Source: Coraliomargarita sp. (lineage in GTDB: Bacteria; Verrucomicrobiota; Verrucomicrobiia; Opitutales; Coraliomargaritaceae). Taken from it: 64,000 nucleotides of DNA. Numbering within the stretch: the stretch's first letter is position 1; each line of letters begins with the position of its first letter. The position numbers and the translations under genes are program-made. Shown piece by piece: positions 1-64,000 of this stretch. The stretch lies in the NCBI GenBank assembly GCA_965216325.1, contig OZ244160.1:896001-960000 (forward strand), read 5' to 3'. The notes under the pieces were generated by a model. It made no database searches. It was not told where the DNA came from and was given only the letters and a program-made list of their open reading frames with translations.

Positions 1-489
1 TGTGAGGTGATTGTGGAAGTCTGCTTTTTCACCGAGTCGACTGCGGAGCGTTTGTTAACGCCTGACTATGATATGATTGTGGATGCGATTGATGCGACGA
101 AGCACAAGTGCTTGTTGATCGCAGAGGCGCGTCGCCGCGGCCTGAATCTGATTACTTGTGGCGGGGCCGGGGGGCGCATTGATCCGATCCGGGTGCAGAT
201 CGCAGACCTCTCACGCACGATTAATGATCCGCTGCTGCTCCAAGTGCGCAAGCGCTTGCGTCGAGAGTATGATTTTCCGCGCAAATCGCGCCAGAAGTTC
301 AAAATCGATTGCGTGTATACGGATGAGTTTCCGGTCTTCCCGCAGGAGGATGGTAGCGTGGCCTGTGAGCGTGAGGCAGGGGCTGATTATCGACTGAATT
401 GTGACCAAGGCTTTGGCTCAGCGACCTTCGTGACCGGGACCATGGGCTTCGTGCTGGCAGCCGAAGTCGTGAGGAGAATCGCCCATTAG
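1..489 (+). CDS. tcdA: ThiF-family tRNA threonylcarbamoyladenosine dehydratase (C-terminal part; 5' end outside window)
   Basis: IVDAID, CGGAGGRIDP, DPLL..VRKRLR and GFGSATFVTGTMG motifs typical of TcdA/CsdL; frame open from base 1. Confidence 0.85.
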   Translation, partial: CEVIVEVCFFTESTAERLLTPDYDMIVDAIDATKHKCLLIAEARRRGLNLITCGGAGGRIDPIRVQIADLSRTINDPLLLQVRKRLRREYDFPRKSRQKFKIDCVYTDEFPVFPQEDGSVACEREAGADYRLNCDQGFGSATFVTGTMGFVLAAEVVRRIAH

Positions 490-568
490 GCGTTAAAAAG
501 TGTTAAAGTAGAAAATTTTCTATACGTAGACTTGTGTTAGTAAGTGTAAGCACTAAACACTATATATC

Positions 569-880
569 GTGGCCGAACTCCTAAATAATCCTACATCTGT
601 CATCTGGTCCCACAGTAATCGACAATCCGACTTCTACGAACTGCCCACCGATGGTGTCGAGATGCATGAGGCATTGGAGTGGTTGCTTCAGCACTACAAG
701 GGGGTCAAACTATGGATGGGGGTGGAGACTGAAGAAGGTGCGGAACTCTATTTGACTTGTAGTCCATCATCAAGAGAGCAGGTCGTGAACAAGCTGCAAG
801 TGTTCGATGATGAGCAGTCCTTGTTTGAGGCTGTTGCCGATTCTCCTACGATTGCCAAGTCGACTGCAGTCGGCGAGTAA
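569..880 (+). CDS. hypothetical protein
   Basis: 103-aa ORF filling the intergenic gap; globular composition; no recognised motif. Confidence 0.55.
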   Translation: MAELLNNPTSVIWSHSNRQSDFYELPTDGVEMHEALEWLLQHYKGVKLWMGVETEEGAELYLTCSPSSREQVVNKLQVFDDEQSLFEAVADSPTIAKSTAVGE

Positions 881-892
881 TCGCGGTTTGGG

Positions 893-1243
893 CTAATTCC
901 GAATATTGCGGCGTATTTCAGCCAACAGCTCTTGGGGCATGTTGTTCTTACTGATACGGAAGTTGGCACTGCGGGATTTTACGTGATAGCCAAGGTGGTC
1001 GACCCGTAGTTTTTGCAGGTCACTCCAGCGAACGAAGCGTTCCGGCTTCATCGCGCGCTTAATGCTTATGCCGGAGTCGTTCCAACTGATTTTGGTGCGA
1101 CCGAAGTCTGTGAGCGTAATCGTGATCGCGCAGAGCGCAAAGAAGCCGATCCCGTAGGCCATCGTGTGATTACCAACCTTTAGGTTGATGATCAGCATCA
1201 ACCCACCTAAGGCAGCATAGATGAGTGCACGTGCAAGTTTCAC
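893..1243 (-). CDS. hypothetical membrane protein (2 TM + PH-like tail)
   Basis: two N-terminal hydrophobic segments then 'ISWNDSGISIK...VRWSDLQKL'; start overlaps pilT stop (GTGA coupling). Confidence 0.65.
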   Translation of the reverse strand: MKLARALIYAALGGLMLIINLKVGNHTMAYGIGFFALCAITITLTDFGRTKISWNDSGISIKRAMKPERFVRWSDLQKLRVDHLGYHVKSRSANFRISKNNMPQELLAEIRRNIRN

Positions 1244-2307
1244 TTTCGAGTGTGTTCGCTGCTGCTAAACTGCGCTTTATCGATCGCCTTCATGTAGGCT
1301 TCTTCTTGAGTGATCAGACCTTGTTCAAGCAGCTTACGAAGCGAGGCGTCCATAGAAATCATGCCCGATTCGCGGTTTTGATCGATAATATTGCGGATAT
1401 TTGCAAGCGAATGGCTGCGGATACAGTTGGGCAGTGAGCTATGTTGTAGCAAAATCTCATGCACTGCGATACGACCGCCGCCAACTTTTTGGCAGAGTAA
1501 TTGTGAGACGATGCCACGCAGGGACTCGGCGAGCATGATGCGTATTTGATTTTGCTCATCTGCCGGAAACGCATCGATAATGCGGTCAACCGTCTTGGTC
1601 GCATTGTTCGTGTGCAGTGTTGCAAAGACGAGCATGCCCATAGACGCACAGTTGAGCGCGAGTCGGATGGTTTCCATGTCGCGCAATTCACCAATAAGAA
1701 TGACATCAGGGTCTGCACGCATGGCACTTCTTAGGCCCTGAGCGAAGGAGTGTGTGTGTTCGGTGACTTCGCGGTGGATGACCGTGCTGTTCTTATCTGA
1801 GTGGCTAAATTCGACTGGATCTTCGATCGTGATGATCTGCTTGCTCTGGTGCTGATTGATGTGGTCGAGTGTGGCTGCAAGTGTTGTGGATTTTCCACTG
1901 CCGGTAGGTCCGGTGACCAAGACCAAGCCATCCCGATAGTTTGCGATTTGCTTTAAGCAGTCAGGCAAGCCAAGTTCTTCAATGCTGGCGATACGTGAGG
2001 GAATTTGCCGGAGCACGGTTGCGATGCCCCAGCTGTTTCTAAACAGATTCATGCGGAAGCGTGCGATACCGGGGATCTCGTGGGCGAGGTCCGCATCGCC
2101 GGATTGCGTGAAGCGTTCCCAGCGCTTTGGGGGAGTCACTTCTTTGAGCATCGACTCGAGTTGCTGGGCATCGATTGCTTGTTCGCTTAATGGGTGGATG
2201 ACGCCATCGACGCGAATCTTAGCCGGAGCTCCAACGCTTAGGTGGAGGTCGGAGCCACCACGTTCCAGCATTTCAGTTAACAATTTGTCCAATCCTCTCA
2301 TGTTCAA
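1240..2307 (-). CDS. pilT: type IV pilus retraction ATPase PilT/PilU family
   Basis: SDLHL, GPTGSGKST Walker A, TIEDPVE, RADPDVILIGELRD Walker B, ATLHT His box. Confidence 0.95.
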   Translation of the reverse strand: MNMRGLDKLLTEMLERGGSDLHLSVGAPAKIRVDGVIHPLSEQAIDAQQLESMLKEVTPPKRWERFTQSGDADLAHEIPGIARFRMNLFRNSWGIATVLRQIPSRIASIEELGLPDCLKQIANYRDGLVLVTGPTGSGKSTTLAATLDHINQHQSKQIITIEDPVEFSHSDKNSTVIHREVTEHTHSFAQGLRSAMRADPDVILIGELRDMETIRLALNCASMGMLVFATLHTNNATKTVDRIIDAFPADEQNQIRIMLAESLRGIVSQLLCQKVGGGRIAVHEILLQHSSLPNCIRSHSLANIRNIIDQNRESGMISMDASLRKLLEQGLITQEEAYMKAIDKAQFSSSEHTRK

Positions 2308-2316
2308 TGCCTTTGT

Positions 2317-3696
2317 TTAAGATGTCTCAGTGTCGTGGGTGCTCATATTCTGCTCAGCCACTGCTTGACTGATGCGGCCTTGTTCGAGCAGGGACTTAAC
2401 AGAGTCGTTCATGGTTAACATTCCGAAGCGTGTGCCTGTCTGCATGGCGTTCTCTAAGCCTGTATCTTTTGCGTCACGGATGATATTGGCGACCGCTGTG
2501 GTGTTTACCATGAGTTCGCATGCAAGTGCCACGTCATCATCGACGGACGGCATTAGCCGTTGGCAGAGGATGCCCCTGAGGGAGCCGGCAGTCATGGCAC
2601 GAATTTGATTTTGCTGGCTGGGCGGGAAGACGTCGAGCAGGCGATTCAGCGTGGAGGCAGCATCACGTGTGTGCATTGTCGCAATCACCAAGTGGCCTGT
2701 TTCTGCTGCGGTAATTGCCATTTCGATTGTTTCAAGGTCACGCATCTCACCAATCACGATAATATCGGGGTCCTCTCTGAGCGCCGACTTTAGAGCGGTG
2801 TGGAAGGACTTCGTGTGTTTACCTACCTGTCTTTGGCTGACGATGCAGTTGCTCGAATTCTGCATTACCTCGATTGGATCCTCTACCGTGATGATGTGAT
2901 CCCGGCGGGTTTGGTTGAGTTCGTTGATCAAGCTCGCGAGCGTAGTTGTTTTTCCACTACCGGTTGGGCCAGTTACTAGAATAATGCCGTTGTGATAGCT
3001 GAGTAGCTTTCGGATATTGTCAGCATTTGGAAAGCCTAGTTCTTCAAGGCTTTGGATACGGTCGGGGATGATACGATATGCGGCGGATATACCGTTCTTG
3101 TGCTCCAATAGATTGGCGCGAAAGCGCATGGTGCAGTCAGAATGCTCACAGCCGATGCTGAATGCGTAGTCTAGATCCCAGTTTTTTTCGAATTTTACAC
3201 GCTGTTCGTCGCTGAGTAGGAGCAGATTGATTCTGCGGGCGAGTGCATCCGGAAGTGGTTGCTCGCTGAGGTAAACAATTTTTCGGTGGTGACGGATGCG
3301 TGGACGTGCGCCTCCGGTTAGATGCAGGTCGCTGGCACCAATTTGCTGGCACTTAATGAATAGTTGTTCGACGGAATTACGTAAGTCATTGTCATCGAGT
3401 TGATCCAGACTTGCGAAGTCCGGGAACTCATTCGATGACGCACCTTCGTTCTTGGACGGGTCGACGCCGGGGAGCGGCGGTAAGTCAAAGCCCTCTCTGG
3501 CATTGGTAATGGCAGCGTCGACGGCGCTATTCAGGAACTCCGCATCTTGAACCCATCCGGAGTTGGTGAGTAATTGCGCACAACTATGGGCATCCATCGT
3601 CGGGTCGAGGTTCGAGGCCATGCCGCTGATTTGAGCATCGTTCAGCAGCTGATTTTCGTAACAAAAGTGGAGTAGCCAGTGGGTTTCCGAGCGCAT
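2317..3696 (-). CDS. pilT: PilT/PilU-family ATPase with about 100-aa N-terminal extension
   Basis: SDLHL, GPTGSGKTT, TVEDPIE, LREDPDIIVIGEMRD, ATMHT, AVANIIRD (AIRNLIRE-like). Confidence 0.93.
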   Translation of the reverse strand: MRSETHWLLHFCYENQLLNDAQISGMASNLDPTMDAHSCAQLLTNSGWVQDAEFLNSAVDAAITNAREGFDLPPLPGVDPSKNEGASSNEFPDFASLDQLDDNDLRNSVEQLFIKCQQIGASDLHLTGGARPRIRHHRKIVYLSEQPLPDALARRINLLLLSDEQRVKFEKNWDLDYAFSIGCEHSDCTMRFRANLLEHKNGISAAYRIIPDRIQSLEELGFPNADNIRKLLSYHNGIILVTGPTGSGKTTTLASLINELNQTRRDHIITVEDPIEVMQNSSNCIVSQRQVGKHTKSFHTALKSALREDPDIIVIGEMRDLETIEMAITAAETGHLVIATMHTRDAASTLNRLLDVFPPSQQNQIRAMTAGSLRGILCQRLMPSVDDDVALACELMVNTTAVANIIRDAKDTGLENAMQTGTRFGMLTMNDSVKSLLEQGRISQAVAEQNMSTHDTETS

Positions 3697-3768
3697 AAGT
3701 CGTAGACGGTTGTAGACTGATATATGGGAATTGTGGGGTGGGGGGGACTTGGCGAAGCATCTAGGCTG

Positions 3769-4041
3769 CTAGTTGTTTAGCGTGCCGATGGCTATAATGC
3801 TTTCAGAAACCATCCAAGCGATGGCAAGGAAGATGGCCAGTGCGAGCACCCATTTAAAATAGATGGCATATTCGCGTAGACGACGTCTTCGAGGCTGGGC
3901 TCGCCCACGGACTGAATGTTGCGATAGATAGCTGCCAAAATTGCCGTGGAATTGACCTTCACCGCCGCGTTCAGATGGCAACCGCAGGGCTGCGGCTCGT
4001 TGTGCGCGATCGTAGCGCCATCTGAAGTAAAATTTAAGCAT
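3769..4041 (-). CDS. hypothetical small membrane protein
   Basis: 90 aa, basic region followed by a single C-terminal TM helix. Confidence 0.5.
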   Translation of the reverse strand: MLKFYFRWRYDRAQRAAALRLPSERGGEGQFHGNFGSYLSQHSVRGRAQPRRRRLREYAIYFKWVLALAIFLAIAWMVSESIIAIGTLNN

Positions 4042-4146
4042 TCGGTGGAATCGAAGATCGAAATACGGTTGGACTAAAGGTTGTCATCGCGACTTTGGTT
4101 GACCAACATTCCCGAACTTTGATCCGAATCAATTTTAAATTACCCA

Positions 4147-4926
4147 ATGGCTCGAATTTCTACACAATCTATCGCACGGCTTAAGGGAAACCGCCCAATT
4201 GTTGCGGTGACTGCATACGATGCGGTGATGACTCACTTCGCTGATGCCGCGGAAGTCGACCTGATTTTGGTCGGCGATTCGGTTGGCACCACGCAACTGG
4301 GTTTCGATACCACGGTACCAGTCACTATGGAAATGATGCTGCATCACACTGCGGCGGTGACCCGTGCGCAACCGAATGCGCTCGTGGTTGCGGATATTCC
4401 ATTTGCCACTGCGCACGATGACTTTTCCACGCTCTTAAATGCTTGCCGTCGCTTGATGCAAGAAGCGGGCGCAGAGGCGATCAAGATTGAGGGCGGTATT
4501 GCGCTCGCGCCTACGATTGAGCGCCTGACATCGGCGGGGATCCCCGTGCTGGGGCATATCGGTTTGTTGCCTCAACAGTTCCATCAACTGGGAGGCTATC
4601 GCAAGTTTGGTCGCAGTGACGATGAGAAGAATATTTTGCTAAAAGATGCACTGGCGCTACAGGAGGCTGGCTGTTTCTCAATTATTTGCGAAATGATCGA
4701 GGGCACGGTTGCAGGTGCAATCGCTGCTGAATTGCAGGTCCCGTTGATCGGTATTGGCAGTGGTCCGCATTGCGATGGGCAGATTTTGGTTTCAAATGAT
4801 CTGCTTGGTTTGAACTCGGGCTACATTCCATCCTTTGCCAAGCAATATGCTCAGATTGGTGAGCAAGTGCAGCAGGCTTTTGCCGACTACGCGGCTGAAG
4901 TGCGTAGCGGAAACTTTCCCTCATGA
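4147..4926 (+). CDS. panB: 3-methyl-2-oxobutanoate hydroxymethyltransferase
   Basis: [42 protein letters not shown] motifs. Confidence 0.97.
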
Positions 4927-5921
4927 ATATTTGTATTTTAGGAGCGGGTGCTTGGGGCACCGCGATGGCACTTCACTTGGATCGCTGCGGACATGCGGTG
5001 ACATTAGTCCCACGCCGGTTCGAGCACGCGCTTGAGATCGCCTCGGCCCGTGAGAACCGCGACTACCTGCAGGGCTTTAAGTTGCCGCATACGATTCAGA
5101 TCGGCTGCGAGTTGGCGCCCGTGCTGATGGAGGCAGAGGTGGTCTTCCTCGCATGCCCATCGAAAGGGCTGCGTGATTTATGCCTGAATGTGGCCGATTC
5201 TCTGGAGGGTGCTTGGCAGTTGCGACTCTTCGTTGTGATGTGCAAAGGTTTAGAGTTGGAGAGCTTCAAGACGCCCAGCGAAGTGGTGCAGGAGTTTTTC
5301 CCGGATGTCGCCTGTGGCGTGCTATCGGGCCCGACCTTTGCCGGCGAAGTTGCCGAAGGTAAGCCGACTGCGGTTTCCTTGGCGATCGAGTCCAAGCTGG
5401 ATGATCCTGAGCGCTATCAGGAAGCCTTCAGCAATGCGTCCTTACGCGCGTATTTGACCAGCGATGTGAAGGGCACCGAACTCGGTGGCACGCTGAAGAA
5501 TGTGTATGCGATTGCCTCAGGTCTTTGCGATGGCCTGCAGCAGGGAGACAATGCGAAGTCTGCGCTGCTTACCCGCAGCCTGAGCGAAATGGTTCAGTTG
5601 GGGGTTCTACTTGGCGGGCAACAGTCGACTTTCTTCGGCCTGAGCGGCTTTGGTGATCTCGTTGCGACTTGCTCGGGAGCTTGGAGCCGTAACCGCACTT
5701 TTGGCCAGCACATTGGCGAGGGCCAAACACCGGCCGAAATCATTGAACGTCAAAAGACCGTTGTGGAGGGGTACCGTGCCACGCTGTGCTTGAAGCAGCT
5801 CTGTGACCAGCAGCAGATTGACGCGCCGATTCTCTCGCAAATTCATGCGATCCTTTACGAAGATAAAGAGCCAATGGCCGCGCTTCAGGCGCTGATGAGT
5901 CGCGAACTTAAAGCCGAGTAA
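4923..5921 (+). CDS. gpsA: NAD(P)H-dependent glycerol-3-phosphate dehydrogenase
   Basis: [38 protein letters not shown] motifs; ATGA overlap with panB. Confidence 0.97.
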
Positions 5922-5964
5922 GTTCGCACTTCCAATTTTCTACCTACTTCTTAGTTAGCTGACC

Positions 5965-6516
5965 ATGCCCGAAAATAAATACTGCAAAGTTGACCAGTCA
6001 CCGATCCACCAACGAGGCCTGTTTGCCAAGCGCGACATTAAAGAGGGCACCGATATCATCGAATACGTTGGTGAGAAAATCTCAAAAGAGGAGTCTACCC
6101 GCCGTGCATTGGCTTGGGAAGAAGAGGCCCGTAAGTCGGGCGACGGTCTGGTCTATATTTTCGAACTCGACGACGAGTGGGACATCGATGGCCGCGAGTA
6201 TGAGGATAATATCGCCAAGTATATGAACCATTCCTGTGATGGGAATTGTGAGGCAGTCAATTATGAAGCCGAGGGCGAGATCTGGATCACCGCACGTCGT
6301 GACATCAAGAAGGGTGAAGAGCTGGTCTACGATTACGGATATGATATGGAGCATTTCCTCGATCACCCTTGTGGTTGTGGCTCGGATAACTGCATCGGCT
6401 ACATCGTGCGTGAAGACCAGCGTGCCAAAGTGAAGAAGCTGCTGAAGAACAAGAAGAAGTCCAAGGGTAAGACCGCAAAGGACAGTAAGTCGTCGAAGAA
6501 GAAAAAGAAGAAGTAG
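5965..6516 (+). CDS. SET-domain protein-lysine methyltransferase with post-SET Cys cluster and Lys-rich tail
   Basis: [31 protein letters not shown]. Confidence 0.93.
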
Positions 6517-6526
6517 GCTGTTTACC

Positions 6527-8170
6527 ATGACTGCTCCCACTAGACTTGATGTCGGCGAATCAGCGTTTCAGGAGCGTCCTGAGTTACAGAGTCATTTGGC
6601 GATCGAGAGCTTCGTTGCACTTGCACGTAAGCCGGGGCGTGTATTGGTGACGGATTGCACCCTACAGCGCCGAGAGATGAAGGCTGGCTTTTTGTTGGCA
6701 CTGGCGTGGATGCTGTCTCGCTTGATCTTGCAGAAGACCGAGAAGCAACGAGTGGGCATTGTGTTTCCTCCGGGGATCGGTGGTTACATTGCCAACCTCG
6801 CAGTCGTCCTCGCGGGCAAGGTGCCGGTTAATTTGAATTTTACGCTTGGCCGGGCCAGTGCGGAGGCGTGCTTGCGCAAGTCCGACATTGATTGCTTGCT
6901 GACCGCACAGGCGGTGAAAGCAAAGTTGCCGAATTTTCCATGGCCCGAGTCTGGCTTGATCGATGTTGTGCTTGAGTTGCAGGCCATTTCGAAGCCGAAG
7001 ACGATTGCGCTGCTTGTGGCAATCTACGCGCTGCCGGCTAAGTTGTTGGCCAAGTTACTCAAGGTTCCGAGCCAAGGTGATCGAACAGAAGCCGGTTTGC
7101 TCTTTACGAGTGGCAGCTCCGGCGAGCCCAAAGGGGTGGTGCTCACACACCGCAATATCTTGGGGAATTGCATGCAAATTGATGCCTCCGGCCTGTTGCC
7201 TGCCGATCAGAAGATCATCGCGAACCTCCCGATTTTCCATAGCTTCGGCTTCACGGTTACGCTCTGGTATCCACTGCTACGCGGCTGCGGAGTGGTCTCC
7301 CTTCCGTCGCCTTTGGAGGTTAAGAAGATCGCCGATACGATTGAAGCGGAAGGTGCCTCTGTCTTGGTAGGCACTCCAACCTTCTTTAAGCCCTATTTGA
7401 AGCGCATTGCGCCCGAGAAGTTGAAGAGCTTGCGCTATGTGATCGCTGGAGCAGAGAAGACCCCGGATGGCTTTGCAGATCATTGGGAGCAAACCTTTGG
7501 TAGCACTTATTTGGAGGGCTATGGACTCACTGAAACCTCCCCCGTGGTGAGTGTGAATCTTCCAACCGCACCTAAAGAAGGAGACTATCCCGGTGATCCC
7601 GATGTGGGGAATCGCCGTGGTTCAGTGGGACGTCTGATGCCTGGGCAGACGGCCCGTATTCTGAATCCGGATACACTCGAAGATTGGCCGATTGACGCAG
7701 TTGGGGTGTTGGCTGTCAAAGGGCCGAATGTTTTCGGCGGATATTTAGATGAACCCGAGCGCACGGCAGAGGTCATGGATGGTGAATGGTTCATTACCGG
7801 TGACTTGGCACGTATCGATGACGATGGCTTTATTTACATCGAGGGGCGCTTGTCACGTTTCTCCAAGATTGCTGGAGAGATGGTGCCGCACGGCACGGTT
7901 GAGGAGTGCTTGAATCGTGCTTTTAATCTACTGGATGCTGAAGTGCCGATGCTGGCTGTTGCCGGGCGTCCCGACGAGTCGAAGGGCGAGGCTCTGGTAT
8001 TGTTGACTGCGATTGATCTCGAATTGGATCAGGTGCGCGAGAAGCTGGCAGCCGAGGGCCTGAGCAATCTCTGGATTCCCAAAGAAATTAAACGCGTAGA
8101 AGCCATTCCGACGCTGGCGACTGGTAAGCTCGATCTAAGAGCGATTCAGGTTGCTGCGCTTGAGGGGTAA
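6527..8170 (+). CDS. AMP-binding acyl-[ACP]/CoA synthetase (Aas C-terminal domain-like)
   Basis: [44 protein letters not shown] motifs. Confidence 0.9.
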
Positions 8171-8227
8171 ATTCGTAGATGACATGGGCGTTTATCAGGA
8201 GCACGGAAGTGCTATGATGATAAACTT

Positions 8228-9316
8228 ATGCAAAACCCCACATCATCTACACGGACAACTAAGAACGCACTGGGCACAGTAATCAAGCTTGGCATTGACG
8301 TGCATGCGAGCACCTACGTGGTGGTCATGAAGATCGATAGCAGCGCCCCTTCACGCGCGAAGCGCATGAAGCCTGATATCTTCCTTCGATGGATTAAGCA
8401 GCTGAGCACTCAGTGCGAGCAGTTGCAAAGTTGCTACGAGGCCGGTCCTTTTGGTTACAGCCTGCACCGCAAGCTCAAGGCGATGGGCGTGAACAACCAC
8501 GTAATCCGCCCGATCAACTGGGACACTCATGGTAAGAAGGTAAAGACCGACGCGCGTGATGCGTTGCAAATGGTCTTGAGTCTGGACGGCTATCTGCGGG
8601 GCAATGACCGCAGCTTCAGTGTCGTGCGTGTGCCCAGCGAGCAAGAAGAGCGTCACCGCAGCCTAACCCGGCAGCGTGAAAGCTTCGTCAAAGAACGTGG
8701 CCGTGCGGCCAAGCGTGGTAAGAGTCTGGGACTGTATTACGATCAACCCTTACCCAGCGGCTGGTGGAAGCCGCGCAAATGGATGCAGCTACTCGAACAG
8801 CTCGACGATTTTTTGATCAGCCTGCTGGAGCCACTGCGGTTAAACTGCCTGCACTTTAGCGAGCTAATCAGCAACATCGAAGAACGTATCGAAGCGCTCG
8901 AGCCGGAACGGGTGCTGCCTAAAGGCATGGGGGTGGTCCTCTATGAACAGATCGAACGTGAGGTCTGCAACTGGAAGCGATTCAACAACCGCAAGGCGGT
9001 CAGTTCCTTTACCGGACTGTGCCCAAGCGAAGACACTAGTGCAAATCGGCGTTTCCAGGGCTCGATCAACAAACACGGCAGTCCCCGCCTGCGGCATATG
9101 CTACAAGAGTGCGCCTGGTTATTGATCCGGTGGAATCCCGGCTACAGTGGGGTGCGTAAATGGCAGGCCAAGCTCAGCGACGAGACCACCAGTAAGGCGA
9201 CCCGCAAGAAAATTGCCGTGGCCATCGCCCGGCAGTTCGCCGTGGACTGGTGGCGCATACGCACTGGCCAATGCAGTCTCGAAGACTTCGGACTGATAAG
9301 CAGACAAAACCCATAA
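8228..9316 (+). CDS. IS110-family DEDD recombinase/transposase
   Basis: GIDVH, CYEAG, KTDARDA (D-E-D-D); FTGLCPSEDTSA...GSINKHG..RLR; AVAIARQ. Confidence 0.95.
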   Translation: MQNPTSSTRTTKNALGTVIKLGIDVHASTYVVVMKIDSSAPSRAKRMKPDIFLRWIKQLSTQCEQLQSCYEAGPFGYSLHRKLKAMGVNNHVIRPINWDTHGKKVKTDARDALQMVLSLDGYLRGNDRSFSVVRVPSEQEERHRSLTRQRESFVKERGRAAKRGKSLGLYYDQPLPSGWWKPRKWMQLLEQLDDFLISLLEPLRLNCLHFSELISNIEERIEALEPERVLPKGMGVVLYEQIEREVCNWKRFNNRKAVSSFTGLCPSEDTSANRRFQGSINKHGSPRLRHMLQECAWLLIRWNPGYSGVRKWQAKLSDETTSKATRKKIAVAIARQFAVDWWRIRTGQCSLEDFGLISRQNP

Positions 9317-9380
9317 GTCCGAACCAACGCTAAAGGCCTTCACCCTCTGATTTTAACGTTCTTTTGCAGTTTTCCTTTGT

Positions 9381-9530
9381 GCGGAGTGAGTCTGACCAAG
9401 CCCCTGTTGCCAACACAACGATTTTGTAGAATAGGCCACTTCGCCACCAAGCTTTTGAATGACCCAATGGATAGGTCATAGTGTGCTCTTCTGAGAAACA
9501 CTCAGAAACACGGATAGCAGGTTATCCCGG
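9381..9530 (+). ncRNA. putative bridge RNA/seekRNA of the IS110 element (boundaries approximate)
   Basis: two stem-closed internal loops carrying AAGCCCCTG + GTAG (target-matching) and AGGTCAT + ATAG (donor-matching) segments. Confidence 0.7.
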
Positions 9531-9651
9531 ATCATCGAAACTCCGAGGCCATGCGCGGTGGACGCTCAAAGACGATTGCAATCAAAACAAACCACTTATC
9601 TTATGTAAAAACACTCACACGCTTCTACACTCTTGACAGAAACGAACATAG

Positions 9652-9762
9652 CAGGGGCTTTGCTCGCCGTTTAGACAAGCTCAAGGCCCTGAGACTGTCG
9701 AGGGGCGGAGCCCTTCAATAGCATGTGCGCATCAGGTGCGGGTGGCGCAAGCACCACCCCTA
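9652..9762. repeat. GTAG-type REP composite interrupted by the IS110 element
   Basis: stem GGGCTTTGC/GCGGAGCCC enclosing GACAAGCTCA...TGAGACTGTC, plus terminal hairpin GGGTGGCGCAAGCACCACCCCTA. Confidence 0.65.
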
Positions 9763-10398
9763 TGCCTTCACCTTAAACAAGGTGCCGCCTAGGCTACGGG
9801 GCTTCTGCTCGGAGGTGGCGGTGCCTTCGTCGCTGATCAGTTGGCCGTCTTCAAAGTAGCCGGGCTCTTTTCGCCAGTGCTTTTCGAGTTCGTCGTAGAG
9901 GTCGAGTAGCTCGTCGAGTTCGGTCACGCGGAATTCGATAGTTTTGGCATGTGTGGCGATCGGGTATTCTTTCATCACGACGTCGCCGGTGATGGTTTCG
10001 GTGATGCCGCGGGCTTTGTCGGCCATGGCTTGCACGCCGGGGACGTTCGCTGCACTGCCCGTTGGGATACCCGTCGTCGCTGTTGTAACGTTGCTCACTG
10101 CAGCGGCGTATTCGCCAGGCATCAGAGGGCGGGAGTAGTAGATGCGCAGTAGCGCATTGGCGTCAGTCATGACATTCACTTCAACGACTCGAAAGCCAGT
10201 GGTAATGTATTCCTGCTTAGAGATGGAGCGGAGCATGTTTTCACGTGCGAAGTAAGCTCGGGTTTCGCCCGGAAATTCGATGCCGAAGAGCTGCTTGTTA
10301 CGAATTGCGTTGGTGTCGACAGTGACTGCGCCTGCAGTGCTGAGGGCAGACAGTCCAAGTAGGAACAAGGGGGTAAATAGTTTGGTTTTAAGAAACAT
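9760..10398 (-). CDS. hypothetical exported protein
   Basis: probable start MFLKTKLF gives a Sec-type signal peptide; no recognised domain. Confidence 0.7.
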   Translation of the reverse strand: MFLKTKLFTPLFLLGLSALSTAGAVTVDTNAIRNKQLFGIEFPGETRAYFARENMLRSISKQEYITTGFRVVEVNVMTDANALLRIYYSRPLMPGEYAAAVSNVTTATTGIPTGSAANVPGVQAMADKARGITETITGDVVMKEYPIATHAKTIEFRVTELDELLDLYDELEKHWRKEPGYFEDGQLISDEGTATSEQKPRSLGGTLFKVKA

Positions 10399-10503
10399 TA
10401 TGATTAAGTGTGCTGCGTATGAAACGTGCGGAAAGCAAATATGTTGCACACTTAGTAATTTGATTTTGTGTAACTATTCAAGCCTGTCGCCTATATACCT
10501 CTC

Positions 10504-12156
10504 ATGTTATCTTGCAAAGACCTTACGGTAGAACTCGCGCCCAGTGGCATTCGTATTTTGGACCGCGCATCGGCGCACTTCAAACCGAGGGGGCTCAATG
10601 CAGTGATTGGTCCATCCGGTTGCGGCAAAACGACTTTGGTGAAGGCTATGCTGGGGATTTTGCCGAGTGTCGGGGAGGTCAATTATGCCGGCGAATCGAT
10701 TCAGGGAAGTGAAGATTTACAGGGGAAGTTGGCTTTTGCGCCCCAGTTTAGTATCAGCCACGAACATTTGAGCGTCGAAGAGGCGATCCGTTATGCAATG
10801 GATTTGTGTGTGGCCGATCATTCGGTGAAGGCGGATCGTTTGGAGGAGATTCTCCGGCGGATCGGTTTGAGTGAGCACCGTTCCAAGCGGGTCGGGGGCT
10901 TGAGCGGAGGGCAGTTACGACGCCTGGGCCTGGGCTTGGAATTGGTGGGCGACCCTCAATGCATGGTCTGCGATGAAGTGACCAGTGGTTTGGATCCACG
11001 CTCGGAAGATCAGATTTTGACCGTGTTACAGAAGCTGCGTGATGAGCGTGAGAAGACCTTTATCTGTATCATCCACAACTTGGCCAAGTTGGACTTTTTT
11101 GACTGGATTACGGTGGTGTTCCATGGCGCGGTCGTCTTTCAGGGCTCCTTGGATGAGTTAACGGCTTATTTTGATATTCCGGATGCTTTGCACCTCTATG
11201 ATCGGCTGAACGAGCGCGATATCGAGCATTGGCGTCAGCGCTGGAGCCAGCAGCCGCATGCTACAGTTGTGTTTGAGCATGAACCTGTGCCGGCGACGCC
11301 GCGTCCCAGTGCAACGGAGCAAATGATGACCTTGTTGAAGCGTCGCAGTGTCTTGTTTGCACGTGATAAAGGTTACTGGCTGTTGACTTTGGGAATCACG
11401 ATCGGCTTTCCGCTACTGGTTTGGATTTTTGCGATTGATGGCCTGCCGCAGTTGCGCGGGGTGGCGATGGATGCCACCGCAGGCTTCCGAGAGCAATTTG
11501 AGGCCGATCTACGTTTTCAAGTCGATGCCTTGGAAACGGCGTCTTTAGTGACGGGCCTAATTCTTTTCCAAGTCATTTTGCTCACCCTGATGGGGTCGAA
11601 TAATGGTGCGCGTGAAATTGCCGGAGAGCGTGAGCTCTACGAAAAAGAGCGCTTTGCGGGCCTTCGGCCGGGCGCATATGCAGTCAGTAAGTTGATTTTT
11701 GCGTCGTCGATAGCACTGCTGCAGGGGCTGTATATGGCCTTTTTTGTGAAAACGATGTGTGCCTTTCCCGGGCCAGTGCTGCCACAGTTTGGGATATTGA
11801 TGCTTTGCTGCGTATCCATGACAGCGGTATGTTTGGGCTTCTCGGCCACCTTGGGATCGGCTGATAAGGCGTCCTTGGTATCGGTTTACATGGTTGGATT
11901 TCAGCTGCCGCTCTCGGGCATCGTTCTCGCTTTGCCAGACTTCTTAGTCTGGGGCTGTCGTCCATTTATCAACGCCTATTGGGCCTGGGCGGGCTACTTT
12001 GGTTCGATGATCGATACGCGTTTTTTCGACGCCTACCGGATGCATAATTCGGATATGATGCCGAGCCCCTTGCTCGGGAGTTTAGTGCTCTTGGCTCAAT
12101 TCGCTGTCGGATCCGCTCTAGTCTTTTGGGGTTGCCAGAAAAAACGTTGGAATTAA
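10504..12156 (+). CDS. ABC transporter, fused ATPase + ABC-2 permease (ABCG-like half transporter)
   Basis: [23 protein letters not shown], then about 6 TM helices with [13 protein letters not shown]. Confidence 0.92.
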
Positions 12157-12198
12157 CGCTCAGCGAAACTTTTGTCTATCTTTCGCGTTACTAAAAAT

Positions 12199-12591
12199 AT
12201 GCTTTTATCCCGAACGAAACAAAGGGGCAGCGCACTGCCCATCGTTATCGGAGTGGTTGTCCTAGTCATGGCAATCGGTCTGTTTGTGAGTCTCCAGTCG
12301 AATGGTGCCAGCGATCTGGAGCCATTTCCGGCGAAGAGCTATCTGGAAAGCCCCGGGGACTTCCTTGGCAATACCTACGTATTGAATGCTCAAATTGATT
12401 TCCAACTTCGTTGGGAAAAGGGAGTCGGTCGTGTGCTTGCGGTTAAGGTGGCGGGCGATGACCGCACACGTATCCCTGTCTTCGTGCCGGACACAATTGG
12501 TGCGAATGTGCACAAGGGCCAACGTTATGAACTTGAAGTGTTAATTGAAGAGGGAGGGCTGATCTATGTGGAAGCGTTGCGTAAATATTAG
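12199..12591 (+). CDS. membrane-anchored protein with prepilin-like (PilX-type) N-terminus
   Basis: [22 protein letters not shown] followed by a small beta-rich domain. Confidence 0.65.
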
Positions 12592-14524
12592 TCTGGCGCT
12601 TTCTGTTGGTGCGGCGTCGTATACTACGGCTCAAGGAGTATCTTCTTACCAGCCACCTGTTACGCAGCCGGCAGCTCAGCCAGCAACGACTCAGGCGGGT
12701 GTAATTGCTCCGACGAACGGCTCTTTGGAAAGTAACACCTTTCTCACCATGGCGGATCGTGTTTTCAATCCGGACAGCGATTCGATGGACTTTGAAAACG
12801 GTAGCTTCGTCTGGAAGGGGCGCAGCTTTAGCTTAGTCAATCAGCGTGCGTTTCGTGCGCGTCTGGAGCGTTTCTTGCTCTCTGAGCCAAATGAGGATGA
12901 TGAAAGTTATGCATTGATCATGCAGGACATTCTGGACCGCTTGTCGGTTTCCGAAGTTGGCAGTGATGATGACATTCTGGAGACATGGGAGTTACTGTTC
13001 CGTGCATCCGAGTTTGTTTCAGACGGAGGGAATAGCACTATTGTGGCGAATCAGGTGTTTAATGCATGGCGTATACGCAAGGAAAGCCGTGGGGTGGCAT
13101 TGTCTCAGCGTGAGCTGGAGCAGATTCGCAAATATCAGCAAGAGGTGGTCGCAAACCGTTCGTTGATGATTCAGAAACTTCAGGAACAGCAGGCTCAAGA
13201 GTCTGTTCGTATGTCTGAGAGCAAAGGTAAGGGGAAGAAAAGTAAGAGCTCGAAGGGAGACTCACAACTTGCGAGTGAGGCGGCGTTCCGCGCCTTGGAT
13301 CTTGTCGAGACCGAGGCCAAGTTGCTCGCTTTAGAGGGGCAAGCCGCGACGACTGCGATGGTTGCGAAGTTACAGTTCCAAAGTCAGATCGTGAGCTTTT
13401 TGCAACAGCGCCGCTTCCAACATGCGCTGGTTCTGTGTGGGTTTTATCAGTTGATCTTTAAGGGCTCCCAGCAGCAGCTCGAAGTGGGGAAGGACCAACT
13501 CCAGTCATTCTTTCCCAATAGTGACCTGAGCTTCACTGTGGATACGATCGCCTTTGTTTCGAATGAAGCGATCAACGACATTCGTAAGGGGGTCGATTCA
13601 GTTAACACTGCCTATGCTGAAGATCGCCAGCTAATTGCGCTCGAGCGTTTGCAGGAAACCTTCTTTCTCGGAGAGTATGTGCCGGAGCTGAATTTGATTC
13701 CGAAGGAACAGCGTCGTCACCTGCTGGACCTGTATCGCTCTATGATGGAAGCCAACGAATTGGCGGAAGCTAAAGATTACAACGGCGTTGCTGAGATGGC
13801 TGAAGAAATACATGCCCTTGCTAAGGACTTCCCGAAGAACCGTGTGTTGTCGAGTATCGAGACTGCCAAAAGTATGAGTGACATGGCTGTCTTTGCGGCT
13901 TCGCAGTATCGCAATCTCGGCGACATCGACAAGGCGCGCAACGAGTTGCAAACAGCAATTGAGATCTGGCCATCGAACCCGGCAATTCGTGATTTTCAGC
14001 AAGAAACCACACGTATGGCGACTGCTGGTTCTCAGGGAGTAATCGCATTCGACGACTTGTATAAACGAAAGGACTATCGTGGCATCTATGAGAATCGTAT
14101 GGAACTCGGGTTCGCACTTGCTGAAGACCCGCAGCGTCGCCCGCTGCTAATGGAAGTGATTGATCAGGTCAGCCGGGTCGAGCTTCTCGTGGCGCAAAGT
14201 GCGGAGCTGGATACGCAGGGCGAGCCCTATGCGGCGTGGGAGCTTTTGGCGGAGGCGGCTAAGATCAGTGCCGATGATGCTGCCTTGAACAAGGCGCGTG
14301 CTGAGCTTGCGCCGCGTGTTGCGGACTTTGTGCAGTATCTGAACCGCGCGGAGCGTCAGGCGGAGGATGGCCATCCCGCCGGATCTCTAGCAGCGTATTT
14401 GAAGGCTCAGGATATCTATCCGGCAAGTCGACTGTGCCGCGAAGGTATTGAGACTCAGGCAAACCGTATTATGGCCTTGGTTCAGGAAAATCAAGCGAGC
14501 TCAAACTCTAGCGAGCAACCGTAG
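12566..14524 (+). CDS. exported helical/TPR-like protein
   Basis: signal peptide, P/Q/A/T linker, coiled coil, TPR-like motifs ([16 protein letters not shown]). Confidence 0.75.
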
Positions 14525-14605
14525 CAGTTTGATTCCGTAGGCTATCCTACAAGAGTAAGCGTCTCGTTTGTATCCCTATTTTAAATACGCAGGCAATATC
14601 CTGTG

Positions 14606-15496
14606 CTATGCGCCCAGCAAGGCATTCACACGTGCTTTGGTGGGCAAGGCGCTGCGGGCACCTTGGGCTAAGCAGGTGAGGGCACCAGTCGCGCAGGCAC
14701 GGCGGAAGTTGTTGTGCAGATTGAAGCCTTGTGCGAGTCCAAGCGCAAAGGCGCCGTGAAAGGCATCGCCGGCTCCAGTAGTATCGACCGCATCGATGTC
14801 AAAGGCGCTTATGTGGTGTTGCCCGTGGTCGTCCTGCCAATAGACGCCTTCGGCTCCCCAGGTGGCGGCAATCACCGGTGCAGCACCATCGAGTGCTGCG
14901 AGTGCCATGCGTGGGTCGTCCTCGTGGCTCATCTGTTTGGCGAACTTCTCAGATGCGATGAGATAGTCGACTTTGTTGAATAAGAGCTGGGTGCCGTCGT
15001 TGATGGAGCCGGCATCGAGCACGGACGGAATGCCGAGTTCTCGAGCTTCTTCTACCAGCTTGAGTGAGAGTAGTGGTTGATGGCCGTCGATCAGTAGCAC
15101 TTTGGCTGGATGCGTGTGCAGTGAGATTGCATCCTCCGGACTGATCGCTTTGGGCGAGCGGTAATCGATAATTGAGCGCGCACCATCTGGTTTGATCGTG
15201 ACCGCTGCGACGGGAGTGGGGGCCTCGCCCAGATTCAGCCCTTCGGTGTCGACGCCTTCTACCTGTAGTTCATCCAGATGAGCTTGGCCAAAAGCATCCT
15301 GCCCAAGGTAGCCGACAAAACGCGCACTGCCTTCGAGGCGAGCGATCGTGACTGCGGCGTTGGCTGCCGGACCACCGCCGCAGGTATGCATTGCGGTGGC
15401 TCGCAGTTTCTCATCCGCCCTCGGATGGTGTGAGGCTGCAAAATTGATGTCCACGCACGCGTAGCCGACGCAGAGGACATCGATGGGCTCGGACAT
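14606..15496 (-). CDS. PfkB-family carbohydrate kinase (resembles sulfofructose kinase YihV group)
   Basis: [15 protein letters not shown] and [13 protein letters not shown] signatures. Confidence 0.9.
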
Positions 15497-15497
15497 C

Positions 15498-17288
15498 TTA
15501 GTAGACGTCGCGCAGGTAGCGCTTGTCAGATTTGAGTTGCTTCACGTAGGCCGCTGCGTCGTCTTCGCTCAGGCCGCCTTCCTTAGCGATCACATCGTGG
15601 AGCGCCTTGTCGACGTCGGCTGCCATACGGCTGGCATCGCCACAGACGTAGAAGGATGCGCCGTCTTGGAGCCACTGATAGAGTTCCTTGCTGTTCTCGA
15701 GCATGCGATCCTGCACATAGATCTTGTGTGCTTGGTCGCGGGAGAAGGCGACGTCGAGCTTGTTGAGCACGCCGTCCGCCAGGTAGCTTTGGAATTCGGT
15801 CTGATACAGGAAGTCGGTCAGGTAGTGCTGATCGCCAAAGATCAGCCAGTTCTTGCCGGCTGCTTCGGTTGCTGCGCGCTCTTCGATGAAGGCGCGGAAC
15901 GGAGCGATACCGGTGCCGGGGCCGACCATGATGACTGGTGCATTCGGATCAGCGGGGAGCTTGAAGTTTTTGTTTGGCGTGACGAAGACGTCGGCTTTTT
16001 GGCCTTCTTCAATGCGATCCGCTAGGTAGGTCGAGCAGACGCCCTTGCGCTCGCGGCCGTTGGAGTCGTAACGAACGACACCGACTGTGAGGTGGACTTC
16101 GTCTTCGTGTGCCTTCGGGCTGGAAGCGATCGAGTAAAGGCGTGGCGGAAGCTTGCGCATGATGCTCGCGAGACCTTGTGCATCGAGCTCCTTGGCAGGG
16201 AAGTCGACGAGCACATCGACGATTTCACGGCCCCAGCTGTAGTCGTTGAGCTTTTCCTTGTCGTTGATCAGTGCTTCAAGTTCGGTGCTTTTGGCGAACT
16301 CGTTGTAGCGATTGAGCACTGGCTTGGAGATGGCGGTAATATCCAGCTGGCTAGTGAGTGCGTCGCGAAGTGTGAACTCGCCGTCCTTAAGTGTGACCTT
16401 GGCGGCACCGTCGAGCTTGGTTGCTTCAAGGATCGCGTCGATCACGTCGTCGGCGTTGTGCGGCACGACTGCAAGGGCATCGCCAGTCTCGTAGGTGAGC
16501 CCGGAACCTTCGAGGTCGAATTCAAGGTGGATGGTTTCCTTGGCGGAACCTTTGCCATTGAGAAGCACGCGTTCCTTCAATTCAGCGGGGAATGGGTTCT
16601 TGCGAGAGTATTTCACTGCAGGAGCAGCTGCGGCTGCGACGCCTGCTGCAGCAACCGGTGCGGCAGTGGTGATCGCTTCCTTGGCGAGTGCATCGAGTGC
16701 GGCATTGACCCATGCGGCGTAATCGTCGTCGTAGTCGACATCGCAGTCCTTACGATCCGCAATGCGCTTACCGCCGAGTGCTTCGAGGCGCGCGTCGAAA
16801 TCTTTGCCCATTTTGCAGAAGTGCTCGTAGCTGGTGTCACCGAGACCGAGCACGGAGAAACGCACGCCGTCAAATTTCGGCGCGCTGTCGCCCATGAAGT
16901 TTTCGTAGAAATCAACGGAGTTTTCCGGTGGATCGCCTTCGCCCCAAGTGCTGACGATCACGAGCAGGTTTTCAACCTTCTTGAGTTTGGCCGGGTTGAT
17001 GTCGCCCATGCTGACTGCCTTGGCCTTGAAGCCTTTGGCATTGGCAGCCTTTGCGGTTTGGTCGGCGAGACCCTCGGCATTGCCGGACTCGGAGCCGAAG
17101 AGCACGGTCAGCTCAGGTTTCGCTGCCGGAGTTGCAGGGGCTGCCGCTGCGGCGCCACCTTGACCGGCGCGCAGGCCACTGATGAATCCTTCGAGCCAGA
17201 GCACTTGGTCGGGCTGCAAAGTCGGCAGCACGGCATTGAGTGCTTGCTGCTGTTCGGGGGTTAGTGGCGATGTTGCTGGAATAGTCAT
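15498..17288 (-). CDS. cysJ: sulfite reductase [NADPH] flavoprotein alpha subunit
   Basis: GSESGNAE flavodoxin loop, [34 protein letters not shown]-terminal RYLRDVY. Confidence 0.96.
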
Positions 17289-17492
17289 AGCAATAAGAGG
17301 ATCTGGTAAAGTTGTTGAAATGAATCAATTGTTGGCCGAAATGCTAGCATGAATTGCCGCTTTTGGTCTTTTCTTGGGTTTTTGAGTGACAAACCTAAGA
17401 AAAGAGTCAATTTAATCCGAAAATAATTTGCGCCCCCGTGCTTGAGCGGGCAGTTTGCGCAGCTTTATCGAACGCATTTATTACCGAGTATT

Positions 17493-19259
17493 ATGATCTC
17501 CGACAGTCAGGCACCGCAGAAATTGCATAAGAACGAAGGCATCAAGACCAACAGTAACTACCTACGAGGCACGCTACTGGAAAGTCTCGCAGATGTCTCC
17601 ACGGGTGCAATCGCATCCGACGACCAGCAGCTTTCCAAGTTCCACGGTTTGTATCAGCAGGACGATCGCGATGTGCGCAACGACCGCCGCAAGCACAAGC
17701 TGGACAAGGCCTATTCCTTTTTGGCACGTATCTGCCTTCCCGGCGGTGTGACCACTCCAGAACAATGGTTGGTCGTCGATGAATTGGCCAGCTTCTGTGC
17801 CTTCAACACTATCAAGTTGACCACCCGTCAGGCCTATCAGCTACACGGTATCTTGAAGGGCAACCTAAAGGAAGTGATCAGCCGCTGTAATGAAACTGCG
17901 ATGACGACGCTCGCGGCTTGTGGTGATGTGAACCGCAACGTGATGTGCATTCCAAATCCGGATGAGAGCGACGTGCACGCCGAAGTGCAGCGTATTACTG
18001 AAGAAATCGACGCGCACCTGAAGCCACAGACGCCTGCGTTCAGCGAAATGTGGTTGGACGGCAAGCCGATCAAGCTTGGTCTCGAAGCTGAAGAGGGACG
18101 CTCGCAAGATTGTGGTGGCGATGAAGTGGAGCCGCTTTACGGTAAGACCTACCTGCCGCGTAAGTTCAAGATTGCGGTTGCGATCCCGCCGAACAACGAC
18201 GTCGATATTTTCGCCAACTGCCTTGGCTTTATAGCGATCATCGAAGACGGCAAGCTCGCTGGCTTCAACGTGACTGTTGGTGGTGGCATGGGCATGACCC
18301 ACGGCAACGAGGCGACCTTCCCGCGCCTCGCGGACGTGCTTTGCTTCTGTAAGCCAGAGCAAGCAGTGGCGGTTGCGGAGAAGATCGTAACCATCCAGCG
18401 CGACCACGGTAACCGTGTGGAGCGTGCCAATGCGCGCTTCAAGTATACCGTCGAACGCCTTGGAGTGGACTGGATCCGTAAGGAGCTTGAAAACCGTCTT
18501 GGTTACGAACTCGAAGATGCACGTGATTACAAGTTTACTGACAATGGCGACCGCTTCGGCTGGCGCGCAGGCGCAAACGGTAAGTGGCACCTTGGTCTGT
18601 TCATCGAAGGTGGTCGTGTCGTGGACACCGAAGGCAAGCCATTGAAGACTGGCATGCGTGAGATCGCTAAGGTCCACAAGGGGGACTTCCGTCTCACGGG
18701 TAACCAGAACCTGATCATTGGTAACGTTGCTGCTGAAGACAAAGATCAGATCGATGCTCTGGTTGAGCAATATGGTCTCGATGGCTACAAGACTGCGACA
18801 GGTTTACGCAAGGGACAGATCGCTTGTGTGGCGCTGCCAACCTGTGGTCTCGCACTTGCTGAGTCTGAGCGCTATCTGCCAACACTGGTGGATGCACTTG
18901 AAGATACGATCGAGAAGGCGGGCCTGCGTGACGATTCCATCGTTATTCGCTCGACCGGTTGCCCGAATGGCTGTGGCCGTCCATACCTTGGCGAGATCGG
19001 TCTCGTTGGTAAGGTTCCAGGCAAATACAATTTATATCTCGGCGCTGGTTTTGAAGGTCAGCGTTTGAACAAGCTTTATCGCACATCCGTCACGCATGAC
19101 GAGATCGTTGAGGCGCTCAAGCCAATCATCCTAGACTACGCTAAGGAGCGTGCAGAGGGCGAACGCTTCGGTGACTTCACTATCCGTAAGGGCTATGTGA
19201 AGGCGACATCGGCTGGGAACCAGTTCCACGCCGACATTGCGGACGAGGCGAAGAAGTAG
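17493..19259 (+). CDS. cysI: sulfite reductase hemoprotein beta subunit
   Basis: KFHGLYQQDDRD, ACGDVNRNV, YLPRKFK, CVALPTC and TGCPNGC siroheme/4Fe-4S ligands. Confidence 0.96.
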   Translation: MISDSQAPQKLHKNEGIKTNSNYLRGTLLESLADVSTGAIASDDQQLSKFHGLYQQDDRDVRNDRRKHKLDKAYSFLARICLPGGVTTPEQWLVVDELASFCAFNTIKLTTRQAYQLHGILKGNLKEVISRCNETAMTTLAACGDVNRNVMCIPNPDESDVHAEVQRITEEIDAHLKPQTPAFSEMWLDGKPIKLGLEAEEGRSQDCGGDEVEPLYGKTYLPRKFKIAVAIPPNNDVDIFANCLGFIAIIEDGKLAGFNVTVGGGMGMTHGNEATFPRLADVLCFCKPEQAVAVAEKIVTIQRDHGNRVERANARFKYTVERLGVDWIRKELENRLGYELEDARDYKFTDNGDRFGWRAGANGKWHLGLFIEGGRVVDTEGKPLKTGMREIAKVHKGDFRLTGNQNLIIGNVAAEDKDQIDALVEQYGLDGYKTATGLRKGQIACVALPTCGLALAESERYLPTLVDALEDTIEKAGLRDDSIVIRSTGCPNGCGRPYLGEIGLVGKVPGKYNLYLGAGFEGQRLNKLYRTSVTHDEIVEALKPIILDYAKERAEGERFGDFTIRKGYVKATSAGNQFHADIADEAKK

Positions 19260-19281
19260 TTCTTAGGCTAGAATCTTTTTC

Positions 19282-19318
19282 AACAGGCAGACTGCTCGAT
19301 GCGGTCTGCCTGTTTTTT
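19282..19318 (+). terminator. intrinsic terminator of cysI
   Basis: AACAGGCAGAC...GTCTGCCTGTT hairpin followed by a T run. Confidence 0.8.
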
Positions 19319-19322
19319 ATAA

Positions 19323-19386
19323 GTAGCACAGGCATCTTGCCTGTGTCGCAGTGAATCGGGTGAAACAGGCGAGACGCCTGTTCTAC
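19323..19386. repeat. GTAG-type REP doublet
   Basis: GTAG-CACAGGCATCTTGCCTGTG ... AACAGGCGAGACGCCTGTT-CTAC. Confidence 0.75.
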
Positions 19387-19420
19387 ACTTTCCTTGCCAA
19401 GCGTCTATTAGATAAGCAGC

Positions 19421-19846
19421 GTGCTTCGGGTGGAAATAATCGAAGCACAGTTACCATTACTCAGGCATGTCGTGGACTTCGGCTTGGTGGTATTGATCTG
19501 GCTGGTGCAGCTGATTATTTACCCAAGCTTTCGCTATGTGGATCGCACGCAACTGGAGCTCTGGCATAAGCGCTATGTTGCTCGGATTACCGCTGTGGTT
19601 GGCCCTTTGATGATCGCGCAAGTTCTGGTGCTTTCCCTGCAAGTGACTCTTGAGATGAATTGGCTCCATGCGCTCTCGCTCGTGCTTGTTGGATTCTGCT
19701 GGCTCAGTTCCTTTGGGCTGTCGATTCCCTGCCACCGCAAGATCGAACACGGGCAGGGGACTGCTGATGTTTTGGAATGTCTTGTGCGCACTAACTGGCC
19801 ACGCACTGTTTTGTGGACTGCGGTGTTTGTGCTCGGATTGCTTTGA
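19421..19846 (+). CDS. hypothetical 4-TM membrane protein
   Basis: four hydrophobic helices, motifs WLVQLIIYP, WH..Y, P.H, NWPRT..W; exact start uncertain. Confidence 0.75.
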   Translation: MLRVEIIEAQLPLLRHVVDFGLVVLIWLVQLIIYPSFRYVDRTQLELWHKRYVARITAVVGPLMIAQVLVLSLQVTLEMNWLHALSLVLVGFCWLSSFGLSIPCHRKIEHGQGTADVLECLVRTNWPRTVLWTAVFVLGLL

Positions 19847-19894
19847 CTATGAAAAACGCGAAAGTTTGAGATCGGGACGAAGTTGTCGTCTTTC

Positions 19895-19968
19895 GTAGGG
19901 CTCGTGCTTGCACGATGCCGTCCCGGAAAGGCTTCGGTTCTAAGGCATTCTGCAAGCAGAAGCCTTAC
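19895..19968. repeat. GTAG-type REP doublet (second sequence type)
   Basis: GTAGGGCTCGTGCTTGCACGATGCC and inverted copy (rc GTAAGGCTTCTGCTTGCAGAATGCC) with compensatory stem changes. Confidence 0.72.
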
Positions 19969-20016
19969 AGCTATTATCCCACACACAGAATTAGGTTATA
20001 CCTGCTTAGGGTGTAT

Positions 20017-20054
20017 AAAACAAACAAGCCCGCTCCAATTTGGAACGGGCTTGT
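20017..20054 (-). terminator. intrinsic terminator of typA
   Basis: ACAAGCCCG...CGGGCTTGT stem; T-rich tail on the minus strand. Confidence 0.75.
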
Positions 20055-20076
20055 GGATTAAATCACTAGCGAGGCC

Positions 20077-21906
<1,830 letters not shown>

Positions 21907-21917
21907 GGTATCTAATG

Positions 21918-21996
21918 CTTAATCGTAATCTTACTCCTGATCTTAATCGCAAACGCCGTGGGGGAGTAGGATTAAGATTACGAGTCGGATTACGAT
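21918..21996. repeat. inverted hexamer micro-repeat element
   Basis: CTTAAT-CGTAAT-CTTACT-CCTGAT-CTTAAT facing GAGTAG-GATTAA-GATTAC-GAGTCG-GATTAC. Confidence 0.7.
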
Positions 21997-22033
21997 GTGC
22001 TCTTTGAAGAGGGAAGTTGCTGATAAATAATGA

Positions 22034-22060
22034 ACCCCGTCGTCTGTCTTACGGCGGGGT
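22034..22060 (-). terminator. probable terminator of the 22122-22526 gene
   Basis: ACCCCGTCGT/ACGGCGGGGT stem; TTCATTATTT follows on the minus strand. Confidence 0.55.
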
Positions 22061-22121
22061 GGTTGAAATCAGCGCGCGATCACGTCGATACGCGGCGGGG
22101 AAGTCAATGGTAATGATACCC

Positions 22122-22526
22122 TTAAATTATCGCGTCGTCTCCGACGTAATCTAGCACTTCGGGGATGCCGACGAATTGTGCGGCAGCTTCTGCGGTCGAG
22201 AAAATGCCGACGTTTTCGGCGTGTTCGACGCGCTGCTGGAATAGGTGGCTCAGTGCGACGACGATGGGGTCATCTGCGATGATGGCCCATTTTGCCTCTC
22301 CAAACAGGTTGGAATCATTCATCAGGCTAGCGAAGGCGTAGAGCTCTACTTTGGTCATGCGCGAGACCGAGCCTCGATAGTCGGCAATGCCTGCGTAGGT
22401 CGGATCGTAGAGCGGATCAGCAAAGAGTTGGTCGGTTTTCTTGGCCAGTTCTTCCACGGTAATCGAGCCGGTGACCGTTTCGACGATCAGTTTGTGCTCA
22501 GGGAGAATTCTGTAGAGATAGTCCAT
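22122..22526 (-). CDS. hypothetical protein (SpoIIAA/STAS-like alpha/beta fold)
   Basis: pattern 'G.ITVEE...DP.YDP...IADYR...KWAIIAD...IFST.EAA..F'. Confidence 0.65.
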   Translation of the reverse strand: MDYLYRILPEHKLIVETVTGSITVEELAKKTDQLFADPLYDPTYAGIADYRGSVSRMTKVELYAFASLMNDSNLFGEAKWAIIADDPIVVALSHLFQQRVEHAENVGIFSTAEAAAQFVGIPEVLDYVGDDAII

Positions 22527-22610
22527 TGGGATTCGGATTTCGGGACTGTGTTAAGATGTAAACCGTTTGTAATTTCTATTCTTAGCATAGGTGAAATGAA
22601 TATCAAGTCG

Positions 22611-23969
22611 CTAGATTTGATAAAGCACACCTGGCGTCGGATTTAGAATCTGGCTGTCGGGGAGGCGCTTCTCGAGATCGGCTTCAAACCACTCTCGCGC
22701 TTCGGCTTCGCCATGGGTTAGTATGATCGATCGGGCTTGAGATTGTTCCGCGAAATCGGCGAGCTCGTCGCGGTTGGCGTGACCACTGAGGTCGAATTGA
22801 TCGATCGATGCACGCTTTGGGGCGCGATAGTCGAGGGCATCAAAGAAATAGCTGTCGTCATCCGGCTTGCCGAGGAGTGCGCCGCCGGGGGTGTCCGGAT
22901 CGCAGTAGCCGACAAAGCAGATACCGTTGTTCTCATGAGGCAGCAAGGATGCGGCGATTTTATACGAAGGCGTGTGCTCAACCATCATGCCGCTGCTAAC
23001 CAGATAGATGCCTTTCTGCGGTAGGTCGCGGCCCGGGCGCAGGTTGATATCGAGCGGCTTCACCTTCATCTGTTCGAGCATGCGGATGTCGAAGTCGATG
23101 AGATTGGTTTTGTTGCGGATCTTTTCAAAGTAGTTACACAAATCCATACCCAGGCCGGCAGCAAAGAGCTTGCTTTTGGGCAGGCGCCCGAAGTTGCGCG
23201 CTTCGAACAGGATTTTGAAGAGTTCCTGCATGCGCCCCAGTGCGAAGACCGGGATGAGGGCGCTGCCACCACGCTCCAGAATGGTGGCCACTTGCTCAAT
23301 GAGCCGATCCACTTCGCCTGCACGTGTTTTATGTGGGCAGCGGGCGGTGGCGCCACGAGTGGTTTCTAGGATTAGGGTGTCGATTTTGCCGGTCGGCAAG
23401 TGTGCGCCGGGGAGGGTGCGCTGATCGTCAAATAGCACATCGCCGGAGAACACGATCCGGCGCCCTTGGTGAATGAATTCCACGGCGGCCGCTCCGGCCA
23501 CATGGCCAGCGGGATGTAAGATCACTTCAATAAAGTCGTCCTCCTTTTGGTAGACTTCGCCGCGCTCGAAGCGCTGGCCGACGAGTTGCTTATTGAGTTG
23601 TGCGATATCTCGATGCAGGAAGAGTGGCAAATCGAGCCGGCCATGCTCTTCGCGCTGGCGCTTCATCACGTTCACGGAGTTGCGCAGCATCCGTGGTGCG
23701 AGTGTCAGGTTTGGGATACTGGTGATCACCGTGGCCTGCGGGTGTTGTCCTGCGATGATGGGGAGCGATCCCAAGTGATCGAGGTGGCAGTGGGTGAGCA
23801 CAATTAGATCGAGGTCGATGCCATCAATCTCATCGTAGTCCGGCATCGATTCTTTGCCCATCTTCTTTGGGTGCAGACCAGCATCGACCAGTATATTAAA
23901 ACTGCCAATTTGGATAAAGTGTGAGTTTGCGCCAATGCCGCCCTCACTGTTGAGATCGATGAGTTTCAT
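22611..23969 (-). CDS. metallo-beta-lactamase / beta-CASP ribonuclease
   Basis: THCHLDHLG, AGHVAG, SGD, PVFALGRMQE, SSGM, VGY, SGHAN, LTHGE. Confidence 0.93.
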   Translation of the reverse strand: MKLIDLNSEGGIGANSHFIQIGSFNILVDAGLHPKKMGKESMPDYDEIDGIDLDLIVLTHCHLDHLGSLPIIAGQHPQATVITSIPNLTLAPRMLRNSVNVMKRQREEHGRLDLPLFLHRDIAQLNKQLVGQRFERGEVYQKEDDFIEVILHPAGHVAGAAAVEFIHQGRRIVFSGDVLFDDQRTLPGAHLPTGKIDTLILETTRGATARCPHKTRAGEVDRLIEQVATILERGGSALIPVFALGRMQELFKILFEARNFGRLPKSKLFAAGLGMDLCNYFEKIRNKTNLIDFDIRMLEQMKVKPLDINLRPGRDLPQKGIYLVSSGMMVEHTPSYKIAASLLPHENNGICFVGYCDPDTPGGALLGKPDDDSYFFDALDYRAPKRASIDQFDLSGHANRDELADFAEQSQARSIILTHGEAEAREWFEADLEKRLPDSQILNPTPGVLYQI

Positions 23970-23987
23970 TTGTTTGAAAGGAGACAG

Positions 23988-24162
23988 AACCGTTAATTTA
24001 CGTTAATTTACGTTGATGCTTCAATAGCGTAACTTGAATGATTGCAAAACCACGCAATGAGCCTGTGAGCTGAGCGTGTCGCAAGAAAAGTGAGACGAAA
24101 CTGTCGTGCTGTTTGTCCAGTGCAGTGCTTGAATTAACGCAAATTAACGTTAATTGACGGTT
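23988..24162. repeat. MITE-like element with about 30-bp terminal inverted repeats built of 10-mers
   Basis: AACCGTTAATTTACGTTAATTTACGTTGAT vs rc of the right end AACCGTCAATTAACGTTAATTTGCGTTAAT. Confidence 0.7.
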
Positions 24163-24560
24163 CAAGTCTGCGCATCCCCGGTTGGGATCTTCATTTCGAT
24201 GGTCGGAATGCGGACATGAATGGTTTGACCTGCACTATCGACGCCATGAAAGGAGCCCTCGGCCACGGCACTGCAACCCACCGCGTGGTGACTGTTGTAA
24301 CTGAAGCTTTCTCCAGGAGCTAGGCTCGGAGTTTTTCCGACGATGCCGTCGCCTTCGATCACATTGAGTTCTCCGTTCGCATCGCGAATCACCCAGCGCC
24401 GTCCGTTCAGCGTGACCGTTGAGTCGGATAGGTTGGCAATGGTAATAAAATAAATGAACGCGTGGGGGGTGTCTGAGGTGACTGCTTCGGAGTCAAAAAA
24501 ATAAACGAGACGATCTAGCGTCGCGCGCAAGCCTGGGACTTCTTTGCTTTTAGGGAGCAC
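24162..24560 (-). CDS. apaG: ApaG domain protein
   Basis: FIYFITIAN, RRWVIRD, GDGIVGKTP.L.PGESFSYNS, GSFH. Confidence 0.85.
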   Translation of the reverse strand: MLPKSKEVPGLRATLDRLVYFFDSEAVTSDTPHAFIYFITIANLSDSTVTLNGRRWVIRDANGELNVIEGDGIVGKTPSLAPGESFSYNSHHAVGCSAVAEGSFHGVDSAGQTIHVRIPTIEMKIPTGDAQT

Positions 24561-24817
24561 TCAATAACTATGAGTGTTCAGTTTAGGCTTTTGAGCAACC
24601 AGAATTTAGGGCGGCAAGTGCCTTTTTATGGCAACGACTGTGCCTTAGATTTTAAGGCGTTTGATTTAGTGTGTCTAAGTTACTGTGGATAAGGGGGTTT
24701 CTTTACTTCTGGGGTGCGTTTTGAACGTAGCTTTGTTGTTTTGTAAATCTTTGTGAATCAGTAGTTTTAGTGCTTTATCTGGTTGACTGCGGTAGGCCTT
24801 TGCTGGATATTAGGCAC

Positions 24818-25285
24818 ATGATCGAATCGGGTGATCAGTATATTACTAGTAATATCAGGAGTGCTGCTGATCAGGGGAACCGTGAGGACGGTTTCACTAT
24901 GGTGGAACTCATGATTGGGCTCTCTATCTTCCTTATTGTAGTTGCAAGCTGTTTTGCCTGCCTGCGGGTCGGAAATAGTATGGTGGACAATGCACGGCAT
25001 TTTACTCGTGCTTCACAGATCATGCAGACGGAAATTGAGCGGATTCGTTCAATGGCATGGGGCACGTTAACGGCGCTGCCGACTGCGGAAACCGAGCTGA
25101 CCCTTTCCTCGCAGTTTGATCACCCTGTTTATAAACAGTATACTCTAACGCGCTCGATTACAGGCACTGGGGATATGCGCACGATTACCGTGCAAGTCAC
25201 ATGGGAGGACATGACTGGCCGGAGCCATACCCGTCGCTACATCACCATGTATACGAAGGGAGGTTTGTATGATTACATTCAGTAA
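24818..25285 (+). CDS. type IV minor pilin/pseudopilin (PilV-like), cassette 1
   Basis: class III signal G|FTMVELMIGL with E5. Confidence 0.85.
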   Translation: MIESGDQYITSNIRSAADQGNREDGFTMVELMIGLSIFLIVVASCFACLRVGNSMVDNARHFTRASQIMQTEIERIRSMAWGTLTALPTAETELTLSSQFDHPVYKQYTLTRSITGTGDMRTITVQVTWEDMTGRSHTRRYITMYTKGGLYDYIQ

Positions 25286-25853
25286 GGTCGACAAGGGAAC
25301 TGCGATGTCCCGCCAGCGAACTCGTGGTTTTTCAATGGTCGAGCTCATGTTTGCAATGGGGATCCTGGTGATCGCGCTTGCTGCGATTTTACCGACCTTC
25401 ATGAGCCTGACGAAGTATCTGGTTAGTTTGGGTAATTATTCGGAAATGAGTTATGATGGACGAATGGCCGTAGAGTTGATTGCTCGGGACATCAGAGGTG
25501 CGGAGTCGCTTGAAGTTGCGGATGCAAATAGTTTGACACTGCAGCTCCCTTCAGACGCTGGAAGCGTAACGGTGACCTATGACTATCGCTATGATGGCGG
25601 AGAGGATGATTGGATTTTGTTTCGTGAGGTCACTGATTCTTCCGGAGTGACGACTTCAGACATCTTACTGACAGACCTCGCCGAGTTCGCATTTGTCTAT
25701 TATAATCGCTTGGGCAACGAGAGCACTGCGGCGTCGCGACTCACTGAAACGAAGAGCATTAATCTGGATGCCTTGATGTCACGTAAGGTCTTACAGCTAA
25801 AGAATACCGATAATATTATTTCCGCTAAATTTATGATGCGTAACGCGAACTAA
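25269..25853 (+). CDS. type IV minor pilin (PilW-like), cassette 1
   Basis: RTRG|FSMVELMFAM, IARDIRGA; start may be 25305. Confidence 0.87.
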   Translation: MITFSKVDKGTAMSRQRTRGFSMVELMFAMGILVIALAAILPTFMSLTKYLVSLGNYSEMSYDGRMAVELIARDIRGAESLEVADANSLTLQLPSDAGSVTVTYDYRYDGGEDDWILFREVTDSSGVTTSDILLTDLAEFAFVYYNRLGNESTAASRLTETKSINLDALMSRKVLQLKNTDNIISAKFMMRNAN

Positions 25854-25893
25854 GTGCGTTGGCATGGATGATTCCCAAACGGAGGATAGAAAA

Positions 25894-27261
25894 ATGAAGA
25901 CTCAGACGATAACGAACCACTCACGCAAGCGAGGCTCTGCGTTGATCTCGGCCATTATCTTTAGTGCGATTGCGTCGATTCTATTGGTCTCGTATGTGTC
26001 CTTGGCCAACATGGAACATCGAAATTCGATGCGCTCATATTTGTATTCGTCCAGTCTGAATTTGGCGGAAGCGGGGATCGAGTATGGGGTCAATGCATTG
26101 GTGGATGGTAATGCTGCAAACCATACTGAATGGGTGGATTCCGCAACCAATCTATTCACGGACGGGCGATTTGGAGGAAATGTGAAAGTGGTGATTTTGG
26201 ACGCATCTTCGAGTAGTCCTACAATCTATGCAGAGGGGCGCATGACAGGACATCCTGCCGGGGATGTGATTAAGCAGTTACGTGCTGAACTGAGTAGTGG
26301 CTTTCAGCCTTTTGAGCATGGTTTTGCCACTCGAAATGGGATCTCGTTTAGTGGCAGTAATGTGTTTTTAGATAGCTATAATTCGAAGTATGGGGCCTAT
26401 GGTGCCTCATTGCTTGGAAGCTCGGCTCCCAGTGGTTATGGTTATCTTGGTCGTAATATCAATGATGATATATCGGTCGCCACTGAAGGCTTACTGGCTC
26501 AGCAGAATGGCACAGTTTATGGACTAGTGGAAGTGGCGGATCCTTCTGGGCTGTCGTTGAATAATGGGGAGGTCAAAGAGTATGGAGGAAGTCATGATCC
26601 CAGCCGGATCGAATATGATTTTTATGCAGACTTTCCGGTACAGTCTCCGCCGACTACGGGGGTGACAAAAATTTCCAACATTAGCAACACTACGACTCTA
26701 ACGACTGGCACCTATGAGGTTAGTGCCATTAGCTTGTCTGGTAATGGTAAGAATCTGAGTATTTCAGGTGATGTGACGCTCATCGTCACTGGAGATGTTT
26801 CATTCACCGGTAAAAGCTATCTGAGTGTGCCAAATGGTTCTCAGTTGACCATGTATGCGGACGGAGACGTGTCTATTGGGGGCAATGGTCTCATTAACGG
26901 TAGTGGCGTGCCGGAAGATGTCTTTATTTATGGCACTCAGGATGCGGTTAAAGATGCTTCTGGAAGTGAATCGGCAGGCCAAACGATTAAAATCGCAGGT
27001 AATGGTGTGTTGTCTGCTGCGGTGTATGCGCCGGGGGCCGATTTAGAGCTTAAAGGTGGTGGTAGCAGCGGTGATGTGTTTGGGGCTGCGGTCGGCTACA
27101 CTGCAGTGGTTACCGGTGGTAGCTCTTTTCATTTTGATGAGGCTTTGCGTGATATTGTCGAAGGTGGAGGCTCTTACACAATTGAAAGTTGGTTGGAGAT
27201 GACGAGTGTGTCTGTCGCTTCAACTCCAATTGATATGTCTGCTTATTCGGATACTGAGTGA
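25894..27261 (+). CDS. PilX-like large minor pilin with C-terminal beta-rich domain, cassette 1
   Basis: RKRG|SALISAII (no E5), LNLAEAGIE, C-terminal YAPGA...GAAVG...FHFDEAL...W.E. Confidence 0.85.
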   Translation: MKTQTITNHSRKRGSALISAIIFSAIASILLVSYVSLANMEHRNSMRSYLYSSSLNLAEAGIEYGVNALVDGNAANHTEWVDSATNLFTDGRFGGNVKVVILDASSSSPTIYAEGRMTGHPAGDVIKQLRAELSSGFQPFEHGFATRNGISFSGSNVFLDSYNSKYGAYGASLLGSSAPSGYGYLGRNINDDISVATEGLLAQQNGTVYGLVEVADPSGLSLNNGEVKEYGGSHDPSRIEYDFYADFPVQSPPTTGVTKISNISNTTTLTTGTYEVSAISLSGNGKNLSISGDVTLIVTGDVSFTGKSYLSVPNGSQLTMYADGDVSIGGNGLINGSGVPEDVFIYGTQDAVKDASGSESAGQTIKIAGNGVLSAAVYAPGADLELKGGGSSGDVFGAAVGYTAVVTGGSSFHFDEALRDIVEGGGSYTIESWLEMTSVSVASTPIDMSAYSDTE

Positions 27262-27275
27262 GAAGACCCTTTGTT

Positions 27276-28402
27276 GGGTGTCGGACGAACGAGTTTGCGA
27301 GGCCTGGGCACGCGACCCTTACATGCAATATTTTTGCGGTGAACGTTACTTCCAGTGGAAGCTTCGCTGTGAGCCGACCGAGTTGGTACACTTCCGTCAC
27401 CGCATCGGCCAGGAGGGCGTGGGAAAGATCCTAAAGATGACGGTGGGGTTGCACGCCGAGAAGGTGGAGCAAGAGGATGAACTTGTGGCGGACACGACTG
27501 TACAGGAAGCTAATGTGAAGTTCCCGACCGACACACGTTTACATGTGGAGTGCATTGAAAAGCTCTGGCGTCTGGGAGAGTCCGAGTCGGTTTCGTGGCG
27601 CCGCAGTTACGTGCGCACAGTGCCCGTCCTGTTGGCCCGGTTGCGCACCCGCAGCAACCGCCTGGTCAAAGAGCGGAAGAAGTGTCGCCGTAAGATCAAA
27701 ACGATCGCAGAGCGCTTATTACGTGACTTCAAACGCAATGTAGGCACGTCCGGGGAACTGCTATACGCCGAAAGTCTTGAGTTGATCGAGTGGGTGCTTG
27801 GGCAGAAGCGACACAGCAAGAATAAGGTCTACTCGCTGCACGATCCGGATGTGCTGTGCATCGCCAAAGGCAAGGCGCATAAGAAGTATGAGTTCGGCAG
27901 GGAGGCCTCGGTGACGATGCTTCGCGACAGTGGCGTGATCGTCTCAGCAGTGAGTTTTAAGGAGAACCTTTACGACGGAGACACTTTGGAACCGGCGCTG
28001 GAGCAAGCCTTGGAGATGGCCGGAAAAACCTTCAGCAGTGTGCTCGTTGACAAGGGCTACCGTAGGCGCAAGAACGTGAGTGGAACCGAGGTGGTCATTC
28101 CGGGAAAGATTAGCAAAAAGCTCAGCTACTACCAGCGGAGTAAGCAACGAAAACGAAATGGCCGGCGAGCGGCCATCGAACCGGTGATCGGCCACCTCAA
28201 GAACGACTACCGAATGGCAAGATGCTTCCTCAAGGGAGCTGAAGGAGCCGGGCTGAATCTCGGGCTGGCCGCTGCTGCTTGGAACCTCAAGAAGTGGATC
28301 AACGAGCTTCTTTTTGCCTTCGTTATATGCTTCGGTCGCAACTTACAGCCACGCGAATTCTATCATCAACCTGGAATTGGATCGGCTCAAAGGGGCGCAT
28401 AG
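27276..28402 (+). pseudogene. IS5-family DDE transposase, 5'-truncated
   Basis: DPYMQYFCGE, ADTTVQE..FPTD, KVYSLH, YEFG, VDKGY, RAAIEPVIGHLK; ORF-track start lies inside the upstream pilin gene. Confidence 0.85.
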
Positions 28403-28420
28403 GGCTTTTTAAGGCACGAC
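27276..28420 (+). mobile_element. IS5-family element remnant (left end and transposase N-terminus missing)
   Basis: homology begins abruptly at VSDERVCEAW; putative right end GGGCTTTTTAAGGCACGAC followed by TA. Confidence 0.8.
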
Positions 28421-29215
28421 TATTCTACGGATGATGATCCCTCGGCGGATCAACAGACGGGAACAGGAGGTAGTGAGTCTGACATTGTTGGCGGTTCGTT
28501 TGAGGGCGAAGACTATGCGGCGCTCTACAAGCAATTTGATGGAGATGATCTAGCTTTTCGCCTCCGTTTGGGCGCCGACAGTAATCCAACTGGGTTTAAT
28601 TCTGCTGCGATCATTGCGCTCGATCTGGGGAACGATGGCATTCTGGATTTCTATATTGGTGTTCAGGTCAATGGTGTGAATGGAAACATTAACCATGATG
28701 TTGGTATCTATCAATTTACAGGCTTAGCGACCAACCCGAGTAATACACAGAGCGCATTGGCGTCACCTTCAGATCCTTTAGTTTCGTATGAGGGGCGCTA
28801 TGATTGGTCTCCGGTGTCGAGCATTGATCCTGATGCTCCTGCAGATCTAGATGGTCTTGGCGATGACGACTATTTCCTCTCATTTTCGGTCGATTTCATG
28901 GACTTGGTAACTGCTATCGACGGGACGGGTTGGACCGATTCAGAGGGCAATGGTCTCAGTGCATCCACACCGCTGTCCTTTGTGGCGATTACATCGCAGA
29001 ATCTGAACCAGATTAATAACGATTTCAACGGGATTGAGGGCACGGATACCAATTCGACGACACCTTGGACAGATCTCGGCGGGACTTCGGAGGAGTATAG
29101 TCCTGAGTCGGAAGAGCCATTGGGAGCAGTGCCTGAGCCACCTAGCTACGGTATTATACTTGGAGTGCTTTGTTTGCTCTTTGCGGTTTTTAGCCGACGT
29201 ATCTTAGGCCGATAG
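28421..29215 (+). pseudogene. PEP-CTERM protein lacking its N-terminus
   Basis: VPEP + TM + RR tail; protein-like frame runs from 28421 (YSTDDDPSADQQTG...) and is bounded by the in-frame TAG at 28400; no signal peptide and no start codon before the internal TTG at 28568. Confidence 0.8.
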
Positions 29216-29466
29216 GGCCCGTGTGTATTACATGCTTCCTTAGACTTCTAGTTGTTCGCGCTTAGCTACTTGCAGGTCTAGTGCGTTACTTTCATTGCTG
29301 GGCGTTTGTATTGGCTTAGGTTGTGGCGTTAAGCAGTGACTGGCTGTAGTAAGACTTGTAAGCTATATAGCGTAGATGGGCTATGTGTATTAGTTTTTTA
29401 ATAAATCTGCGGTCGAAATGGATGGAAAATAGGTCGAATTACGCATGTAGATTTCCTGTGTAGACC

Positions 29467-29498
29467 TTAAAATAGGGTAAAAAAATTTAAAATAGGGT
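29467..29498. promoter_or_regulatory. candidate regulator binding site (12-bp direct repeat)
   Basis: TTAAAATAGGGT twice, 20-bp period, 55 bp upstream of pilin cassette 2. Confidence 0.4.
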
Positions 29499-29553
29499 GT
29501 TTACCTAAATATCTGGTTGTATTGCTACGTTATTTTACGCAAATAAGGCATAC

Positions 29554-29982
29554 ATGGATAAATCCAGCAAAGGTAAGCAGGGCTACTCTTTGGTAGAAGT
29601 AATGGTTTCGATGGTCGTGATCAGCTTCTTTGCCGCGGGTGTATATGGCTGTCTGATACTATCGACTAAGATTTATTCGAGTGGGCGCGATGTCGATGAG
29701 GCAAACCTGATCCTACAGTATGAGATCGAGAATATTCGTGGGCAGCGCTGGGATGAGATCGTTAAGCTGGAGAGTAGCAGGAACGTGGAAAGTGTTTCAC
29801 TGGAACCGTATGGCGATGCTTATACACTGAGCCGTGAGATCGATAGTTCGACTGATGGGATGACCAAGGTGACGTTTACCGTTAGTTGGCAGGACCGCAA
29901 CGGTGCGGTTCGTGAATTGAGCAGTGGAGATGTCGCTTACACAGAGAATGGTCTGAGTGATAGCCACTACCGGGAGTATTAA
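29554..29982 (+). CDS. type IV minor pilin (PilV-like), cassette 2
   Basis: KQG|YSLVEVMVSM; paralog of 24818-25285 (ILQYEIENIR..W / IMQTEIERIR..W; V.W.D..G; YTENGL / YTKGGL). Confidence 0.86.
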   Translation: MDKSSKGKQGYSLVEVMVSMVVISFFAAGVYGCLILSTKIYSSGRDVDEANLILQYEIENIRGQRWDEIVKLESSRNVESVSLEPYGDAYTLSREIDSSTDGMTKVTFTVSWQDRNGAVRELSSGDVAYTENGLSDSHYREY

Positions 29983-29984
29983 CC

Positions 29985-30623
29985 ATGCCGCAGAAGACTC
30001 AATATCAGTTGAACGAAGAGCGCCGCCGTGGGTTTACCTTGGCGGAGTTAGTCTTTGCGGCTGCTATCTCGCTGTTTGTCTTGATGGTCGCGCTCGGCCT
30101 GTTGATCACCATGCTGAAGTCCGAGGCGAAAAATTATAATAACATTTCTATGGATCAGGAGGCTAAGGAGTTTTTGACTCACCTGACTCGAGATGTTCAA
30201 GCTGCCAGTGAAGTTCTGACTGCTAGCAGTCAAGCGATTGATTTGGAGTTACGTCGTTACTCGTCGAACGAAAGCGCAGATATTGAGTATGTCGGCTACT
30301 ATTTAAAGCAGATCGAGGGATCGGATGATTACTATATCGTCCGTGAACTAACGGATTCGAGCGGTGATGTTAGCCAGAAAGAATTTTTCAAACTCGCTGG
30401 CAACAATGGCACCATCGGAATGGTCAGCATGAAGGCGCAGATTAAAGACGATGCGGTCGTCTACAGTGCGGAATTTTATGATACCCTGCGTGAGGCAACC
30501 GACGATGCCGAAGAGGTGCGCTTTATCAGCTGGGAATTCCCACTTTACTACGAGGCAAGCAATATGACTTTCAGCCGCAAGGTGACGTCTCCGCTGATTA
30601 TGCTGCGAAATAAAAGCAGCTAA
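29985..30623 (+). CDS. type IV minor pilin (PilW-like), cassette 2
   Basis: RRG|FTLAELVFAA, LTRDVQAA, C-terminal MLRN like MMRN of its paralog. Confidence 0.86.
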   Translation: MPQKTQYQLNEERRRGFTLAELVFAAAISLFVLMVALGLLITMLKSEAKNYNNISMDQEAKEFLTHLTRDVQAASEVLTASSQAIDLELRRYSSNESADIEYVGYYLKQIEGSDDYYIVRELTDSSGDVSQKEFFKLAGNNGTIGMVSMKAQIKDDAVVYSAEFYDTLREATDDAEEVRFISWEFPLYYEASNMTFSRKVTSPLIMLRNKSS

Positions 30624-30675
30624 GCCCTTTCCACGAACACTTTAAATACCCTTAGCCCAACAAAACCCAACCCAA

Positions 30676-32547
30676 ATGCGACCTATGAAAAACCCAAAAC
30701 AAGGCTCTGCGCTCATCTCGGCAGTTATTGTCATTATCATCATCGGTGTGATTATCGGCAGTTACCTGAGTTTGACGGTTTCCGAACGTAAAGCTGTGGA
30801 GCGTAGTGTGCTCTTCGATCTTGCGATGGATATCACGGAGACTGCGGCTGAAGACGCGGTTCACACGCTGAACGAGAACACGAGCGAATATTGGCGCAAG
30901 TGGTCGGATCGCACAGTGGATGGTCAAGCTGCCAAGTATAAGGCAGTTTCTGGAATTGAGATGGGCAATGGTCGTGAAGGCTCGTATAAGGCTGTCATCC
31001 TTGGAGCTGGCACGGACAATCCGCGTCTGATAATTGAGGGCACGGTGAATAGTCCGTTGCTTGGTGATGTAAAACGCCAACTTGCGGTCAAACTGAAGAC
31101 CCGCGGCATTTTCGGAAATGGCTTAACCTCACCGGATGCGGGTGATGGCAATGCCAAGATTACGTTTACCGACGATGATATTTTGATTACCGGCTATGAT
31201 TCATCGCAGGGCGCTTATACACCAACAGGCAATCGCTCTGACAGTGTTCTGGTTGCTGCAGAAACCGAAGTGAACTACGCGCTAAATATCGAAGGGGCAG
31301 AAATCTTTGGTAGCGTTGCGACTGCTGGAGGCGTTCTCGGAGAGAGTGGTGCAACCGTTATTGGACAGGATAGTTCGCGTGCGTTTGGGGTCGATACGGA
31401 GCGTGTTTATGACAACTACTATGCGAATGCGCCTGAAGTGAATGCTCCAGCGATTGAAGGTGCACTTACTGATTTGCCGAATCCTGTAGATGGCGAGATC
31501 ACAATCGGTGAAAATTCCGAAAGCTACGAAGTGAAGAATCTCGATGTGGACAAGGACGAAGAACTCGTCGTCGTTGGACCGTCGGTTATTGTGGTCACCA
31601 AGGATGCTGAAATCGAGGGTGACATCGTGTTCGAGTCGGATGGCAGCCTCAAGCTCTACGTTAAGGATGACCTTACTATTTCGGGGGATGTTTATATGGC
31701 TGATGTCGATGCCGGTGATTTCATTATTTATGGCACTGCTGAGAATCCGGGAGGCAATGGAGATAATCTTTCAGAAATTAAGTTAAATCATCTCGGTGAG
31801 CTGAAGACTGGTATTTTGGCTCCAAATTCGTTGGTCATTTTCGAGAAAGGAGAACGCTCCGGAGGCGCTGGTGACGGTGGCTCTGGCGGCAGTGGTGGTT
31901 CTGGTGGTTCCGGTGGCTCTGGCAAGTCTGGAGGCTCTGGCGGTTCCGGTAAGTCCGGTGGCAGCGGTGATTCCGGTTCCGGTGGCTCTGGCAAGTCTGG
32001 AGGCTCTGGTGGTTCCGGTAAGTCTGGCGGCAGCGGTGACTCAGGTTCTGGTGGTTCCGGTAAGTCCGGTGGCTCTGGTGACTCAGGTTCTGGTGGTTCT
32101 GGCAAGTCCGGTGGTAGCGGTGACTCCGGTTCCGGTGGTTCTGGCAAGTCCGGTGGCAGCGGTGACTCCGGCTCCGGTGGTTCTGGCAAGTCCGGTGGCA
32201 GCGGTGACTCCGGCTCCGGTGGTTCTGGCAAGTCTGGTGGCAGCGGTGACTCCGGTTCCGGTGGTTCTGGCAAGTCCGGTGGCAGCGGTGACTCCGGCTC
32301 CGGTGGTTCTGGCAAGTCCGGTGGCAGCGGTGACTCCGGCTCCGGTGGTTCTGGCAAGTCCGGTGGCAGCGGTGACTCTGGTTCCGGTGGTTCTGGCAAG
32401 TCTGGTGGCAGCGGCGGTTCGAGTTCGCAAGGGGACAACGGCTGGGGTAATGGAGATGACGCCGCACCAGGTGGCAGTGGCGATAAGAATAACGCTGAGA
32501 ACAGTGACCGAGTGCACCACATTCATGGTGCTGGTAACCCAAACTAG
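30676..32547 (+). CDS. PilX-like pilin N-terminal fragment ending in a Gly/Ser repeat array
   Basis: KQG|SALISAVIV; paralogous to 25894-27261 up to ILAPNS; then GGSGKSGGSGDSGS repeats and a GDNGWGNGDD tail. Confidence 0.85.
   Translation: MRPMKNPKQGSALISAVIVIIIIGVIIGSYLSLTVSERKAVERSVLFDLAMDITETAAEDAVHTLNENTSEYWRKWSDRTVDGQAAKYKAVSGIEMGNGREGSYKAVILGAGTDNPRLIIEGTVNSPLLGDVKRQLAVKLKTRGIFGNGLTSPDAGDGNAKITFTDDDILITGYDSSQGAYTPTGNRSDSVLVAAETEVNYALNIEGAEIFGSVATAGGVLGESGATVIGQDSSRAFGVDTERVYDNYYANAPEVNAPAIEGALTDLPNPVDGEITIGENSESYEVKNLDVDKDEELVVVGPSVIVVTKDAEIEGDIVFESDGSLKLYVKDDLTISGDVYMADVDAGDFIIYGTAENPGGNGDNLSEIKLNHLGELKTGILAPNSLVIFEKGERSGGAGDGGSGGSGGSGGSGGSGKSGGSGGSGKSGGSGDSGSGGSGKSGGSGGSGKSGGSGDSGSGGSGKSGGSGDSGSGGSGKSGGSGDSGSGGSGKSGGSGDSGSGGSGKSGGSGDSGSGGSGKSGGSGDSGSGGSGKSGGSGDSGSGGSGKSGGSGDSGSGGSGKSGGSGDSGSGGSGKSGGSGGSSSQGDNGWGNGDDAAPGGSGDKNNAENSDRVHHIHGAGNPN
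31861..32427 (+). repeat. coding tandem repeat, 42-bp unit (GGSGKSGGSGDSGS)
   Basis: ten GDSGS units, nine of them at exact 42-bp spacing (32038-32374). Confidence 0.95.
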
Positions 32548-32575
32548 TTTAACGCTGACCAATTGATTCTTTGTT

Positions 32576-32582
32576 AAGGAGG
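32576..32582 (+). promoter_or_regulatory. strong Shine-Dalgarno site
   Basis: AAGGAGG 4 nt before ATG 32587. Confidence 0.75.
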
Positions 32583-32586
32583 CTCC

Positions 32587-33591
32587 ATGAAATATTTTAA
32601 ATTACTGAATGTCGTCACTGCTCTGATTCTTGGGGGAGTTTTGATCGCAACGCCGACACACTTACACGCAAAGGACGGAGACTCCGGTTCTGGTGGTTCC
32701 GGTAAGTCCGGTTGCAGCGGTGACTCCGGTTCTGGCGGCTCCGGTAAGTCGGGTGGCAGCGGAGACTCCGGCTCTGGTGGCTCCGGTAAGTCTGGCGGTA
32801 GCGGAGATTCCGGTTCTGGCGGCTCTGGTAAGTCTGGTGGCAGCGGTGGCTCTGGTGGCTCCGGTAAGTCTGGCGGTAGCGGAGATTCCGGTTCTGGTGG
32901 CTCCGGTAAGTCCGGTGGCAGCGGAGATTCCGGTTCTGGTGGCTCCGGTAAGTCTGGCGGTAGCGGAGATTCCGGTTCTGGTGGCTCTGGTAAGTCCGGT
33001 GGCAGCGGTGGCTCTGGTGGCTCCGGTAAGTCTGGCGGTAGCGGTGACTCCGGTTCTGGCGGCTCTGGTAAGTCCGGTGGCAGCGGTGGCTCTGGTGGCT
33101 CCGGTAAGTCTGGCGGTAGCGGTGACTCAGGTTCTGGCGGCTCTGGTAAGTCCGGTGGTAGCGGTGGCTCTGGTGGCTCCGGTAAGTCGGGTGATTCGGG
33201 GTCCGGTGGCTCTGGTAAGTCTGGTGGCAGCGGTGGTTCTGGCGGCTCCGGCAAGTCGGGTGATTCGGGGTCCGGTGGCTCTGGTAAGTCTGGTGGCAGC
33301 GGTGGCTCCGGTAAGTCCGGTGGCAGCGGTGGTTCTGGTAAGTCTGGTGGCTCTGGTGGCAGTGGCGGATCCGGTGGCTCAGGAGCAATACCTTCAGATG
33401 ATTTTGAAATCCATGGTGCTGTAGTCGCATGGCAGATCGAAGGCCGATCCGAGTTTGACTTCTATTTCGATGAACAGCTCAAGGATAATGGTGGTGAAAA
33501 CCCAACCTTCCGAGTCCATGAGTGGACTGAGTTGATCGATGCTGAAGATAAATATGACTTCGACAGTTTGAACGAAGAACAAGCGCAGTAA
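32587..33591 (+). CDS. secreted Gly/Ser-repeat protein carrying the C-terminal segment of the PilX-like domain
   Basis: Sec signal MKYFK...LHA|KDG; about 235-aa GS array; C-terminal EIHGAVVAW...FYFDEQLKD...HEWTEL aligns to the end of the cassette-1 PilX. Confidence 0.85.
   Translation: MKYFKLLNVVTALILGGVLIATPTHLHAKDGDSGSGGSGKSGCSGDSGSGGSGKSGGSGDSGSGGSGKSGGSGDSGSGGSGKSGGSGGSGGSGKSGGSGDSGSGGSGKSGGSGDSGSGGSGKSGGSGDSGSGGSGKSGGSGGSGGSGKSGGSGDSGSGGSGKSGGSGGSGGSGKSGGSGDSGSGGSGKSGGSGGSGGSGKSGDSGSGGSGKSGGSGGSGGSGKSGDSGSGGSGKSGGSGGSGKSGGSGGSGKSGGSGGSGGSGGSGAIPSDDFEIHGAVVAWQIEGRSEFDFYFDEQLKDNGGENPTFRVHEWTELIDAEDKYDFDSLNEEQAQ
32674..33384 (+). repeat. coding Gly/Ser/Lys/Asp tandem repeat array (mixed 14-, 12-, 11- and 9-aa units)
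   Basis: same peptide repeat as 31861-32427 with partly different synonymous codons. Confidence 0.95.
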
Positions 33592-33598
33592 TTTTTGC

Positions 33599-33631
33599 AA
33601 AACCTCCGAACCCGCTTTTCGGAGGTTTTTT
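33599..33631 (+). terminator. intrinsic terminator closing pilin cassette 2
   Basis: AAAACCTCCGAA/TTCGGAGGTTTT stem with T tail. Confidence 0.8.
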
Positions 33632-33693
33632 GTGCCTATCACGCAGCAGTTAATCGATTGCTACAGATGCTCTATTCTTTTGTTTTATGATTG

Positions 33694-33731
33694 AACCGTT
33701 AATTAACGTAAATTTACGTCGATTAACGGTT
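33694..33731. repeat. 38-bp palindrome of the 10-mer repeat family
   Basis: AACCGTTAATTAACGTAAATTTACGTCGATTAACGGTT; same termini as 23988-24162. Confidence 0.7.
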
Positions 33732-33757
33732 TCTATATAATCCAACGAACCTCCTAC

Positions 33758-34537
33758 ATGGACAAACAGACAGCTACCTTTGACTGGAGTGCGAAGCGCA
33801 CCATCAACTGGATCTTCTTTATCATGCTTGGCATGGAGATCCTAATCGTCCTCTTGGACGGTGTGATTACCTACGCGCGCACGATTCAGCACGATTCGAT
33901 TCGAGGCATGTTTAATATCACGCGCGAAGATAGCTTGGGCACCTGGTTCTCATGCCTGCAGGCTTTTCTAGCAGGGATGGCGTTTCTTTTGGTTGCACGC
34001 TCTCAGTCCTTAATCGGCAATCCTAAGTGGAAGATTATTGGTTGGGCGCTGATTGGCTGCTTTTTTCTCTATGTATCCGTCGATGATGGTATTAAATTCC
34101 ACGAGCGAATTGGCACGTTTATGGGGGATCTCTCGGAAGAGAAGGTTGACGATGGCCATACAGATACGATCTACGAACGTATTACGCATTTCCCTTCCTA
34201 CTATTGGCACATCTTCTTCATGCCAATTTTCATCTCGTTTGGTCTGTTTATGTTTACCTTTTTGATGCGTGAATTGAAGACATGGCAGTTGCGCATTATG
34301 CTGGTTACGGCCCTTAGCTTTTTTGTGATTTCGCAGGGGCTCGATTATCTTGAGAATATTGATGAAGTGCATGAATGGGTGCAAGAGACCTTCTTTCTTC
34401 GAGAATACACGGTCATGCACTTCTCTAAATCGATTGAAGAGTTCATGGAAATGTTTGGCACCACGCTCTTCCTGATGATCGCGCTACGCTACTTGTTAGA
34501 TCACTTCAACGAGCTACGCTTTAAGTTTCAGGATTAG
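33758..34537 (+). CDS. hypothetical multi-TM membrane protein
   Basis: about 6 TM helices with acidic/His motifs (REDSLGTWFS, SVDD...HE, EEFMEMFG). Confidence 0.8.
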   Translation: MDKQTATFDWSAKRTINWIFFIMLGMEILIVLLDGVITYARTIQHDSIRGMFNITREDSLGTWFSCLQAFLAGMAFLLVARSQSLIGNPKWKIIGWALIGCFFLYVSVDDGIKFHERIGTFMGDLSEEKVDDGHTDTIYERITHFPSYYWHIFFMPIFISFGLFMFTFLMRELKTWQLRIMLVTALSFFVISQGLDYLENIDEVHEWVQETFFLREYTVMHFSKSIEEFMEMFGTTLFLMIALRYLLDHFNELRFKFQD

Positions 34538-34540
34538 TTC

Positions 34541-36625
34541 TTAGTCCAGTAGCTCTAACAGATTGGCAAAGTCGTCAGTCCAGACCATTTGACGCTCTGC
34601 AATGTCGTCTGGCCATTCATCGATGTAGGCGAGCACTCTTGGATGTGAGAGAAACTCGGTATTATTGGAGAGCAGTATCCAGCGGGAACGTTTAATGAGT
34701 AAGGAAGGATCGCGCTCCCTGAAAACCACAAGTGGCTCCATTTCAAGTGCTCTAGCGGTGCCATAGAGCAAGGGTTGGAGATCGAAGAATTTATTCGAGA
34801 TGTGTATGGCTAGGATTCCATCGGGTTTAAGGTGCTGACGATAGAGTTCGAATGCCTCCATGGTTAACAGGTGGATTGGAATCGCGTCGCCGCTAAAGGC
34901 ATCCATTGCCAGAATATCGAACTGTTGTGAGCCACTTTTGTGCAGCTCACGTTCGAGTGAAATACGTGCATCTCCGATCACCACTTCAGTGTGATTACCT
35001 CGGCGGTCAAGATAAGTGAAGTGGTCGCGAGCGAGCGTTTCGACATCGGGATCGATCTCGTAATAGCGATAGCGGTCGTATTCGCCCTGATAAGCGCTCA
35101 ACGAGCCAGTTCCCAGTCCGATGATGCCGATATGAAACCCTTCGGTGCTCCCATCCCGTTGTGCTGTTCGAATAGGATGTCGGCGGATTGCGAGTCCAAC
35201 ACCGCTGTGGGCTGCGTAATAACAGTTTGGGAAAAACTCACGTTTGGGATCTTTTGCCTGCAGGCCATGATTAATGCCACCGTGATATAGTTTTATGTGA
35301 GGTGGTCGTCGATCATTTGAGCCACTTTCAAGCACGCGCATGACGCCATAGAAATTGCGAGTCGTCGCGAGCACGCCTTCGTGAAAGCGTGCTTGGTAGG
35401 AATTCATGAATAGCCCGAGGACAAGTAAGACGGCAACTAGAGCAGAGGTGAGTGGTATTCGGAAGATCTCTAGGCGCTTATCTTTGAAGAGGACAAGCCA
35501 GGCTGCGACAGTTAATGTGAGGATGAAGATGAGTGGGAACTCCCAGTAATCGCTGAAGACCTGAGGTGCGATAAAGGTGACAAAAAGACCGCCGAGCGCA
35601 CCTCCGAAGGAGATCGTCAGATAGAATAGCGTCAGATGCTGACTTGGTGGCTTTAAACGAACTAGTTCACCATGGCAGACCATACAGGCGATAAACATGC
35701 CTCCGATATAGACTGCGATTTGTGTGCTGATCCCTGCAATATCCAGATCGTAGTGTCTGTTTAGAAAGAGAAAGATTACTGGCACGATCAGTAGAAATGC
35801 CGAGAGCCAGATGCGACGTTTATACCAATGCGAGTTGTCGAAGCAGATAATGAAACTGATCAGATATAAACTTAGGGGAAGCACCCAAAGGAAGGGGATG
35901 ACTGCTACGTTCTGGCATACGAAGTTGGTTGCCGAAAGAAGGAGAACCGAACCACTTGCGGAGAGTAGTAGCCACAGGCATAGGCTGCCTAAGGTATAGC
36001 CTCGGTCCTTTGTTGCCTGCTGTGTTGGGGCAGCGTATTTCGTCGGTTTGGCATGTCTAGATACCAGCACCGCACTGGCGGTGCAAATCAGCACGAAGCA
36101 GGCGTATCCGGCTGACCAAAAGACCGTCTGCGTGCCGACCCCCATGTTGGGCTCAACGATAAAGGGATAAGTGATGAGACCGAGTAAAGAGCCCACGTTA
36201 GACAGCGAGTAGAGTCGGTAGGGGGAACGGTCAGGATAGGAGCGACTAAACCAATGCTGCAAGAGGGGCCCTGTTGATGAGATGATCATATACGGGATGC
36301 CGACGGTCGATAGCAGCAGTAAGATGAGCCCGAGTTCGGGTGAGCTGGCATCGGTAGGCTTTAGGTGCTCGCCGGGAGTGATTGGCAACAGGAACAGCGA
36401 TACTAGCAGTAGTGGAATATGCGCCCAGGCCTGGCGCTTTGTGCTGAGTGTATTACTCAACAGGTGTGCATAGGCGTAGCCCAGCAAGAGTCCGACTTGG
36501 AAAAAGAGCATGCAAGTGCTCCAAACGGCAGGGCTGCCGCCATACCAAGGGAGAATGTATCGGGCGATGAGCGGTTGCACCTGAAACAACAGGAATGCGC
36601 TCACGAAGATCGTTATGGCATACAT
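34541..36625 (-). CDS. fused membrane protein / spermidine-synthase-like SAM methyltransferase
   Basis: about 12 TM (FQVQPL, PYRLYSLSNVGSL, CHGEL) then GLGTG, YEIDP, GDAR, MDAFSGDAIP.HL, WTDD. Confidence 0.88.
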   Translation of the reverse strand: MYAITIFVSAFLLFQVQPLIARYILPWYGGSPAVWSTCMLFFQVGLLLGYAYAHLLSNTLSTKRQAWAHIPLLLVSLFLLPITPGEHLKPTDASSPELGLILLLLSTVGIPYMIISSTGPLLQHWFSRSYPDRSPYRLYSLSNVGSLLGLITYPFIVEPNMGVGTQTVFWSAGYACFVLICTASAVLVSRHAKPTKYAAPTQQATKDRGYTLGSLCLWLLLSASGSVLLLSATNFVCQNVAVIPFLWVLPLSLYLISFIICFDNSHWYKRRIWLSAFLLIVPVIFLFLNRHYDLDIAGISTQIAVYIGGMFIACMVCHGELVRLKPPSQHLTLFYLTISFGGALGGLFVTFIAPQVFSDYWEFPLIFILTLTVAAWLVLFKDKRLEIFRIPLTSALVAVLLVLGLFMNSYQARFHEGVLATTRNFYGVMRVLESGSNDRRPPHIKLYHGGINHGLQAKDPKREFFPNCYYAAHSGVGLAIRRHPIRTAQRDGSTEGFHIGIIGLGTGSLSAYQGEYDRYRYYEIDPDVETLARDHFTYLDRRGNHTEVVIGDARISLERELHKSGSQQFDILAMDAFSGDAIPIHLLTMEAFELYRQHLKPDGILAIHISNKFFDLQPLLYGTARALEMEPLVVFRERDPSLLIKRSRWILLSNNTEFLSHPRVLAYIDEWPDDIAERQMVWTDDFANLLELLD

Positions 36626-36808
36626 TAGGCAATGTAGGTTGGGTGAGTGTTAGTAACGCTTTAGAGGCTTGCTTTATAATGCAATTATTAGCGATTAACT
36701 TGTGTAACCGGAGTTATATTTATGTAAATCACGTATATTGATTGGGAGGATGCCCTTAGGTTCTTGACTGCGGTAGATCACTTAGGATTATACGAATTAA
36801 TCCCTAGT

Positions 36809-37657
36809 ATGCGCTACTTCATATTGAATTTGTTAGTATTAACAATCCTGAGCTCGGCAAATGCCGTCATTTGCCTGACCGTTGTTAATATTGAGGACAA
36901 TATTGCTTGGCCGACGACACCGGCACTCCCGGCGTTTGTCGTGGACGATGGTGATATTGGCACGCCTGGGAGTGGTATCCCGGACAATGGTAATTTCTAT
37001 GACGCACGCGCGCTTCGCATCGAGACGGACGAGCCCTTTCAGGTGCAATCTGTCAAAATGATCCTCGATACCACTGGTAGTTTTGATGATAGCTTGGCAA
37101 TTGATTTCGATCCCTTACTCAACAACGGGGTCGATTTCGTCAGCACTCAGGACGATGCTTTTGCCACTTCCGGCATTGGACGTCTCTCGGATGGGGCGCC
37201 GAATGCGTATACGCCATGGATTGCGAGTAGCGCGTTTCAATTGGAAGCGACGATTACTACGACTGGCACGACGCTCCGAGCCTTTTGGAATGGTGTCGAA
37301 ATCAATGTCGGAACGGGAGACCAATACTTTAACGAGGGCAATCCGTTGTTTCCCGGTGATCCAGGTTTTAACAATGCAAGTAGTTTTACCTTGGAGGACT
37401 GGGGATTTGCGGCCAATGGATCCGTGGATGCGGGGGTGTTTACAACGAATGCGATTCGACTGGGTAGTCTGAACACAGACCAAATTGGTGGTCATGATCT
37501 GACTTTCACGTTTTCGGAAGTGGAGATCACCGATGCCGATAACAACGTTTATGTATTTAACGATGTTCCTGCAATTCCTGAGCCTCGGAGCTATGTGCTC
37601 TTCACTGGCTTGTTGGCAATGGCTACAGTGCTGATTCAACGAGTTCGATCCGAGTAG
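36809..37657 (+). CDS. PEP-CTERM sorting domain protein
   Basis: signal peptide; C-terminal IPEP + TM + basic residues. Confidence 0.88.
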   Translation: MRYFILNLLVLTILSSANAVICLTVVNIEDNIAWPTTPALPAFVVDDGDIGTPGSGIPDNGNFYDARALRIETDEPFQVQSVKMILDTTGSFDDSLAIDFDPLLNNGVDFVSTQDDAFATSGIGRLSDGAPNAYTPWIASSAFQLEATITTTGTTLRAFWNGVEINVGTGDQYFNEGNPLFPGDPGFNNASSFTLEDWGFAANGSVDAGVFTTNAIRLGSLNTDQIGGHDLTFTFSEVEITDADNNVYVFNDVPAIPEPRSYVLFTGLLAMATVLIQRVRSE

Positions 37658-37676
37658 ACTCTTCCTACCTGGCCCC

Positions 37677-37710
37677 AAAAAGCCCGCAGCGATTATCGCT
37701 GCGGGCTTTT
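37677..37710. terminator. bidirectional intrinsic terminator
   Basis: AAAAGCCCGCAGCGAT/ATCGCTGCGGGCTTTT between convergent genes. Confidence 0.85.
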
Positions 37711-37731
37711 GTTTGAAGGATATAGAGACGC

Positions 37732-39603
<1,872 letters not shown>

Positions 39604-39690
39604 AGTTTGCTAGTTGTTTACTTAAAGATATTTGGAAAAAGTGGCGGATAGTAGAACGTGATTTGAAAAAATCAAGAGTCGGTCTGCATC

Positions 39691-39754
39691 GTAGAAGCGG
39701 CATCTTGCCGCTTCGTTTTAGGCTTGGTCGAAAGCGGCTAGAAGCCGCTTCTAC
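39691..39754. repeat. GTAG-type REP doublet
   Basis: GTAG-AAGCGGCATCTTGCCGCTT ... AAGCGGCTAGAAGCCGCTT-CTAC; the CTAC end supplies the TAG stop of the adjacent minus-strand gene. Confidence 0.78.
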
Positions 39755-40578
39755 TTTAGTAGTTTGCGGAAGGCGTCTTCCTGAATCCAGCCAGTTGCGC
39801 CGCCTTCGGTTTCGATTTTGACGAATTCGCCGTGTTGGTCGAGTTGCTGTGCGCGCTCGGCTGGGCGCACGGTGCCACTAATCGGAGCAACGCTGGCGGG
39901 TGCCGCGTGAAGGTCCTGAGTCTCGTTGATGACGAGAATGCCCGTTTGCTGAATGGGGGCCGTGAGGATGCTACCAGCGAGGGCGGCGGCGATCACGACC
40001 AGACTGATGGTCCGAAGAAACTTAATTCCCAGTCCGGGCGTGCGACCGCTCATCTTTGGGAGAAAAATACTTGCGAGTGCAAACCAGATACTGGCGGCTC
40101 CGAGGAGCACCCATTGTTGCAGCGTGAGTGATTGGGCTGTTAGTTTGAACCAATTTGCCGAGCTGGCAAAGAGTCCCAGCTCTTGGCGTAGCGCATCGAG
40201 CTTGTAGCGATACTCTCTATTGTGCGGTTCCAGGACGAGTGCACGCTCAATTTGCCACGCGGCTTCGGCAGGCTGCTCAAGTTGGTAGTAACTGAGTGCA
40301 AGGTTGTGACGCACGGCCGCGGTCTCTGATTCGTTGAGTGCAGCTTCAAACTTCGATACTGCCGAGGTATAGTTTTCTGCTGAGTACGCCTCGAGACCAT
40401 CGTTGAAGCTGTCTGCGGTCCCAGCTGTAGTAAATACGAGCATGAATAGAGTTAGTATCGTAATCGTTGCTCTGGCGGGATGCCGTCCTCGGCGTCCTTC
40501 CGAATTAGACCCGCGGACAGCGGGGACGCTGTCCCTCCAAACTCTGGGAATATATACGGTTTTTGCTGAGAGTCTCAT
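39751..40578 (-). CDS. BatE-like TPR + TM + SH3b protein
   Basis: TPR (HNLALSYYQL...ERAL.LEP), two TM, SH3-like KIET..GATGWI; true start may be further downstream. Confidence 0.8.
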   Translation of the reverse strand: MRLSAKTVYIPRVWRDSVPAVRGSNSEGRRGRHPARATITILTLFMLVFTTAGTADSFNDGLEAYSAENYTSAVSKFEAALNESETAAVRHNLALSYYQLEQPAEAAWQIERALVLEPHNREYRYKLDALRQELGLFASSANWFKLTAQSLTLQQWVLLGAASIWFALASIFLPKMSGRTPGLGIKFLRTISLVVIAAALAGSILTAPIQQTGILVINETQDLHAAPASVAPISGTVRPAERAQQLDQHGEFVKIETEGGATGWIQEDAFRKLLK

Positions 40579-42311
40579 AGTGCTTTGAGAAGAGGTTCGA
40601 GTTGTGCTTGCTGTTCTTTCCAGTCGTCATTGCTGCTTTTGTCCGAGAAGCGAAGGGCATCCGCGCAGGTGAAGATCGTTGCAATTGTTTGCTTGTTCGA
40701 GTCACTTGCGACGTAGTCTAGTAGCTGGTTTTGTTCTGCGTTGCGCAGATTACGCTTTGCTCTTTTTGAGAGAACAAGACGGATGGCCATTTGTGCGTGC
40801 AGATAAAACTCTTCACAATCGGCAGCACTCGCCGCACTACGGCGGGCAGTCTTTAGTTCCTTTGTGCAAGCCTGCTGCATGGCATAGTCGGGGTCCTCCC
40901 TTAAGCGTCTGTTGATGCAAGCACGGTAGCTAAGGCTAGCGAGTGTAATGAATCCTGCCAGGTTGATCAGCACGAAGGATATGCTGGCAAACGGATTGGC
41001 AGCATCCACCCGGCGAGCCGACGTTGAGCGATAATCGAGGGTGAGTAGGGCTTCTTCGGGAGTGAGTGCTCGGCTGAGGTTCTGCTCTAATTCCTGGTCG
41101 GATTGTTCTGCTTGGGATTCTTGCAAAATCGGTGTTGTCGCGTGCTGGCGGCCTTGCTCAACGCTAACTTCCAGGGATGGGCTGGTATATTCGATGTATT
41201 CAGACTTCTCTGGATCGAAGAAGGAAAATGTCACTTCCGGTGTTTTTAGCGTGCCCGTCCGTTTGGGGATCATGACGTAGTCGAAGCGTTTGGCTTGATT
41301 GTCTCCTTCGCCTTCGATCTGTGACTCGGGGGCATAGACTTTCCAGTCGTTGTTGTCGGGCAGTGCTGGCCCCTGAATGCGTTCGAAGTTTCCCTTACCG
41401 GTGAGTTTGAGCGAAAGCATGATGGGTTCGCCGGTTTTGGTGTTGTCGAGATCCGTGCTGACTTGCATTTGGAAGTCGCCGATGGCGCCTGAAAAGCTTG
41501 TTGGTTGGCCCTCGGTAGGAAGCGGAAGCACGTTGATAAAGACGGGGTCGGCTTTAATGGGGTAGCGCTGTTGGGTTAAGATGCGAACTTGAGATAGGAT
41601 TGCGGTCGCGCTGAGTTGCTGCTCGGGGCCTTGTTGAATGGCTGTGACTGTCATTGGCCAGCGTAGTAGTTGGTAACGGCGTCCATTTACTGTCGTTGTG
41701 CTGCGCGTAGGCGTGGCTTCTGTCTCGTTAATGCTGAAGCCATCTCCCTCTAGTTGTGCGCTCTCGTATTCAACTCGAGAGACACGTTCGTGCAGATAGA
41801 GGTTCGCATAAATGTCGATACTTTGACCAATGAACATTTCTTTTGGGGCATCAATACTGAGGAAAACCTGTTCGTCCGCTGTAGGTTCATTGCGTCGTTC
41901 GACGACGGTTAGGGATGCACTGGGGATCGTATACTCGTTGCCTTTGTATTCGATGTGATAGGCTGGTACGGAGAATTCTCCTAAGCCATTGGCAACCACT
42001 TCGACCTGCAGATCTATTGAAGTTTGGTAGAACCAGCGTCCGTTCACGCCGCTTTGTCTTTGTGATTGGTTGCCCCAACCGCCGCGGCGAAATTCTAGAC
42101 CGCCGATATTCGGTCCAATTGGAAGCGTTTCAAACCGTTCGATTTCAGGCGGTTGCTCGCTACTGGTTTCTGTTAGGGTAATCACGTAATAGGTTTGTTG
42201 CCCTTTGGCGATGACCTCCGGTGTGAAACGAGTGCTGAATGACACCTCCGCATGAAGGAGCTGTGCAAGGAGGCTAAGTAGAAAAAACGCAATTATTCGA
42301 AACTGAATCAT
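40575..42311 (-). CDS. batD: BatD-family protein
   Basis: signal peptide, VLPLP..GQP..FSGAIG, G.GN, FSFFDP...Y motifs; position in bat operon. Confidence 0.85.
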   Translation of the reverse strand: MIQFRIIAFFLLSLLAQLLHAEVSFSTRFTPEVIAKGQQTYYVITLTETSSEQPPEIERFETLPIGPNIGGLEFRRGGWGNQSQRQSGVNGRWFYQTSIDLQVEVVANGLGEFSVPAYHIEYKGNEYTIPSASLTVVERRNEPTADEQVFLSIDAPKEMFIGQSIDIYANLYLHERVSRVEYESAQLEGDGFSINETEATPTRSTTTVNGRRYQLLRWPMTVTAIQQGPEQQLSATAILSQVRILTQQRYPIKADPVFINVLPLPTEGQPTSFSGAIGDFQMQVSTDLDNTKTGEPIMLSLKLTGKGNFERIQGPALPDNNDWKVYAPESQIEGEGDNQAKRFDYVMIPKRTGTLKTPEVTFSFFDPEKSEYIEYTSPSLEVSVEQGRQHATTPILQESQAEQSDQELEQNLSRALTPEEALLTLDYRSTSARRVDAANPFASISFVLINLAGFITLASLSYRACINRRLREDPDYAMQQACTKELKTARRSAASAADCEEFYLHAQMAIRLVLSKRAKRNLRNAEQNQLLDYVASDSNKQTIATIFTCADALRFSDKSSNDDWKEQQAQLEPLLKAL

Positions 42312-42323
42312 AGCTAAAATCGT

Positions 42324-44375
42324 TTACCAGTCTTGAACCGGACGTGTGCGCCCGGATGGGGCTTGGTCGGTTTGATCGACAAAGGGGAGAAGTTGTTCGC
42401 TGTTTTGCAGCATGTCCAGTAAGCGCTGTGCATCTTCTTGTGTCATGCCTTCGAGCTGGACCGGTTGGGTGGCGGCTGGTGCTCCGTCTTGTTCGCCTGC
42501 TTCATTTTGTTGTGGCTGCGGAGTCGCTGATTCTTCGTCCTGTTCGGGTTCTTGTTCGTCTGAGTCAGGCTCGGGGAGTGGTTGGGATTCCTCGTTGCTT
42601 TGTTCTTCGCCTTCCTGTCCCGACTCTGATGGTTGAGTGTCTTGCTGCGACTCGTCTTCGCCGTCGGAGCTTTCGCTTTCTTGCTGTTTTTCTTCGCTTT
42701 GATCGCCTTGCTGATCTTGCTGGCTCTCATCCTGTGAGCCGGAGTCGGATTGCTGCTGCTCGGACTCGCTGTCTTGTTCCTCGTCTCCGGATTGTTCTTC
42801 CTGGTTTTCTTCGGGCTCGCCTTCGCCTGAATCGTTTTCCTCGGACTCTTGTTCGTCGCCGTCTTCAGAGTTCTCCTGATCTTGCTGTTGCTCTTGTTGT
42901 TTTAGGAATTCTTCGAGCGCCTGGCGCCGTGCTTCGACGAGTGCGGCGTTCTCGAGTGCTTGCTGGTCGTTGGGGTCGACTTCGTGCGCAGCTTTGAACG
43001 TGGCTTCGGCTTCTTTCCAAGTCGCGATGGCAGTCTCAAAGTCTTGTGACTGAAAGGCGGCCTCTCCGTTTTGAAAGACGCTGTGCGCCATGTTGTAGAG
43101 TGCGTCCCGTTGTAGCTTCAGATCGGCACTTTTCGAGATGGATTCACTGAAACTCTGAAGTGCGGTTTCGAATTTCGCATTCTCGATCTGTTCGTATCCT
43201 TTGTTGTAGAGCACTCGTGGATCGGTGACTGATTCGATTGGTTCAATCGAGGGAACGTCTTTGTCCAATACTTCGGTGTCGAGTGGGAGGCTTTCTTCGA
43301 TTGCGGGTTCAGCTTCTTGAGCTTGGCTTGGCTGTGGTGCGAGCAGGTTCAGTAAGATCAGGCTCATGGCCAATTGGGCGATGGGCCCTTTGCGCCTCCG
43401 TATCAAGATTTCGACTACAAGCAATACACAGGCAGCACACAGGGCCCATTGATATCGCTCGATGCGACGTTCCTGCATTTCGGACTCACGTTCGGAGCGA
43501 GGTAGGGTGGCAATGACGCTGCTGTAAAGTTGATCAAGGGATTCGTCGCTGAGCCGGCTATAACTGCCATTGGTGAGTCGTGCGAGTTCCTGCAAGGTAC
43601 TCTCGTCGAGTTGGCTGCGGACTGGTTGCCCTTGGGCATCGCGCACAAACTCTTCGGTGCCATTGGGCTTTCTCGTTTTGAGATATTCACCTTCAGGTGT
43701 GCCGATGCCGATGGCGAAGATCTTGATGCCTTCGGCTGTAGCGCTCTCTAGTGTCGGAATGGCTGTACCTCCAAGGTCTTCGCCATCGGTTAGCAGGACG
43801 ATGGCCTTGACGTTGTTTTCATTTGGGAAGGCCTTGATCGCTTCACCTAGGGCATTGCCCAGATCACTACCGCCACGCGTCATGCTTGCAGGAGTAATGG
43901 CATCCAGACTTTCTTTGAAGGCCGCGTAGTCGAGTGTCGGTGGGGTTTGCAGGAAAGCCTGACCAGCGTAAGCAACGATGCCGATACGATCACTCTCCAG
44001 ACGTTCAACCAGATCGAGGATTGCTAGTTTAGCGCGTGCGAGTCGTGTTGGGCGCAGGTCTGTGGCCAACATGCTTTTGGAGCTGTCGAGCACAAAGACG
44101 ATATCTAGGCCGCGAGCTTTGCGCTCGCTCCATTCGACTCCGTATTGTGGTCGGGATAAAGCAATCGCGATTGCAGTGAGCCCCAGTGTCAGGAGCACAG
44201 CCTTAATCCAAACGCGTGTCACACTTGCTTTTTCAGTGAGCTTCTTGAGCAGGCGGGGTGCAGCAAATTGACTGAGGAGGTTTTCACGCTGACGGAGTCC
44301 GTAGTAAGTTAGGCCTGCGGTGATCAGTGCAACGACAGGTGCTAAGTAGAGCCATATGGGGTTTTCGAACGTCAT
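42324..44375 (-). CDS. BatB/BatC-like fusion: VWA + TPR + acidic low-complexity region
   Basis: RPQYG, LDSSKSM (MIDAS), LLTDGED, TPR, E/Q/S/D tract, C-terminal QDW. Confidence 0.88.
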
Positions 44376-45409
44376 GGCAGGCGGCGATAGCGTGTGTTAC
44401 TGAGCAACTGTTCTAGGGCAATCAATAGCAGTCCAAGGTAGGTTGGCCAAATAAAGTATTCAGTGAAGCTGGCGTAACTGCGCAGTTCAACTGCAGTGGT
44501 TTCGAGCTCGTTGATATGTTCGTAGATTTTTTCCAGATCACCGTCTTGCTCTGCTGTGAAGAATTGTCCCCCGGTCATCTCGGCTATTTGCCTGAGTTCT
44601 TCTTCATTGTAGTTGGACCTCATGGTGTCTCCACGATAGAGCGGATTGCCATCACGATCTCGGCGGACCAGCCCTTCGCGTGTGGTTACTGGAACTGGCA
44701 CGCGTCCTTTGCGACCGGTGGCGATGGTGTATACTTTCACTCCATAAGCTTTGGCGGCTTCGGCAGCTCCAATTGGTGTAATGCTTCCTGCGTTATTTTC
44801 GCCATCTGTGAGTAGGACGACAATACGACTGAGTGCTTCGTGATTTCGTAATCGATTGATGCTGGCTCCGAGTGCAGTGCCGATGGCAGTCCCGCCCATT
44901 TCGATGTCACCGAGTTCCAGACGCTGGACATTCTTTTTGAGCCAATCGTGATTTAACGTCAGAGGGCTAACGACGAAGGCCTCGGATGCAAATGCGACTA
45001 ATCCAATTCGATCGTAAGGACGCTCGTCGATGAAATTCTGCACCACATGTTTGGCTGCATCTAAGCGGGTGACCATGTTTTCACGGGTGGCTAGATCGAG
45101 TGCGACCATTGACCCTGATAAATCAAGGGTGAGCACAATATCGATGCCTTCAGCTTCAGTGCTATCGCTGGTCTTACCCATTTGTGGACGAGCCAGCGCG
45201 ATAATTAGGGCTGCCAGCCCCAGTAGTCGCAGCCCGAGAAGAACTTTGCCCGGAAGACTGCGACGTGAGCGACTGAGGCTCTTGACAAACTGTGTGCTTG
45301 AGAAGCGGACTGCTGCTTCCGGTCCCGTGCGACCTGTCCACCATGCGATTACAGGTAGTAATAGTAGTAGCCAGAAGAAAATTGGATCCTGAAATTGAAA
45401 GAAGGTCAT
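44372..45409 (-). CDS. batA: BatA-like VWA domain protein
   Basis: [37 protein letters not shown]. Confidence 0.9.
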
Positions 45410-45960
45410 TTTGTCTGTGCCTCCTTTTCTGCTTGGTGGACGGTTTCGATAAACTGAAGTGCAGTATCTGAAAGCTTGATACGCTGTTTTGGAGAAAGAC
45501 TGGCCTGGGCGAATTTAATGGTGTCGCACTGTTGAAAGAATGCCGTCAGTTCTCTTTCAGAGATTGGAAAGTTTGGTGGCAAGTGCGCTAGGGTTTCTTG
45601 GCTGGTTTGTGCGAGAATTGAGCGCTTTAGTTTACTATCGAAATAGTGGCGCACAGCTTGGCTGAGTGTTTGTATATATTCACGGTCATCGCCTCCGGCC
45701 TGTTCAATCGTAAGGCGTGCGATCTGCTCGGGCGAGTGACTGGCGGGGCATTTTGCACGTGAGCGGAGATAACGAACGAGCCAGCTGGCCAGGATTCCAA
45801 AGAGGATTGCTGCGAGCAGCCCCATGCAGATGAGTTGCCAGGTTTCAAACAGTGGAATTTCGACCGGGCCTCGCACAGAATCCAGCGAAGGGCCTGCCGG
45901 CAGTTCGGGGAGTTGGCCGGCTTGAGCAGGATCTGATGCACTGGGATTGAGTAGGGGCAT
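45406..45960 (-). CDS. bat-operon membrane-anchored protein (DUF4381-like)
   Basis: single TM, AQTSQE and CDTIKFA motifs, position between DUF58 and batA. Confidence 0.75.
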
Positions 45961-45970
45961 TGTGTGATAC

Positions 45971-46084
45971 TTGAACGTCGAACATTGAACATCGAACGTT
46001 CAATTTTGAACGTGTTGTGATCGTAATTTTATTTCGTGTTGGAATTCGGCATTCGGTGTTGGGCGTTCAGTGTTCGACATTCGC
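45971..46084. repeat. inverted heptamer micro-repeat element
   Basis: TTGAACG-TCGAACA-TTGAACA-TCGAACG-TTCAATT-TTGAACG facing TGTTGGG-CGTTCAG-TGTTCGA-type units. Confidence 0.7.
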
Positions 46085-46099
46085 GCGACGTGCTTCGCG

Positions 46100-46981
46100 T
46101 TAGTGGCGCGAAGCACGTCGTGCGAAGAGTTGTCGAAGTGCGGGCATATACGGGGCGTCGGTGCTGGCGGCTACCCAGTCCAAACCTTTCTGACGCATGC
46201 CCTGATGGAAGTTTTCGCGACGTTTACGAGCATCAGATCTGTAGCGTTGGCGAACGGATGCGCTGCCGCTGTCGATTTCGATCATTTCACCTGTTTCAGC
46301 ATCTTCGAGTGTAATGAGGCCAACGTTTGGAAGTTCGTTTTCTCGTGGGTCGCTTAAGGCGATACTGATTAAGTCATGGCGTTGGTTGACCAGTGCGAGT
46401 GAGTTGAATAAATCATTGCCCACATCAATGAAGTCAGAGATCAGAAAGATGACGGCTTTTCGGCGTTGGACGCGATTTAGGTAATCGAGTGCAGCCTTAT
46501 GCTGAGTGCCGCGTCCCTTCGGGCTGAAGAAAAGAATGTCTCGGATCACTCGGAGAATGTGGCGGCGGCCTTTCTTGGGGGGGATGTAGTGTTCGACTTC
46601 ATCGGTATACAGGAGTAGGCCGACCTTGTCGTTGTTCTGCGTGGCTGAAAAGGCTAACACGCTGGCGATCTCGGCGGCGCGCTCGCGTTTACTCTGGTCG
46701 ACCGAACCAAAGATGCCTGATGCACTGAGGTCGATGAGAAGCATTAGAGTTAGTTCGCGCTCTTCTCGGAAGACTTTGACGAACGGACGATCCATCTTGG
46801 CGCTGACGTTCCAGTCGATCGTGCGCACATCATCACCGATCGCGTATTCACGCACCTCTTCGAAGTCCATGCCACGGCCCTTGAAGGAACTGTGGTAGGC
46901 GCCGGTCACTGAGTCCGTCACCAAATGGCGGGTGCGGATCTCAAGACGGCGAACTTTCTTGATGATGTCGGAAGTATTCAC
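46100..46981 (-). CDS. DUF58 domain protein (MoxR partner)
   Basis: G.G.DFEEVREY..GDDVR.IDW, EERE, D.SAS, ISDF; GTG start at 46981 preferred. Confidence 0.92.
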   Translation of the reverse strand: MNTSDIIKKVRRLEIRTRHLVTDSVTGAYHSSFKGRGMDFEEVREYAIGDDVRTIDWNVSAKMDRPFVKVFREERELTLMLLIDLSASGIFGSVDQSKRERAAEIASVLAFSATQNNDKVGLLLYTDEVEHYIPPKKGRRHILRVIRDILFFSPKGRGTQHKAALDYLNRVQRRKAVIFLISDFIDVGNDLFNSLALVNQRHDLISIALSDPRENELPNVGLITLEDAETGEMIEIDSGSASVRQRYRSDARKRRENFHQGMRQKGLDWVAASTDAPYMPALRQLFARRASRH

Positions 46982-46993
46982 GTGTGGATACGT

Positions 46994-47054
46994 CTTAATC
47001 GTAATCAGATCACTCACGAGAGAGTATGATTAAGATTAGGAGTAAGATTAAGAG
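46994..47054. repeat. inverted hexamer micro-repeat element (second copy)
   Basis: CTTAAT-CGTAAT facing GAGTAT-GATTAA-GATTAG-GAGTAA-GATTAA. Confidence 0.68.
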
Positions 47055-47060
47055 TTATTC

Positions 47061-48056
47061 CTAGGGGACTGGAACGGCTTCGAAGATGGATGTGACGAGG
47101 TCTTCGCTACTGATTTCTTCGGCCTCGGCCTCGTAACTTGGAATGACACGATGACGTAGCACATCCATTCCGATTTCTTTGATGTCTTGCGGGATGACAT
47201 AGTTGCGGCCCTGCATGAGCGCCCATGCCTTGGCAGCAAGTGTCAAACTAATCGTCGCTCTCGGGCTGGCACCGAATTGAATGTATTGGCCGAGCTTGAG
47301 TTGGAATTGCTCAGGTTCGCGAGTCGCTTGGATGATGTTTACCACATAGTCGCGGATCTTCTCATCAACATAGACGTCATTGACATGCTTACGTGCTTCT
47401 TTGACTGCCTCGAGAGTGGTGACAGCATTGACTTCCAGATTCGGCGCAGTGGACGCCATGCGGTCGAGGATTTCGCGCTCGTCGGCTTTGCTAGGATAGC
47501 CGACTTTAAGTTTCAGCATGAAACGGTCGACCTGTGCTTCCGGCAGTGGGTAGGTGCCTTCTTGGTCGATGGGATTCTCTGTCGCGAGCACGAGGAATGG
47601 CTCGGGGAGGTTGTATGTTTCGTCGCCGAGCGTCACTTGGCGCTCCTGCATGGCTTCGAGTAGGGCGCTTTGCACTTTCGCTGGTGCACGGTTGATTTCG
47701 TCAGCCAGCACTAGATTCGAGAAAATGGGCCCTTTGCGAGTATGGAAGGTGCTGTCCTTGGGACTGTAGATCAGCGTGCCAATAATGTCGGCAGGCAAGA
47801 GGTCCGGGGTAAACTGAATACGTTTGAAATCGGCGTCAGTCGCACTGGCTAGAGTGCGGATACTGAGTGTTTTAGCGAGTCCGGGAACACCTTCGAGCAA
47901 AACGTGGCCGTTCGCGAGCAAGCCGACAAGCAAGCGGTCGACCAAGTAGTGTTGGCCGACAATGACACGGCCGATCTCTTCTCTTAGCTGCGGGATCCAT
48001 GCGGTTGCAGCCTTGAGGGCTTCGTCAGTTTCTGGAGAGGTTAAATCAATATTCAT
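47061..48056 (-). CDS. moxR: MoxR-family AAA+ ATPase
   Basis: GVPGLAKT, RIQFTPDLLPAD, DEINRAPAKVQSALLEAMQE, LPEAQVDRF, GASPRA. Confidence 0.96.
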   Translation of the reverse strand: MNIDLTSPETDEALKAATAWIPQLREEIGRVIVGQHYLVDRLLVGLLANGHVLLEGVPGLAKTLSIRTLASATDADFKRIQFTPDLLPADIIGTLIYSPKDSTFHTRKGPIFSNLVLADEINRAPAKVQSALLEAMQERQVTLGDETYNLPEPFLVLATENPIDQEGTYPLPEAQVDRFMLKLKVGYPSKADEREILDRMASTAPNLEVNAVTTLEAVKEARKHVNDVYVDEKIRDYVVNIIQATREPEQFQLKLGQYIQFGASPRATISLTLAAKAWALMQGRNYVIPQDIKEIGMDVLRHRVIPSYEAEAEEISSEDLVTSIFEAVPVP

Positions 48057-48178
48057 AAACTTGGTAGAGATATGGCAAAAACAGCCTTTGATTCGAGGTC
48101 AACGACAAGATGTCGCGCAATTGGTTTCGCGAAAAGCGAAGGTTGCGTTTTTTTTATAGATGCGCCTAATTGTCTCAC

Positions 48179-49555
48179 ATGCCGGCAACCATATTGATCG
48201 TTGATGATGAGAAGAATACTCGCGAGGGCTTGGAGCTCGCGTTGGAAGAGGAGTATGAGATTTTTTTGGCCTCCAGCGCGGATGAAGCCTTCAATTTGAT
48301 GGAGATGGAGAGCTTTGACGTGGTGCTCACGGACCTGCGTATGGCGGGCAAGTCAGGGCTGAGTGTCATTGATCGTGTGATCTCGCTGCCGAATCGCCCG
48401 ATATGCATCATGATGACGGCCTATGGCAATGTAGAGACTGCAGTTGAGGCGATGCGTCGAGGGGCTTTTGATTTTTTGACCAAACCGGTGAATCTCGAGA
48501 AGCTGGAGATCTTGATCAAGCGGGCGCTCAAGTCGCGCACGATTGAGAAGGAAAACGTCGTGCTACACGAGCGGCTGGACAAAAAGTATAGTTTCGACGG
48601 AATTGTGGGGAATTCGCCGGGTCTGGTTGATGTGCTGGACAAGGTGAAGCTAGTGGCGCCTTCGCGGGCTACGGTCCTGTTGGAAGGTGAAACTGGAACG
48701 GGAAAGGAGCTCATCGCACAGGCGATTCACCAAAACAGTGAGCGTGCGCGGAAGGCCTTTGTTCCGGTGCACTGCGCCGCATTAGCGTCTAATTTATTGG
48801 AGAGTGAGCTTTTTGGGCATGAAAAGGGGGCCTTTACGGGGGCGACTGAACGTCGTGTGGGTCGTTTCGAGGCTGCCGACGGTGGAACATTGTTTCTCGA
48901 TGAAATTGGCGAGATTGATGCCTCCACGCAGGTGAAGTTGTTGCGTTTTTTGGAATCCAGAACCTTCGAGCGCTTGGGGAGTTCCAAGTCGATTACAGTT
49001 GATGTGCGCTTAGTGTGCGCAACGAACCGCAACCTCGCGGAGATGGTGAAGCGCGGTGAATTTCGGGAAGACTTATTGTATCGCTTGAATGTGGTTACGA
49101 TATATCTGCCAGCGCTTCGGGAGCGGCAAGACGATCTGTTGATGTTGCTGGATCATTATATTCAACGCTTTGCGCACGAGAACCGTGTCGAACCTGTGCG
49201 ATTGACGGAGGGAGCTCTCAAGGTGCTACGTGCCTATGCGTGGCCTGGAAATATTCGTGAATTGCGAAATTTTTGTGAGAATATTGTTATTCTGAAGCGG
49301 GGCAGTGAGGTGACTGAATATGATCTGGACCCGAAGTATCAGAATCATGTGGCGGAAAGTCCGGCGTTGAGTGTTCCCGTGCCTTTAAATGCTGGTGCCA
49401 GCTTGAGTAAAGAGGAGAATGAGAAGCGACTACTGCGTAATGCCTTGATCAAGTCGAACGGCAATCGGACTAAAGCTGCCGAGCTCATGGGGATTAGCCG
49501 TCGCACGCTACATCGTAAACTTCTGCAATGGCCTGAGCTCGATGTTGAAAAGTAA
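48179..49555 (+). CDS. sigma-54-dependent response regulator (NtrC/AtoC family)
   Basis: REC (VDDE, TDLRM, KP), GETGTGKE, GAFTGA, WPGNIREL, Fis-type HTH. Confidence 0.96.
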   Translation: MPATILIVDDEKNTREGLELALEEEYEIFLASSADEAFNLMEMESFDVVLTDLRMAGKSGLSVIDRVISLPNRPICIMMTAYGNVETAVEAMRRGAFDFLTKPVNLEKLEILIKRALKSRTIEKENVVLHERLDKKYSFDGIVGNSPGLVDVLDKVKLVAPSRATVLLEGETGTGKELIAQAIHQNSERARKAFVPVHCAALASNLLESELFGHEKGAFTGATERRVGRFEAADGGTLFLDEIGEIDASTQVKLLRFLESRTFERLGSSKSITVDVRLVCATNRNLAEMVKRGEFREDLLYRLNVVTIYLPALRERQDDLLMLLDHYIQRFAHENRVEPVRLTEGALKVLRAYAWPGNIRELRNFCENIVILKRGSEVTEYDLDPKYQNHVAESPALSVPVPLNAGASLSKEENEKRLLRNALIKSNGNRTKAAELMGISRRTLHRKLLQWPELDVEK

Positions 49556-49652
49556 GCCTGTGGACATGCTGCTTAACAAGCAGCTTAGAGTTTGACTCAG
49601 CATACAGATACTCAGAAAGTTACTACAAACAACAATACAGTTAGATTCCTTT

Positions 49653-50516
49653 ATGCGCCTCCGATTTTCGCCCGTTTTTGCCTCGCTAGTTGCATTGTCT
49701 CTTCAAGCTGAGGAAATCCGCATCGCTGCTTCTGATTTACTCGCCGACTATGTCGCACCAGTGATTGAGGCATATAGTGAAGAGTATGAAGTCGATGCCT
49801 CTGTTGAGAGTATTGGCACTTTGCCGTCACTAGAGCGTCTACGTAGCAATGAGGTCGAATTGGCGATTATTGCGGTTCCCGTTGGCCAGGATGCACCTCG
49901 TGATGAGTTTCGAGTTTATCCCTTTGCTTATGATGCTGCCATTATCGTAGTGAACGAGAATAATCCGATTACCGAAATCAGTCTACCCTATCTAGGTGGC
50001 GTTTATGGGAGTAGCGAAGAGTTTAACTTCAACAACTGGGGGGATTTGGGAATCTCTGGTTGGGGCGGGCGCAATATTAAACCGATGGCAGCACCACTGG
50101 AGGATAGTATTTCTATCGAACTGTTCCGCTCATCGGTGTTGAGCCAAGGGGGCTTGAAGCCATCTCTGGTCACGATTAAAGACGATGAAGTTGAAGGCTT
50201 GATTGACAATGATTCGTCTGCGATTGCGATTCTCTCTCGTCTTCCTGAGAATGAGGATCTTCGCACTCTACTGATTTCGGAGGGGCAAAATACACCTGCG
50301 TATAGTCCGACTCCGGACAATATCCATTTCGGTGACTATCCGATTCGCTTGCCGTTCTATGTGGTCTATCATGCCCGTGACGAAGCTGAGGTTGGGCCTA
50401 TTCTGCGTGTGCTGCTCGATGATGGAGTTGCGGAGAGTTTGAATGAAAATCATTTCTTTGCCCTGCCGCAGACGGTGCGCCGCAAGTTGATTCTGGATTT
50501 GGATCTTGAGAAATAA
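49653..50516 (+). CDS. PstS-like periplasmic substrate-binding domain protein
   Basis: signal peptide; DAAIIVVN..NP..EIS, NWGDLG, GDYPI..P.Y motifs. Confidence 0.75.
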   Translation: MRLRFSPVFASLVALSLQAEEIRIAASDLLADYVAPVIEAYSEEYEVDASVESIGTLPSLERLRSNEVELAIIAVPVGQDAPRDEFRVYPFAYDAAIIVVNENNPITEISLPYLGGVYGSSEEFNFNNWGDLGISGWGGRNIKPMAAPLEDSISIELFRSSVLSQGGLKPSLVTIKDDEVEGLIDNDSSAIAILSRLPENEDLRTLLISEGQNTPAYSPTPDNIHFGDYPIRLPFYVVYHARDEAEVGPILRVLLDDGVAESLNENHFFALPQTVRRKLILDLDLEK

Positions 50517-50543
50517 TGCGGGTAGATTTTTAATAAAAACACG

Positions 50544-50571
50544 TTGACATAGCTGATCGGATTTAGATTCT
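50544..50571 (+). promoter_or_regulatory. probable sigma-70 promoter of the tRNA-Gly operon
   Basis: perfect TTGACA at 50544 after an A/T-rich tract; -10 ambiguous (TAGATT or GATTCT). Confidence 0.5.
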
Positions 50572-50590
50572 CTCCGCTTCTTTCAACAAC

Positions 50591-50666
<76 letters not shown>

Positions 50667-50697
50667 TTTTACGTTCTTTATAAAGTTTACGCTTTAA

Positions 50698-50773
<76 letters not shown>

Positions 50774-50803
50774 TTTTATTTAGCAGTACATCGACTGCTT
50801 TAA

Positions 50804-50879
<76 letters not shown>

Positions 50880-50887
50880 TTTTTTTG

Positions 50888-50918
50888 ATCCTCAGGTGTT
50901 TTGCCTGAGGATTTTTTT
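50888..50918 (+). terminator. terminator of the tRNA operon
   Basis: ATCCTCAGG/CCTGAGGAT stem + T run. Confidence 0.85.
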
Positions 50919-51276
50919 GGACCCAAATTGAATTGGTGTAAGCCCATCACTTTGAGGGGCTTTCTTTTTTCTAGCCGTTACGTGTTTTGCATGGGGGGCG
51001 TATTTGGGCAGATGCAGGTCTAAATTTTATGAAAATGCCAGATTCTGAGGTATTCAAAGTGCTGAACACTTCTAGAGGCTAGATCTGAGTATCGAGTTTA
51101 GATCGCAATGCTGACTACTGATTGCATTTGGGCAATTTCAGGAGTTTTCTGAGCCTCAGTTTACGGGGCGGTAGTGTCCAGAAAGTTTCGCACTTTCGAT
51201 TGAGGTAGCTAAGGAAGGTTTCGTTATTGTTGTAGGTTTGTGGTTTTCGGTGGTTTTGCTCTGGCGCAGGGAGGGC

Positions 51277-51401
51277 GGAGCCCGACCGGAGCCAGTGCAA
51301 AGGTTAAGCGGTTTGTTCGTCGGGCTCCATGCTTTGCTGATAAAGCTCCTTGAGGCGTTATCTGGACATGAACCGCCTCAAGGAGCTTGATCAGCAAAGC
51401 A
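51277..51401. repeat. tandem hairpins including a 28-bp near-perfect inverted repeat
   Basis: GGAGCCCGAC/GTCGGGCTCC (51277-51328) and 51330-51357 / 51374-51401 with one mismatch. Confidence 0.75.
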
Positions 51402-51418
51402 AGGAAGGCACACTGTTT

Positions 51419-52273
51419 TTATTCCTTGCCGGCATTGAGCTTACGGTTGTCGTTCAGAAATGCGTAGAATAGCCCAATAATAAGGCCACCGCCGACGTAA
51501 TTGCCGATGAAGGAGAATGCGAAGTTTTTTCCGGTATGGAGTAAGTTGACAGCATCGGTATCCAGCATGTAGCCCAGCACGAACAGTGCTGAATTCGCAA
51601 CGACGTGCTCAAAGCCCATGTAGGCGAAGACAGTGACACCGGCGAGGAGTGCAAAGATTTTGGCTAAGTAGTCGTCGCCGAGCTGCATCGCAATGATGAT
51701 GGAGATGTTAATGAAAAAGTTGGCGAAGATAGCTTTGACAAAAATAGTCCATGCACTGCTTCCTACGGTTTTTACCTCGACGGTATGTAGCAAATGCTGA
51801 CTCATTTCGGGGGAGACGATATCACTCGAGGCGACCAGTGCTGCAATTAAAGTGATGCCGAGTAGATTGCCAAATAAACAGAGTCCCAAAACCCGCATCG
51901 CCATTGAGGTGCGTATTCGCCGGTAGTAGGCGCCCACTGTGAAATACATGAAGTTGCTGGTTAGTAGCTCGGAGTTCGTGAAGTATATGAACACTAGAGC
52001 GATGCTAAAGGTTAAGGCGGTGATATATTTGGAGAGGCCAAAATTCATGGCATCCCCTAGGTCGGTCTTTACCTGGTAAGTGAAGACATACATGAGCATG
52101 ACAATCAGGCCTGCCATGGCTGCCCTTAAGACGTATCTCCATACATAGCGACGTTGCAGTTCCTCTTTGCGTGATATGGTTTCAAGAATGCGCTCCATGA
52201 CTTCGCGGCCATAGAAAATTCGTGTCCAAACAAGGTCGTCGTCTTTCGCTTTGTTACTGTCCTGATTTTGCAT
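51419..52273 (-). CDS. formate/nitrite transporter (FNT) family channel
   Basis: AAMAG, SELLTSN, GNLLG, KAIFAN, GFEHVVAN, GNYVGG. Confidence 0.92.
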   Translation of the reverse strand: MQNQDSNKAKDDDLVWTRIFYGREVMERILETISRKEELQRRYVWRYVLRAAMAGLIVMLMYVFTYQVKTDLGDAMNFGLSKYITALTFSIALVFIYFTNSELLTSNFMYFTVGAYYRRIRTSMAMRVLGLCLFGNLLGITLIAALVASSDIVSPEMSQHLLHTVEVKTVGSSAWTIFVKAIFANFFINISIIIAMQLGDDYLAKIFALLAGVTVFAYMGFEHVVANSALFVLGYMLDTDAVNLLHTGKNFAFSFIGNYVGGGLIIGLFYAFLNDNRKLNAGKE

Positions 52274-52506
52274 AGTGGTGCCTATAACTTCGGGTTTCCG
52301 GAGTGTCCATGATGCCTTTGTGGGCGAGGGATATCCAGAGTCAAGAGAGGATCAATTGACTGGCTGCCGAGGCGTATAAGTGAAACTATGGGATGACGAC
52401 CGCTACGTCGTAGTTGAGGAAGCTGTTTTCAGGACGGGCTAGCTTCTTTTCAGTATTTTTGGTTGTGCTCGGTCTCTTTACGAGTAACGAACTTCGACTC
52501 GGCTTC

Positions 52507-53028
52507 CTATTGCTTGGGCCTGAAGATGGTGACCTTGCTGGAGTCGACTTCTATAAAAGGACCCTCGATCAGATCAATGCAGTAGGGGATTGCAGGGAAT
52601 ACGGCTTCCAGGCACTCGCCAATGGCTTTTGGTTTGCCGGGTAAGTTGACGATGAGGCTCTTGCCGCGAATGCCCGCAGTTTGCCGTGAAAGGATTGCAG
52701 TCGGCACATACTTCAGCGAAGTGGCGCGCATCAATTCGCCAAATCCAGGGAGCATTTTTTGACAGACGGATTCAGTCGCTTCGGGCGTGACATCCCGCAT
52801 CGCGGGCCCGGTCCCGCCAGTGGTAAGGATGAGTGAGCAGCCCTCTTCGTCAGCGAACTGCTTTAGCTGTGCTTCGATCTGTGTCTGTTCGTCGGGAATG
52901 ACAGCATAGGCGGTTTCGAAGGGCGTGGTGATCCAGCTGGTGAGCAGGGCCACTGCGGCCTTGCCGGGGATGTCTTCGTAGATGCCAGCGCTGGCACGGT
53001 CTGAGATGTTGATAACTCCTAGTTTCAT
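52507..53028 (-). CDS. mog: molybdopterin adenylyltransferase
   Basis: SDRAS.G.YED, TTGGTG...RDVTPEA, ILSRQTAG, NLPGKP, IPYCIDLI. Confidence 0.95.
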   Translation of the reverse strand: MKLGVINISDRASAGIYEDIPGKAAVALLTSWITTPFETAYAVIPDEQTQIEAQLKQFADEEGCSLILTTGGTGPAMRDVTPEATESVCQKMLPGFGELMRATSLKYVPTAILSRQTAGIRGKSLIVNLPGKPKAIGECLEAVFPAIPYCIDLIEGPFIEVDSSKVTIFRPKQ

Positions 53029-53189
53029 TACCTATAATTGTTGTTCGAGTGGGCCCCTAGCGTTTCGACTTCTTTTTTCGCTTAGGGGATTGTGTGCGTT
53101 GTCCTTTTTTAGGCGCACTTGGTGCCTGATCCTGACTACTGACCTTCCAACGTTTGGCCTCTGTCTGAAATTGATTCAATTTCAGGTGA

Positions 53190-53615
53190 TTACATTTGTC
53201 CCAATCCATGACTGTCCTCTGGCTTTATCTGGTTTCTGTTATTCGCTATGATCGTCCGCAGGCGCATGCCGATCTGGTCCGCGATCTTAGCCATATCTTC
53301 GGCTTTCGATGCCGACAAGTGCTTGTGGCAGGTGCGCTTCCATAGGCCCAGCCATGCTTCGAAATGTGCTTCCTCCAGATTCAGCGCGAGATGTTTCCAT
53401 GCCATGCCGCCACGATACTGCGCAGGGCCACCTGTCAGGCCGGACCAGAAATCAGCTATCTTCTCAATGTGCGTGGGCCAATCGTCGATATGTGCCTTGA
53501 ATATTGGTCCAATTAAATCATGTTGACGCACATCCGCATAAAAGTGCCGCAGCAAGTCTATGAGTTTCGGTCGCCCTCCGATTTGATCGAAGAGGCTCTG
53601 TGTAAATCCATCCAT
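53190..53615 (-). CDS. group III truncated hemoglobin
   Basis: FYADVR..DLIGPIF, DW..H.EKIADFW, Y.G....KH..L, HF..WL.LW. Confidence 0.88.
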   Translation of the reverse strand: MDGFTQSLFDQIGGRPKLIDLLRHFYADVRQHDLIGPIFKAHIDDWPTHIEKIADFWSGLTGGPAQYRGGMAWKHLALNLEEAHFEAWLGLWKRTCHKHLSASKAEDMAKIADQIGMRLRTIIANNRNQIKPEDSHGLGQM

Positions 53616-53814
53616 ATGAGCCGTGAATGCAGCAGAGTCGGCAGACGAGCAAGCTCGTAAAGATGAGATAGACCACCTGCTTTAGCTAGGCTAAGTCTTT
53701 ATTCGATGGGTTGGAGGGGCTGGTGCGCGTATCCGACTCACTCTTCAGTCCGTCAATCAGTTGATGATCTTCAGATCTGGAGTAAGGTCTAGGCGCGCCC
53801 TTCGATCGGTGGGT

Positions 53815-54234
53815 ATGGATAAAACCTTCACTTACAATTCGCGGGTCTTCTTTGATGAACTGGATGCACTGGGCGTGCTTCATCATACTCGCTATCTGTT
53901 ACATTTGGAACGTGCCCAGCAGAAATTCTTTGAACATCTACTGGGAGTCGAAGGTTTCGATGCAGACCGAGATCAGGATATCTACGTTGTCGTGCACAGC
54001 TTGGAGTCACGTTTCCGTGAACCGGTGCGAAACCCTGGCCCGATTCAAGTTGAATATCGTATCGAGCGCATACGCAGTGCCGGGGTCACGATGGCGTTCT
54101 GTATTAGAGACACTGACACGAAGAAAGTTTACTGTGATGGCTTGCGCACAGTTTGTAAGTTGTCGGGCAAAACGCACCAGCCTGCGCCGTGGACGGAGCC
54201 TTTCCGCCAAGCTATGGATGCTTACCAGAGGTGA
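53815..54234 (+). CDS. 4HBT/YbgC-type acyl-CoA thioesterase
   Basis: RVFFDELDALGVLHHTRYL..LERA hot-dog motif. Confidence 0.85.
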   Translation: MDKTFTYNSRVFFDELDALGVLHHTRYLLHLERAQQKFFEHLLGVEGFDADRDQDIYVVVHSLESRFREPVRNPGPIQVEYRIERIRSAGVTMAFCIRDTDTKKVYCDGLRTVCKLSGKTHQPAPWTEPFRQAMDAYQR

Positions 54235-54271
54235 TGTCGTAAGTTGATGAGGACCCGAGCGATTACTTATT

Positions 54272-54838
54272 ATGTTTCGTTTGCTGCTGTTTATCTCTTG
54301 TATCCCTTTGATTGCGTGCGTCGCTGCTGACTCCATGAAACCGCTGTTCCAATTTACTGGCGAGTCACCGAATCCGCCATGGCTTGCAACCAATGATGGT
54401 GTTATGGGTGGCTTATCTCAGGGCGGAGCAAGACTGACCGAGGAGGGGATGCTCTTTGCGGGCGTGCTTTCTCTTAAGAATAATGGGGGCTTTTCATCTG
54501 TCTACGCGAGTGGCCCATGGAATCTGTCCGACTACGATGGAATCCGTTTTCGCGTGCTTGGGGATGGACGCACATACGAACTGCGGCTGAACTCCGATGC
54601 CATGTATCGCTCATGGAGCCCCGTCTCATTTCGCCAGAGTTTTGATACTGTTCAAGGTGAGTGGATTGAAGTGTTCGTTGCTTTTAGTGAACTGAAACAA
54701 AGTTGGCGTGGGCGTCAGTTGTCAGGATACACATTTAATTCTGCGATGATCAGTCGCATCGGTTTTATGCTGGCGGACAAACAGTCCGGGGACTTTGCGC
54801 TCAAGGTCAAGTGGCTGTCTGCGGCAACCGCTGAGTGA
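54272..54838 (+). CDS. CIA30-family protein
   Basis: NDGVMGGLS, G.LSL.NNGGFSSV, GDGRTY, DKQ.G.F.L; N-terminal signal peptide. Confidence 0.9.
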   Translation: MFRLLLFISCIPLIACVAADSMKPLFQFTGESPNPPWLATNDGVMGGLSQGGARLTEEGMLFAGVLSLKNNGGFSSVYASGPWNLSDYDGIRFRVLGDGRTYELRLNSDAMYRSWSPVSFRQSFDTVQGEWIEVFVAFSELKQSWRGRQLSGYTFNSAMISRIGFMLADKQSGDFALKVKWLSAATAE

Positions 54839-54871
54839 TTCTGCCACTGCGTGCTTAAGTGTTGGAGCATG

Positions 54872-56155
54872 CTAGGCATCCGCGACTTCGCATGCGCGCA
54901 AGGCTTCGGTGATGGCCGCTTGGTCCAGGCCGATACCAATGAAAACCAGCTCCTGACGGCGATCGCCCAACTGCGGGTGCCATTTTTGCTGTAGCTTCTC
55001 GGGGACCTGGGCCGCAGTCGCATAGCCATCTTCAATCATGTCAGCCCACCATTGACCGATGAAGTCATTGCGTAGGATTTTTCCCGCAATCGAGAGCATG
55101 CCCACACGTTTAGGTTGGCGCGTTGACCAGTAAAAGCCCTTAGCGCGCACAACACCCGGAAGTCCCGATCGGAGCACTTTTAGCAACTTGGTCTCATCGA
55201 AGGATCGTCGACTATTGTAGACGAAGCTGACCAGGCCATAGTCTTTGTGCTTACTGGTTTCCTGTAGCCCGAATCCACTTTTTATTCGCTCAACAGGAGT
55301 GAAGGAGTTTAAGCTGAAGTCCAGTTTTGGAGACGGCTCTTCGGTATTCTCGGAACAACTTTCGTTGGAGAGCATGAGGTTGCGCCAATGAGATCCAGTC
55401 AGGGTGGCCTCCTCATTGAAGCGTTCAACCTCAAGCAGTGTTGCTGCGTTGATTTTTCCATGCGCACAACGCTGCACTTCTGCACGATCATTCAAACCAT
55501 ATAGATAGGCCTCGAGACGATCAGCATCGGCTACGTCTACTTGATCCGTCTTGTTGAGGAGTAGGAGGTCTGCGCATTCGATTTGCTCCAGCAGCAATTC
55601 TTCTAAGGGACGGCGCTTGTCGGCTTGTAGGAGTTGGACACGCTTTTCATGTTCAACGTCCGAGCCTGCTCCGAGATGATCGTCCAAATTGGCAGCATCC
55701 ACAAGGGTGACCAAATTCGCCACACGCAGGAAATCGACACCGCATACACCAGCCATGTTGGTGGTGTAGAGATTTTCGAGGATCGACTTTGGTTCTGCGA
55801 CTCCGGTGGCTTCGACGAGTATGTGGCTGGGCTTATATTTCAAATAGAGGTGGAGCAGGGCATCCATCAGCTCAGTCTGAATGGAGCAGCAGATACAGCC
55901 GCTTGCGAGTTCGACCATGCCGCTGATCGGGCTCTCCATTTCACTGATCGTGTTCTGCACCAAACTCGCATCGATATTTACTTCGCCGAGATCATTCACC
56001 AACACGGCGAGGTTGGCGGATTCGCCAGATGCGAGTATGTGGTTGAGCAGTGTGGTTTTGCCTGTACCCAGAAAACCGCTCAGTAAAGTGACGGGGACAC
56101 GTGCTTCAGTGGCTAGGGGTGCTTTAGGCTTCCAAGTGATAAATGCGTCTGACAT
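54872..56155 (-). CDS. COG0523/CobW-family GTPase metallochaperone
   Basis: [45 protein letters not shown] 56155 preferred. Confidence 0.95.
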
Positions 56156-56162
56156 GGACCAG

Positions 56163-56179
56163 ATGCAAGCGACTTGCAT
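56163..56179. promoter_or_regulatory. candidate Fur-family (Zur) operator
   Basis: perfect 7-3-7 palindrome ATGCAAG-CGA-CTTGCAT 7 nt upstream of the COG0523 start. Confidence 0.6.
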
Positions 56180-56283
56180 TAAAGAATCAAGGATCAGATA
56201 CGCTGAACTTACTTTGATGTCTTGAATAGATTGCGAAATCCGGTTGGTATAAGGACTTATCCCTACACCTACCAGTATCTATC

Positions 56284-57132
56284 ATGCTCAAAAAACTCGT
56301 ATCCTCCATGCTGAAAGCCAAGCAGACAAAGGCGATCGAAGAGGAACTGAACACCAAGCTGTTGGCTAAAGTCCCGTTTTTGGAAGGCGCTGATTATGGT
56401 TTGATCCAAGATCTCGCGGCGGCACTCGATTCACAGCGTTTTGCAGAGGGTGCAACGGTCTTTGCTGAGGGCGATGAGGCGAATAGTCTATTCCTAATCG
56501 TTGAAGGCACTGTGCAGATTCGTTCAAACGGCGAGATTATTACTGAACTGGAGCTCGGTGGTTGTTTTGGTGAAGGTGCGTTGATTGAGAAAAAAGTGCG
56601 GGGTGCCAGTGCATTGGCGACGTCTCCGACACGTCTTCTTGAGCTGAAACGCGAAGCCTTTGTCGAGTTGACCGAGAAATACGGCAAGGTACGCTTACGC
56701 CTGAAGCAACTTCATGAACGACGTCGGGCGCAGGATATCGGTAAATCCATTGAGCGAAACCTGTTGAATGACGCTCCTTTTTTGTCGGGGGCCGGAGGCG
56801 CTCTGATCAACGAATTGGCACAGTATTTGGAGCGTAAAACCTATGTGAAAGGGGATACGCTAATGGAGGAGGGCGCGGAGGGTGCGTCGCTGTTTTTAAT
56901 TGAGAAAGGCACGGTTTATGTGCTGAAGGGCGACAAGCAAGTTGCAGAGTTGGAGCCTGGTGCATGTGTCGGCGAAGGGGCACTGTTTAGTCGAAGGCCG
57001 CGTTCTGCCACTGTGACCGCAGCCAATGAAGTTACCTGTTTCGAATTGGGGAAGGGCGCCTTCGATCGCATTATCGCTCGGTATCCTGTGTTTGCTAAAA
57101 GATTGCGAGCGATTCATGAGAAGCGTTGTTAA
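56284..57132 (+). CDS. protein of two tandem cyclic-nucleotide-binding domains
   Basis: two phosphate-binding cassettes FGEGALI...RGASA and VGEGALF...RSATV; no HTH or other output domain. Confidence 0.9.
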   Translation: MLKKLVSSMLKAKQTKAIEEELNTKLLAKVPFLEGADYGLIQDLAAALDSQRFAEGATVFAEGDEANSLFLIVEGTVQIRSNGEIITELELGGCFGEGALIEKKVRGASALATSPTRLLELKREAFVELTEKYGKVRLRLKQLHERRRAQDIGKSIERNLLNDAPFLSGAGGALINELAQYLERKTYVKGDTLMEEGAEGASLFLIEKGTVYVLKGDKQVAELEPGACVGEGALFSRRPRSATVTAANEVTCFELGKGAFDRIIARYPVFAKRLRAIHEKRC

Positions 57133-57145
57133 GGTCTGCTCAAAT

Positions 57146-57173
57146 AAAGCACCTCACATTTGCGAGGCGCTTT
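57146..57173 (+). terminator. probable terminator
   Basis: AAAGCACCTC/GAGGCGCTTT stem, short T tail. Confidence 0.55.
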
Positions 57174-57520
57174 GATGCTTACTCCATGCAGTAATATCCG
57201 TGCGCGCTTACTGGTGAGTTCCTCTAAAATGGGTCCAAATGTCGGGCGATAAGTTTTATGTCGTAGCCCCAATTGGTTGATGTGTTTTGATTAACGATGA
57301 AGAAGGTGTGTCGTATTAGCATAACTGCGTTTTCCTGATGGATGTGTGAATTAATTCCTGATCGTTGACTCTTAAGCAGTTTGATGTGCCGAACACGTGC
57401 TCCGTGCTTGGTGATCGATTGGGTTTCGTGGCCGGATTTACCCGTCTAGTGTTGTCAAATGCATGCTTTCCCGTTAGATTTTATGCCACAGGCAAGTTAA
57501 TAGAAAGTGAGGGCAGGAGC

Positions 57521-58126
57521 ATGAGTCATTCAGAGAAATGGGTGTCGCTCAACCTGAGTGATGACCCGATCTGGGAGCGCACTTTTTTCGTGCATCCTTT
57601 GGTTATTATTGGAACGCTCGAGGCCGACGGTGCAGTTGATTTTGCACCGAAGCACATGGTGACGCCAATTGGTTTTGGCAACTGGTTTTGTTTTGTCTGC
57701 ACGCCCAGGCACAGCACGTATCAGAATATTCGGAGGGATCGTTGCTTTACCGTCAGCTACCCACCACCTGAGCAAGTTTTATTGTCGTCGTTGACGGCTG
57801 CACCACGGAACGAATGCTGCCAGAAGCCAAGTCTGGCTGCGGTGCCCAATCGACCCGCGACAGCCATCAAGGGGGCTGTCGTGGATGACTGTCCGCTTTA
57901 TTTGGAATGTGAACTGGAGCGTATCGTCGATGGCTTTGACTATTATTCTCTCATCGTCGGCCGGATCATTGCGGCACAGGCGAAGCCTGAGGTCTTACGT
58001 GATGCTGATCGGGATGACGAAGACCTGCTGGAGCAGAATCCATTGCTGACTTACATTGCACCAGGACGTTTTGCCCGCATTGGACACACGGATAGCTTCC
58101 CCTTCCCAAAAGGTTTCAAACGATGA
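57521..58126 (+). CDS. flavin reductase-like FMN-binding protein (DIM6/NTAB type)
   Basis: PLVIIGT...DFAP, TYQNI....FTVS, YLECEL, LIVGRI. Confidence 0.82.
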   Translation: MSHSEKWVSLNLSDDPIWERTFFVHPLVIIGTLEADGAVDFAPKHMVTPIGFGNWFCFVCTPRHSTYQNIRRDRCFTVSYPPPEQVLLSSLTAAPRNECCQKPSLAAVPNRPATAIKGAVVDDCPLYLECELERIVDGFDYYSLIVGRIIAAQAKPEVLRDADRDDEDLLEQNPLLTYIAPGRFARIGHTDSFPFPKGFKR

Positions 58127-59325
58127 GTGATTTGGTCGAGACCTTACACGCCGAAGTGCTCAGAGCTGCGGATGAGCAGCTTGATTTTCTAAAGCGCTTG
58201 GTCGTACTGGAAACACCGACTAACGAGCCACAACGTACACGGCAAAGCCTGGGGCTGTTGGCGGAGGCATTCGAGCAGATCGGGTATCAGTGCCAGCTGC
58301 TCAGTGGTTGTAATAGTGGCGGGCAACTTTATGCACGGCCGTGTGAGCGCGAACCAAGGCTAGCCAGCCAACTCTTGCTGGGCCATGTGGATACAGTTTG
58401 GCCGACCGGAACTCTTCGGGACATGCCGCTAGTGCTTGAACAGGGCTGTCTGAAAGGGCCGGGTGTGTATGACATGAAGTCTGGTCTGGGCAATATACTT
58501 TTTGCTTTGCGGGCAATTCGAGCCTTGGACTTGAAGCCTTCGCTGACTCCCGTTGTATTCATCAATACCGACGAGGAGACTGGTAGCCATGAGTCGACCG
58601 AGAAGATCTGTCGGTTAGCTCGTTTGGTTCAGCGAGCCTATGTCATGGAGCCTTCTCTCGGCCTTGCCGGCATGCTCAAGACCGCACGCAAAGGCGTGGC
58701 TAATTATACCATTACAGCCCATGGTCTCGCCGCACATGCGGGTCTGAATCCAGAGGGAGGGGCAAGCGCGATTCTGGAGCTTTCCCATGTCGTTCAGACT
58801 TTGTTTGCGCTCAATGATCATGAGCAAGGTGTTACCATTAATGTCGGACGTATTGATGGCGGCATGGGAGCGAATATTATTGCTCCAACCAGTTCCTGTG
58901 AGGTCGATGTTCGTGTGCCAACAAACAGGCAAGCGCACGAAGTTGACCGGGCGATTCATGCACTCGAGTCGACTACACCAGGTGTGCGCTTGGAGATCGA
59001 AGGCGGGTTGCGCCGCCCGCCCTTAGTGCCTACGCCCGAATCGCTGGAGCTTGCCCGCACCGCGCAGGGCTTTGCCACTCAACTTGGCTTTGACTTAGCT
59101 ACAGGCATGGCGGGCGGCGGGAGTGATGGCAATCACGCCAGCCAGTTTACTCCGACGCTCGATGGTCTGGGAGCGGTGGGCGACGGTGCACATGCCCACC
59201 ACGAATTTGTCTATGTCGATCAATTGGTCGAACGAACCGCCATGCTGGCATTACTGGTCATGGCACCCAATCAAGCTAACCATCAGGAGGGTTCATCATG
59301 CAAAGCATCGTTCGCGCGTCTCTAG
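58123..59325 (+). CDS. M20-family metallopeptidase (glutamate carboxypeptidase-like)
   Basis: GHVDTV, GPGVYDMKSG, DEETGS, AHAG, GGGSDGN, GAHAHHE. Confidence 0.93.
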   Translation: MSDLVETLHAEVLRAADEQLDFLKRLVVLETPTNEPQRTRQSLGLLAEAFEQIGYQCQLLSGCNSGGQLYARPCEREPRLASQLLLGHVDTVWPTGTLRDMPLVLEQGCLKGPGVYDMKSGLGNILFALRAIRALDLKPSLTPVVFINTDEETGSHESTEKICRLARLVQRAYVMEPSLGLAGMLKTARKGVANYTITAHGLAAHAGLNPEGGASAILELSHVVQTLFALNDHEQGVTINVGRIDGGMGANIIAPTSSCEVDVRVPTNRQAHEVDRAIHALESTTPGVRLEIEGGLRRPPLVPTPESLELARTAQGFATQLGFDLATGMAGGGSDGNHASQFTPTLDGLGAVGDGAHAHHEFVYVDQLVERTAMLALLVMAPNQANHQEGSSCKASFARL

Positions 59326-60293
59326 GCCGAATTGCACAGTTCGGCGAATTCGAAATCAAACCGGTCGAGCGTCGCAACTGGCGCTTGGCTGATTATGTCG
59401 TGGCCGAGGTCACGGATCCGCCCGGCCCAAGTAGTTGGGTCGAGGTTCGCAGTGGCCGGATGATTCAGGTCATTCAAGGGGACCGTATTCTCGGGGCCTT
59501 CGGTAATCGTCATGCCACTTTGCAACTCACAGGAAGCTGGAAGGATATCGGAGAAGATCTTCACTTTAACCTACTGACCGGCGCTGGCATCTTTGGCAAG
59601 GTGACGAGTCTCTCGGCTTATGCTGCTCCCCCAATCAAGCTGAAATACATTGGCCATGTGCATAAAGAGGGAAAGCCCTGCAATATGATGGACTACGCGG
59701 TTAAAGATACAGGGCGCAGCTTTCAGACACCGGTTCTGATGATCGTGGGCAGCTCCATGTCCGCCGGTAAAACAAACTCGGCACGGATCATCATCCGCCG
59801 CTTGAAAAAGATGAACAAACGCGTGCTGGCCGCGAAGATGACCGGCGCCGGACGTTACCGCGACGTGCTGACGATGAAGGATTCCGGTGCGGACGCGATT
59901 TATGATTTTACAGACGCTGGCTTGCCATCGACCGTCTGCAGCAAGGAGGATTACAAAGCGGCAATGCAGCCCTTGCTCTCAACCATGGCTGAAGCGGATG
60001 TCGACTTGGCAGTTATCGAAGCTGGAGCCTCGCCCTTGGAGCCTTACAATGGCGATACTGCAATCGAACTCCTAAAGTCCAATATCAGATTCACGATCCT
60101 CTGTGCATCCGATCCTTATGCTGCCTATGGTTTTATCAATGTCGGCAAAGTGAAACCCGACCTGATTAGTGGCATTACCTGCAACACCATTGCCGGCCAA
60201 GAGCTCGTGACCGAGCTGACCGGAATTCGACCGATGTGCCTAAGCGAACCGTCCTCCATACAAAAGCTGGACGATTTGCTGGCGCCTTTATGA
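59298..60293 (+). CDS. DUF1611-like P-loop protein
   Basis: GAFGNR.A, GSSMSAGKT, KMTGAGRYRD, DFTDAGLPST; family assignment from memory of motifs. Confidence 0.72.
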   Translation: MQSIVRASLGRIAQFGEFEIKPVERRNWRLADYVVAEVTDPPGPSSWVEVRSGRMIQVIQGDRILGAFGNRHATLQLTGSWKDIGEDLHFNLLTGAGIFGKVTSLSAYAAPPIKLKYIGHVHKEGKPCNMMDYAVKDTGRSFQTPVLMIVGSSMSAGKTNSARIIIRRLKKMNKRVLAAKMTGAGRYRDVLTMKDSGADAIYDFTDAGLPSTVCSKEDYKAAMQPLLSTMAEADVDLAVIEAGASPLEPYNGDTAIELLKSNIRFTILCASDPYAAYGFINVGKVKPDLISGITCNTIAGQELVTELTGIRPMCLSEPSSIQKLDDLLAPL

Positions 60294-60321
60294 ACAACGC
60301 GCTGAGTGACAGGGGCGCGGT

Positions 60322-61008
60322 TTACTGGGGTGCTGAGTTGTGAATTGCCTTCTGTAGCGGGCAGTTCTCTACATCGATTCGTGAGCCTTCACGGTAGCGC
60401 TGGAGCAGTCGCTTGGATTCTTTGGCGAGCATATGACGCACTTCGCGGCGTGCGCCTTTTTTACGTGGAATCTGCATGTGGTCGTATGCTGTCGTCTGGT
60501 GTCGTAACCAAGCGATCGTCGCTGCCTCGGCTCGCTGTTCGATTGGGATACGCTTGGTGCGGGCAACGGTTCCACTGCCAACTGGGGTCGCTTGCTGACT
60601 GATTAGCTCAGCTAAGCGTGTCGCGAGCAACTCGTAGCGTGGATGGAAATTCAAATAGGCCCCTAATGCTTGCGTGAAATCTTCGATATAGACGACTTCC
60701 TGTTGAGCACGTCGGGCGCGGCCCGCTTCCAGTTTACGTTGATAGGCCGGGCCTGCGCGCTCAATTTGCAAGGCAAGGCGTAGAGCTTCGATGCGTTCTG
60801 CCGGCGCCCAAATACCACGGGAGAATTCCTTGCGGCCTTTTTTCTCCTTAACCGTCCAGCTCGGGCCATCGGCTTTGATTCGTCGACTGAGAGCAGCGTC
60901 GCCCGGTGGTAGAAGTGACCAGCCCTCCGGAACCGCACGCAATGCACCCTGTTGGGTAAAGACATGGCGGTGTTTGGGGCTCGGGCGGACTTCAAGTGTT
61001 TGCAGCAT
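60322..61008 (-). CDS. DUF2293-like protein
   Basis: LPPGDAALSRR, SRGIWAP, PVGSGTVART, AWLRHQTT.YD. Confidence 0.8.
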   Translation of the reverse strand: MLQTLEVRPSPKHRHVFTQQGALRAVPEGWSLLPPGDAALSRRIKADGPSWTVKEKKGRKEFSRGIWAPAERIEALRLALQIERAGPAYQRKLEAGRARRAQQEVVYIEDFTQALGAYLNFHPRYELLATRLAELISQQATPVGSGTVARTKRIPIEQRAEAATIAWLRHQTTAYDHMQIPRKKGARREVRHMLAKESKRLLQRYREGSRIDVENCPLQKAIHNSAPQ

Positions 61009-61089
61009 TGTGGATAGATAGGATCGATACAGACTGCTTGTCATTACCTTTCTGAGCATCTTTCGGCTGAAAGTTTCGTAGGGCTTTGG

Positions 61090-61833
61090 ATGCTACGATC
61101 CGTATTTGACCTAGTATCTGGTCGGCCTATGCCTTTTTTGATGAATATTTTTCCTAACTTAGGCTATTTAACCGTTCTGGCCCTGTGTTGGTTGGCGCCT
61201 ATTCTAGTTTCTGGACAGGTTAATTCATCGGATAACGAGCCAGTCCCTGAAGGAGATACGGTGATCGAATTGATTGATTTGGACAGTTTTAAGGGCTGGA
61301 AAGTGCCTTCGGACTGTTGGTCAATCAAAGGTGGTGTCATCTTCGGTCGCACCGGCTCTACAGTGCTCAAAACGCCACAGTGGCTTTACACGGAACAACG
61401 CTTTGCTGATTTTGTTTTTACCTGCGAGGTCAAGTTGACGGGCGCCCGCCACCCGAACTCAGGCATCTATTACCGTGTGAATCCGATTCGATGGCAACGG
61501 GGAGAACGTTCCTTTGAGGCTGCGTCCGGCTACGAGTTCGATATTGCCCATGGCAAGTTCAATGGATCACTGGGTGACTGGTATGCACGTCCAAAGCTGC
61601 GGATCTGGCCAGATCCTGATGTGCTCTCTAGCGCTTTTAAGCAAAATGAGTGGAACCGTTTAACCATTCGAGCGCGCGGCAATCACTTGGAATATTGGAT
61701 GAATGGCACGAAGATCATCGACTATCGTGATGACGATCCAAATGGATCACGCGAAGGCTGTATCGGCCTGCAGATTCACGATAATGCGATTATGGAGGTC
61801 GCTCTACGGAGTGCGCGTATCTGTCCGCTCTGA
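61090..61833 (+). CDS. DUF1080 / 3-keto-disaccharide hydrolase-family exported protein
   Basis: FKGW, F.DF....EVK, NSGIYYR, EWN...I.A.G, G.IGLQIH; true start probably a downstream Met. Confidence 0.85.
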
Positions 61834-61845
61834 TGGGGGCTTTCC

Positions 61846-62529
61846 ATGGATTTTTCGCCCACAGCTCGCTATTATCATTTGCTTGAAGACCTCTTTATTG
61901 GCTCGGCCTTGCAGCAGACTCGGGTTGCGCAGCTTAGGCAGTTGGCGCTCAATCAAGACTTAGACTGGGTGCTGATTGTGGGGGAGGGGAACGGACGTTT
62001 TCTCTGCGCGTTGTTGCAGGCGTATCCGAAGCTCAATGTCACGGTGATTGATGCCAGCGCCGCGATGCTTGAGCGCACGCGTCGACGATTGAATCGGGCA
62101 GGGCTCAGTCATCACACGGTCAGATTCGAACTTGCCGACCTGCGCTCACGGGAACTGCCGAGTGCTCATTATGGTCTGATCGTTACGCACTTCTTCTTTT
62201 CTAACTTCGGACAGTCTGATGTTGCTCAGATGATTCGCCAACTCGCTCACGCAGCCGGCCCCGATGCCCTGTGGCTATTGGGGGATTTTGTGGTCCCCGC
62301 AAATGCTGTCCTAGGGATGCGAGCAAAGTTCTGGTTGTGGGCTTTGTATCGATTCTTTAGATACACTGCGGGTGTGCCGGTGCGTCGCTTGCCTGAAGTT
62401 GAAGGAGATCTTGCCGCTGCTGGCTTTCAGGTTTGCGCAGAGAGCTTATATTGCGGCCAACTGCTGCGTAGTGCTACTTATCGAAGAGCTTCGGGTGCTC
62501 AGGTTAAATTGATAGCGGCAGTGCAATGA
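61846..62529 (+). CDS. class I SAM-dependent methyltransferase
   Basis: VLIVGEGNGRFL, IDASAAML, IVTHFF, WLLGDF. Confidence 0.85.
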   Translation: MDFSPTARYYHLLEDLFIGSALQQTRVAQLRQLALNQDLDWVLIVGEGNGRFLCALLQAYPKLNVTVIDASAAMLERTRRRLNRAGLSHHTVRFELADLRSRELPSAHYGLIVTHFFFSNFGQSDVAQMIRQLAHAAGPDALWLLGDFVVPANAVLGMRAKFWLWALYRFFRYTAGVPVRRLPEVEGDLAAAGFQVCAESLYCGQLLRSATYRRASGAQVKLIAAVQ

Positions 62530-63052
62530 AGGCTAAGGCGATCAGCAAGCCGGCCAAAAAGGCGTAGAAACTCATGCGCATCCAGCGGAATTTCGGTCGC
62601 AGTACGTCGTGGCTCAAGTGGTAGATGTCCGAAACCATGAGCTCGGTAATCGTATTGCGGCTTTCGAGTGATTCGCGCATTAGTGCCTTATAGCTGTCTT
62701 CATCGTGTTGCCAGATCCCTGAGAAGTGCAGCAAATTCGCGTTGCCCTGCATATCGATCTTATAGCGTTTTGGCATTAGGCACATTACCGCAAAAAAAAT
62801 ACTCAATGCTGCGGCCAACACAAATAGCGTAATACCCAAGCGTATCTCGGTGTTGTCATAGGCTGAGATCGCAATGGGGATTAGAAAGGCGTTAATCGTT
62901 ATCACTACCTGTGCACGCCGATCTGCCAGTGAAATATATTGCACGTGTTTCGACTGGGCACTGCTTAAGACCGATCCTCGTAACAGTGCCGGCCAGTTGC
63001 TTAGTCTTGCGGCACTAGCGGTTGGGGGTGATTCGTTGTCAGTTGGATCCAT
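62504..63052 (-). CDS. Pycsar-effector-like (DUF5706) membrane protein
   Basis: H....S.AD.RA...ITIN, two TM, P.....NLLHFSGI, DIY.L...L..KF...R.SF, C-terminal TM. Confidence 0.75.
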   Translation of the reverse strand: MDPTDNESPPTASAARLSNWPALLRGSVLSSAQSKHVQYISLADRRAQVVITINAFLIPIAISAYDNTEIRLGITLFVLAAALSIFFAVMCLMPKRYKIDMQGNANLLHFSGIWQHDEDSYKALMRESLESRNTITELMVSDIYHLSHDVLRPKFRWMRMSFYAFLAGLLIALAFIALPLSI

Positions 63053-63194
63053 TCTGCACAGCAAATCGGGCGAATAATCGCATGCAAGATTTTGTGTGCA
63101 CAGGGAATGCATACTCGGAGTTTGGCACACCCTGATCAGCTCCAATTGGTCGCACCTCGCATTTTGCTAAATACATGCTAGCTTGCGCCAACTG

Positions 63195-63890
63195 ATGTCC
63201 ATTCCTTTCGACAATACCTACGCCAAACTGCCAGCACGCTTCTATGCGGTGCAGACGCCGACGCCAGTCGCTGCACCAAGTTTGATTCTGGTCAACCACT
63301 CGCTTGCCAAGCTTCTGGGGGTCGACCCGCTCTGGCTGGAGTCCGCAGCGGGTATCGAGCTGTTGGCGGGAAATGCTGTGCCGGAGGGTGCTGCTCCGAT
63401 TGCTCAATCCTATGCTGGGCATCAGTTCGGAGGCTTTGTTCCTCAACTCGGTGATGGCCGTGCGATCCTGCTCGGTGAAGTGCTTGCCAATACAGGTCAG
63501 CGTTTCGACATTCAGCTAAAGGGCAGTGGTAAGACGCCGTTTTCACGTCGCGGCGACGGACGTTCGGCACTGGGTCCCGTCCTGCGCGAATACATGCTTA
63601 GCGAGGCGATGTATGCGCTTGGCGTGCCAACGACGCGCGCGCTTGCGGCAGTCACCACGGGCGAACGGGTCGTGCGTGAACAGTTGCAGGCTGGGGGAGT
63701 CTTCACCCGCGTGGCGAGCAGTCACCTACGGGTGGGCACGTTTCAATACTTTGCCGCGCGAGAAGACCACGAGGCACTCCGCATCCTTGCCGACACGGTG
63801 ATTGAACGACATTACCCCGAAGCGGCTGACGACGATTCGCCGATTCTCGCATTGTTGGATGGGAAGAGGATATTTAATTTCAACGTTTGA
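63195..63890 (+). pseudogene. selO: SelO/YdiU protein adenylyltransferase, C-terminally truncated
   Basis: [44 protein letters not shown]; homology stops near 63860, about half the usual length. Confidence 0.85.
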
Positions 63891-64000
63891 CCCCTTTTTG
63901 AACCGATAAAGACTTCAACTCAACGCTAGCCTCACCCGCTGGATCGCAACCGGCAGCCCACAAGATGCAAAACGCTCAGATTCCTGAGGAAGCGCTCTAG

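What the first reader, a model, noticed from the sequence alone, without database searches (positions are those of the whole stretch)
8171..9660. IS110/IS1111 element with a readable bridge RNA whose guides match its own target and donor sites
Seen: TAG flanks both ends (8176-8178; 9649-9651). The reconstructed empty target on the minus strand is AAGCCCCTG-CT-ACGAA and the reconstructed circle junction is ATGTCAT-CT-ATGTT. Loop 1 in the right non-coding end is closed by GCGGAGTG (9381) pairing with CACTTCGC (9437-9444). It contains AAGCCCCTG (9398-9406; 9/9 match to the target arm), an inner GTTG/CAAC stem and TTTGTAG (9423-9429; 6/7 to the other arm, including the core). Loop 2 is closed by ATGACC/GGTTAT. 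It contains AGGTCAT (9473-9479; 6/7 to the donor arm), an inner TTCTGAG/CTCAGAA stem and ATAG (9514-9517; complementary to CTAT). Known: IS110-family recombinases are guided by bispecific RNAs with target- and donor-binding loops, and IS1111 members encode them downstream of the ORF. Inference: this is an intact, possibly reprogrammable RNA-guided recombinase with a CT core.
Basis: partly seen in the sequence, partly recalled or inferred. Interest (0 to 1): 0.8.

Follow-up and report, generated by a model that had tools for sequence, protein, structure and literature searches.

The report
Bridge-RNA insertion sequence targeting REP repeats

Summary
Window 8179-9652 is a 1474-bp IS110-family element: a short left end, a 362-aa DEDD/Ser transposase gene and a 336-nt right non-coding end. 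The genome holds 9 copies, 8 of them identical. Every copy sits at the head of a REP-like repeat.

The right end encodes a conserved RNA of about 185 nt (9381-9565). In a 25-sequence alignment 93.6% of cells pair, and 23 of 28 pairs show compensatory changes. Its target loop carries AAGCCC-CU (9398-9405) and UUUGU-AG (9423-9429). These match the right and left flanks, and both guides change with the flanks in relatives (permutations 6 and 2 of 20000).

- **Empty sites:** unoccupied sites in the same genome read TTGT-AG-GGGCTT, not GTAGCAGGGGCTT.
- **Core and right end:** the duplicated core is AG (CT on the minus strand), at 8177-78 and 9653-54. The IS ends at 9652.
- **Circle junction:** the predicted junction is ...CATAGC-AG-ATGACAT....
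- **Right-donor guide:** it is AUAGC-AG (9514-9520).

No expression or activity data exist. This is a new member of a known kind.

The parts
8172..8178 (+). Left half of the target: TTCGT plus core AG (8177-8178)
   Evidence: Left flanks of the 9 copies read NNYGT-AG in 8 and ACGA-AG in 1. They match the RNA guide UUUGU-AG.
8179..9652 (+). The insertion sequence proper, 1474 bp (1476 bp with one core copy)
   Evidence: 9 copies, 8 identical and 1 with a single substitution. The ends are fixed by paralogous empty sites, the REP consensus and REP-paralogue contigs that align only from 9653 onward.
8179..8185 (+). Left-end terminus ATGACAT (donor arm next to the core)
   Evidence: The left end starts ATGACAT in most relatives with a readable left end. 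Exceptions are ATGATAT in L012, ATGCCAT in L037 and ATGGCAT in L051.
8191..8201 (+). Left subterminal inverted repeat, 12 nt from the terminus
   Evidence: 8 of 11 bases match the reverse complement of 9630-9640 at offset 0, that is, at equal distance from both termini.
8228..9316 (+). Transposase/recombinase gene, 362 aa
   Evidence: Pfam PF01548 and PF02371. NCBIfam NF033542 scores 137.8 bits against a cutoff of 140. A PDB profile search hits ISCro4 and IS621. D24, E71, D108, D111 and S271 are invariant.
9381..9565 (+). Bridge/seek RNA, minimal extent set by the outermost conserved helix (9381-83 with 9563-65)
   Evidence: RNAalifold consensus. The covariance model R1 finds it in all 9 copies. 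93.6% of cells pair and 23 of 28 pairs are compensatory. G-U pairs fit the + strand.
9390..9436 (+). Target-binding loop, closed by GUCUG (9390-94) / UAGGC (9432-36), with inner stem 9406-09/9416-19
   Evidence: Closing stem: 95% of cells paired, 4 of 5 pairs compensatory. Inner stem: 92%, 3 of 4 pairs. In alignment A4 the figures are 92.8% and 98%.
9398..9405 (+). Left target guide AAGCCC plus core-binding CU; pairs with + strand 9653-9660
   Evidence: 8 of 8 in all 9 copies. Covaries with the flank in relatives: 62 of 72 positions against 43.1 on permutation, reached by 6 of 20000 permutations. New target types appear.
9423..9429 (+). Right target guide UUUGU plus AG; same sense as left flank 8172-8178, so it pairs with the minus strand
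   Evidence: 6 of 7 here, and the mismatch is U opposite G (wobble). Covaries in relatives: 24 of 36 against 13.8, reached by 2 of 20000 permutations. L050 matches 7 of 7, L036 6 of 6, and L051 6 of 7 including the core.
9430..9431 (+). Position of the target-loop handshake dinucleotide (AA here, AU in most relatives)
   Evidence: By analogy with IS621 (PMC11208158 passages). AU would pair with ..AT of the donor left arm. The left end hardly varies, so covariation cannot test this.
9444..9448 (+). 5' strand of the long-range helix (with 9557-9561) that closes the donor domain as a multiloop
   Evidence: 6 of 6 pairs have compensatory changes and 94.7% of cells pair. RNAalifold also predicts it.
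9473..9479 (+). Candidate left donor guide AGGUCAU (unresolved; it can also be the 3' arm of the hairpin 9459-64/9474-79)
   Evidence: 6 of 7 to the left end here and 7 of 7 to the usual ATGACAT terminus in the Synoicihabitans elements (6 of 7 to L012's own ATGATAT), but only 4 of 7 in the L017 group. One compensatory change is seen in L037. The hairpin pairs in 56% of cells.
9482..9512 (+). Inner stem-loop of the donor domain (UGUG/CACG plus UUCUGAG/CUCAGAA)
   Evidence: 92.6% of cells pair and 6 of 7 pairs are compensatory. The one variant copy has C>A at the position equivalent to 9509, inside this stem.
9514..9520 (+). Right donor guide AUAGC plus core AG; same sense as the right-end terminus 9648-9652 plus core 9653-54
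   Evidence: 7 of 7. GGATAG-AG is invariant in 26 sequences except the fifth base. That base is G in L021 and L051, whose right ends also read ATAGG-AG.
9521..9522 (+). Position of the donor-loop handshake dinucleotide (GU)
   Evidence: The first base is G where the target base next to the core is C. It is C in L021 (target G) and U in L022 (target A). L048 does not fit.
9630..9640 (+). Right subterminal inverted repeat; contains TTGACA (9633-9638)
   Evidence: The CTTGAC motif lies 14 nt from the right-end terminus in most relatives. In the predicted junction it sits 17 nt upstream of TGACAT, a weak -10.
9653..9660 (+). Core AG (9653-54) plus right half of the target, GGGCTT
   Evidence: Identical in all 9 copies. 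It is the head of the REP-like repeat.
9654..9713 (+). REP-like palindromic repeat (long form) that carries the target
   Evidence: The family has about 100 heads in the genome (106 by my pattern; listing). Here it lies between convergent genes 6527-8170 (+) and 9760-10449 (-).

Best explanation
Window 8179-9652 is an intact, recently active insertion sequence of the IS110 family with IS1111-type layout: a short left end, the transposase gene, then a long right non-coding end.

Shown here:
- It encodes a DEDD/Ser recombinase.
- On the same strand, 3' of the gene, it encodes a structured RNA of about 185 nt.

Inferred by analogy with IS621 and the IS1111-type seekRNA elements:
[quoted passage not shown] The two pairings overlap on the 2-nt core (AG on +, CT on -).
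- **Donor domain:** this is a multiloop closed by a long-range helix. It presents AUAGC-AG, which reads the right-end terminus plus core. Probably a weaker guide around 9473-79 reads the left-end terminus.
- **Reaction:** a recombinase tetramer exchanges strands at the core between the circularised element (junction ...CATAGC-AG-ATGACAT...) and the REP head. This inserts the element without further duplication.

A TTGACA box in the right end may form a junction promoter. That is speculative, because the -10 is weak.
For: **Protein.**
- Pfam PF02371 (E 4.9e-14) and PF01548 (E 9.4e-7) both match.
- NCBIfam 'IS110 family RNA-guided transposase' matches at E 4.7e-40.
- A profile of 10 homologues hits ISCro4 (E 3.6e-6) and IS621 (E 1.4e-3) in the PDB. 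GIDV, KTDxxDA and GLxPxxxxS align to their counterparts.
- D24, E71, D108, D111 and S271 are invariant.

**Copies.** There are 9 full copies. Eight are identical and one has one substitution. All 9 have AGGGGCTT on the right, and 8 of 9 have YGT-AG on the left.

**Boundaries.**
- 74 of 106 REP heads are preceded by GTA.
- 5 intact units of a tandem array read TTGTAGGG(G)CTTT, and the sixth carries the IS.
- Contigs of REP paralogues align only from 9653 onward.
- The subterminal repeats are equidistant from the termini only with these ends.

**RNA.**
- Conserved in 20 related loci and in 10 of 151 genomes of the order, own genome included.
- 93.6% of cells pair against 74.3% in shuffles and at most 49.7% when partners are slid. 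23 of 28 pairs are compensatory.

**Guides.**
- Own-flank matches are 62 of 72 (left target guide) and 24 of 36 (right target guide). Permutation means are 43.1 and 13.8, reached by 6 and 2 of 20000 permutations.
- Further target types match in L044 (10 of 10), L047, L050 and L051.
- The fifth base of the right donor guide changes C to G together with the right end in L021 and L051.

**Layout.** Guide order (top-strand complement 5' of bottom-strand complement, overlapping in the target) is as described for IS1111-type seekRNAs (PMC11187229 section 9).
Against: - No RNA data exist. No listed sequencing run is on record as an RNA holder, so transcription, RNA ends and processing are unknown.
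- No sigma-70-like promoter was found in 8100-9800.
- No circle junction or empty form of this locus was seen in the four contig runs laid.
- The left donor guide is not established. It varies among relatives while the left end stays nearly constant, and here its core-adjacent dinucleotide is AG, not CU.
- NCBIfam falls just under its cutoff (137.8 against 140) and PF01548 barely passes (29.2 against 29).
- The residue after the catalytic Ser is Ala, not the usual Gly.
- Misfits among relatives: the L043 left flank (GGT-AG against guide UAA-AG); the L045 right flank, which is unrelated to its guide; L017, L018 and L025, which match imperfectly; and L048, which needs a 1-nt offset.
- The relatives are kin, so the permutation figures overstate independence.
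- Alignment A4 was fitted to the model.
Confidence: 0.88

Rival explanations
1. The element ends at 9648, with TAG (or its AG) as the repeated core. The empty target is AAGCCCCTG-CT-ACGAA and the circle junction is ...GAACAT-AG-ATGACAT.... The 9-nt guide is 9398-9406, and CAGG after AUAG in the donor loop is a handshake with the target.
For: TAG is present at both junctions in 8 of 9 copies. The RNA matches the right junction over ATAGCAGG whichever way that stretch is divided, so RNA-to-junction matches alone cannot decide. One site in the genome, C1:1266371 minus strand, reads exactly GTAGCAGGGGCTT at a REP head.
Against: - Only 1 exact such site exists, against 34 GTAGGGGCTT.
- 74 of 106 REP heads have GTA directly before GGGGC.
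- All five paralogous empty units lack CAG.
- G9406 is the invariant first base of the inner stem (G-C in 25 of 25).
- The left target guide would lack core pairing, because UU follows AAGCCCCUG.
- In L021 the guide reads CAG where the flank reads GAG, while the donor guide follows the G.
- The subterminal repeats would be 3 nt out of register.
- The junction -35/-10 spacing would be 14 nt instead of 17.
Confidence: 0.06
2. The element is a genuine IS110-family IS, but the matches between the right non-coding end and the flanks are remnants of captured REP sequence rather than RNA guides. Site choice would then be made by the protein, or by the REP hairpin alone.
For: AAGCCCCT is simply the reverse complement of the REP head, which is abundant in this genome. 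No RNA evidence exists. A target stem-loop is reported as a specificity determinant for ISPpu10 (abstract of 10.64898/2026.03.19.712850).
Against: The same two loop positions carry different sequences in relatives, and these match their own different flanks: GGGTCA, GGAGTC, CGGTGTC, GAGGGGAG, GAGGT, GGCGC. They sit in a structure with compensatory changes. This layout has been shown experimentally to guide targeting in IS1111-type and IS110-type elements (PMC11187229 abstract and section 9; PMC11208160 passages).
Confidence: 0.03
3. The copies are now immobile relics. The protein or the RNA is defective (Ala after the catalytic Ser, AG instead of CU beside the putative left donor guide), and the copy number reflects past activity only.
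For: S271 is followed by Ala, whereas the Gly after Ser in IS621 contacts D102 (PMC11208158 passage). The subterminal repeat is weaker than in relatives: the CAT/ATG ends replace CCCCAT/ATGGGG. No junction was seen in contigs.
Against: 8 of 9 copies are identical over 1474 bp, and the ninth differs at one base. This argues for very recent spread. All ORFs are open (none of the 5 scored copies has a stop). Relatives carry A, D, N or G after the Ser, so the Gly is not conserved in this clade. Contigs cannot show rare circles.
Confidence: 0.1

Closest known systems
IS1111-type elements with a seekRNA (ISEc11, ISPa11, ISKpn4, ISPst6; Siddiquee et al. 2024, PMC11187229; abstract and sections 6, 9 and 13 read)
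   Same: - The long non-coding region lies downstream of the transposase gene.
- The RNA carries a top-strand-complementary segment 5' of a bottom-strand-complementary segment, and the two overlap in the target.
- Subterminal inverted repeats are present.
- Each IS has one specific target.
   Different: - The transposase is 362 aa (330-350 is stated for IS1111 members).
- The motif is GL-P----SA, not SG or TG.
- The subterminal repeat matches only 8 of 11.
- The host is in Verrucomicrobiota (Opitutales).
- Phylogenetic placement against named IS1111 members was not tested.
IS621 bridge recombinase and bridge RNA (Durrant et al. 2024, PMC11208160 passages; Hiraizumi et al. 2024, PMC11208158 passages)
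   Same: - A DEDD plus Ser active site.
- A 2-nt CT core included in the guide pairings.
- Two guides per loop that read opposite strands.
- Handshake positions 3' of the right guides.
- A predicted circular intermediate.
   Different: - The RNA lies in the right end, not the left.
- Guide order relative to the gene is reversed.
- The donor domain is a multiloop closed by a long-range helix, not a simple internal loop. Durrant et al. noted this for many IS1111 orthologues.
- The protein is only remotely similar: profile E 1.4e-3, and no single-sequence hit.
ISPpu10 and ISPpu9 of Pseudomonas putida (abstract of 10.64898/2026.03.19.712850; abstract and section 13 of PMC12288879)
   Same: Multi-copy IS110-family elements inserted in repetitive extragenic palindromic or stem-loop-bearing intergenic repeats. 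For ISPpu10 a junction promoter and a target stem-loop next to the guided site are reported.
   Different: The phylum and the REP family differ. Whether the REP hairpin is required here is untested. No free-standing copies of the RNA were found here (the 10 model hits are 9 copies plus one other IS). ISPpu9 has orphan ssr9 copies.
ISCro4 transposase (PDB 9t56)
   Same: It is the best solved-structure match to the profile of this clade (E 3.6e-6), and the catalytic motifs align.
   Different: Only two short stretches align. I read nothing about its RNA or target.

Membership tests
IS110 family (DEDD transposases) | N-terminal DEDD/RuvC-like domain (PF01548) plus C-terminal Transposase_20 domain (PF02371) | tested here: met
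   PF02371 scores 52.9 bits (cutoff 21.3) and PF01548 scores 29.2 bits (cutoff 29, marginal). NF033542 has E 4.7e-40 but 137.8 bits against a cutoff of 140, just below.
IS110 family (DEDD transposases) | Catalytic D, E, D, D and the Ser nucleophile in the G--P----S motif | tested here: met
   D24, E71, D108, D111 and S271 are invariant in 10 homologues. They align to the GIDV, KTDxxDA and ..SG stretches of ISCro4. The residue after Ser is Ala, not Gly.
IS110 family (DEDD transposases) | Site-specific insertion with a 2-nt core and no long target duplication or terminal inverted repeats | tested here: met
   9 of 9 copies lie at REP heads. Comparing empty with occupied sites gives a 1474-bp element plus AG. 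The termini ATGACAT and ATAGC are not inverted repeats.
IS1111 subgroup | Long non-coding region downstream of the transposase gene | tested here: met
   The left end is 49 nt (8179-8227) and the right end is 336 nt (9317-9652).
IS1111 subgroup | Subterminal inverted repeats of 7-17 bp | tested here: inconclusive
   8 of 11 match, 12 nt from each terminus. By eye it is about 8 of 10 in the Synoicihabitans relatives. The repeat is imperfect.
IS1111 subgroup | Transposase of 330-350 aa with GL-P----S(T)G, clustering with IS1111 in a tree | tested here: inconclusive
   The protein is 362 aa with GLCPSEDTSA. No tree against named IS1111 or IS110 references was built, because none was at hand.
Bridge RNA / seekRNA | Internal loop with two guides that pair with opposite strands of the target and overlap at the core | tested here: met
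   Guides 9398-9405 and 9423-9429 flank a covarying inner stem inside a covarying outer stem. They change with the flanks.
Bridge RNA / seekRNA | Donor-binding guides for both element ends | tested here: inconclusive
   The right donor guide AUAGC-AG matches 7 of 7, and two lineages covary. The left donor guide matches 6 of 7 here but is not supported across relatives, with one compensatory case in L037.
Bridge RNA / seekRNA | RNA is transcribed, binds the recombinase and is required for transposition | not testable with these tools
   No RNA holder is listed. Contigs cannot show RNA ends.
Rfam families | Match to a curated covariance model | tested here: not met
   cmscan of 8000-9900 at E up to 10 returned only two snoRNA chance hits, and none overlaps the guides meaningfully.

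The most novel reading that the evidence does not exclude
This Opitutales clade represents a distinct architectural variant of the bridge RNA, with three features:
- The whole RNA is clamped by a long-range helix.
- The donor ends are read from a multiloop.
- In the window's subgroup the segment facing the left end cannot pair with the core, because it reads AG instead of CU.

Donor recognition would therefore rest mainly on the 7-nt right-end guide plus protein contacts. The REP hairpin that starts at the core would act as a structural gate on target choice, as proposed for ISPpu10. The single GTAGCAGGGGCTT site would then be a 3-bp scar of excision in the alternative register at the internal AG.
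Probability: 0.2. Interest if true: 0.5.

Novelty: new member of a known kind. Interest (0 to 1): 0.35.

Why it matters
RNA-guided IS110/IS1111 recombinases are being developed as programmable tools for DNA insertion, and natural diversity is their raw material.

This element is a compact system (362 aa plus an RNA of about 185 nt). Eight of its nine copies are identical, so it has probably been mobile recently. Its target, core, ends and three of its four guides can be read from sequence and cross-checked in relatives.

It comes from a phylum for which my one literature search gave no listed title or abstract on the subject (10 of 15 hits listed). For genome biology, it shows a REP-like repeat family in a verrucomicrobial genome acting as the landing pad of an RNA-guided IS.

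It does not change the known picture of how such elements work.

Tried and rejected
- **Rfam:** no family matched, only chance snoRNA hits.
- **Single-sequence PDB search:** no hit. The profile search was needed.
- **Sequencing runs:** no RNA holder is listed.
- **Laying four contig runs:** no joints, so neither a circle junction nor an empty form of this locus was seen. Contigs drop rare forms, so nothing follows about activity.
- **Pattern scan for empty sites in four relatives' genomes:** the 10-mers are too short to decide between the two boundary models.
- **Promoter scan:** no sigma-70-like site in 8100-9800. The 3 terminator-like sites (1.8 expected) all lie inside the ORF.
- **Whole right end folded alone:** no more stable than shuffles (z +1.0). 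The 166-nt core gives z -1.4. Single-sequence folding is therefore uninformative here, and covariation carries the case.
formed in the minimum-energy fold, but only 70% of cells pair across relatives. It competes with the better-supported helices 9381-83/9563-65 and 9444-48/9557-61.
- **Hairpin 9459-64/9474-79:** 56% of cells pair. Unresolved.
- **L022:** I looked for its left end to test the left donor guide. The element is truncated and gives no clear answer.
- **Permutation test on the enlarged set of elements:** not run (see steps_to_tell). The new loci are therefore described case by case only.
- **Not attempted:** protein structure prediction, the large protein-database searches, and a tree against named IS110/IS1111 references. 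I cannot say whether this IS already has an ISfinder name.
Full report
**1. What is there**

The region holds one long ORF, 8228-9316 on the + strand, 362 aa. It lies between a converging acyl-CoA-synthetase-like ORF that ends at 8170 and a minus-strand ORF at 9760-10449.

Protein evidence:
- Both Pfam domains of IS110 transposases are present: PF02371 (E 4.9e-14) and PF01548 (E 9.4e-7, 29.2 bits against a cutoff of 29).
- It matches NCBIfam NF033542 'IS110 family RNA-guided transposase' at E 4.7e-40. The score of 137.8 bits is just under the curated 140.
- A single-sequence search of the PDB found nothing.
- A profile of ten homologues hit ISCro4 transposase (9t56, E 3.6e-6) and IS621 transposase (8wt6, E 1.4e-3). 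The GIDV, CYEAG, KTDxxDA and GLxPxxxxS stretches aligned.
- D24, E71, D108, D111 and S271 are invariant in that alignment.
- The residue after the Ser is Ala here and A, D, N or G in relatives. In IS621 it is a conserved Gly (PMC11208158, passages read).

**2. Copies and flanks**

The window's genome is one contig of 3.06 Mb. It holds nine full copies. Eight are identical over the element. The ninth, C1:2070242-2071711 on the minus strand, differs by one substitution, equivalent to window 9509 C>A.

All nine copies are followed by AGGGGCTT(T/C)GCT.... Eight are preceded by YGTAG and one by CGAAG. They do not.

**3. Where the element really ends**

The right flank is the head of a REP-like palindromic repeat. 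My pattern finds 106 heads in the genome. 74 are preceded by GTA and 13 by GCA, and nine of those 13 are the IS right ends.

Counts of the two candidate empty sites:
- GTAGGGGCTT occurs 34 times, against 7.9 expected from base composition.

The cleanest evidence is a tandem array of about 290-bp units at C1:1554000-1555500. Five intact units read ...CCTACCTTGCGTTGTAGGG(G)CTTTGCTTGCC... (two with GGGG, three with GGG). The next unit reads ...CCTACCTTGCGTTGTAG, then the IS, then ...ACATAGCAGGGGCTTTGCTTGCG.

The insertion is therefore 1476 bp: a 1474-bp element (window 8179-9652) plus one copy of AG. The TAG at 9649-51 is internal to the element.

Three further observations agree:
- Contigs of unoccupied REP paralogues align to the window only from 9653 onward.
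- The subterminal repeats, 8 of 11 matching, lie exactly 12 nt from each terminus only with these ends.
- In relative L021, the base corresponding to 9652 follows the donor guide and not the target guide.

The target is thus TTYGT-AG-GGGCTT on the + strand, or AAGCCC-CT-ACRAA on the minus strand. The predicted circle junction is ...CATAGC-AG-ATGACAT....

**4. The RNA**

The search for related loci gave 20 loci in Opitutales and other Verrucomicrobiota, at 72% to about 47% amino-acid identity. A protein search of 401 genomes of the phylum found 8 with a match, own genome included. The 3' non-coding regions align well.

RNAalifold predicts 27 pairs, 21 of them with compensatory changes.

I built a covariance model from 17 sequences. 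It finds:
- all nine copies;
- a tenth locus in the own genome, belonging to a different IS;
- matches in 10 of 151 genomes of the order, own genome included.

On the 26-sequence model alignment (25 distinct rows), 93.6% of cells pair. Shuffles give 74.3% and slid partners at most 49.7%. 23 of 28 pairs show changes on both sides. That alignment is fitted to the model, so it leans towards the structure.

Helices in window coordinates:
- 9381-83 with 9563-65
- 9390-94 with 9432-36
- 9406-09 with 9416-19
- 9444-48 with 9557-61
- 9482-85 with 9509-12, plus 9489-95 with 9501-07
- a short hairpin near 9527-45

Frequent G-U pairs fit the + strand. Single-sequence folding is not informative (z +1.0 and -1.4). 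Rfam has no matching family.

**5. Target guides**

Inside the loop closed by 9390-94/9432-36 lie two guides:
- AAGCCC-CU (9398-9405) is complementary to + strand 9653-9660. It abuts the inner stem.
- UUUGU-AG (9423-9429) has the same sense as the left flank TTCGT-AG. The single difference is U opposite G, and three of the nine copies have T there.

Examples of relatives whose guides track their own flanks:

| Element | Left target guide | Right flank |
|---|---|---|
| L011 | UGAAGCCC-CU | AG-GGGCTTCA |
| Synoicihabitans elements | UGACCC-CU | AG-GGGTCA |
| L016 | UGACUC-CU | AG-GAGTCA |
| L021 | CGACACCG-CU | AG-CGGTGTCG |

The right target guide reads GU-AG, GA-AG, AA-AG or UU-AG, in step with left flanks GT-AG, GA-AG, AA-AG and TT-AG.

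Permuting which element goes with which flank gave these results:
- Left target guide: 62 of 72 positions match the element's own flank, against a mean of 43.1. 6 of 20000 permutations reached this (12 elements with a readable right flank).
- Right target guide: 24 of 36, against 13.8. 2 of 20000 reached this (9 elements with a readable left flank).
- Elements without a readable flank were left out. The elements are kin, so these figures overstate independence.

Loci found later with the RNA model add new target types:
- L044, in the same genome: CUCCCCUC-CU against AG-GAGGGGAG.
- L047: GCGCC-CU against AG-GGCGC.
- L050: ACCUC-CU against AG-GAGGT, and UUUGU-AG against TTTGT-AG.
- L051: CGGU-AG against CGGT-AG.

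Misfits:
- The L043 left flank is GGT-AG against guide UAA-AG.
- The L045 right flank is unrelated to its guide. This element also has its left end only 458 nt upstream of the RNA.
- L017, L018 and L025 match imperfectly.
- L048 needs a 1-nt offset.

The order of the guides (top-strand complement first) and their overlap in the target are those described for IS1111-type seekRNAs (PMC11187229 section 9).

**6. Donor side**

GGAUAG-AG is invariant in all 26 sequences except its fifth base. AUAGC-AG (9514-9520) equals the last five bases of the element plus the core. In L021 and L051 both the RNA and the right end read ATAGG-AG. This is the right donor guide.

The next base occupies the position of the IS621 handshake guide (PMC11208158 passages). 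It is G where the target base beside the core is C, C in L021 (target G) and U in L022 (target A). L048 does not fit.

- It matches the left end 6 of 7 here.
- It matches the usual ATGACAT terminus 7 of 7 in the Synoicihabitans elements (6 of 7 against L012's own ATGATAT).
- It matches only 4 of 7 in the L017 group, although the left end is the same.
- The dinucleotide next to it is AG here and CU in that group.
- One compensatory case exists: in L037 the left end changes A to C and the RNA changes U to G.

The segment can also pair with 9459-64 as a hairpin, but only 56% of cells pair across relatives. In contrast, the long-range helix 9444-48/9557-61 has 6 of 6 compensatory pairs.

The donor domain is therefore a multiloop. 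Durrant et al. remarked on this for many IS1111 orthologues (PMC11208160 passage). The left donor guide stays open.

**7. Mechanism**

Shown here: the anatomy, the copy number, the target, the core, the RNA structure, and covariation between guides and flanks.

Inferred from IS621 and the seekRNA elements: the RNA is made and binds a recombinase tetramer. The element circularises. Target and donor are paired to the two loops, and strands are exchanged at the CT core through a phosphoserine intermediate.

Whether excision is cut-out or copy-out is debated even for IS621 (abstracts of PMC13626964 and 10.64898/2026.08.31.748434).

TTGACA (9633-38) lies 14 nt from the right terminus here and in most relatives. 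In the predicted junction it sits 17 nt upstream of TGACAT. That -10 is weak, and no promoter-like site passed the scan in the linear copy. The junction promoter is a suggestion only.

**8. Comparison and verdict**

This is a member of the IS110 family with IS1111-type layout and a bridge/seek RNA. Subgroup membership is not fully settled:
- The subterminal repeat is imperfect.
- The protein is 362 aa with an SA motif.
- No tree was built against named references.

REP-targeting IS110-family elements are known, for example ISPpu9 and ISPpu10 (abstracts read). That ISPa11 targets REPs is recalled, not read.

My one literature search for IS110 with Verrucomicrob* found 15 papers. None of the 10 listed titles or abstracts concerns such an element.

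The finding is real and well supported, but it is a new member of a known kind. Its value lies in a fully readable, apparently young system, and in the corrected boundary, junction and guide assignments.

Noticed in passing
own genome C1:2769468-2771004 approx. (locus L044:272-1808); outside the window: A second, different IS110-type element with an intact 384-aa transposase (L044:328-1482) and its own bridge-like RNA (136 bits with model R1). Its guide CUCCCCUC-CU matches its right flank AG-GAGGGGAG 10 of 10. Its left flank GTCA-AG matches its guide ACCA-AG only next to the core.
   Followed up: partly
own genome C1:1266371, minus strand; outside the window: The only exact GTAGCAGGGGCTT in the genome, at a REP head with no IS. 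It could be a 3-bp scar from excision at the internal AG of ...ATAG-CAG, or just a REP variant.
   Followed up: no
own genome C1:1554000-1555500, minus strand; outside the window: A tandem array of at least 5 units of about 290 bp. Each unit contains a REP head, and the next unit is interrupted by an IS copy. The array served as a source of paralogous empty sites; its own nature is unknown.
   Followed up: partly
whole genome; window example 9654-9713: A REP-like repeat family of about 100 members in two forms. The short form is GGGGCTTTGCTTGCGAAGCCCGC. The long form has an internal ...TGAGCTCAGGCCGAATGGCG... or ...GACAAGCTCAAGGCCC... segment. Members often occur as inverted pairs. A related GGGCCTTTGCTTGCAAAG(T/C)GCC subfamily also appears in the listing.
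   Followed up: partly
window 8175-8193 and 8232-8250: An inverted repeat of 19 nt, 79% complementary, between the left junction plus left end and codons 2-8 of the transposase gene. The second arm (CCCACATCATC, encoding PTSS) is conserved in relatives. It is possibly a translational or DNA-level control element.
   Followed up: no
window 8191-8224: A left-end hairpin, TTTATCA...TGATAAA, with an inner GCAC-GGAA-GTGC just upstream of the start codon. The Synoicihabitans relatives have TTGTCAG...CTGACAA at the same place, which suggests covariation (by eye).
   Followed up: no
own genome, e.g. C1:1321798, 1371401, 1640488 (+) and 8 sites on the minus strand; outside the window: An identical stretch of at least 86 nt (the 22+14+50 shown) recurs at 11 places in the listing (TCGTCTGTTTGGGCACGCGAAT...). 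This points to another multi-copy element in the genome.
   Followed up: no
L045 (genome handle G496), locus coordinates 1043-1780 approx.: A relative whose left end lies only 458 nt upstream of the RNA, so it has no room for a full transposase gene. Its right flank does not match its guide. It is possibly a deletion derivative or a rearranged copy.
   Followed up: no
copy C1:2070242-2071711 (minus strand); outside the window: The only non-identical copy. It combines a substitution in the inner donor stem (equivalent to window 9509 C>A) with the only non-consensus left flank (ACGA-AG).
   Followed up: partly

Follow-up and report, generated by a model that had tools for sequence, protein, structure and literature searches.

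In the genome of this non-pathogenic marine Coraliomargarita a cap-type minor pilin is encoded by two adjacent, co-oriented genes, ORF1 and ORF2, which jointly cover one full-length pilin in alignments and profile (HMM) searches, and we consider it likely that this is a real, inherited gene fission whose halves refold into one protein after separate export. ORF1 occupies positions 30676-32547 of the forward strand (623 aa; stop TAG at 32545) of the window, which is the whole stretch of 64,000 nucleotides that was analysed, and ORF2 occupies positions 32587-33591 of the same strand (334 aa) in the same frame. The spacer between them (32548-32586, +) is 39 nt long and contains a second in-frame stop, TAA at 32575-32577, as well as the sequence AAGGAGG at 32576-32582, 4 nt upstream of the ORF2 ATG (32587). 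The coordinates, shared frame and two stops that were first described in a sequence-only reading of this DNA have all been re-derived from the sequence, and the split-gene observation as a whole is confirmed.

The ORF1 N-module (aa 1-396; 30676-31863, +), delimited by an N-module HMM and the family alignment, comprises a hydrophobic pilin-type N-terminus, a pilin-like sheet and most of a beta-solenoid of the ice-binding-protein type. Its N-terminus reads KQG/SALISAVIV (the slash marks the predicted cleavage site), with Ser at +5 and thus without Glu5, and the module ends with ..APNSLVIFEKGERSG at the GGGSSG loop of the family. It is followed by array 1 (31864-32418, +), a run of GGSGKSGGSGDSGS-type repeats 185 aa in length (G 97, S 63, K 13, D 11, A 1), and by a non-repeat tail of 42 aa plus the TAG (32419-32547, +; ..QGDNGWGNGDD..HHIHGAGNPN), of which there is no second copy elsewhere in the genome. 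ORF2 begins with a Sec-type signal peptide (32587-32670, +), judged by eye to have n-, h- and c-regions without a lipobox (MKYFK, a hydrophobic core and LHA/KD), continues as array 2 (32674-33372, +), 233 aa built from the same type of repeat (G 121, S 81, K 18, D 12, C 1), and closes with the C-module, 61 aa plus the stop (33406-33591, +; EIHGAVVAWQ..FYFDEQL..WTEL..DFD). The array lengths of about 190 aa and 235 aa in the earlier reading were near these exact values, although ORF1 was described there as stopping at its repeats and in fact continues as the 42-aa tail; the claim that ORF2 has its own SD sequence and Sec signal agrees with the AAGGAGG and with a signal layout that is kept in a second species.

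This second Coraliomargarita species (G002; 75 % identity) carries the same two genes, an ORF1-type open frame of 596 aa and an ORF2-type gene of 288 aa, with order and frame preserved. Synteny extends over 14 kb, in which the flanking genes are 79-95 % identical and the pilin genes 62-76 % identical. The G002 spacer is 33 nt long, with in-frame TAG and TGA and a purine tract that is weaker than AAGGAGG; the ORF1 ortholog lacks the 42-aa tail, its stop falling inside its array, and the ORF2 array contains a run of 98 N. The ORF2 signal in G002, MKYFKLLKILSLLIAAGAFSVTPTSLMA/DG (cut LMA/DG), is 50 % identical with its layout kept, and the C-module is 78 % identical. The complete pair was seen in these two genomes only; a search of relatives for split versus fused alleles, as had been suggested, yielded the split in G002 and single-chain genes in other relatives.

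The two halves were identified with HMMs of the N-module (389 positions) and C-module (57 positions), built from 11 intact relatives and searched against the genome's complete set of 58,193 stop-to-stop ORFs (30 aa or longer). The N-module HMM has just two matches, the intact paralog and ORF1 (E 1e-73, positions 9-385 of 389; next best E 0.096); the C-module HMM likewise has two, the paralog again and ORF2 (E 1.6e-8, positions 2-54 of 57; next best E 0.55), so that the ORF2 C-module corresponds to the C-terminal strands missing from ORF1. At the level of sequence profiles this complementarity is exact and far above chance, as the sequence-only reading had supposed in taking the end of ORF2 for the missing C-terminus of ORF1. 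In the alignment the break lies at APNxxVxLxGGGSSG/xxxGAVV, which is the conserved GGGSSG loop. The best C-module scores are, in order, those of G002, G214, G159, G181 and G132, with the paralog in the same genome 39th of 45, and the intact N-modules closest to the ORF1 clade are those of G181 and G159; since both modules have their closest intact counterparts in the same genomes, the two are descended from a single gene. ORF1 matches Pfam DUF7305 (PF23981) with 28.4 bits (positions 48-161 of 185; gathering cut-off 27 bits) in a six-frame genome search, and hmmscan listed no such match; the ORF2 C-terminus had no match to DUF7305 even at E 10, and no ORF2-type proteins were found in protein database searches. 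The pair is an annotation trap, with ORF1 resembling a truncated gene and ORF2 a low-complexity hypothetical protein.

The intact single-chain paralog lies in cassette 1 (25864-27261, +; likely start 25894, 455 aa) and matches DUF7305 with 74 bits (positions 41-185). Its AF2 model (pLDDT 81.3) places the loop between strands 372-388 and 393-407, and the model resembles both FfIBP (4nu2; Z 18.7, rmsd 2.5 Å, 192 aligned, residues 136-416) and ComZ (6qvi; Z 13.7, rmsd 3.5 Å, 211 aligned, residues 136-423, about 13 % identity; Foldseek E 1.4e-6), the two matches both extending past the loop to about residue 416-423 of the paralog. Residues 45-135 match the pilin 6qvf (Z 7.8), and the predicted paralog thus has the architecture of a pilin domain plus a beta-solenoid with returning last strand(s). 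The label 'PilX-like' given to this gene earlier stands as far as the solenoid PilX/ComZ architecture is concerned, although the Pfam scans listed no PilX family. A structure prediction of the ORF1 domain with the ORF2 C-terminus, which had also been proposed, was made by co-folding ORF1 1-396 with ORF2 262-334 without alignments, in three runs with three controls. The score was 0.92 in all three runs and 0.00 in the best of the controls; of 78 solved complexes 51 attain the mark used, as do 2 of the 108 mismatched pairs. At least 90 % of contacts are common to the runs, with a partner pLDDT of at least 72, and the C-module is predicted to pack against ORF1 residues 372-392 and 134-177 and helix residues 51-66 with about 300 contacts; this result may reflect no more than a likeness of the halves to intact folds learned by the model.

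Each of the two cassettes has two N_methyl pilin genes directly upstream of its solenoid pilin, and the layout is the same in G002. The cassette 2 genes, upstream of ORF1, are at 29554-29982 (+; 142 aa, Pfam N_methyl E 2e-7) and 29985-30623 (+; 212 aa, Pfam N_methyl E 1.9e-4), and their products carry prepilin N-methylation motifs reading G/YSLVE and G/FTLAE respectively, with Glu at +5 after the predicted cleavage Gly. The first has a weak XpsI/GspI-like NCBIfam match and the second weak HpsC/PpdB-like matches, all below cut-off, and the G002 orthologs are 69 % and 71 % identical; the cassette 1 pair (24770-25285 and 25269-25853, +; Pfam N_methyl) has G002 orthologs at 70 % and 62 %. Genome-wide, the filament machinery includes three secretins, four platform genes and one prepilin peptidase (Peptidase_A24), all away from this locus. 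Downstream of ORF2 is a terminator-like hairpin followed by a U run (33597-33635, +), with a folding energy of -16.7 kcal/mol for 33589-33640 (z -4.33; equalled by none of 200 shuffles); the terminator noted earlier at this place is therefore seen by folding, although it is absent from the listing of a consensus terminator scan.

We propose that ORF1 would enter the inner membrane via its pilin-type N-terminal helix, leaving its domain in the periplasm, and that ORF2 would be exported by Sec with its signal cleaved after LHA. Once in the periplasm, the C-module of 61 aa would complete the solenoid with its last strands, add the final strand to the pilin sheet and pack on the alpha-1 helix, neither chain presumably being a complete fold alone. 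The two-chain protein, together with the two small pilins encoded upstream, may prime and cap a type IV filament, and the opened loop would leave two Gly/Ser chains of about 170-245 residues, free, disordered, near-neutral and with a Lys/Asp pattern, for which a role as flexible spacer, as brush or in carrying modifications can be guessed at. It is conceivable, though we rather doubt it, that the cut is adaptive in itself rather than an accident that is tolerated, with the one closed loop turned into two free 'streamers' of about 200 residues at the cap, completion of the cap pilin made dependent on a soluble second chain, and the supply of ORF2 serving as a periplasmic checkpoint for the priming of this particular filament. 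If this were true, the tip would gain from the streamers a property beyond the reach of a closed loop, and the pair would be a natural two-component split-protein system at a type IV filament tip.

The two arrays bear directly on the suggestion in the sequence-only reading that recombination between them acts as a phase or length switch, such that the middle is lost to give a single-chain pilin with a Gly/Ser loop, or the tail length varies, with variation itself being the function. TRF reports arrays with a 42-nt (14-aa) unit at 32002-32414 and 32676-33193 as well as wider rows, and the repeat DNA has no copy elsewhere in the genome. A switch would fit the single frame shared by both ORFs in both species, the 27-nt longest exact run common to the arrays and the in-frame position of all 27 shared 20-mers; internal exact repeats of 119 nt (the longest in array 1) and 68 nt make changes of length likely, and both the unit structure and the length of the arrays do differ between the two species. 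However, the DNA identity of the arrays is just 73-84 %, array 2 matching array 1 at 73-81 %, a deletion between them would be one-way and so not a switch, and since the unit of 42 nt is a multiple of three, slippage would alter length and neither frame nor on/off state. No joined single-chain form is present in the contigs of four sequencing runs (contigs miss rare variants), and the split has been retained in two species while synonymous sites became saturated, so that it is fixed rather than switched in frame or on and off by its repeats as in a phase-variable (contingency) gene. With at most 27 identical bases shared, we regard the proposed switch as improbable. Nor do the arrays favour different synonymous codons as widely as had been claimed, the Gly, Ser and Lys codons being nearly alike overall; only the Asp codons differ clearly (GAC 10 and GAT 1 in array 1, GAC 5 and GAT 6 in array 2).

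Simple decay, in which a nonsense mutation in an expanded loop array created a pseudogene and left ORF2 as a remaining frame with a chance ATG, has a parallel in the broken copies held by relatives G271 and G181, but is very unlikely in view of the divergence between the two species. The C-module has 16.0 changes at 146 non-synonymous sites compared with 35 at 34 synonymous sites (saturated), and the N-module 142.8 at 902 non-synonymous sites compared with 216 at 277 synonymous sites; as judged from these substitutions, both modules are under purifying selection. Moreover, the Sec-type signal layout is kept in both species at 50 % identity, the two in-frame stops and the start are at the same place in both, and each species has preserved the open reading frame of both arrays, over 168-245 codons.

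A further possibility is that the halves do not reassemble, with ORF1 folding without its last strands and ORF2 being an independent secreted Gly/Ser protein whose C-module binds, for example, another pilin. One relative with 45 % identity, P0002, does stop after the N-module with a short acidic tail, and no partner turned up for it in sequences other than its own genomic context, but the predicted contacts of the C-module are with three parts of ORF1 (its alpha-1 helix, its pilin sheet and the final strand of the N-module), the last strands are part of the core in the intact-paralog model, and the genes are adjacent and co-oriented with a single terminator behind both, so that we give this explanation little credence. 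Completion of the fold in trans by separately exported chains, as first inferred from the sequence, is instead supported by the profiles, by the presence of the pair under selection in G002 and, as a prediction, by the co-folding.

That the arrays were mis-joined in assembly, with the middle piece belonging elsewhere, is most improbable. The repeats do break every short-read contig, and neither array is spanned by any contig from the four runs, which are of one sample that is possibly the source itself; yet the genome is a single contig (99.98 % complete), the piece between the arrays is unique to this locus genome-wide and is bridged into both arrays by a contig of 414-415 nt with no differences in all four runs, and the independently assembled G002 has the same order, with the N-module through the second array on one uninterrupted stretch. 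Equally improbable is recoding, in which both in-frame stops are read through to give one long chain, for although the frame is shared in both species, with spacers of 39 and 33 nt that are multiples of three, a shared frame arises by chance one time in three and the two species do not count as independent cases, each spacer has two different stops (TAG/TAA here, TAG/TGA in G002), ORF2 possesses a start codon of its own, preceded here by a strong AAGGAGG, and read-through would bury a hydrophobic signal sequence inside a periplasmic chain.

The loop at which the gene is broken also varies among single-chain relatives. The fetched loci contain 38 distinct single-chain ORFs; in 35 of these the modules are -1 to 5 residues apart, in three an insert of 101-270 aa lies at the GGGSSG loop, and one more insert-bearing ORF runs off its contig. 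These four relatives (G150 L030, G249 L032, G156 L035 and G036 L039) have low-complexity inserts made of charged repeats, among them (DK)n, (DAPDK)n and (DDT)n/(DDDGK)n, and three of them also have one or two small Cys-containing CHxPPGNPxNxxTL modules. They belong to the same family and have their inserts at the same loop as the split pair, but their chain is uninterrupted, and they make up a clade of their own (SH-aLRT 100), for which a sister relationship to the split clade is not resolved. Because another clade thus has large inserts there in single-chain genes, the GGGSSG loop is an insertion hot spot. DUF7305 solenoid pilins have one loop that can take up inserts hundreds of residues long and can even be broken, which informs how pilus tips diversify and offers a possible display site. 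We note that broken copies of the family occur in G271, with an internal TAG and TAA, and in G181, with an internal TAA.

Among known systems the closest in architecture are ComZ and cyanobacterial PilX, which according to two accounts have a pilin-like domain, a large triangular ice-binding-type beta-solenoid before the last strand(s) and a helix without Glu5, are encoded in a small minor-pilin gene cluster and are proposed to be placed at the filament tip (PMC6561018, PMC13759059). ComZ is in addition a DNA-binding protein. The pair described here shares with ComZ of Thermus thermophilus (PDB 6QVI) and PilX the solenoid architecture, the absence of Glu5 and the minor-pilin gene neighbours, but those proteins are single chains, whereas here the chain is cut in the last part of the solenoid, its end comes from a second, Sec-exported product and both cut ends bear long Gly/Ser arrays. 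In chaperone-usher pili, donor-strand complementation completes the fold of a pilus subunit with a beta-strand of another polypeptide; the fold is Ig-like and the strand donor is the next subunit or the chaperone. The likeness is in the completion of a fold by another chain, the donor here being the dedicated second half of the same gene. A donor-strand system of the chaperone-usher type was considered and rejected, the paralog model having a predicted pilin domain and beta-solenoid and no incomplete Ig-like fold. The sequence-only claim that no comparable system has been described is too strong, because, as reported, the major pilin gene of Geobacter sulfurreducens has undergone fission into adjacent genes, PilA-N and PilA-C (GSU1496/GSU1497), PilA-C having its own signal peptide and the two products forming one heterodimeric subunit (PMC5174107, PMC11046646). 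The two systems are alike in having two adjacent genes, the second half with its own export signal (recognized here by eye), and differ in that a cap-type minor pilin is concerned here and the cut point is elsewhere, at residue 396, taking off the last 61 residues. Since it is a cap-type minor pilin that is cut, and at residue 396, the present pair would work like PilA-N/PilA-C without being a member of that system, and to our knowledge no sequence relation between them is to be expected. No earlier split cap-type minor pilin was found in a literature search. If our interpretation as a gene fission is correct, this would be a second independent way of splitting a type IV pilin into two chains, after Geobacter PilA-N/PilA-C, and the first case found for a cap-type minor pilin, in which the piece supplied in trans is just the last few strands of the core.

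Two minor-pilin cassettes of three genes each lie on the forward strand of the window. The first (24770-27261, +) ends in the gene for an intact single-chain pilin, the paralog (455/465 aa; Pfam DUF7305, 74 bits), and the second (29554-33591, +) encodes two small pilins with prepilin motifs followed by ORF1 and ORF2, the two halves of the split pilin. ORF1 (30676-32547, +) encodes 623 aa, made up of an N-module of 396 aa, then a repeat array of the GGSGKSGGSGDSGS type (185 aa) and finally a tail of 42 aa; ORF2 (32587-33591, +) encodes 334 aa, made up of a Sec-type signal recognized by eye, 233 aa of repeats as in ORF1 and a C-module of 61 aa, the two modules being the parts that flank a GGGSSG loop in the intact protein. 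Both ORFs are in the same reading frame, with two stops between them (TAG at 32545 and TAA at 32575), and AAGGAGG immediately precedes the ORF2 ATG. Folding places a hairpin and a U run 3′ of ORF2, and the consensus-scan listing contains no terminator here. The residue at +5 is serine in the large proteins, whereas it is glutamate in both small pilins.

The segment between the cassettes (27206-29215) contains an IS-type transposase ORF (DDE_Tnp_1, DUF772) and a gene for a small PEP-CTERM protein (28568-29215); in G002, a second species of the genus with a split pair, this gap is only about 540 nt long and has neither gene. Some 25 kb upstream of the two cassettes lies a pair of T2SSE-family ATPase genes (1243-3696, −; 355 and 459 aa), and three secretin genes, four platform genes and one prepilin peptidase gene are found elsewhere in the genome. 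The window also carries an IS110-family transposase gene (8228-9313), a gene whose product, a membrane protein of 694 aa, has its match in the fused MFS/spermidine synthase subfamily and is 86 % identical in G002 (34544-36625, −), and a row of BatA/BatD, VWA, DUF58 and MoxR-type AAA genes resembling an aerotolerance operon (39754-48056, −).

The relationship between the two halves was examined by aligning 11 intact relatives from other genomes, cutting the alignment at APNxxVxLxGGGSSG|xxxGAVV, and searching the genome's complete set of 58,193 stop-to-stop ORFs (30 aa or longer) with one HMM for each side. The N-side HMM matches only the paralog (E-value 1.4e-130) and ORF1 (1e-73, positions 9-385 of 389), with the next ORF at 0.096, and the C-side HMM matches only the paralog (3.7e-21) and ORF2 (1.6e-8, positions 2-54 of 57), with the next at 0.55. 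By these results ORF1 and ORF2 are exact complements with the break at the glycine-rich loop, and the claim of the sequence-only reading that ORF2 carries the C-terminus absent from ORF1 is upheld. Positions 48-161 of the 185 in DUF7305 match ORF1 at 28.4 bits in the genome search; hmmscan against Pfam lists no family for either ORF, and the ORF2 C-terminus has no Pfam match.

Modelling of the intact paralog with AlphaFold2 (pLDDT 81.3, pTM 0.74) gives a long helix at the N-terminus, a small sheet and a body rich in beta structure. Strands 372-388 and 393-407 flank the loop, and three strands come after it. The top Foldseek match is the Thermus competence pilin ComZ (E-value 1.4e-6), and structural re-alignment matches residues 136-416 to the ice-binding protein FfIBP (Z 18.7, rmsd 2.5 Å over 192 residues), residues 136-423 to ComZ (Z 13.7, 3.5 Å, 211 residues) and residues 45-135 to the pilin TT_C0855 (Z 7.8). 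A 2026 paper describes a ComZ-like solenoid design for cyanobacterial PilX and remarks that Glu5 is missing from cap pilins (PMC13759059). Given these fold matches and the ComZ/PilX design, the C-module would constitute the end of the solenoid together with the last pilin strand. When ORF1 residues 1-396 were co-folded with ORF2 residues 262-334 the score was 0.92 in all three runs, the best of three controls scoring 0.00, with contact agreement between runs of at least 90 % and a partner pLDDT of at least 72; 51 of 78 solved complexes attain this mark, as do 2 of 108 mismatched pairs. The predicted contacts join ORF2 269-316 to ORF1 372-392, 134-177 and the helix at 51-66. The modelling thus supports binding of ORF1 to the C-module, although halves of one fold can pass co-folding through their likeness to intact folds. 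Completion of the fold in trans, as proposed from the sequence, is supported by this prediction together with the HMM complementarity and the conservation of the pair, and we regard such refolding of the halves as the most likely mechanism, with good though not complete confidence.

The split pair is neither an artefact nor a product of decay. A mis-join, which the sequence-only reading had left possible, is not borne out: the genome is a single contig of 3.06 Mb (completeness 99.98 %), a search of all of it finds the repeat DNA and the middle piece between the arrays only at the split-pilin locus, and G002 has the pair in synteny over 14 kb, with 79-95 % identity in flanking genes and 62-76 % in the pilin genes. 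In G002 the ORF1-type gene ends within its own array, the spacer is 33 nt long with in-frame TAG and TGA codons, and the ORF2-type gene comprises a signal peptide resembling that of ORF2 (50 % identity, with the layout kept), an array that contains a run of 98 Ns, and a C-module. Synonymous sites are saturated between the two species; the C-module has 35 changes at 34 synonymous sites and 16 at 146 non-synonymous sites, and the N-module 216 at 277 and 142.8 at 902. Read data were available from four runs of one sample in one study, possibly the source, as contigs only, which are blind to rare variants; none of these contigs spans either array, and they contain no joints and no other letters. 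Word depth in X1 is alike for the middle contig (428) and its flanks (432 and 403), depth not being equal to copy number, and a single contig of 255 letters in each run accounts for the loose ends at 31977 and 32752.

The arrays of both species are 168-245 residues each, roughly 80-85 % glycine plus serine, and lysine and aspartate set their net charge at −2 to +5; this composition suggests that they are disordered. Since the structure of the repeat unit differs between the window species and G002, the arrays turn over while retaining their rough length. The two arrays of the window species share an identical run of at most 27 bases, and because the 20-mers common to both, 27 in number, all keep the frame, a deletion between the arrays could fuse the gene in frame. 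This is what an earlier proposal of recombination between the arrays as a phase or length switch would draw on; such a deletion could however run one way only, the split is kept in both species, and no joined form is present among the contigs of the four runs, so that a repeat-driven switch is unlikely.

No match was found for ORF2 residues 262-334 among proteins of 183-585 aa, nor for the C-module alignment A4 among proteins of 35-158 aa, and a phmmer search of the 71 aa ORF2 C-terminus against 1.84 billion representatives gave four matches, of which P0005 (490 aa) and P0006 (466 aa) are true and intact, P0003 was rejected as a spurious repeat protein, and the fourth is P0004 (3809 aa). Within the family the C-terminus is detected at an E-value of 0.01 or below in 4 of 101 genomes, namely G000, G002 and two with weak matches within long ORFs. 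ORF1 residues 1-396 match two proteins: P0001, a 377 aa fragment from a third lineage that ends before the array (76 % identical to ORF1 and 79 % to its G002 counterpart), and P0002 (425 aa, 45 % identical), in which the N-module is followed by an acidic tail with no C-module and for whose context two metagenome scans gave no match and a scan of genome contigs gave the G002 contig alone. The ORF1 tail (QGDNGWGNGDD, 32425-32460) bears a faint, non-significant likeness to P0002 residues 390-400 (KGNNGHGNNLD; E-value 2.1). Neither this tail nor the ORF2 signal peptide has a second copy in the genome, and the signal shows no significant likeness to pilin N-termini (measured against shuffled sequences, one of eight comparisons came to 0.02, and at the DNA level the score falls within the shuffled range). 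In a tree of 46 N-modules, window ORF1 groups with G002, P0001 and P0002 in a single clade (SH-aLRT 100), to which the closest intact N-modules are from G181 and G159. For the ORF2 C-module the highest score is with G002, followed by the intact proteins of G214, G159, G181 and G132, and the genome's own paralog ranks 39th of 45. Because the modules share their nearest intact relatives and the paralog ranks low, both halves derive from a single gene other than that of cassette 1.

The GGGSSG loop is an insertion hot spot. Both HMMs were run on loci fetched from relatives, a non-random set with several picked for long ORFs, and in 35 of 38 distinct single-chain ORFs the modules are spaced by −1 to 5 residues. 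The other three have inserts, of 270 aa in G150 (L030:2620-3435) and G249 (L032), with (DK)n and two Cys-containing CHxPPGNPxNxxTL modules, and of 101 aa in G156 (L035), with (DAPDK)n and one such module; G036 has a fourth insert-bearing ORF, with (DDT)n/(DDDGK)n repeats, that is cut off by the end of its contig. Pfam has no match for these inserts. The ORFs of G150, G249, G156 and G036 group as a clade of their own (SH-aLRT 100), separate from the split clade, and the tree gives no sign that the split arose within it; with support of only 82-83 on its deep branches, it does not place the two clades as sisters. Stop-broken copies in two relatives, L046 (G271:C33; TAG and TAA) and L047 (G181:C7:663275-664399; TAA), are by their sequences likely pseudogenes.

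We found no literature on DUF7305, and no split cap pilin in the literature on strand-complemented split pilins, pilin gene fission or Coraliomargarita pilins. We conclude that in ORF1 and ORF2 a solenoid-bearing cap pilin exists as two chains, an arrangement that is real and conserved. The earlier statement that no comparable system has been described goes too far. Two papers (PMC5174107, PMC11046646) describe the major pilin of Geobacter as the product of a gene fission, GSU1496/GSU1497, with PilA-N of 61 aa and PilA-C of 104 aa. That pair resembles ours in being a pilin fission with a signal-bearing second half, but it is cut elsewhere and has no arrays. Pilin gene fission is thus already known in kind, and the two-chain cap pilin is a variation on it.
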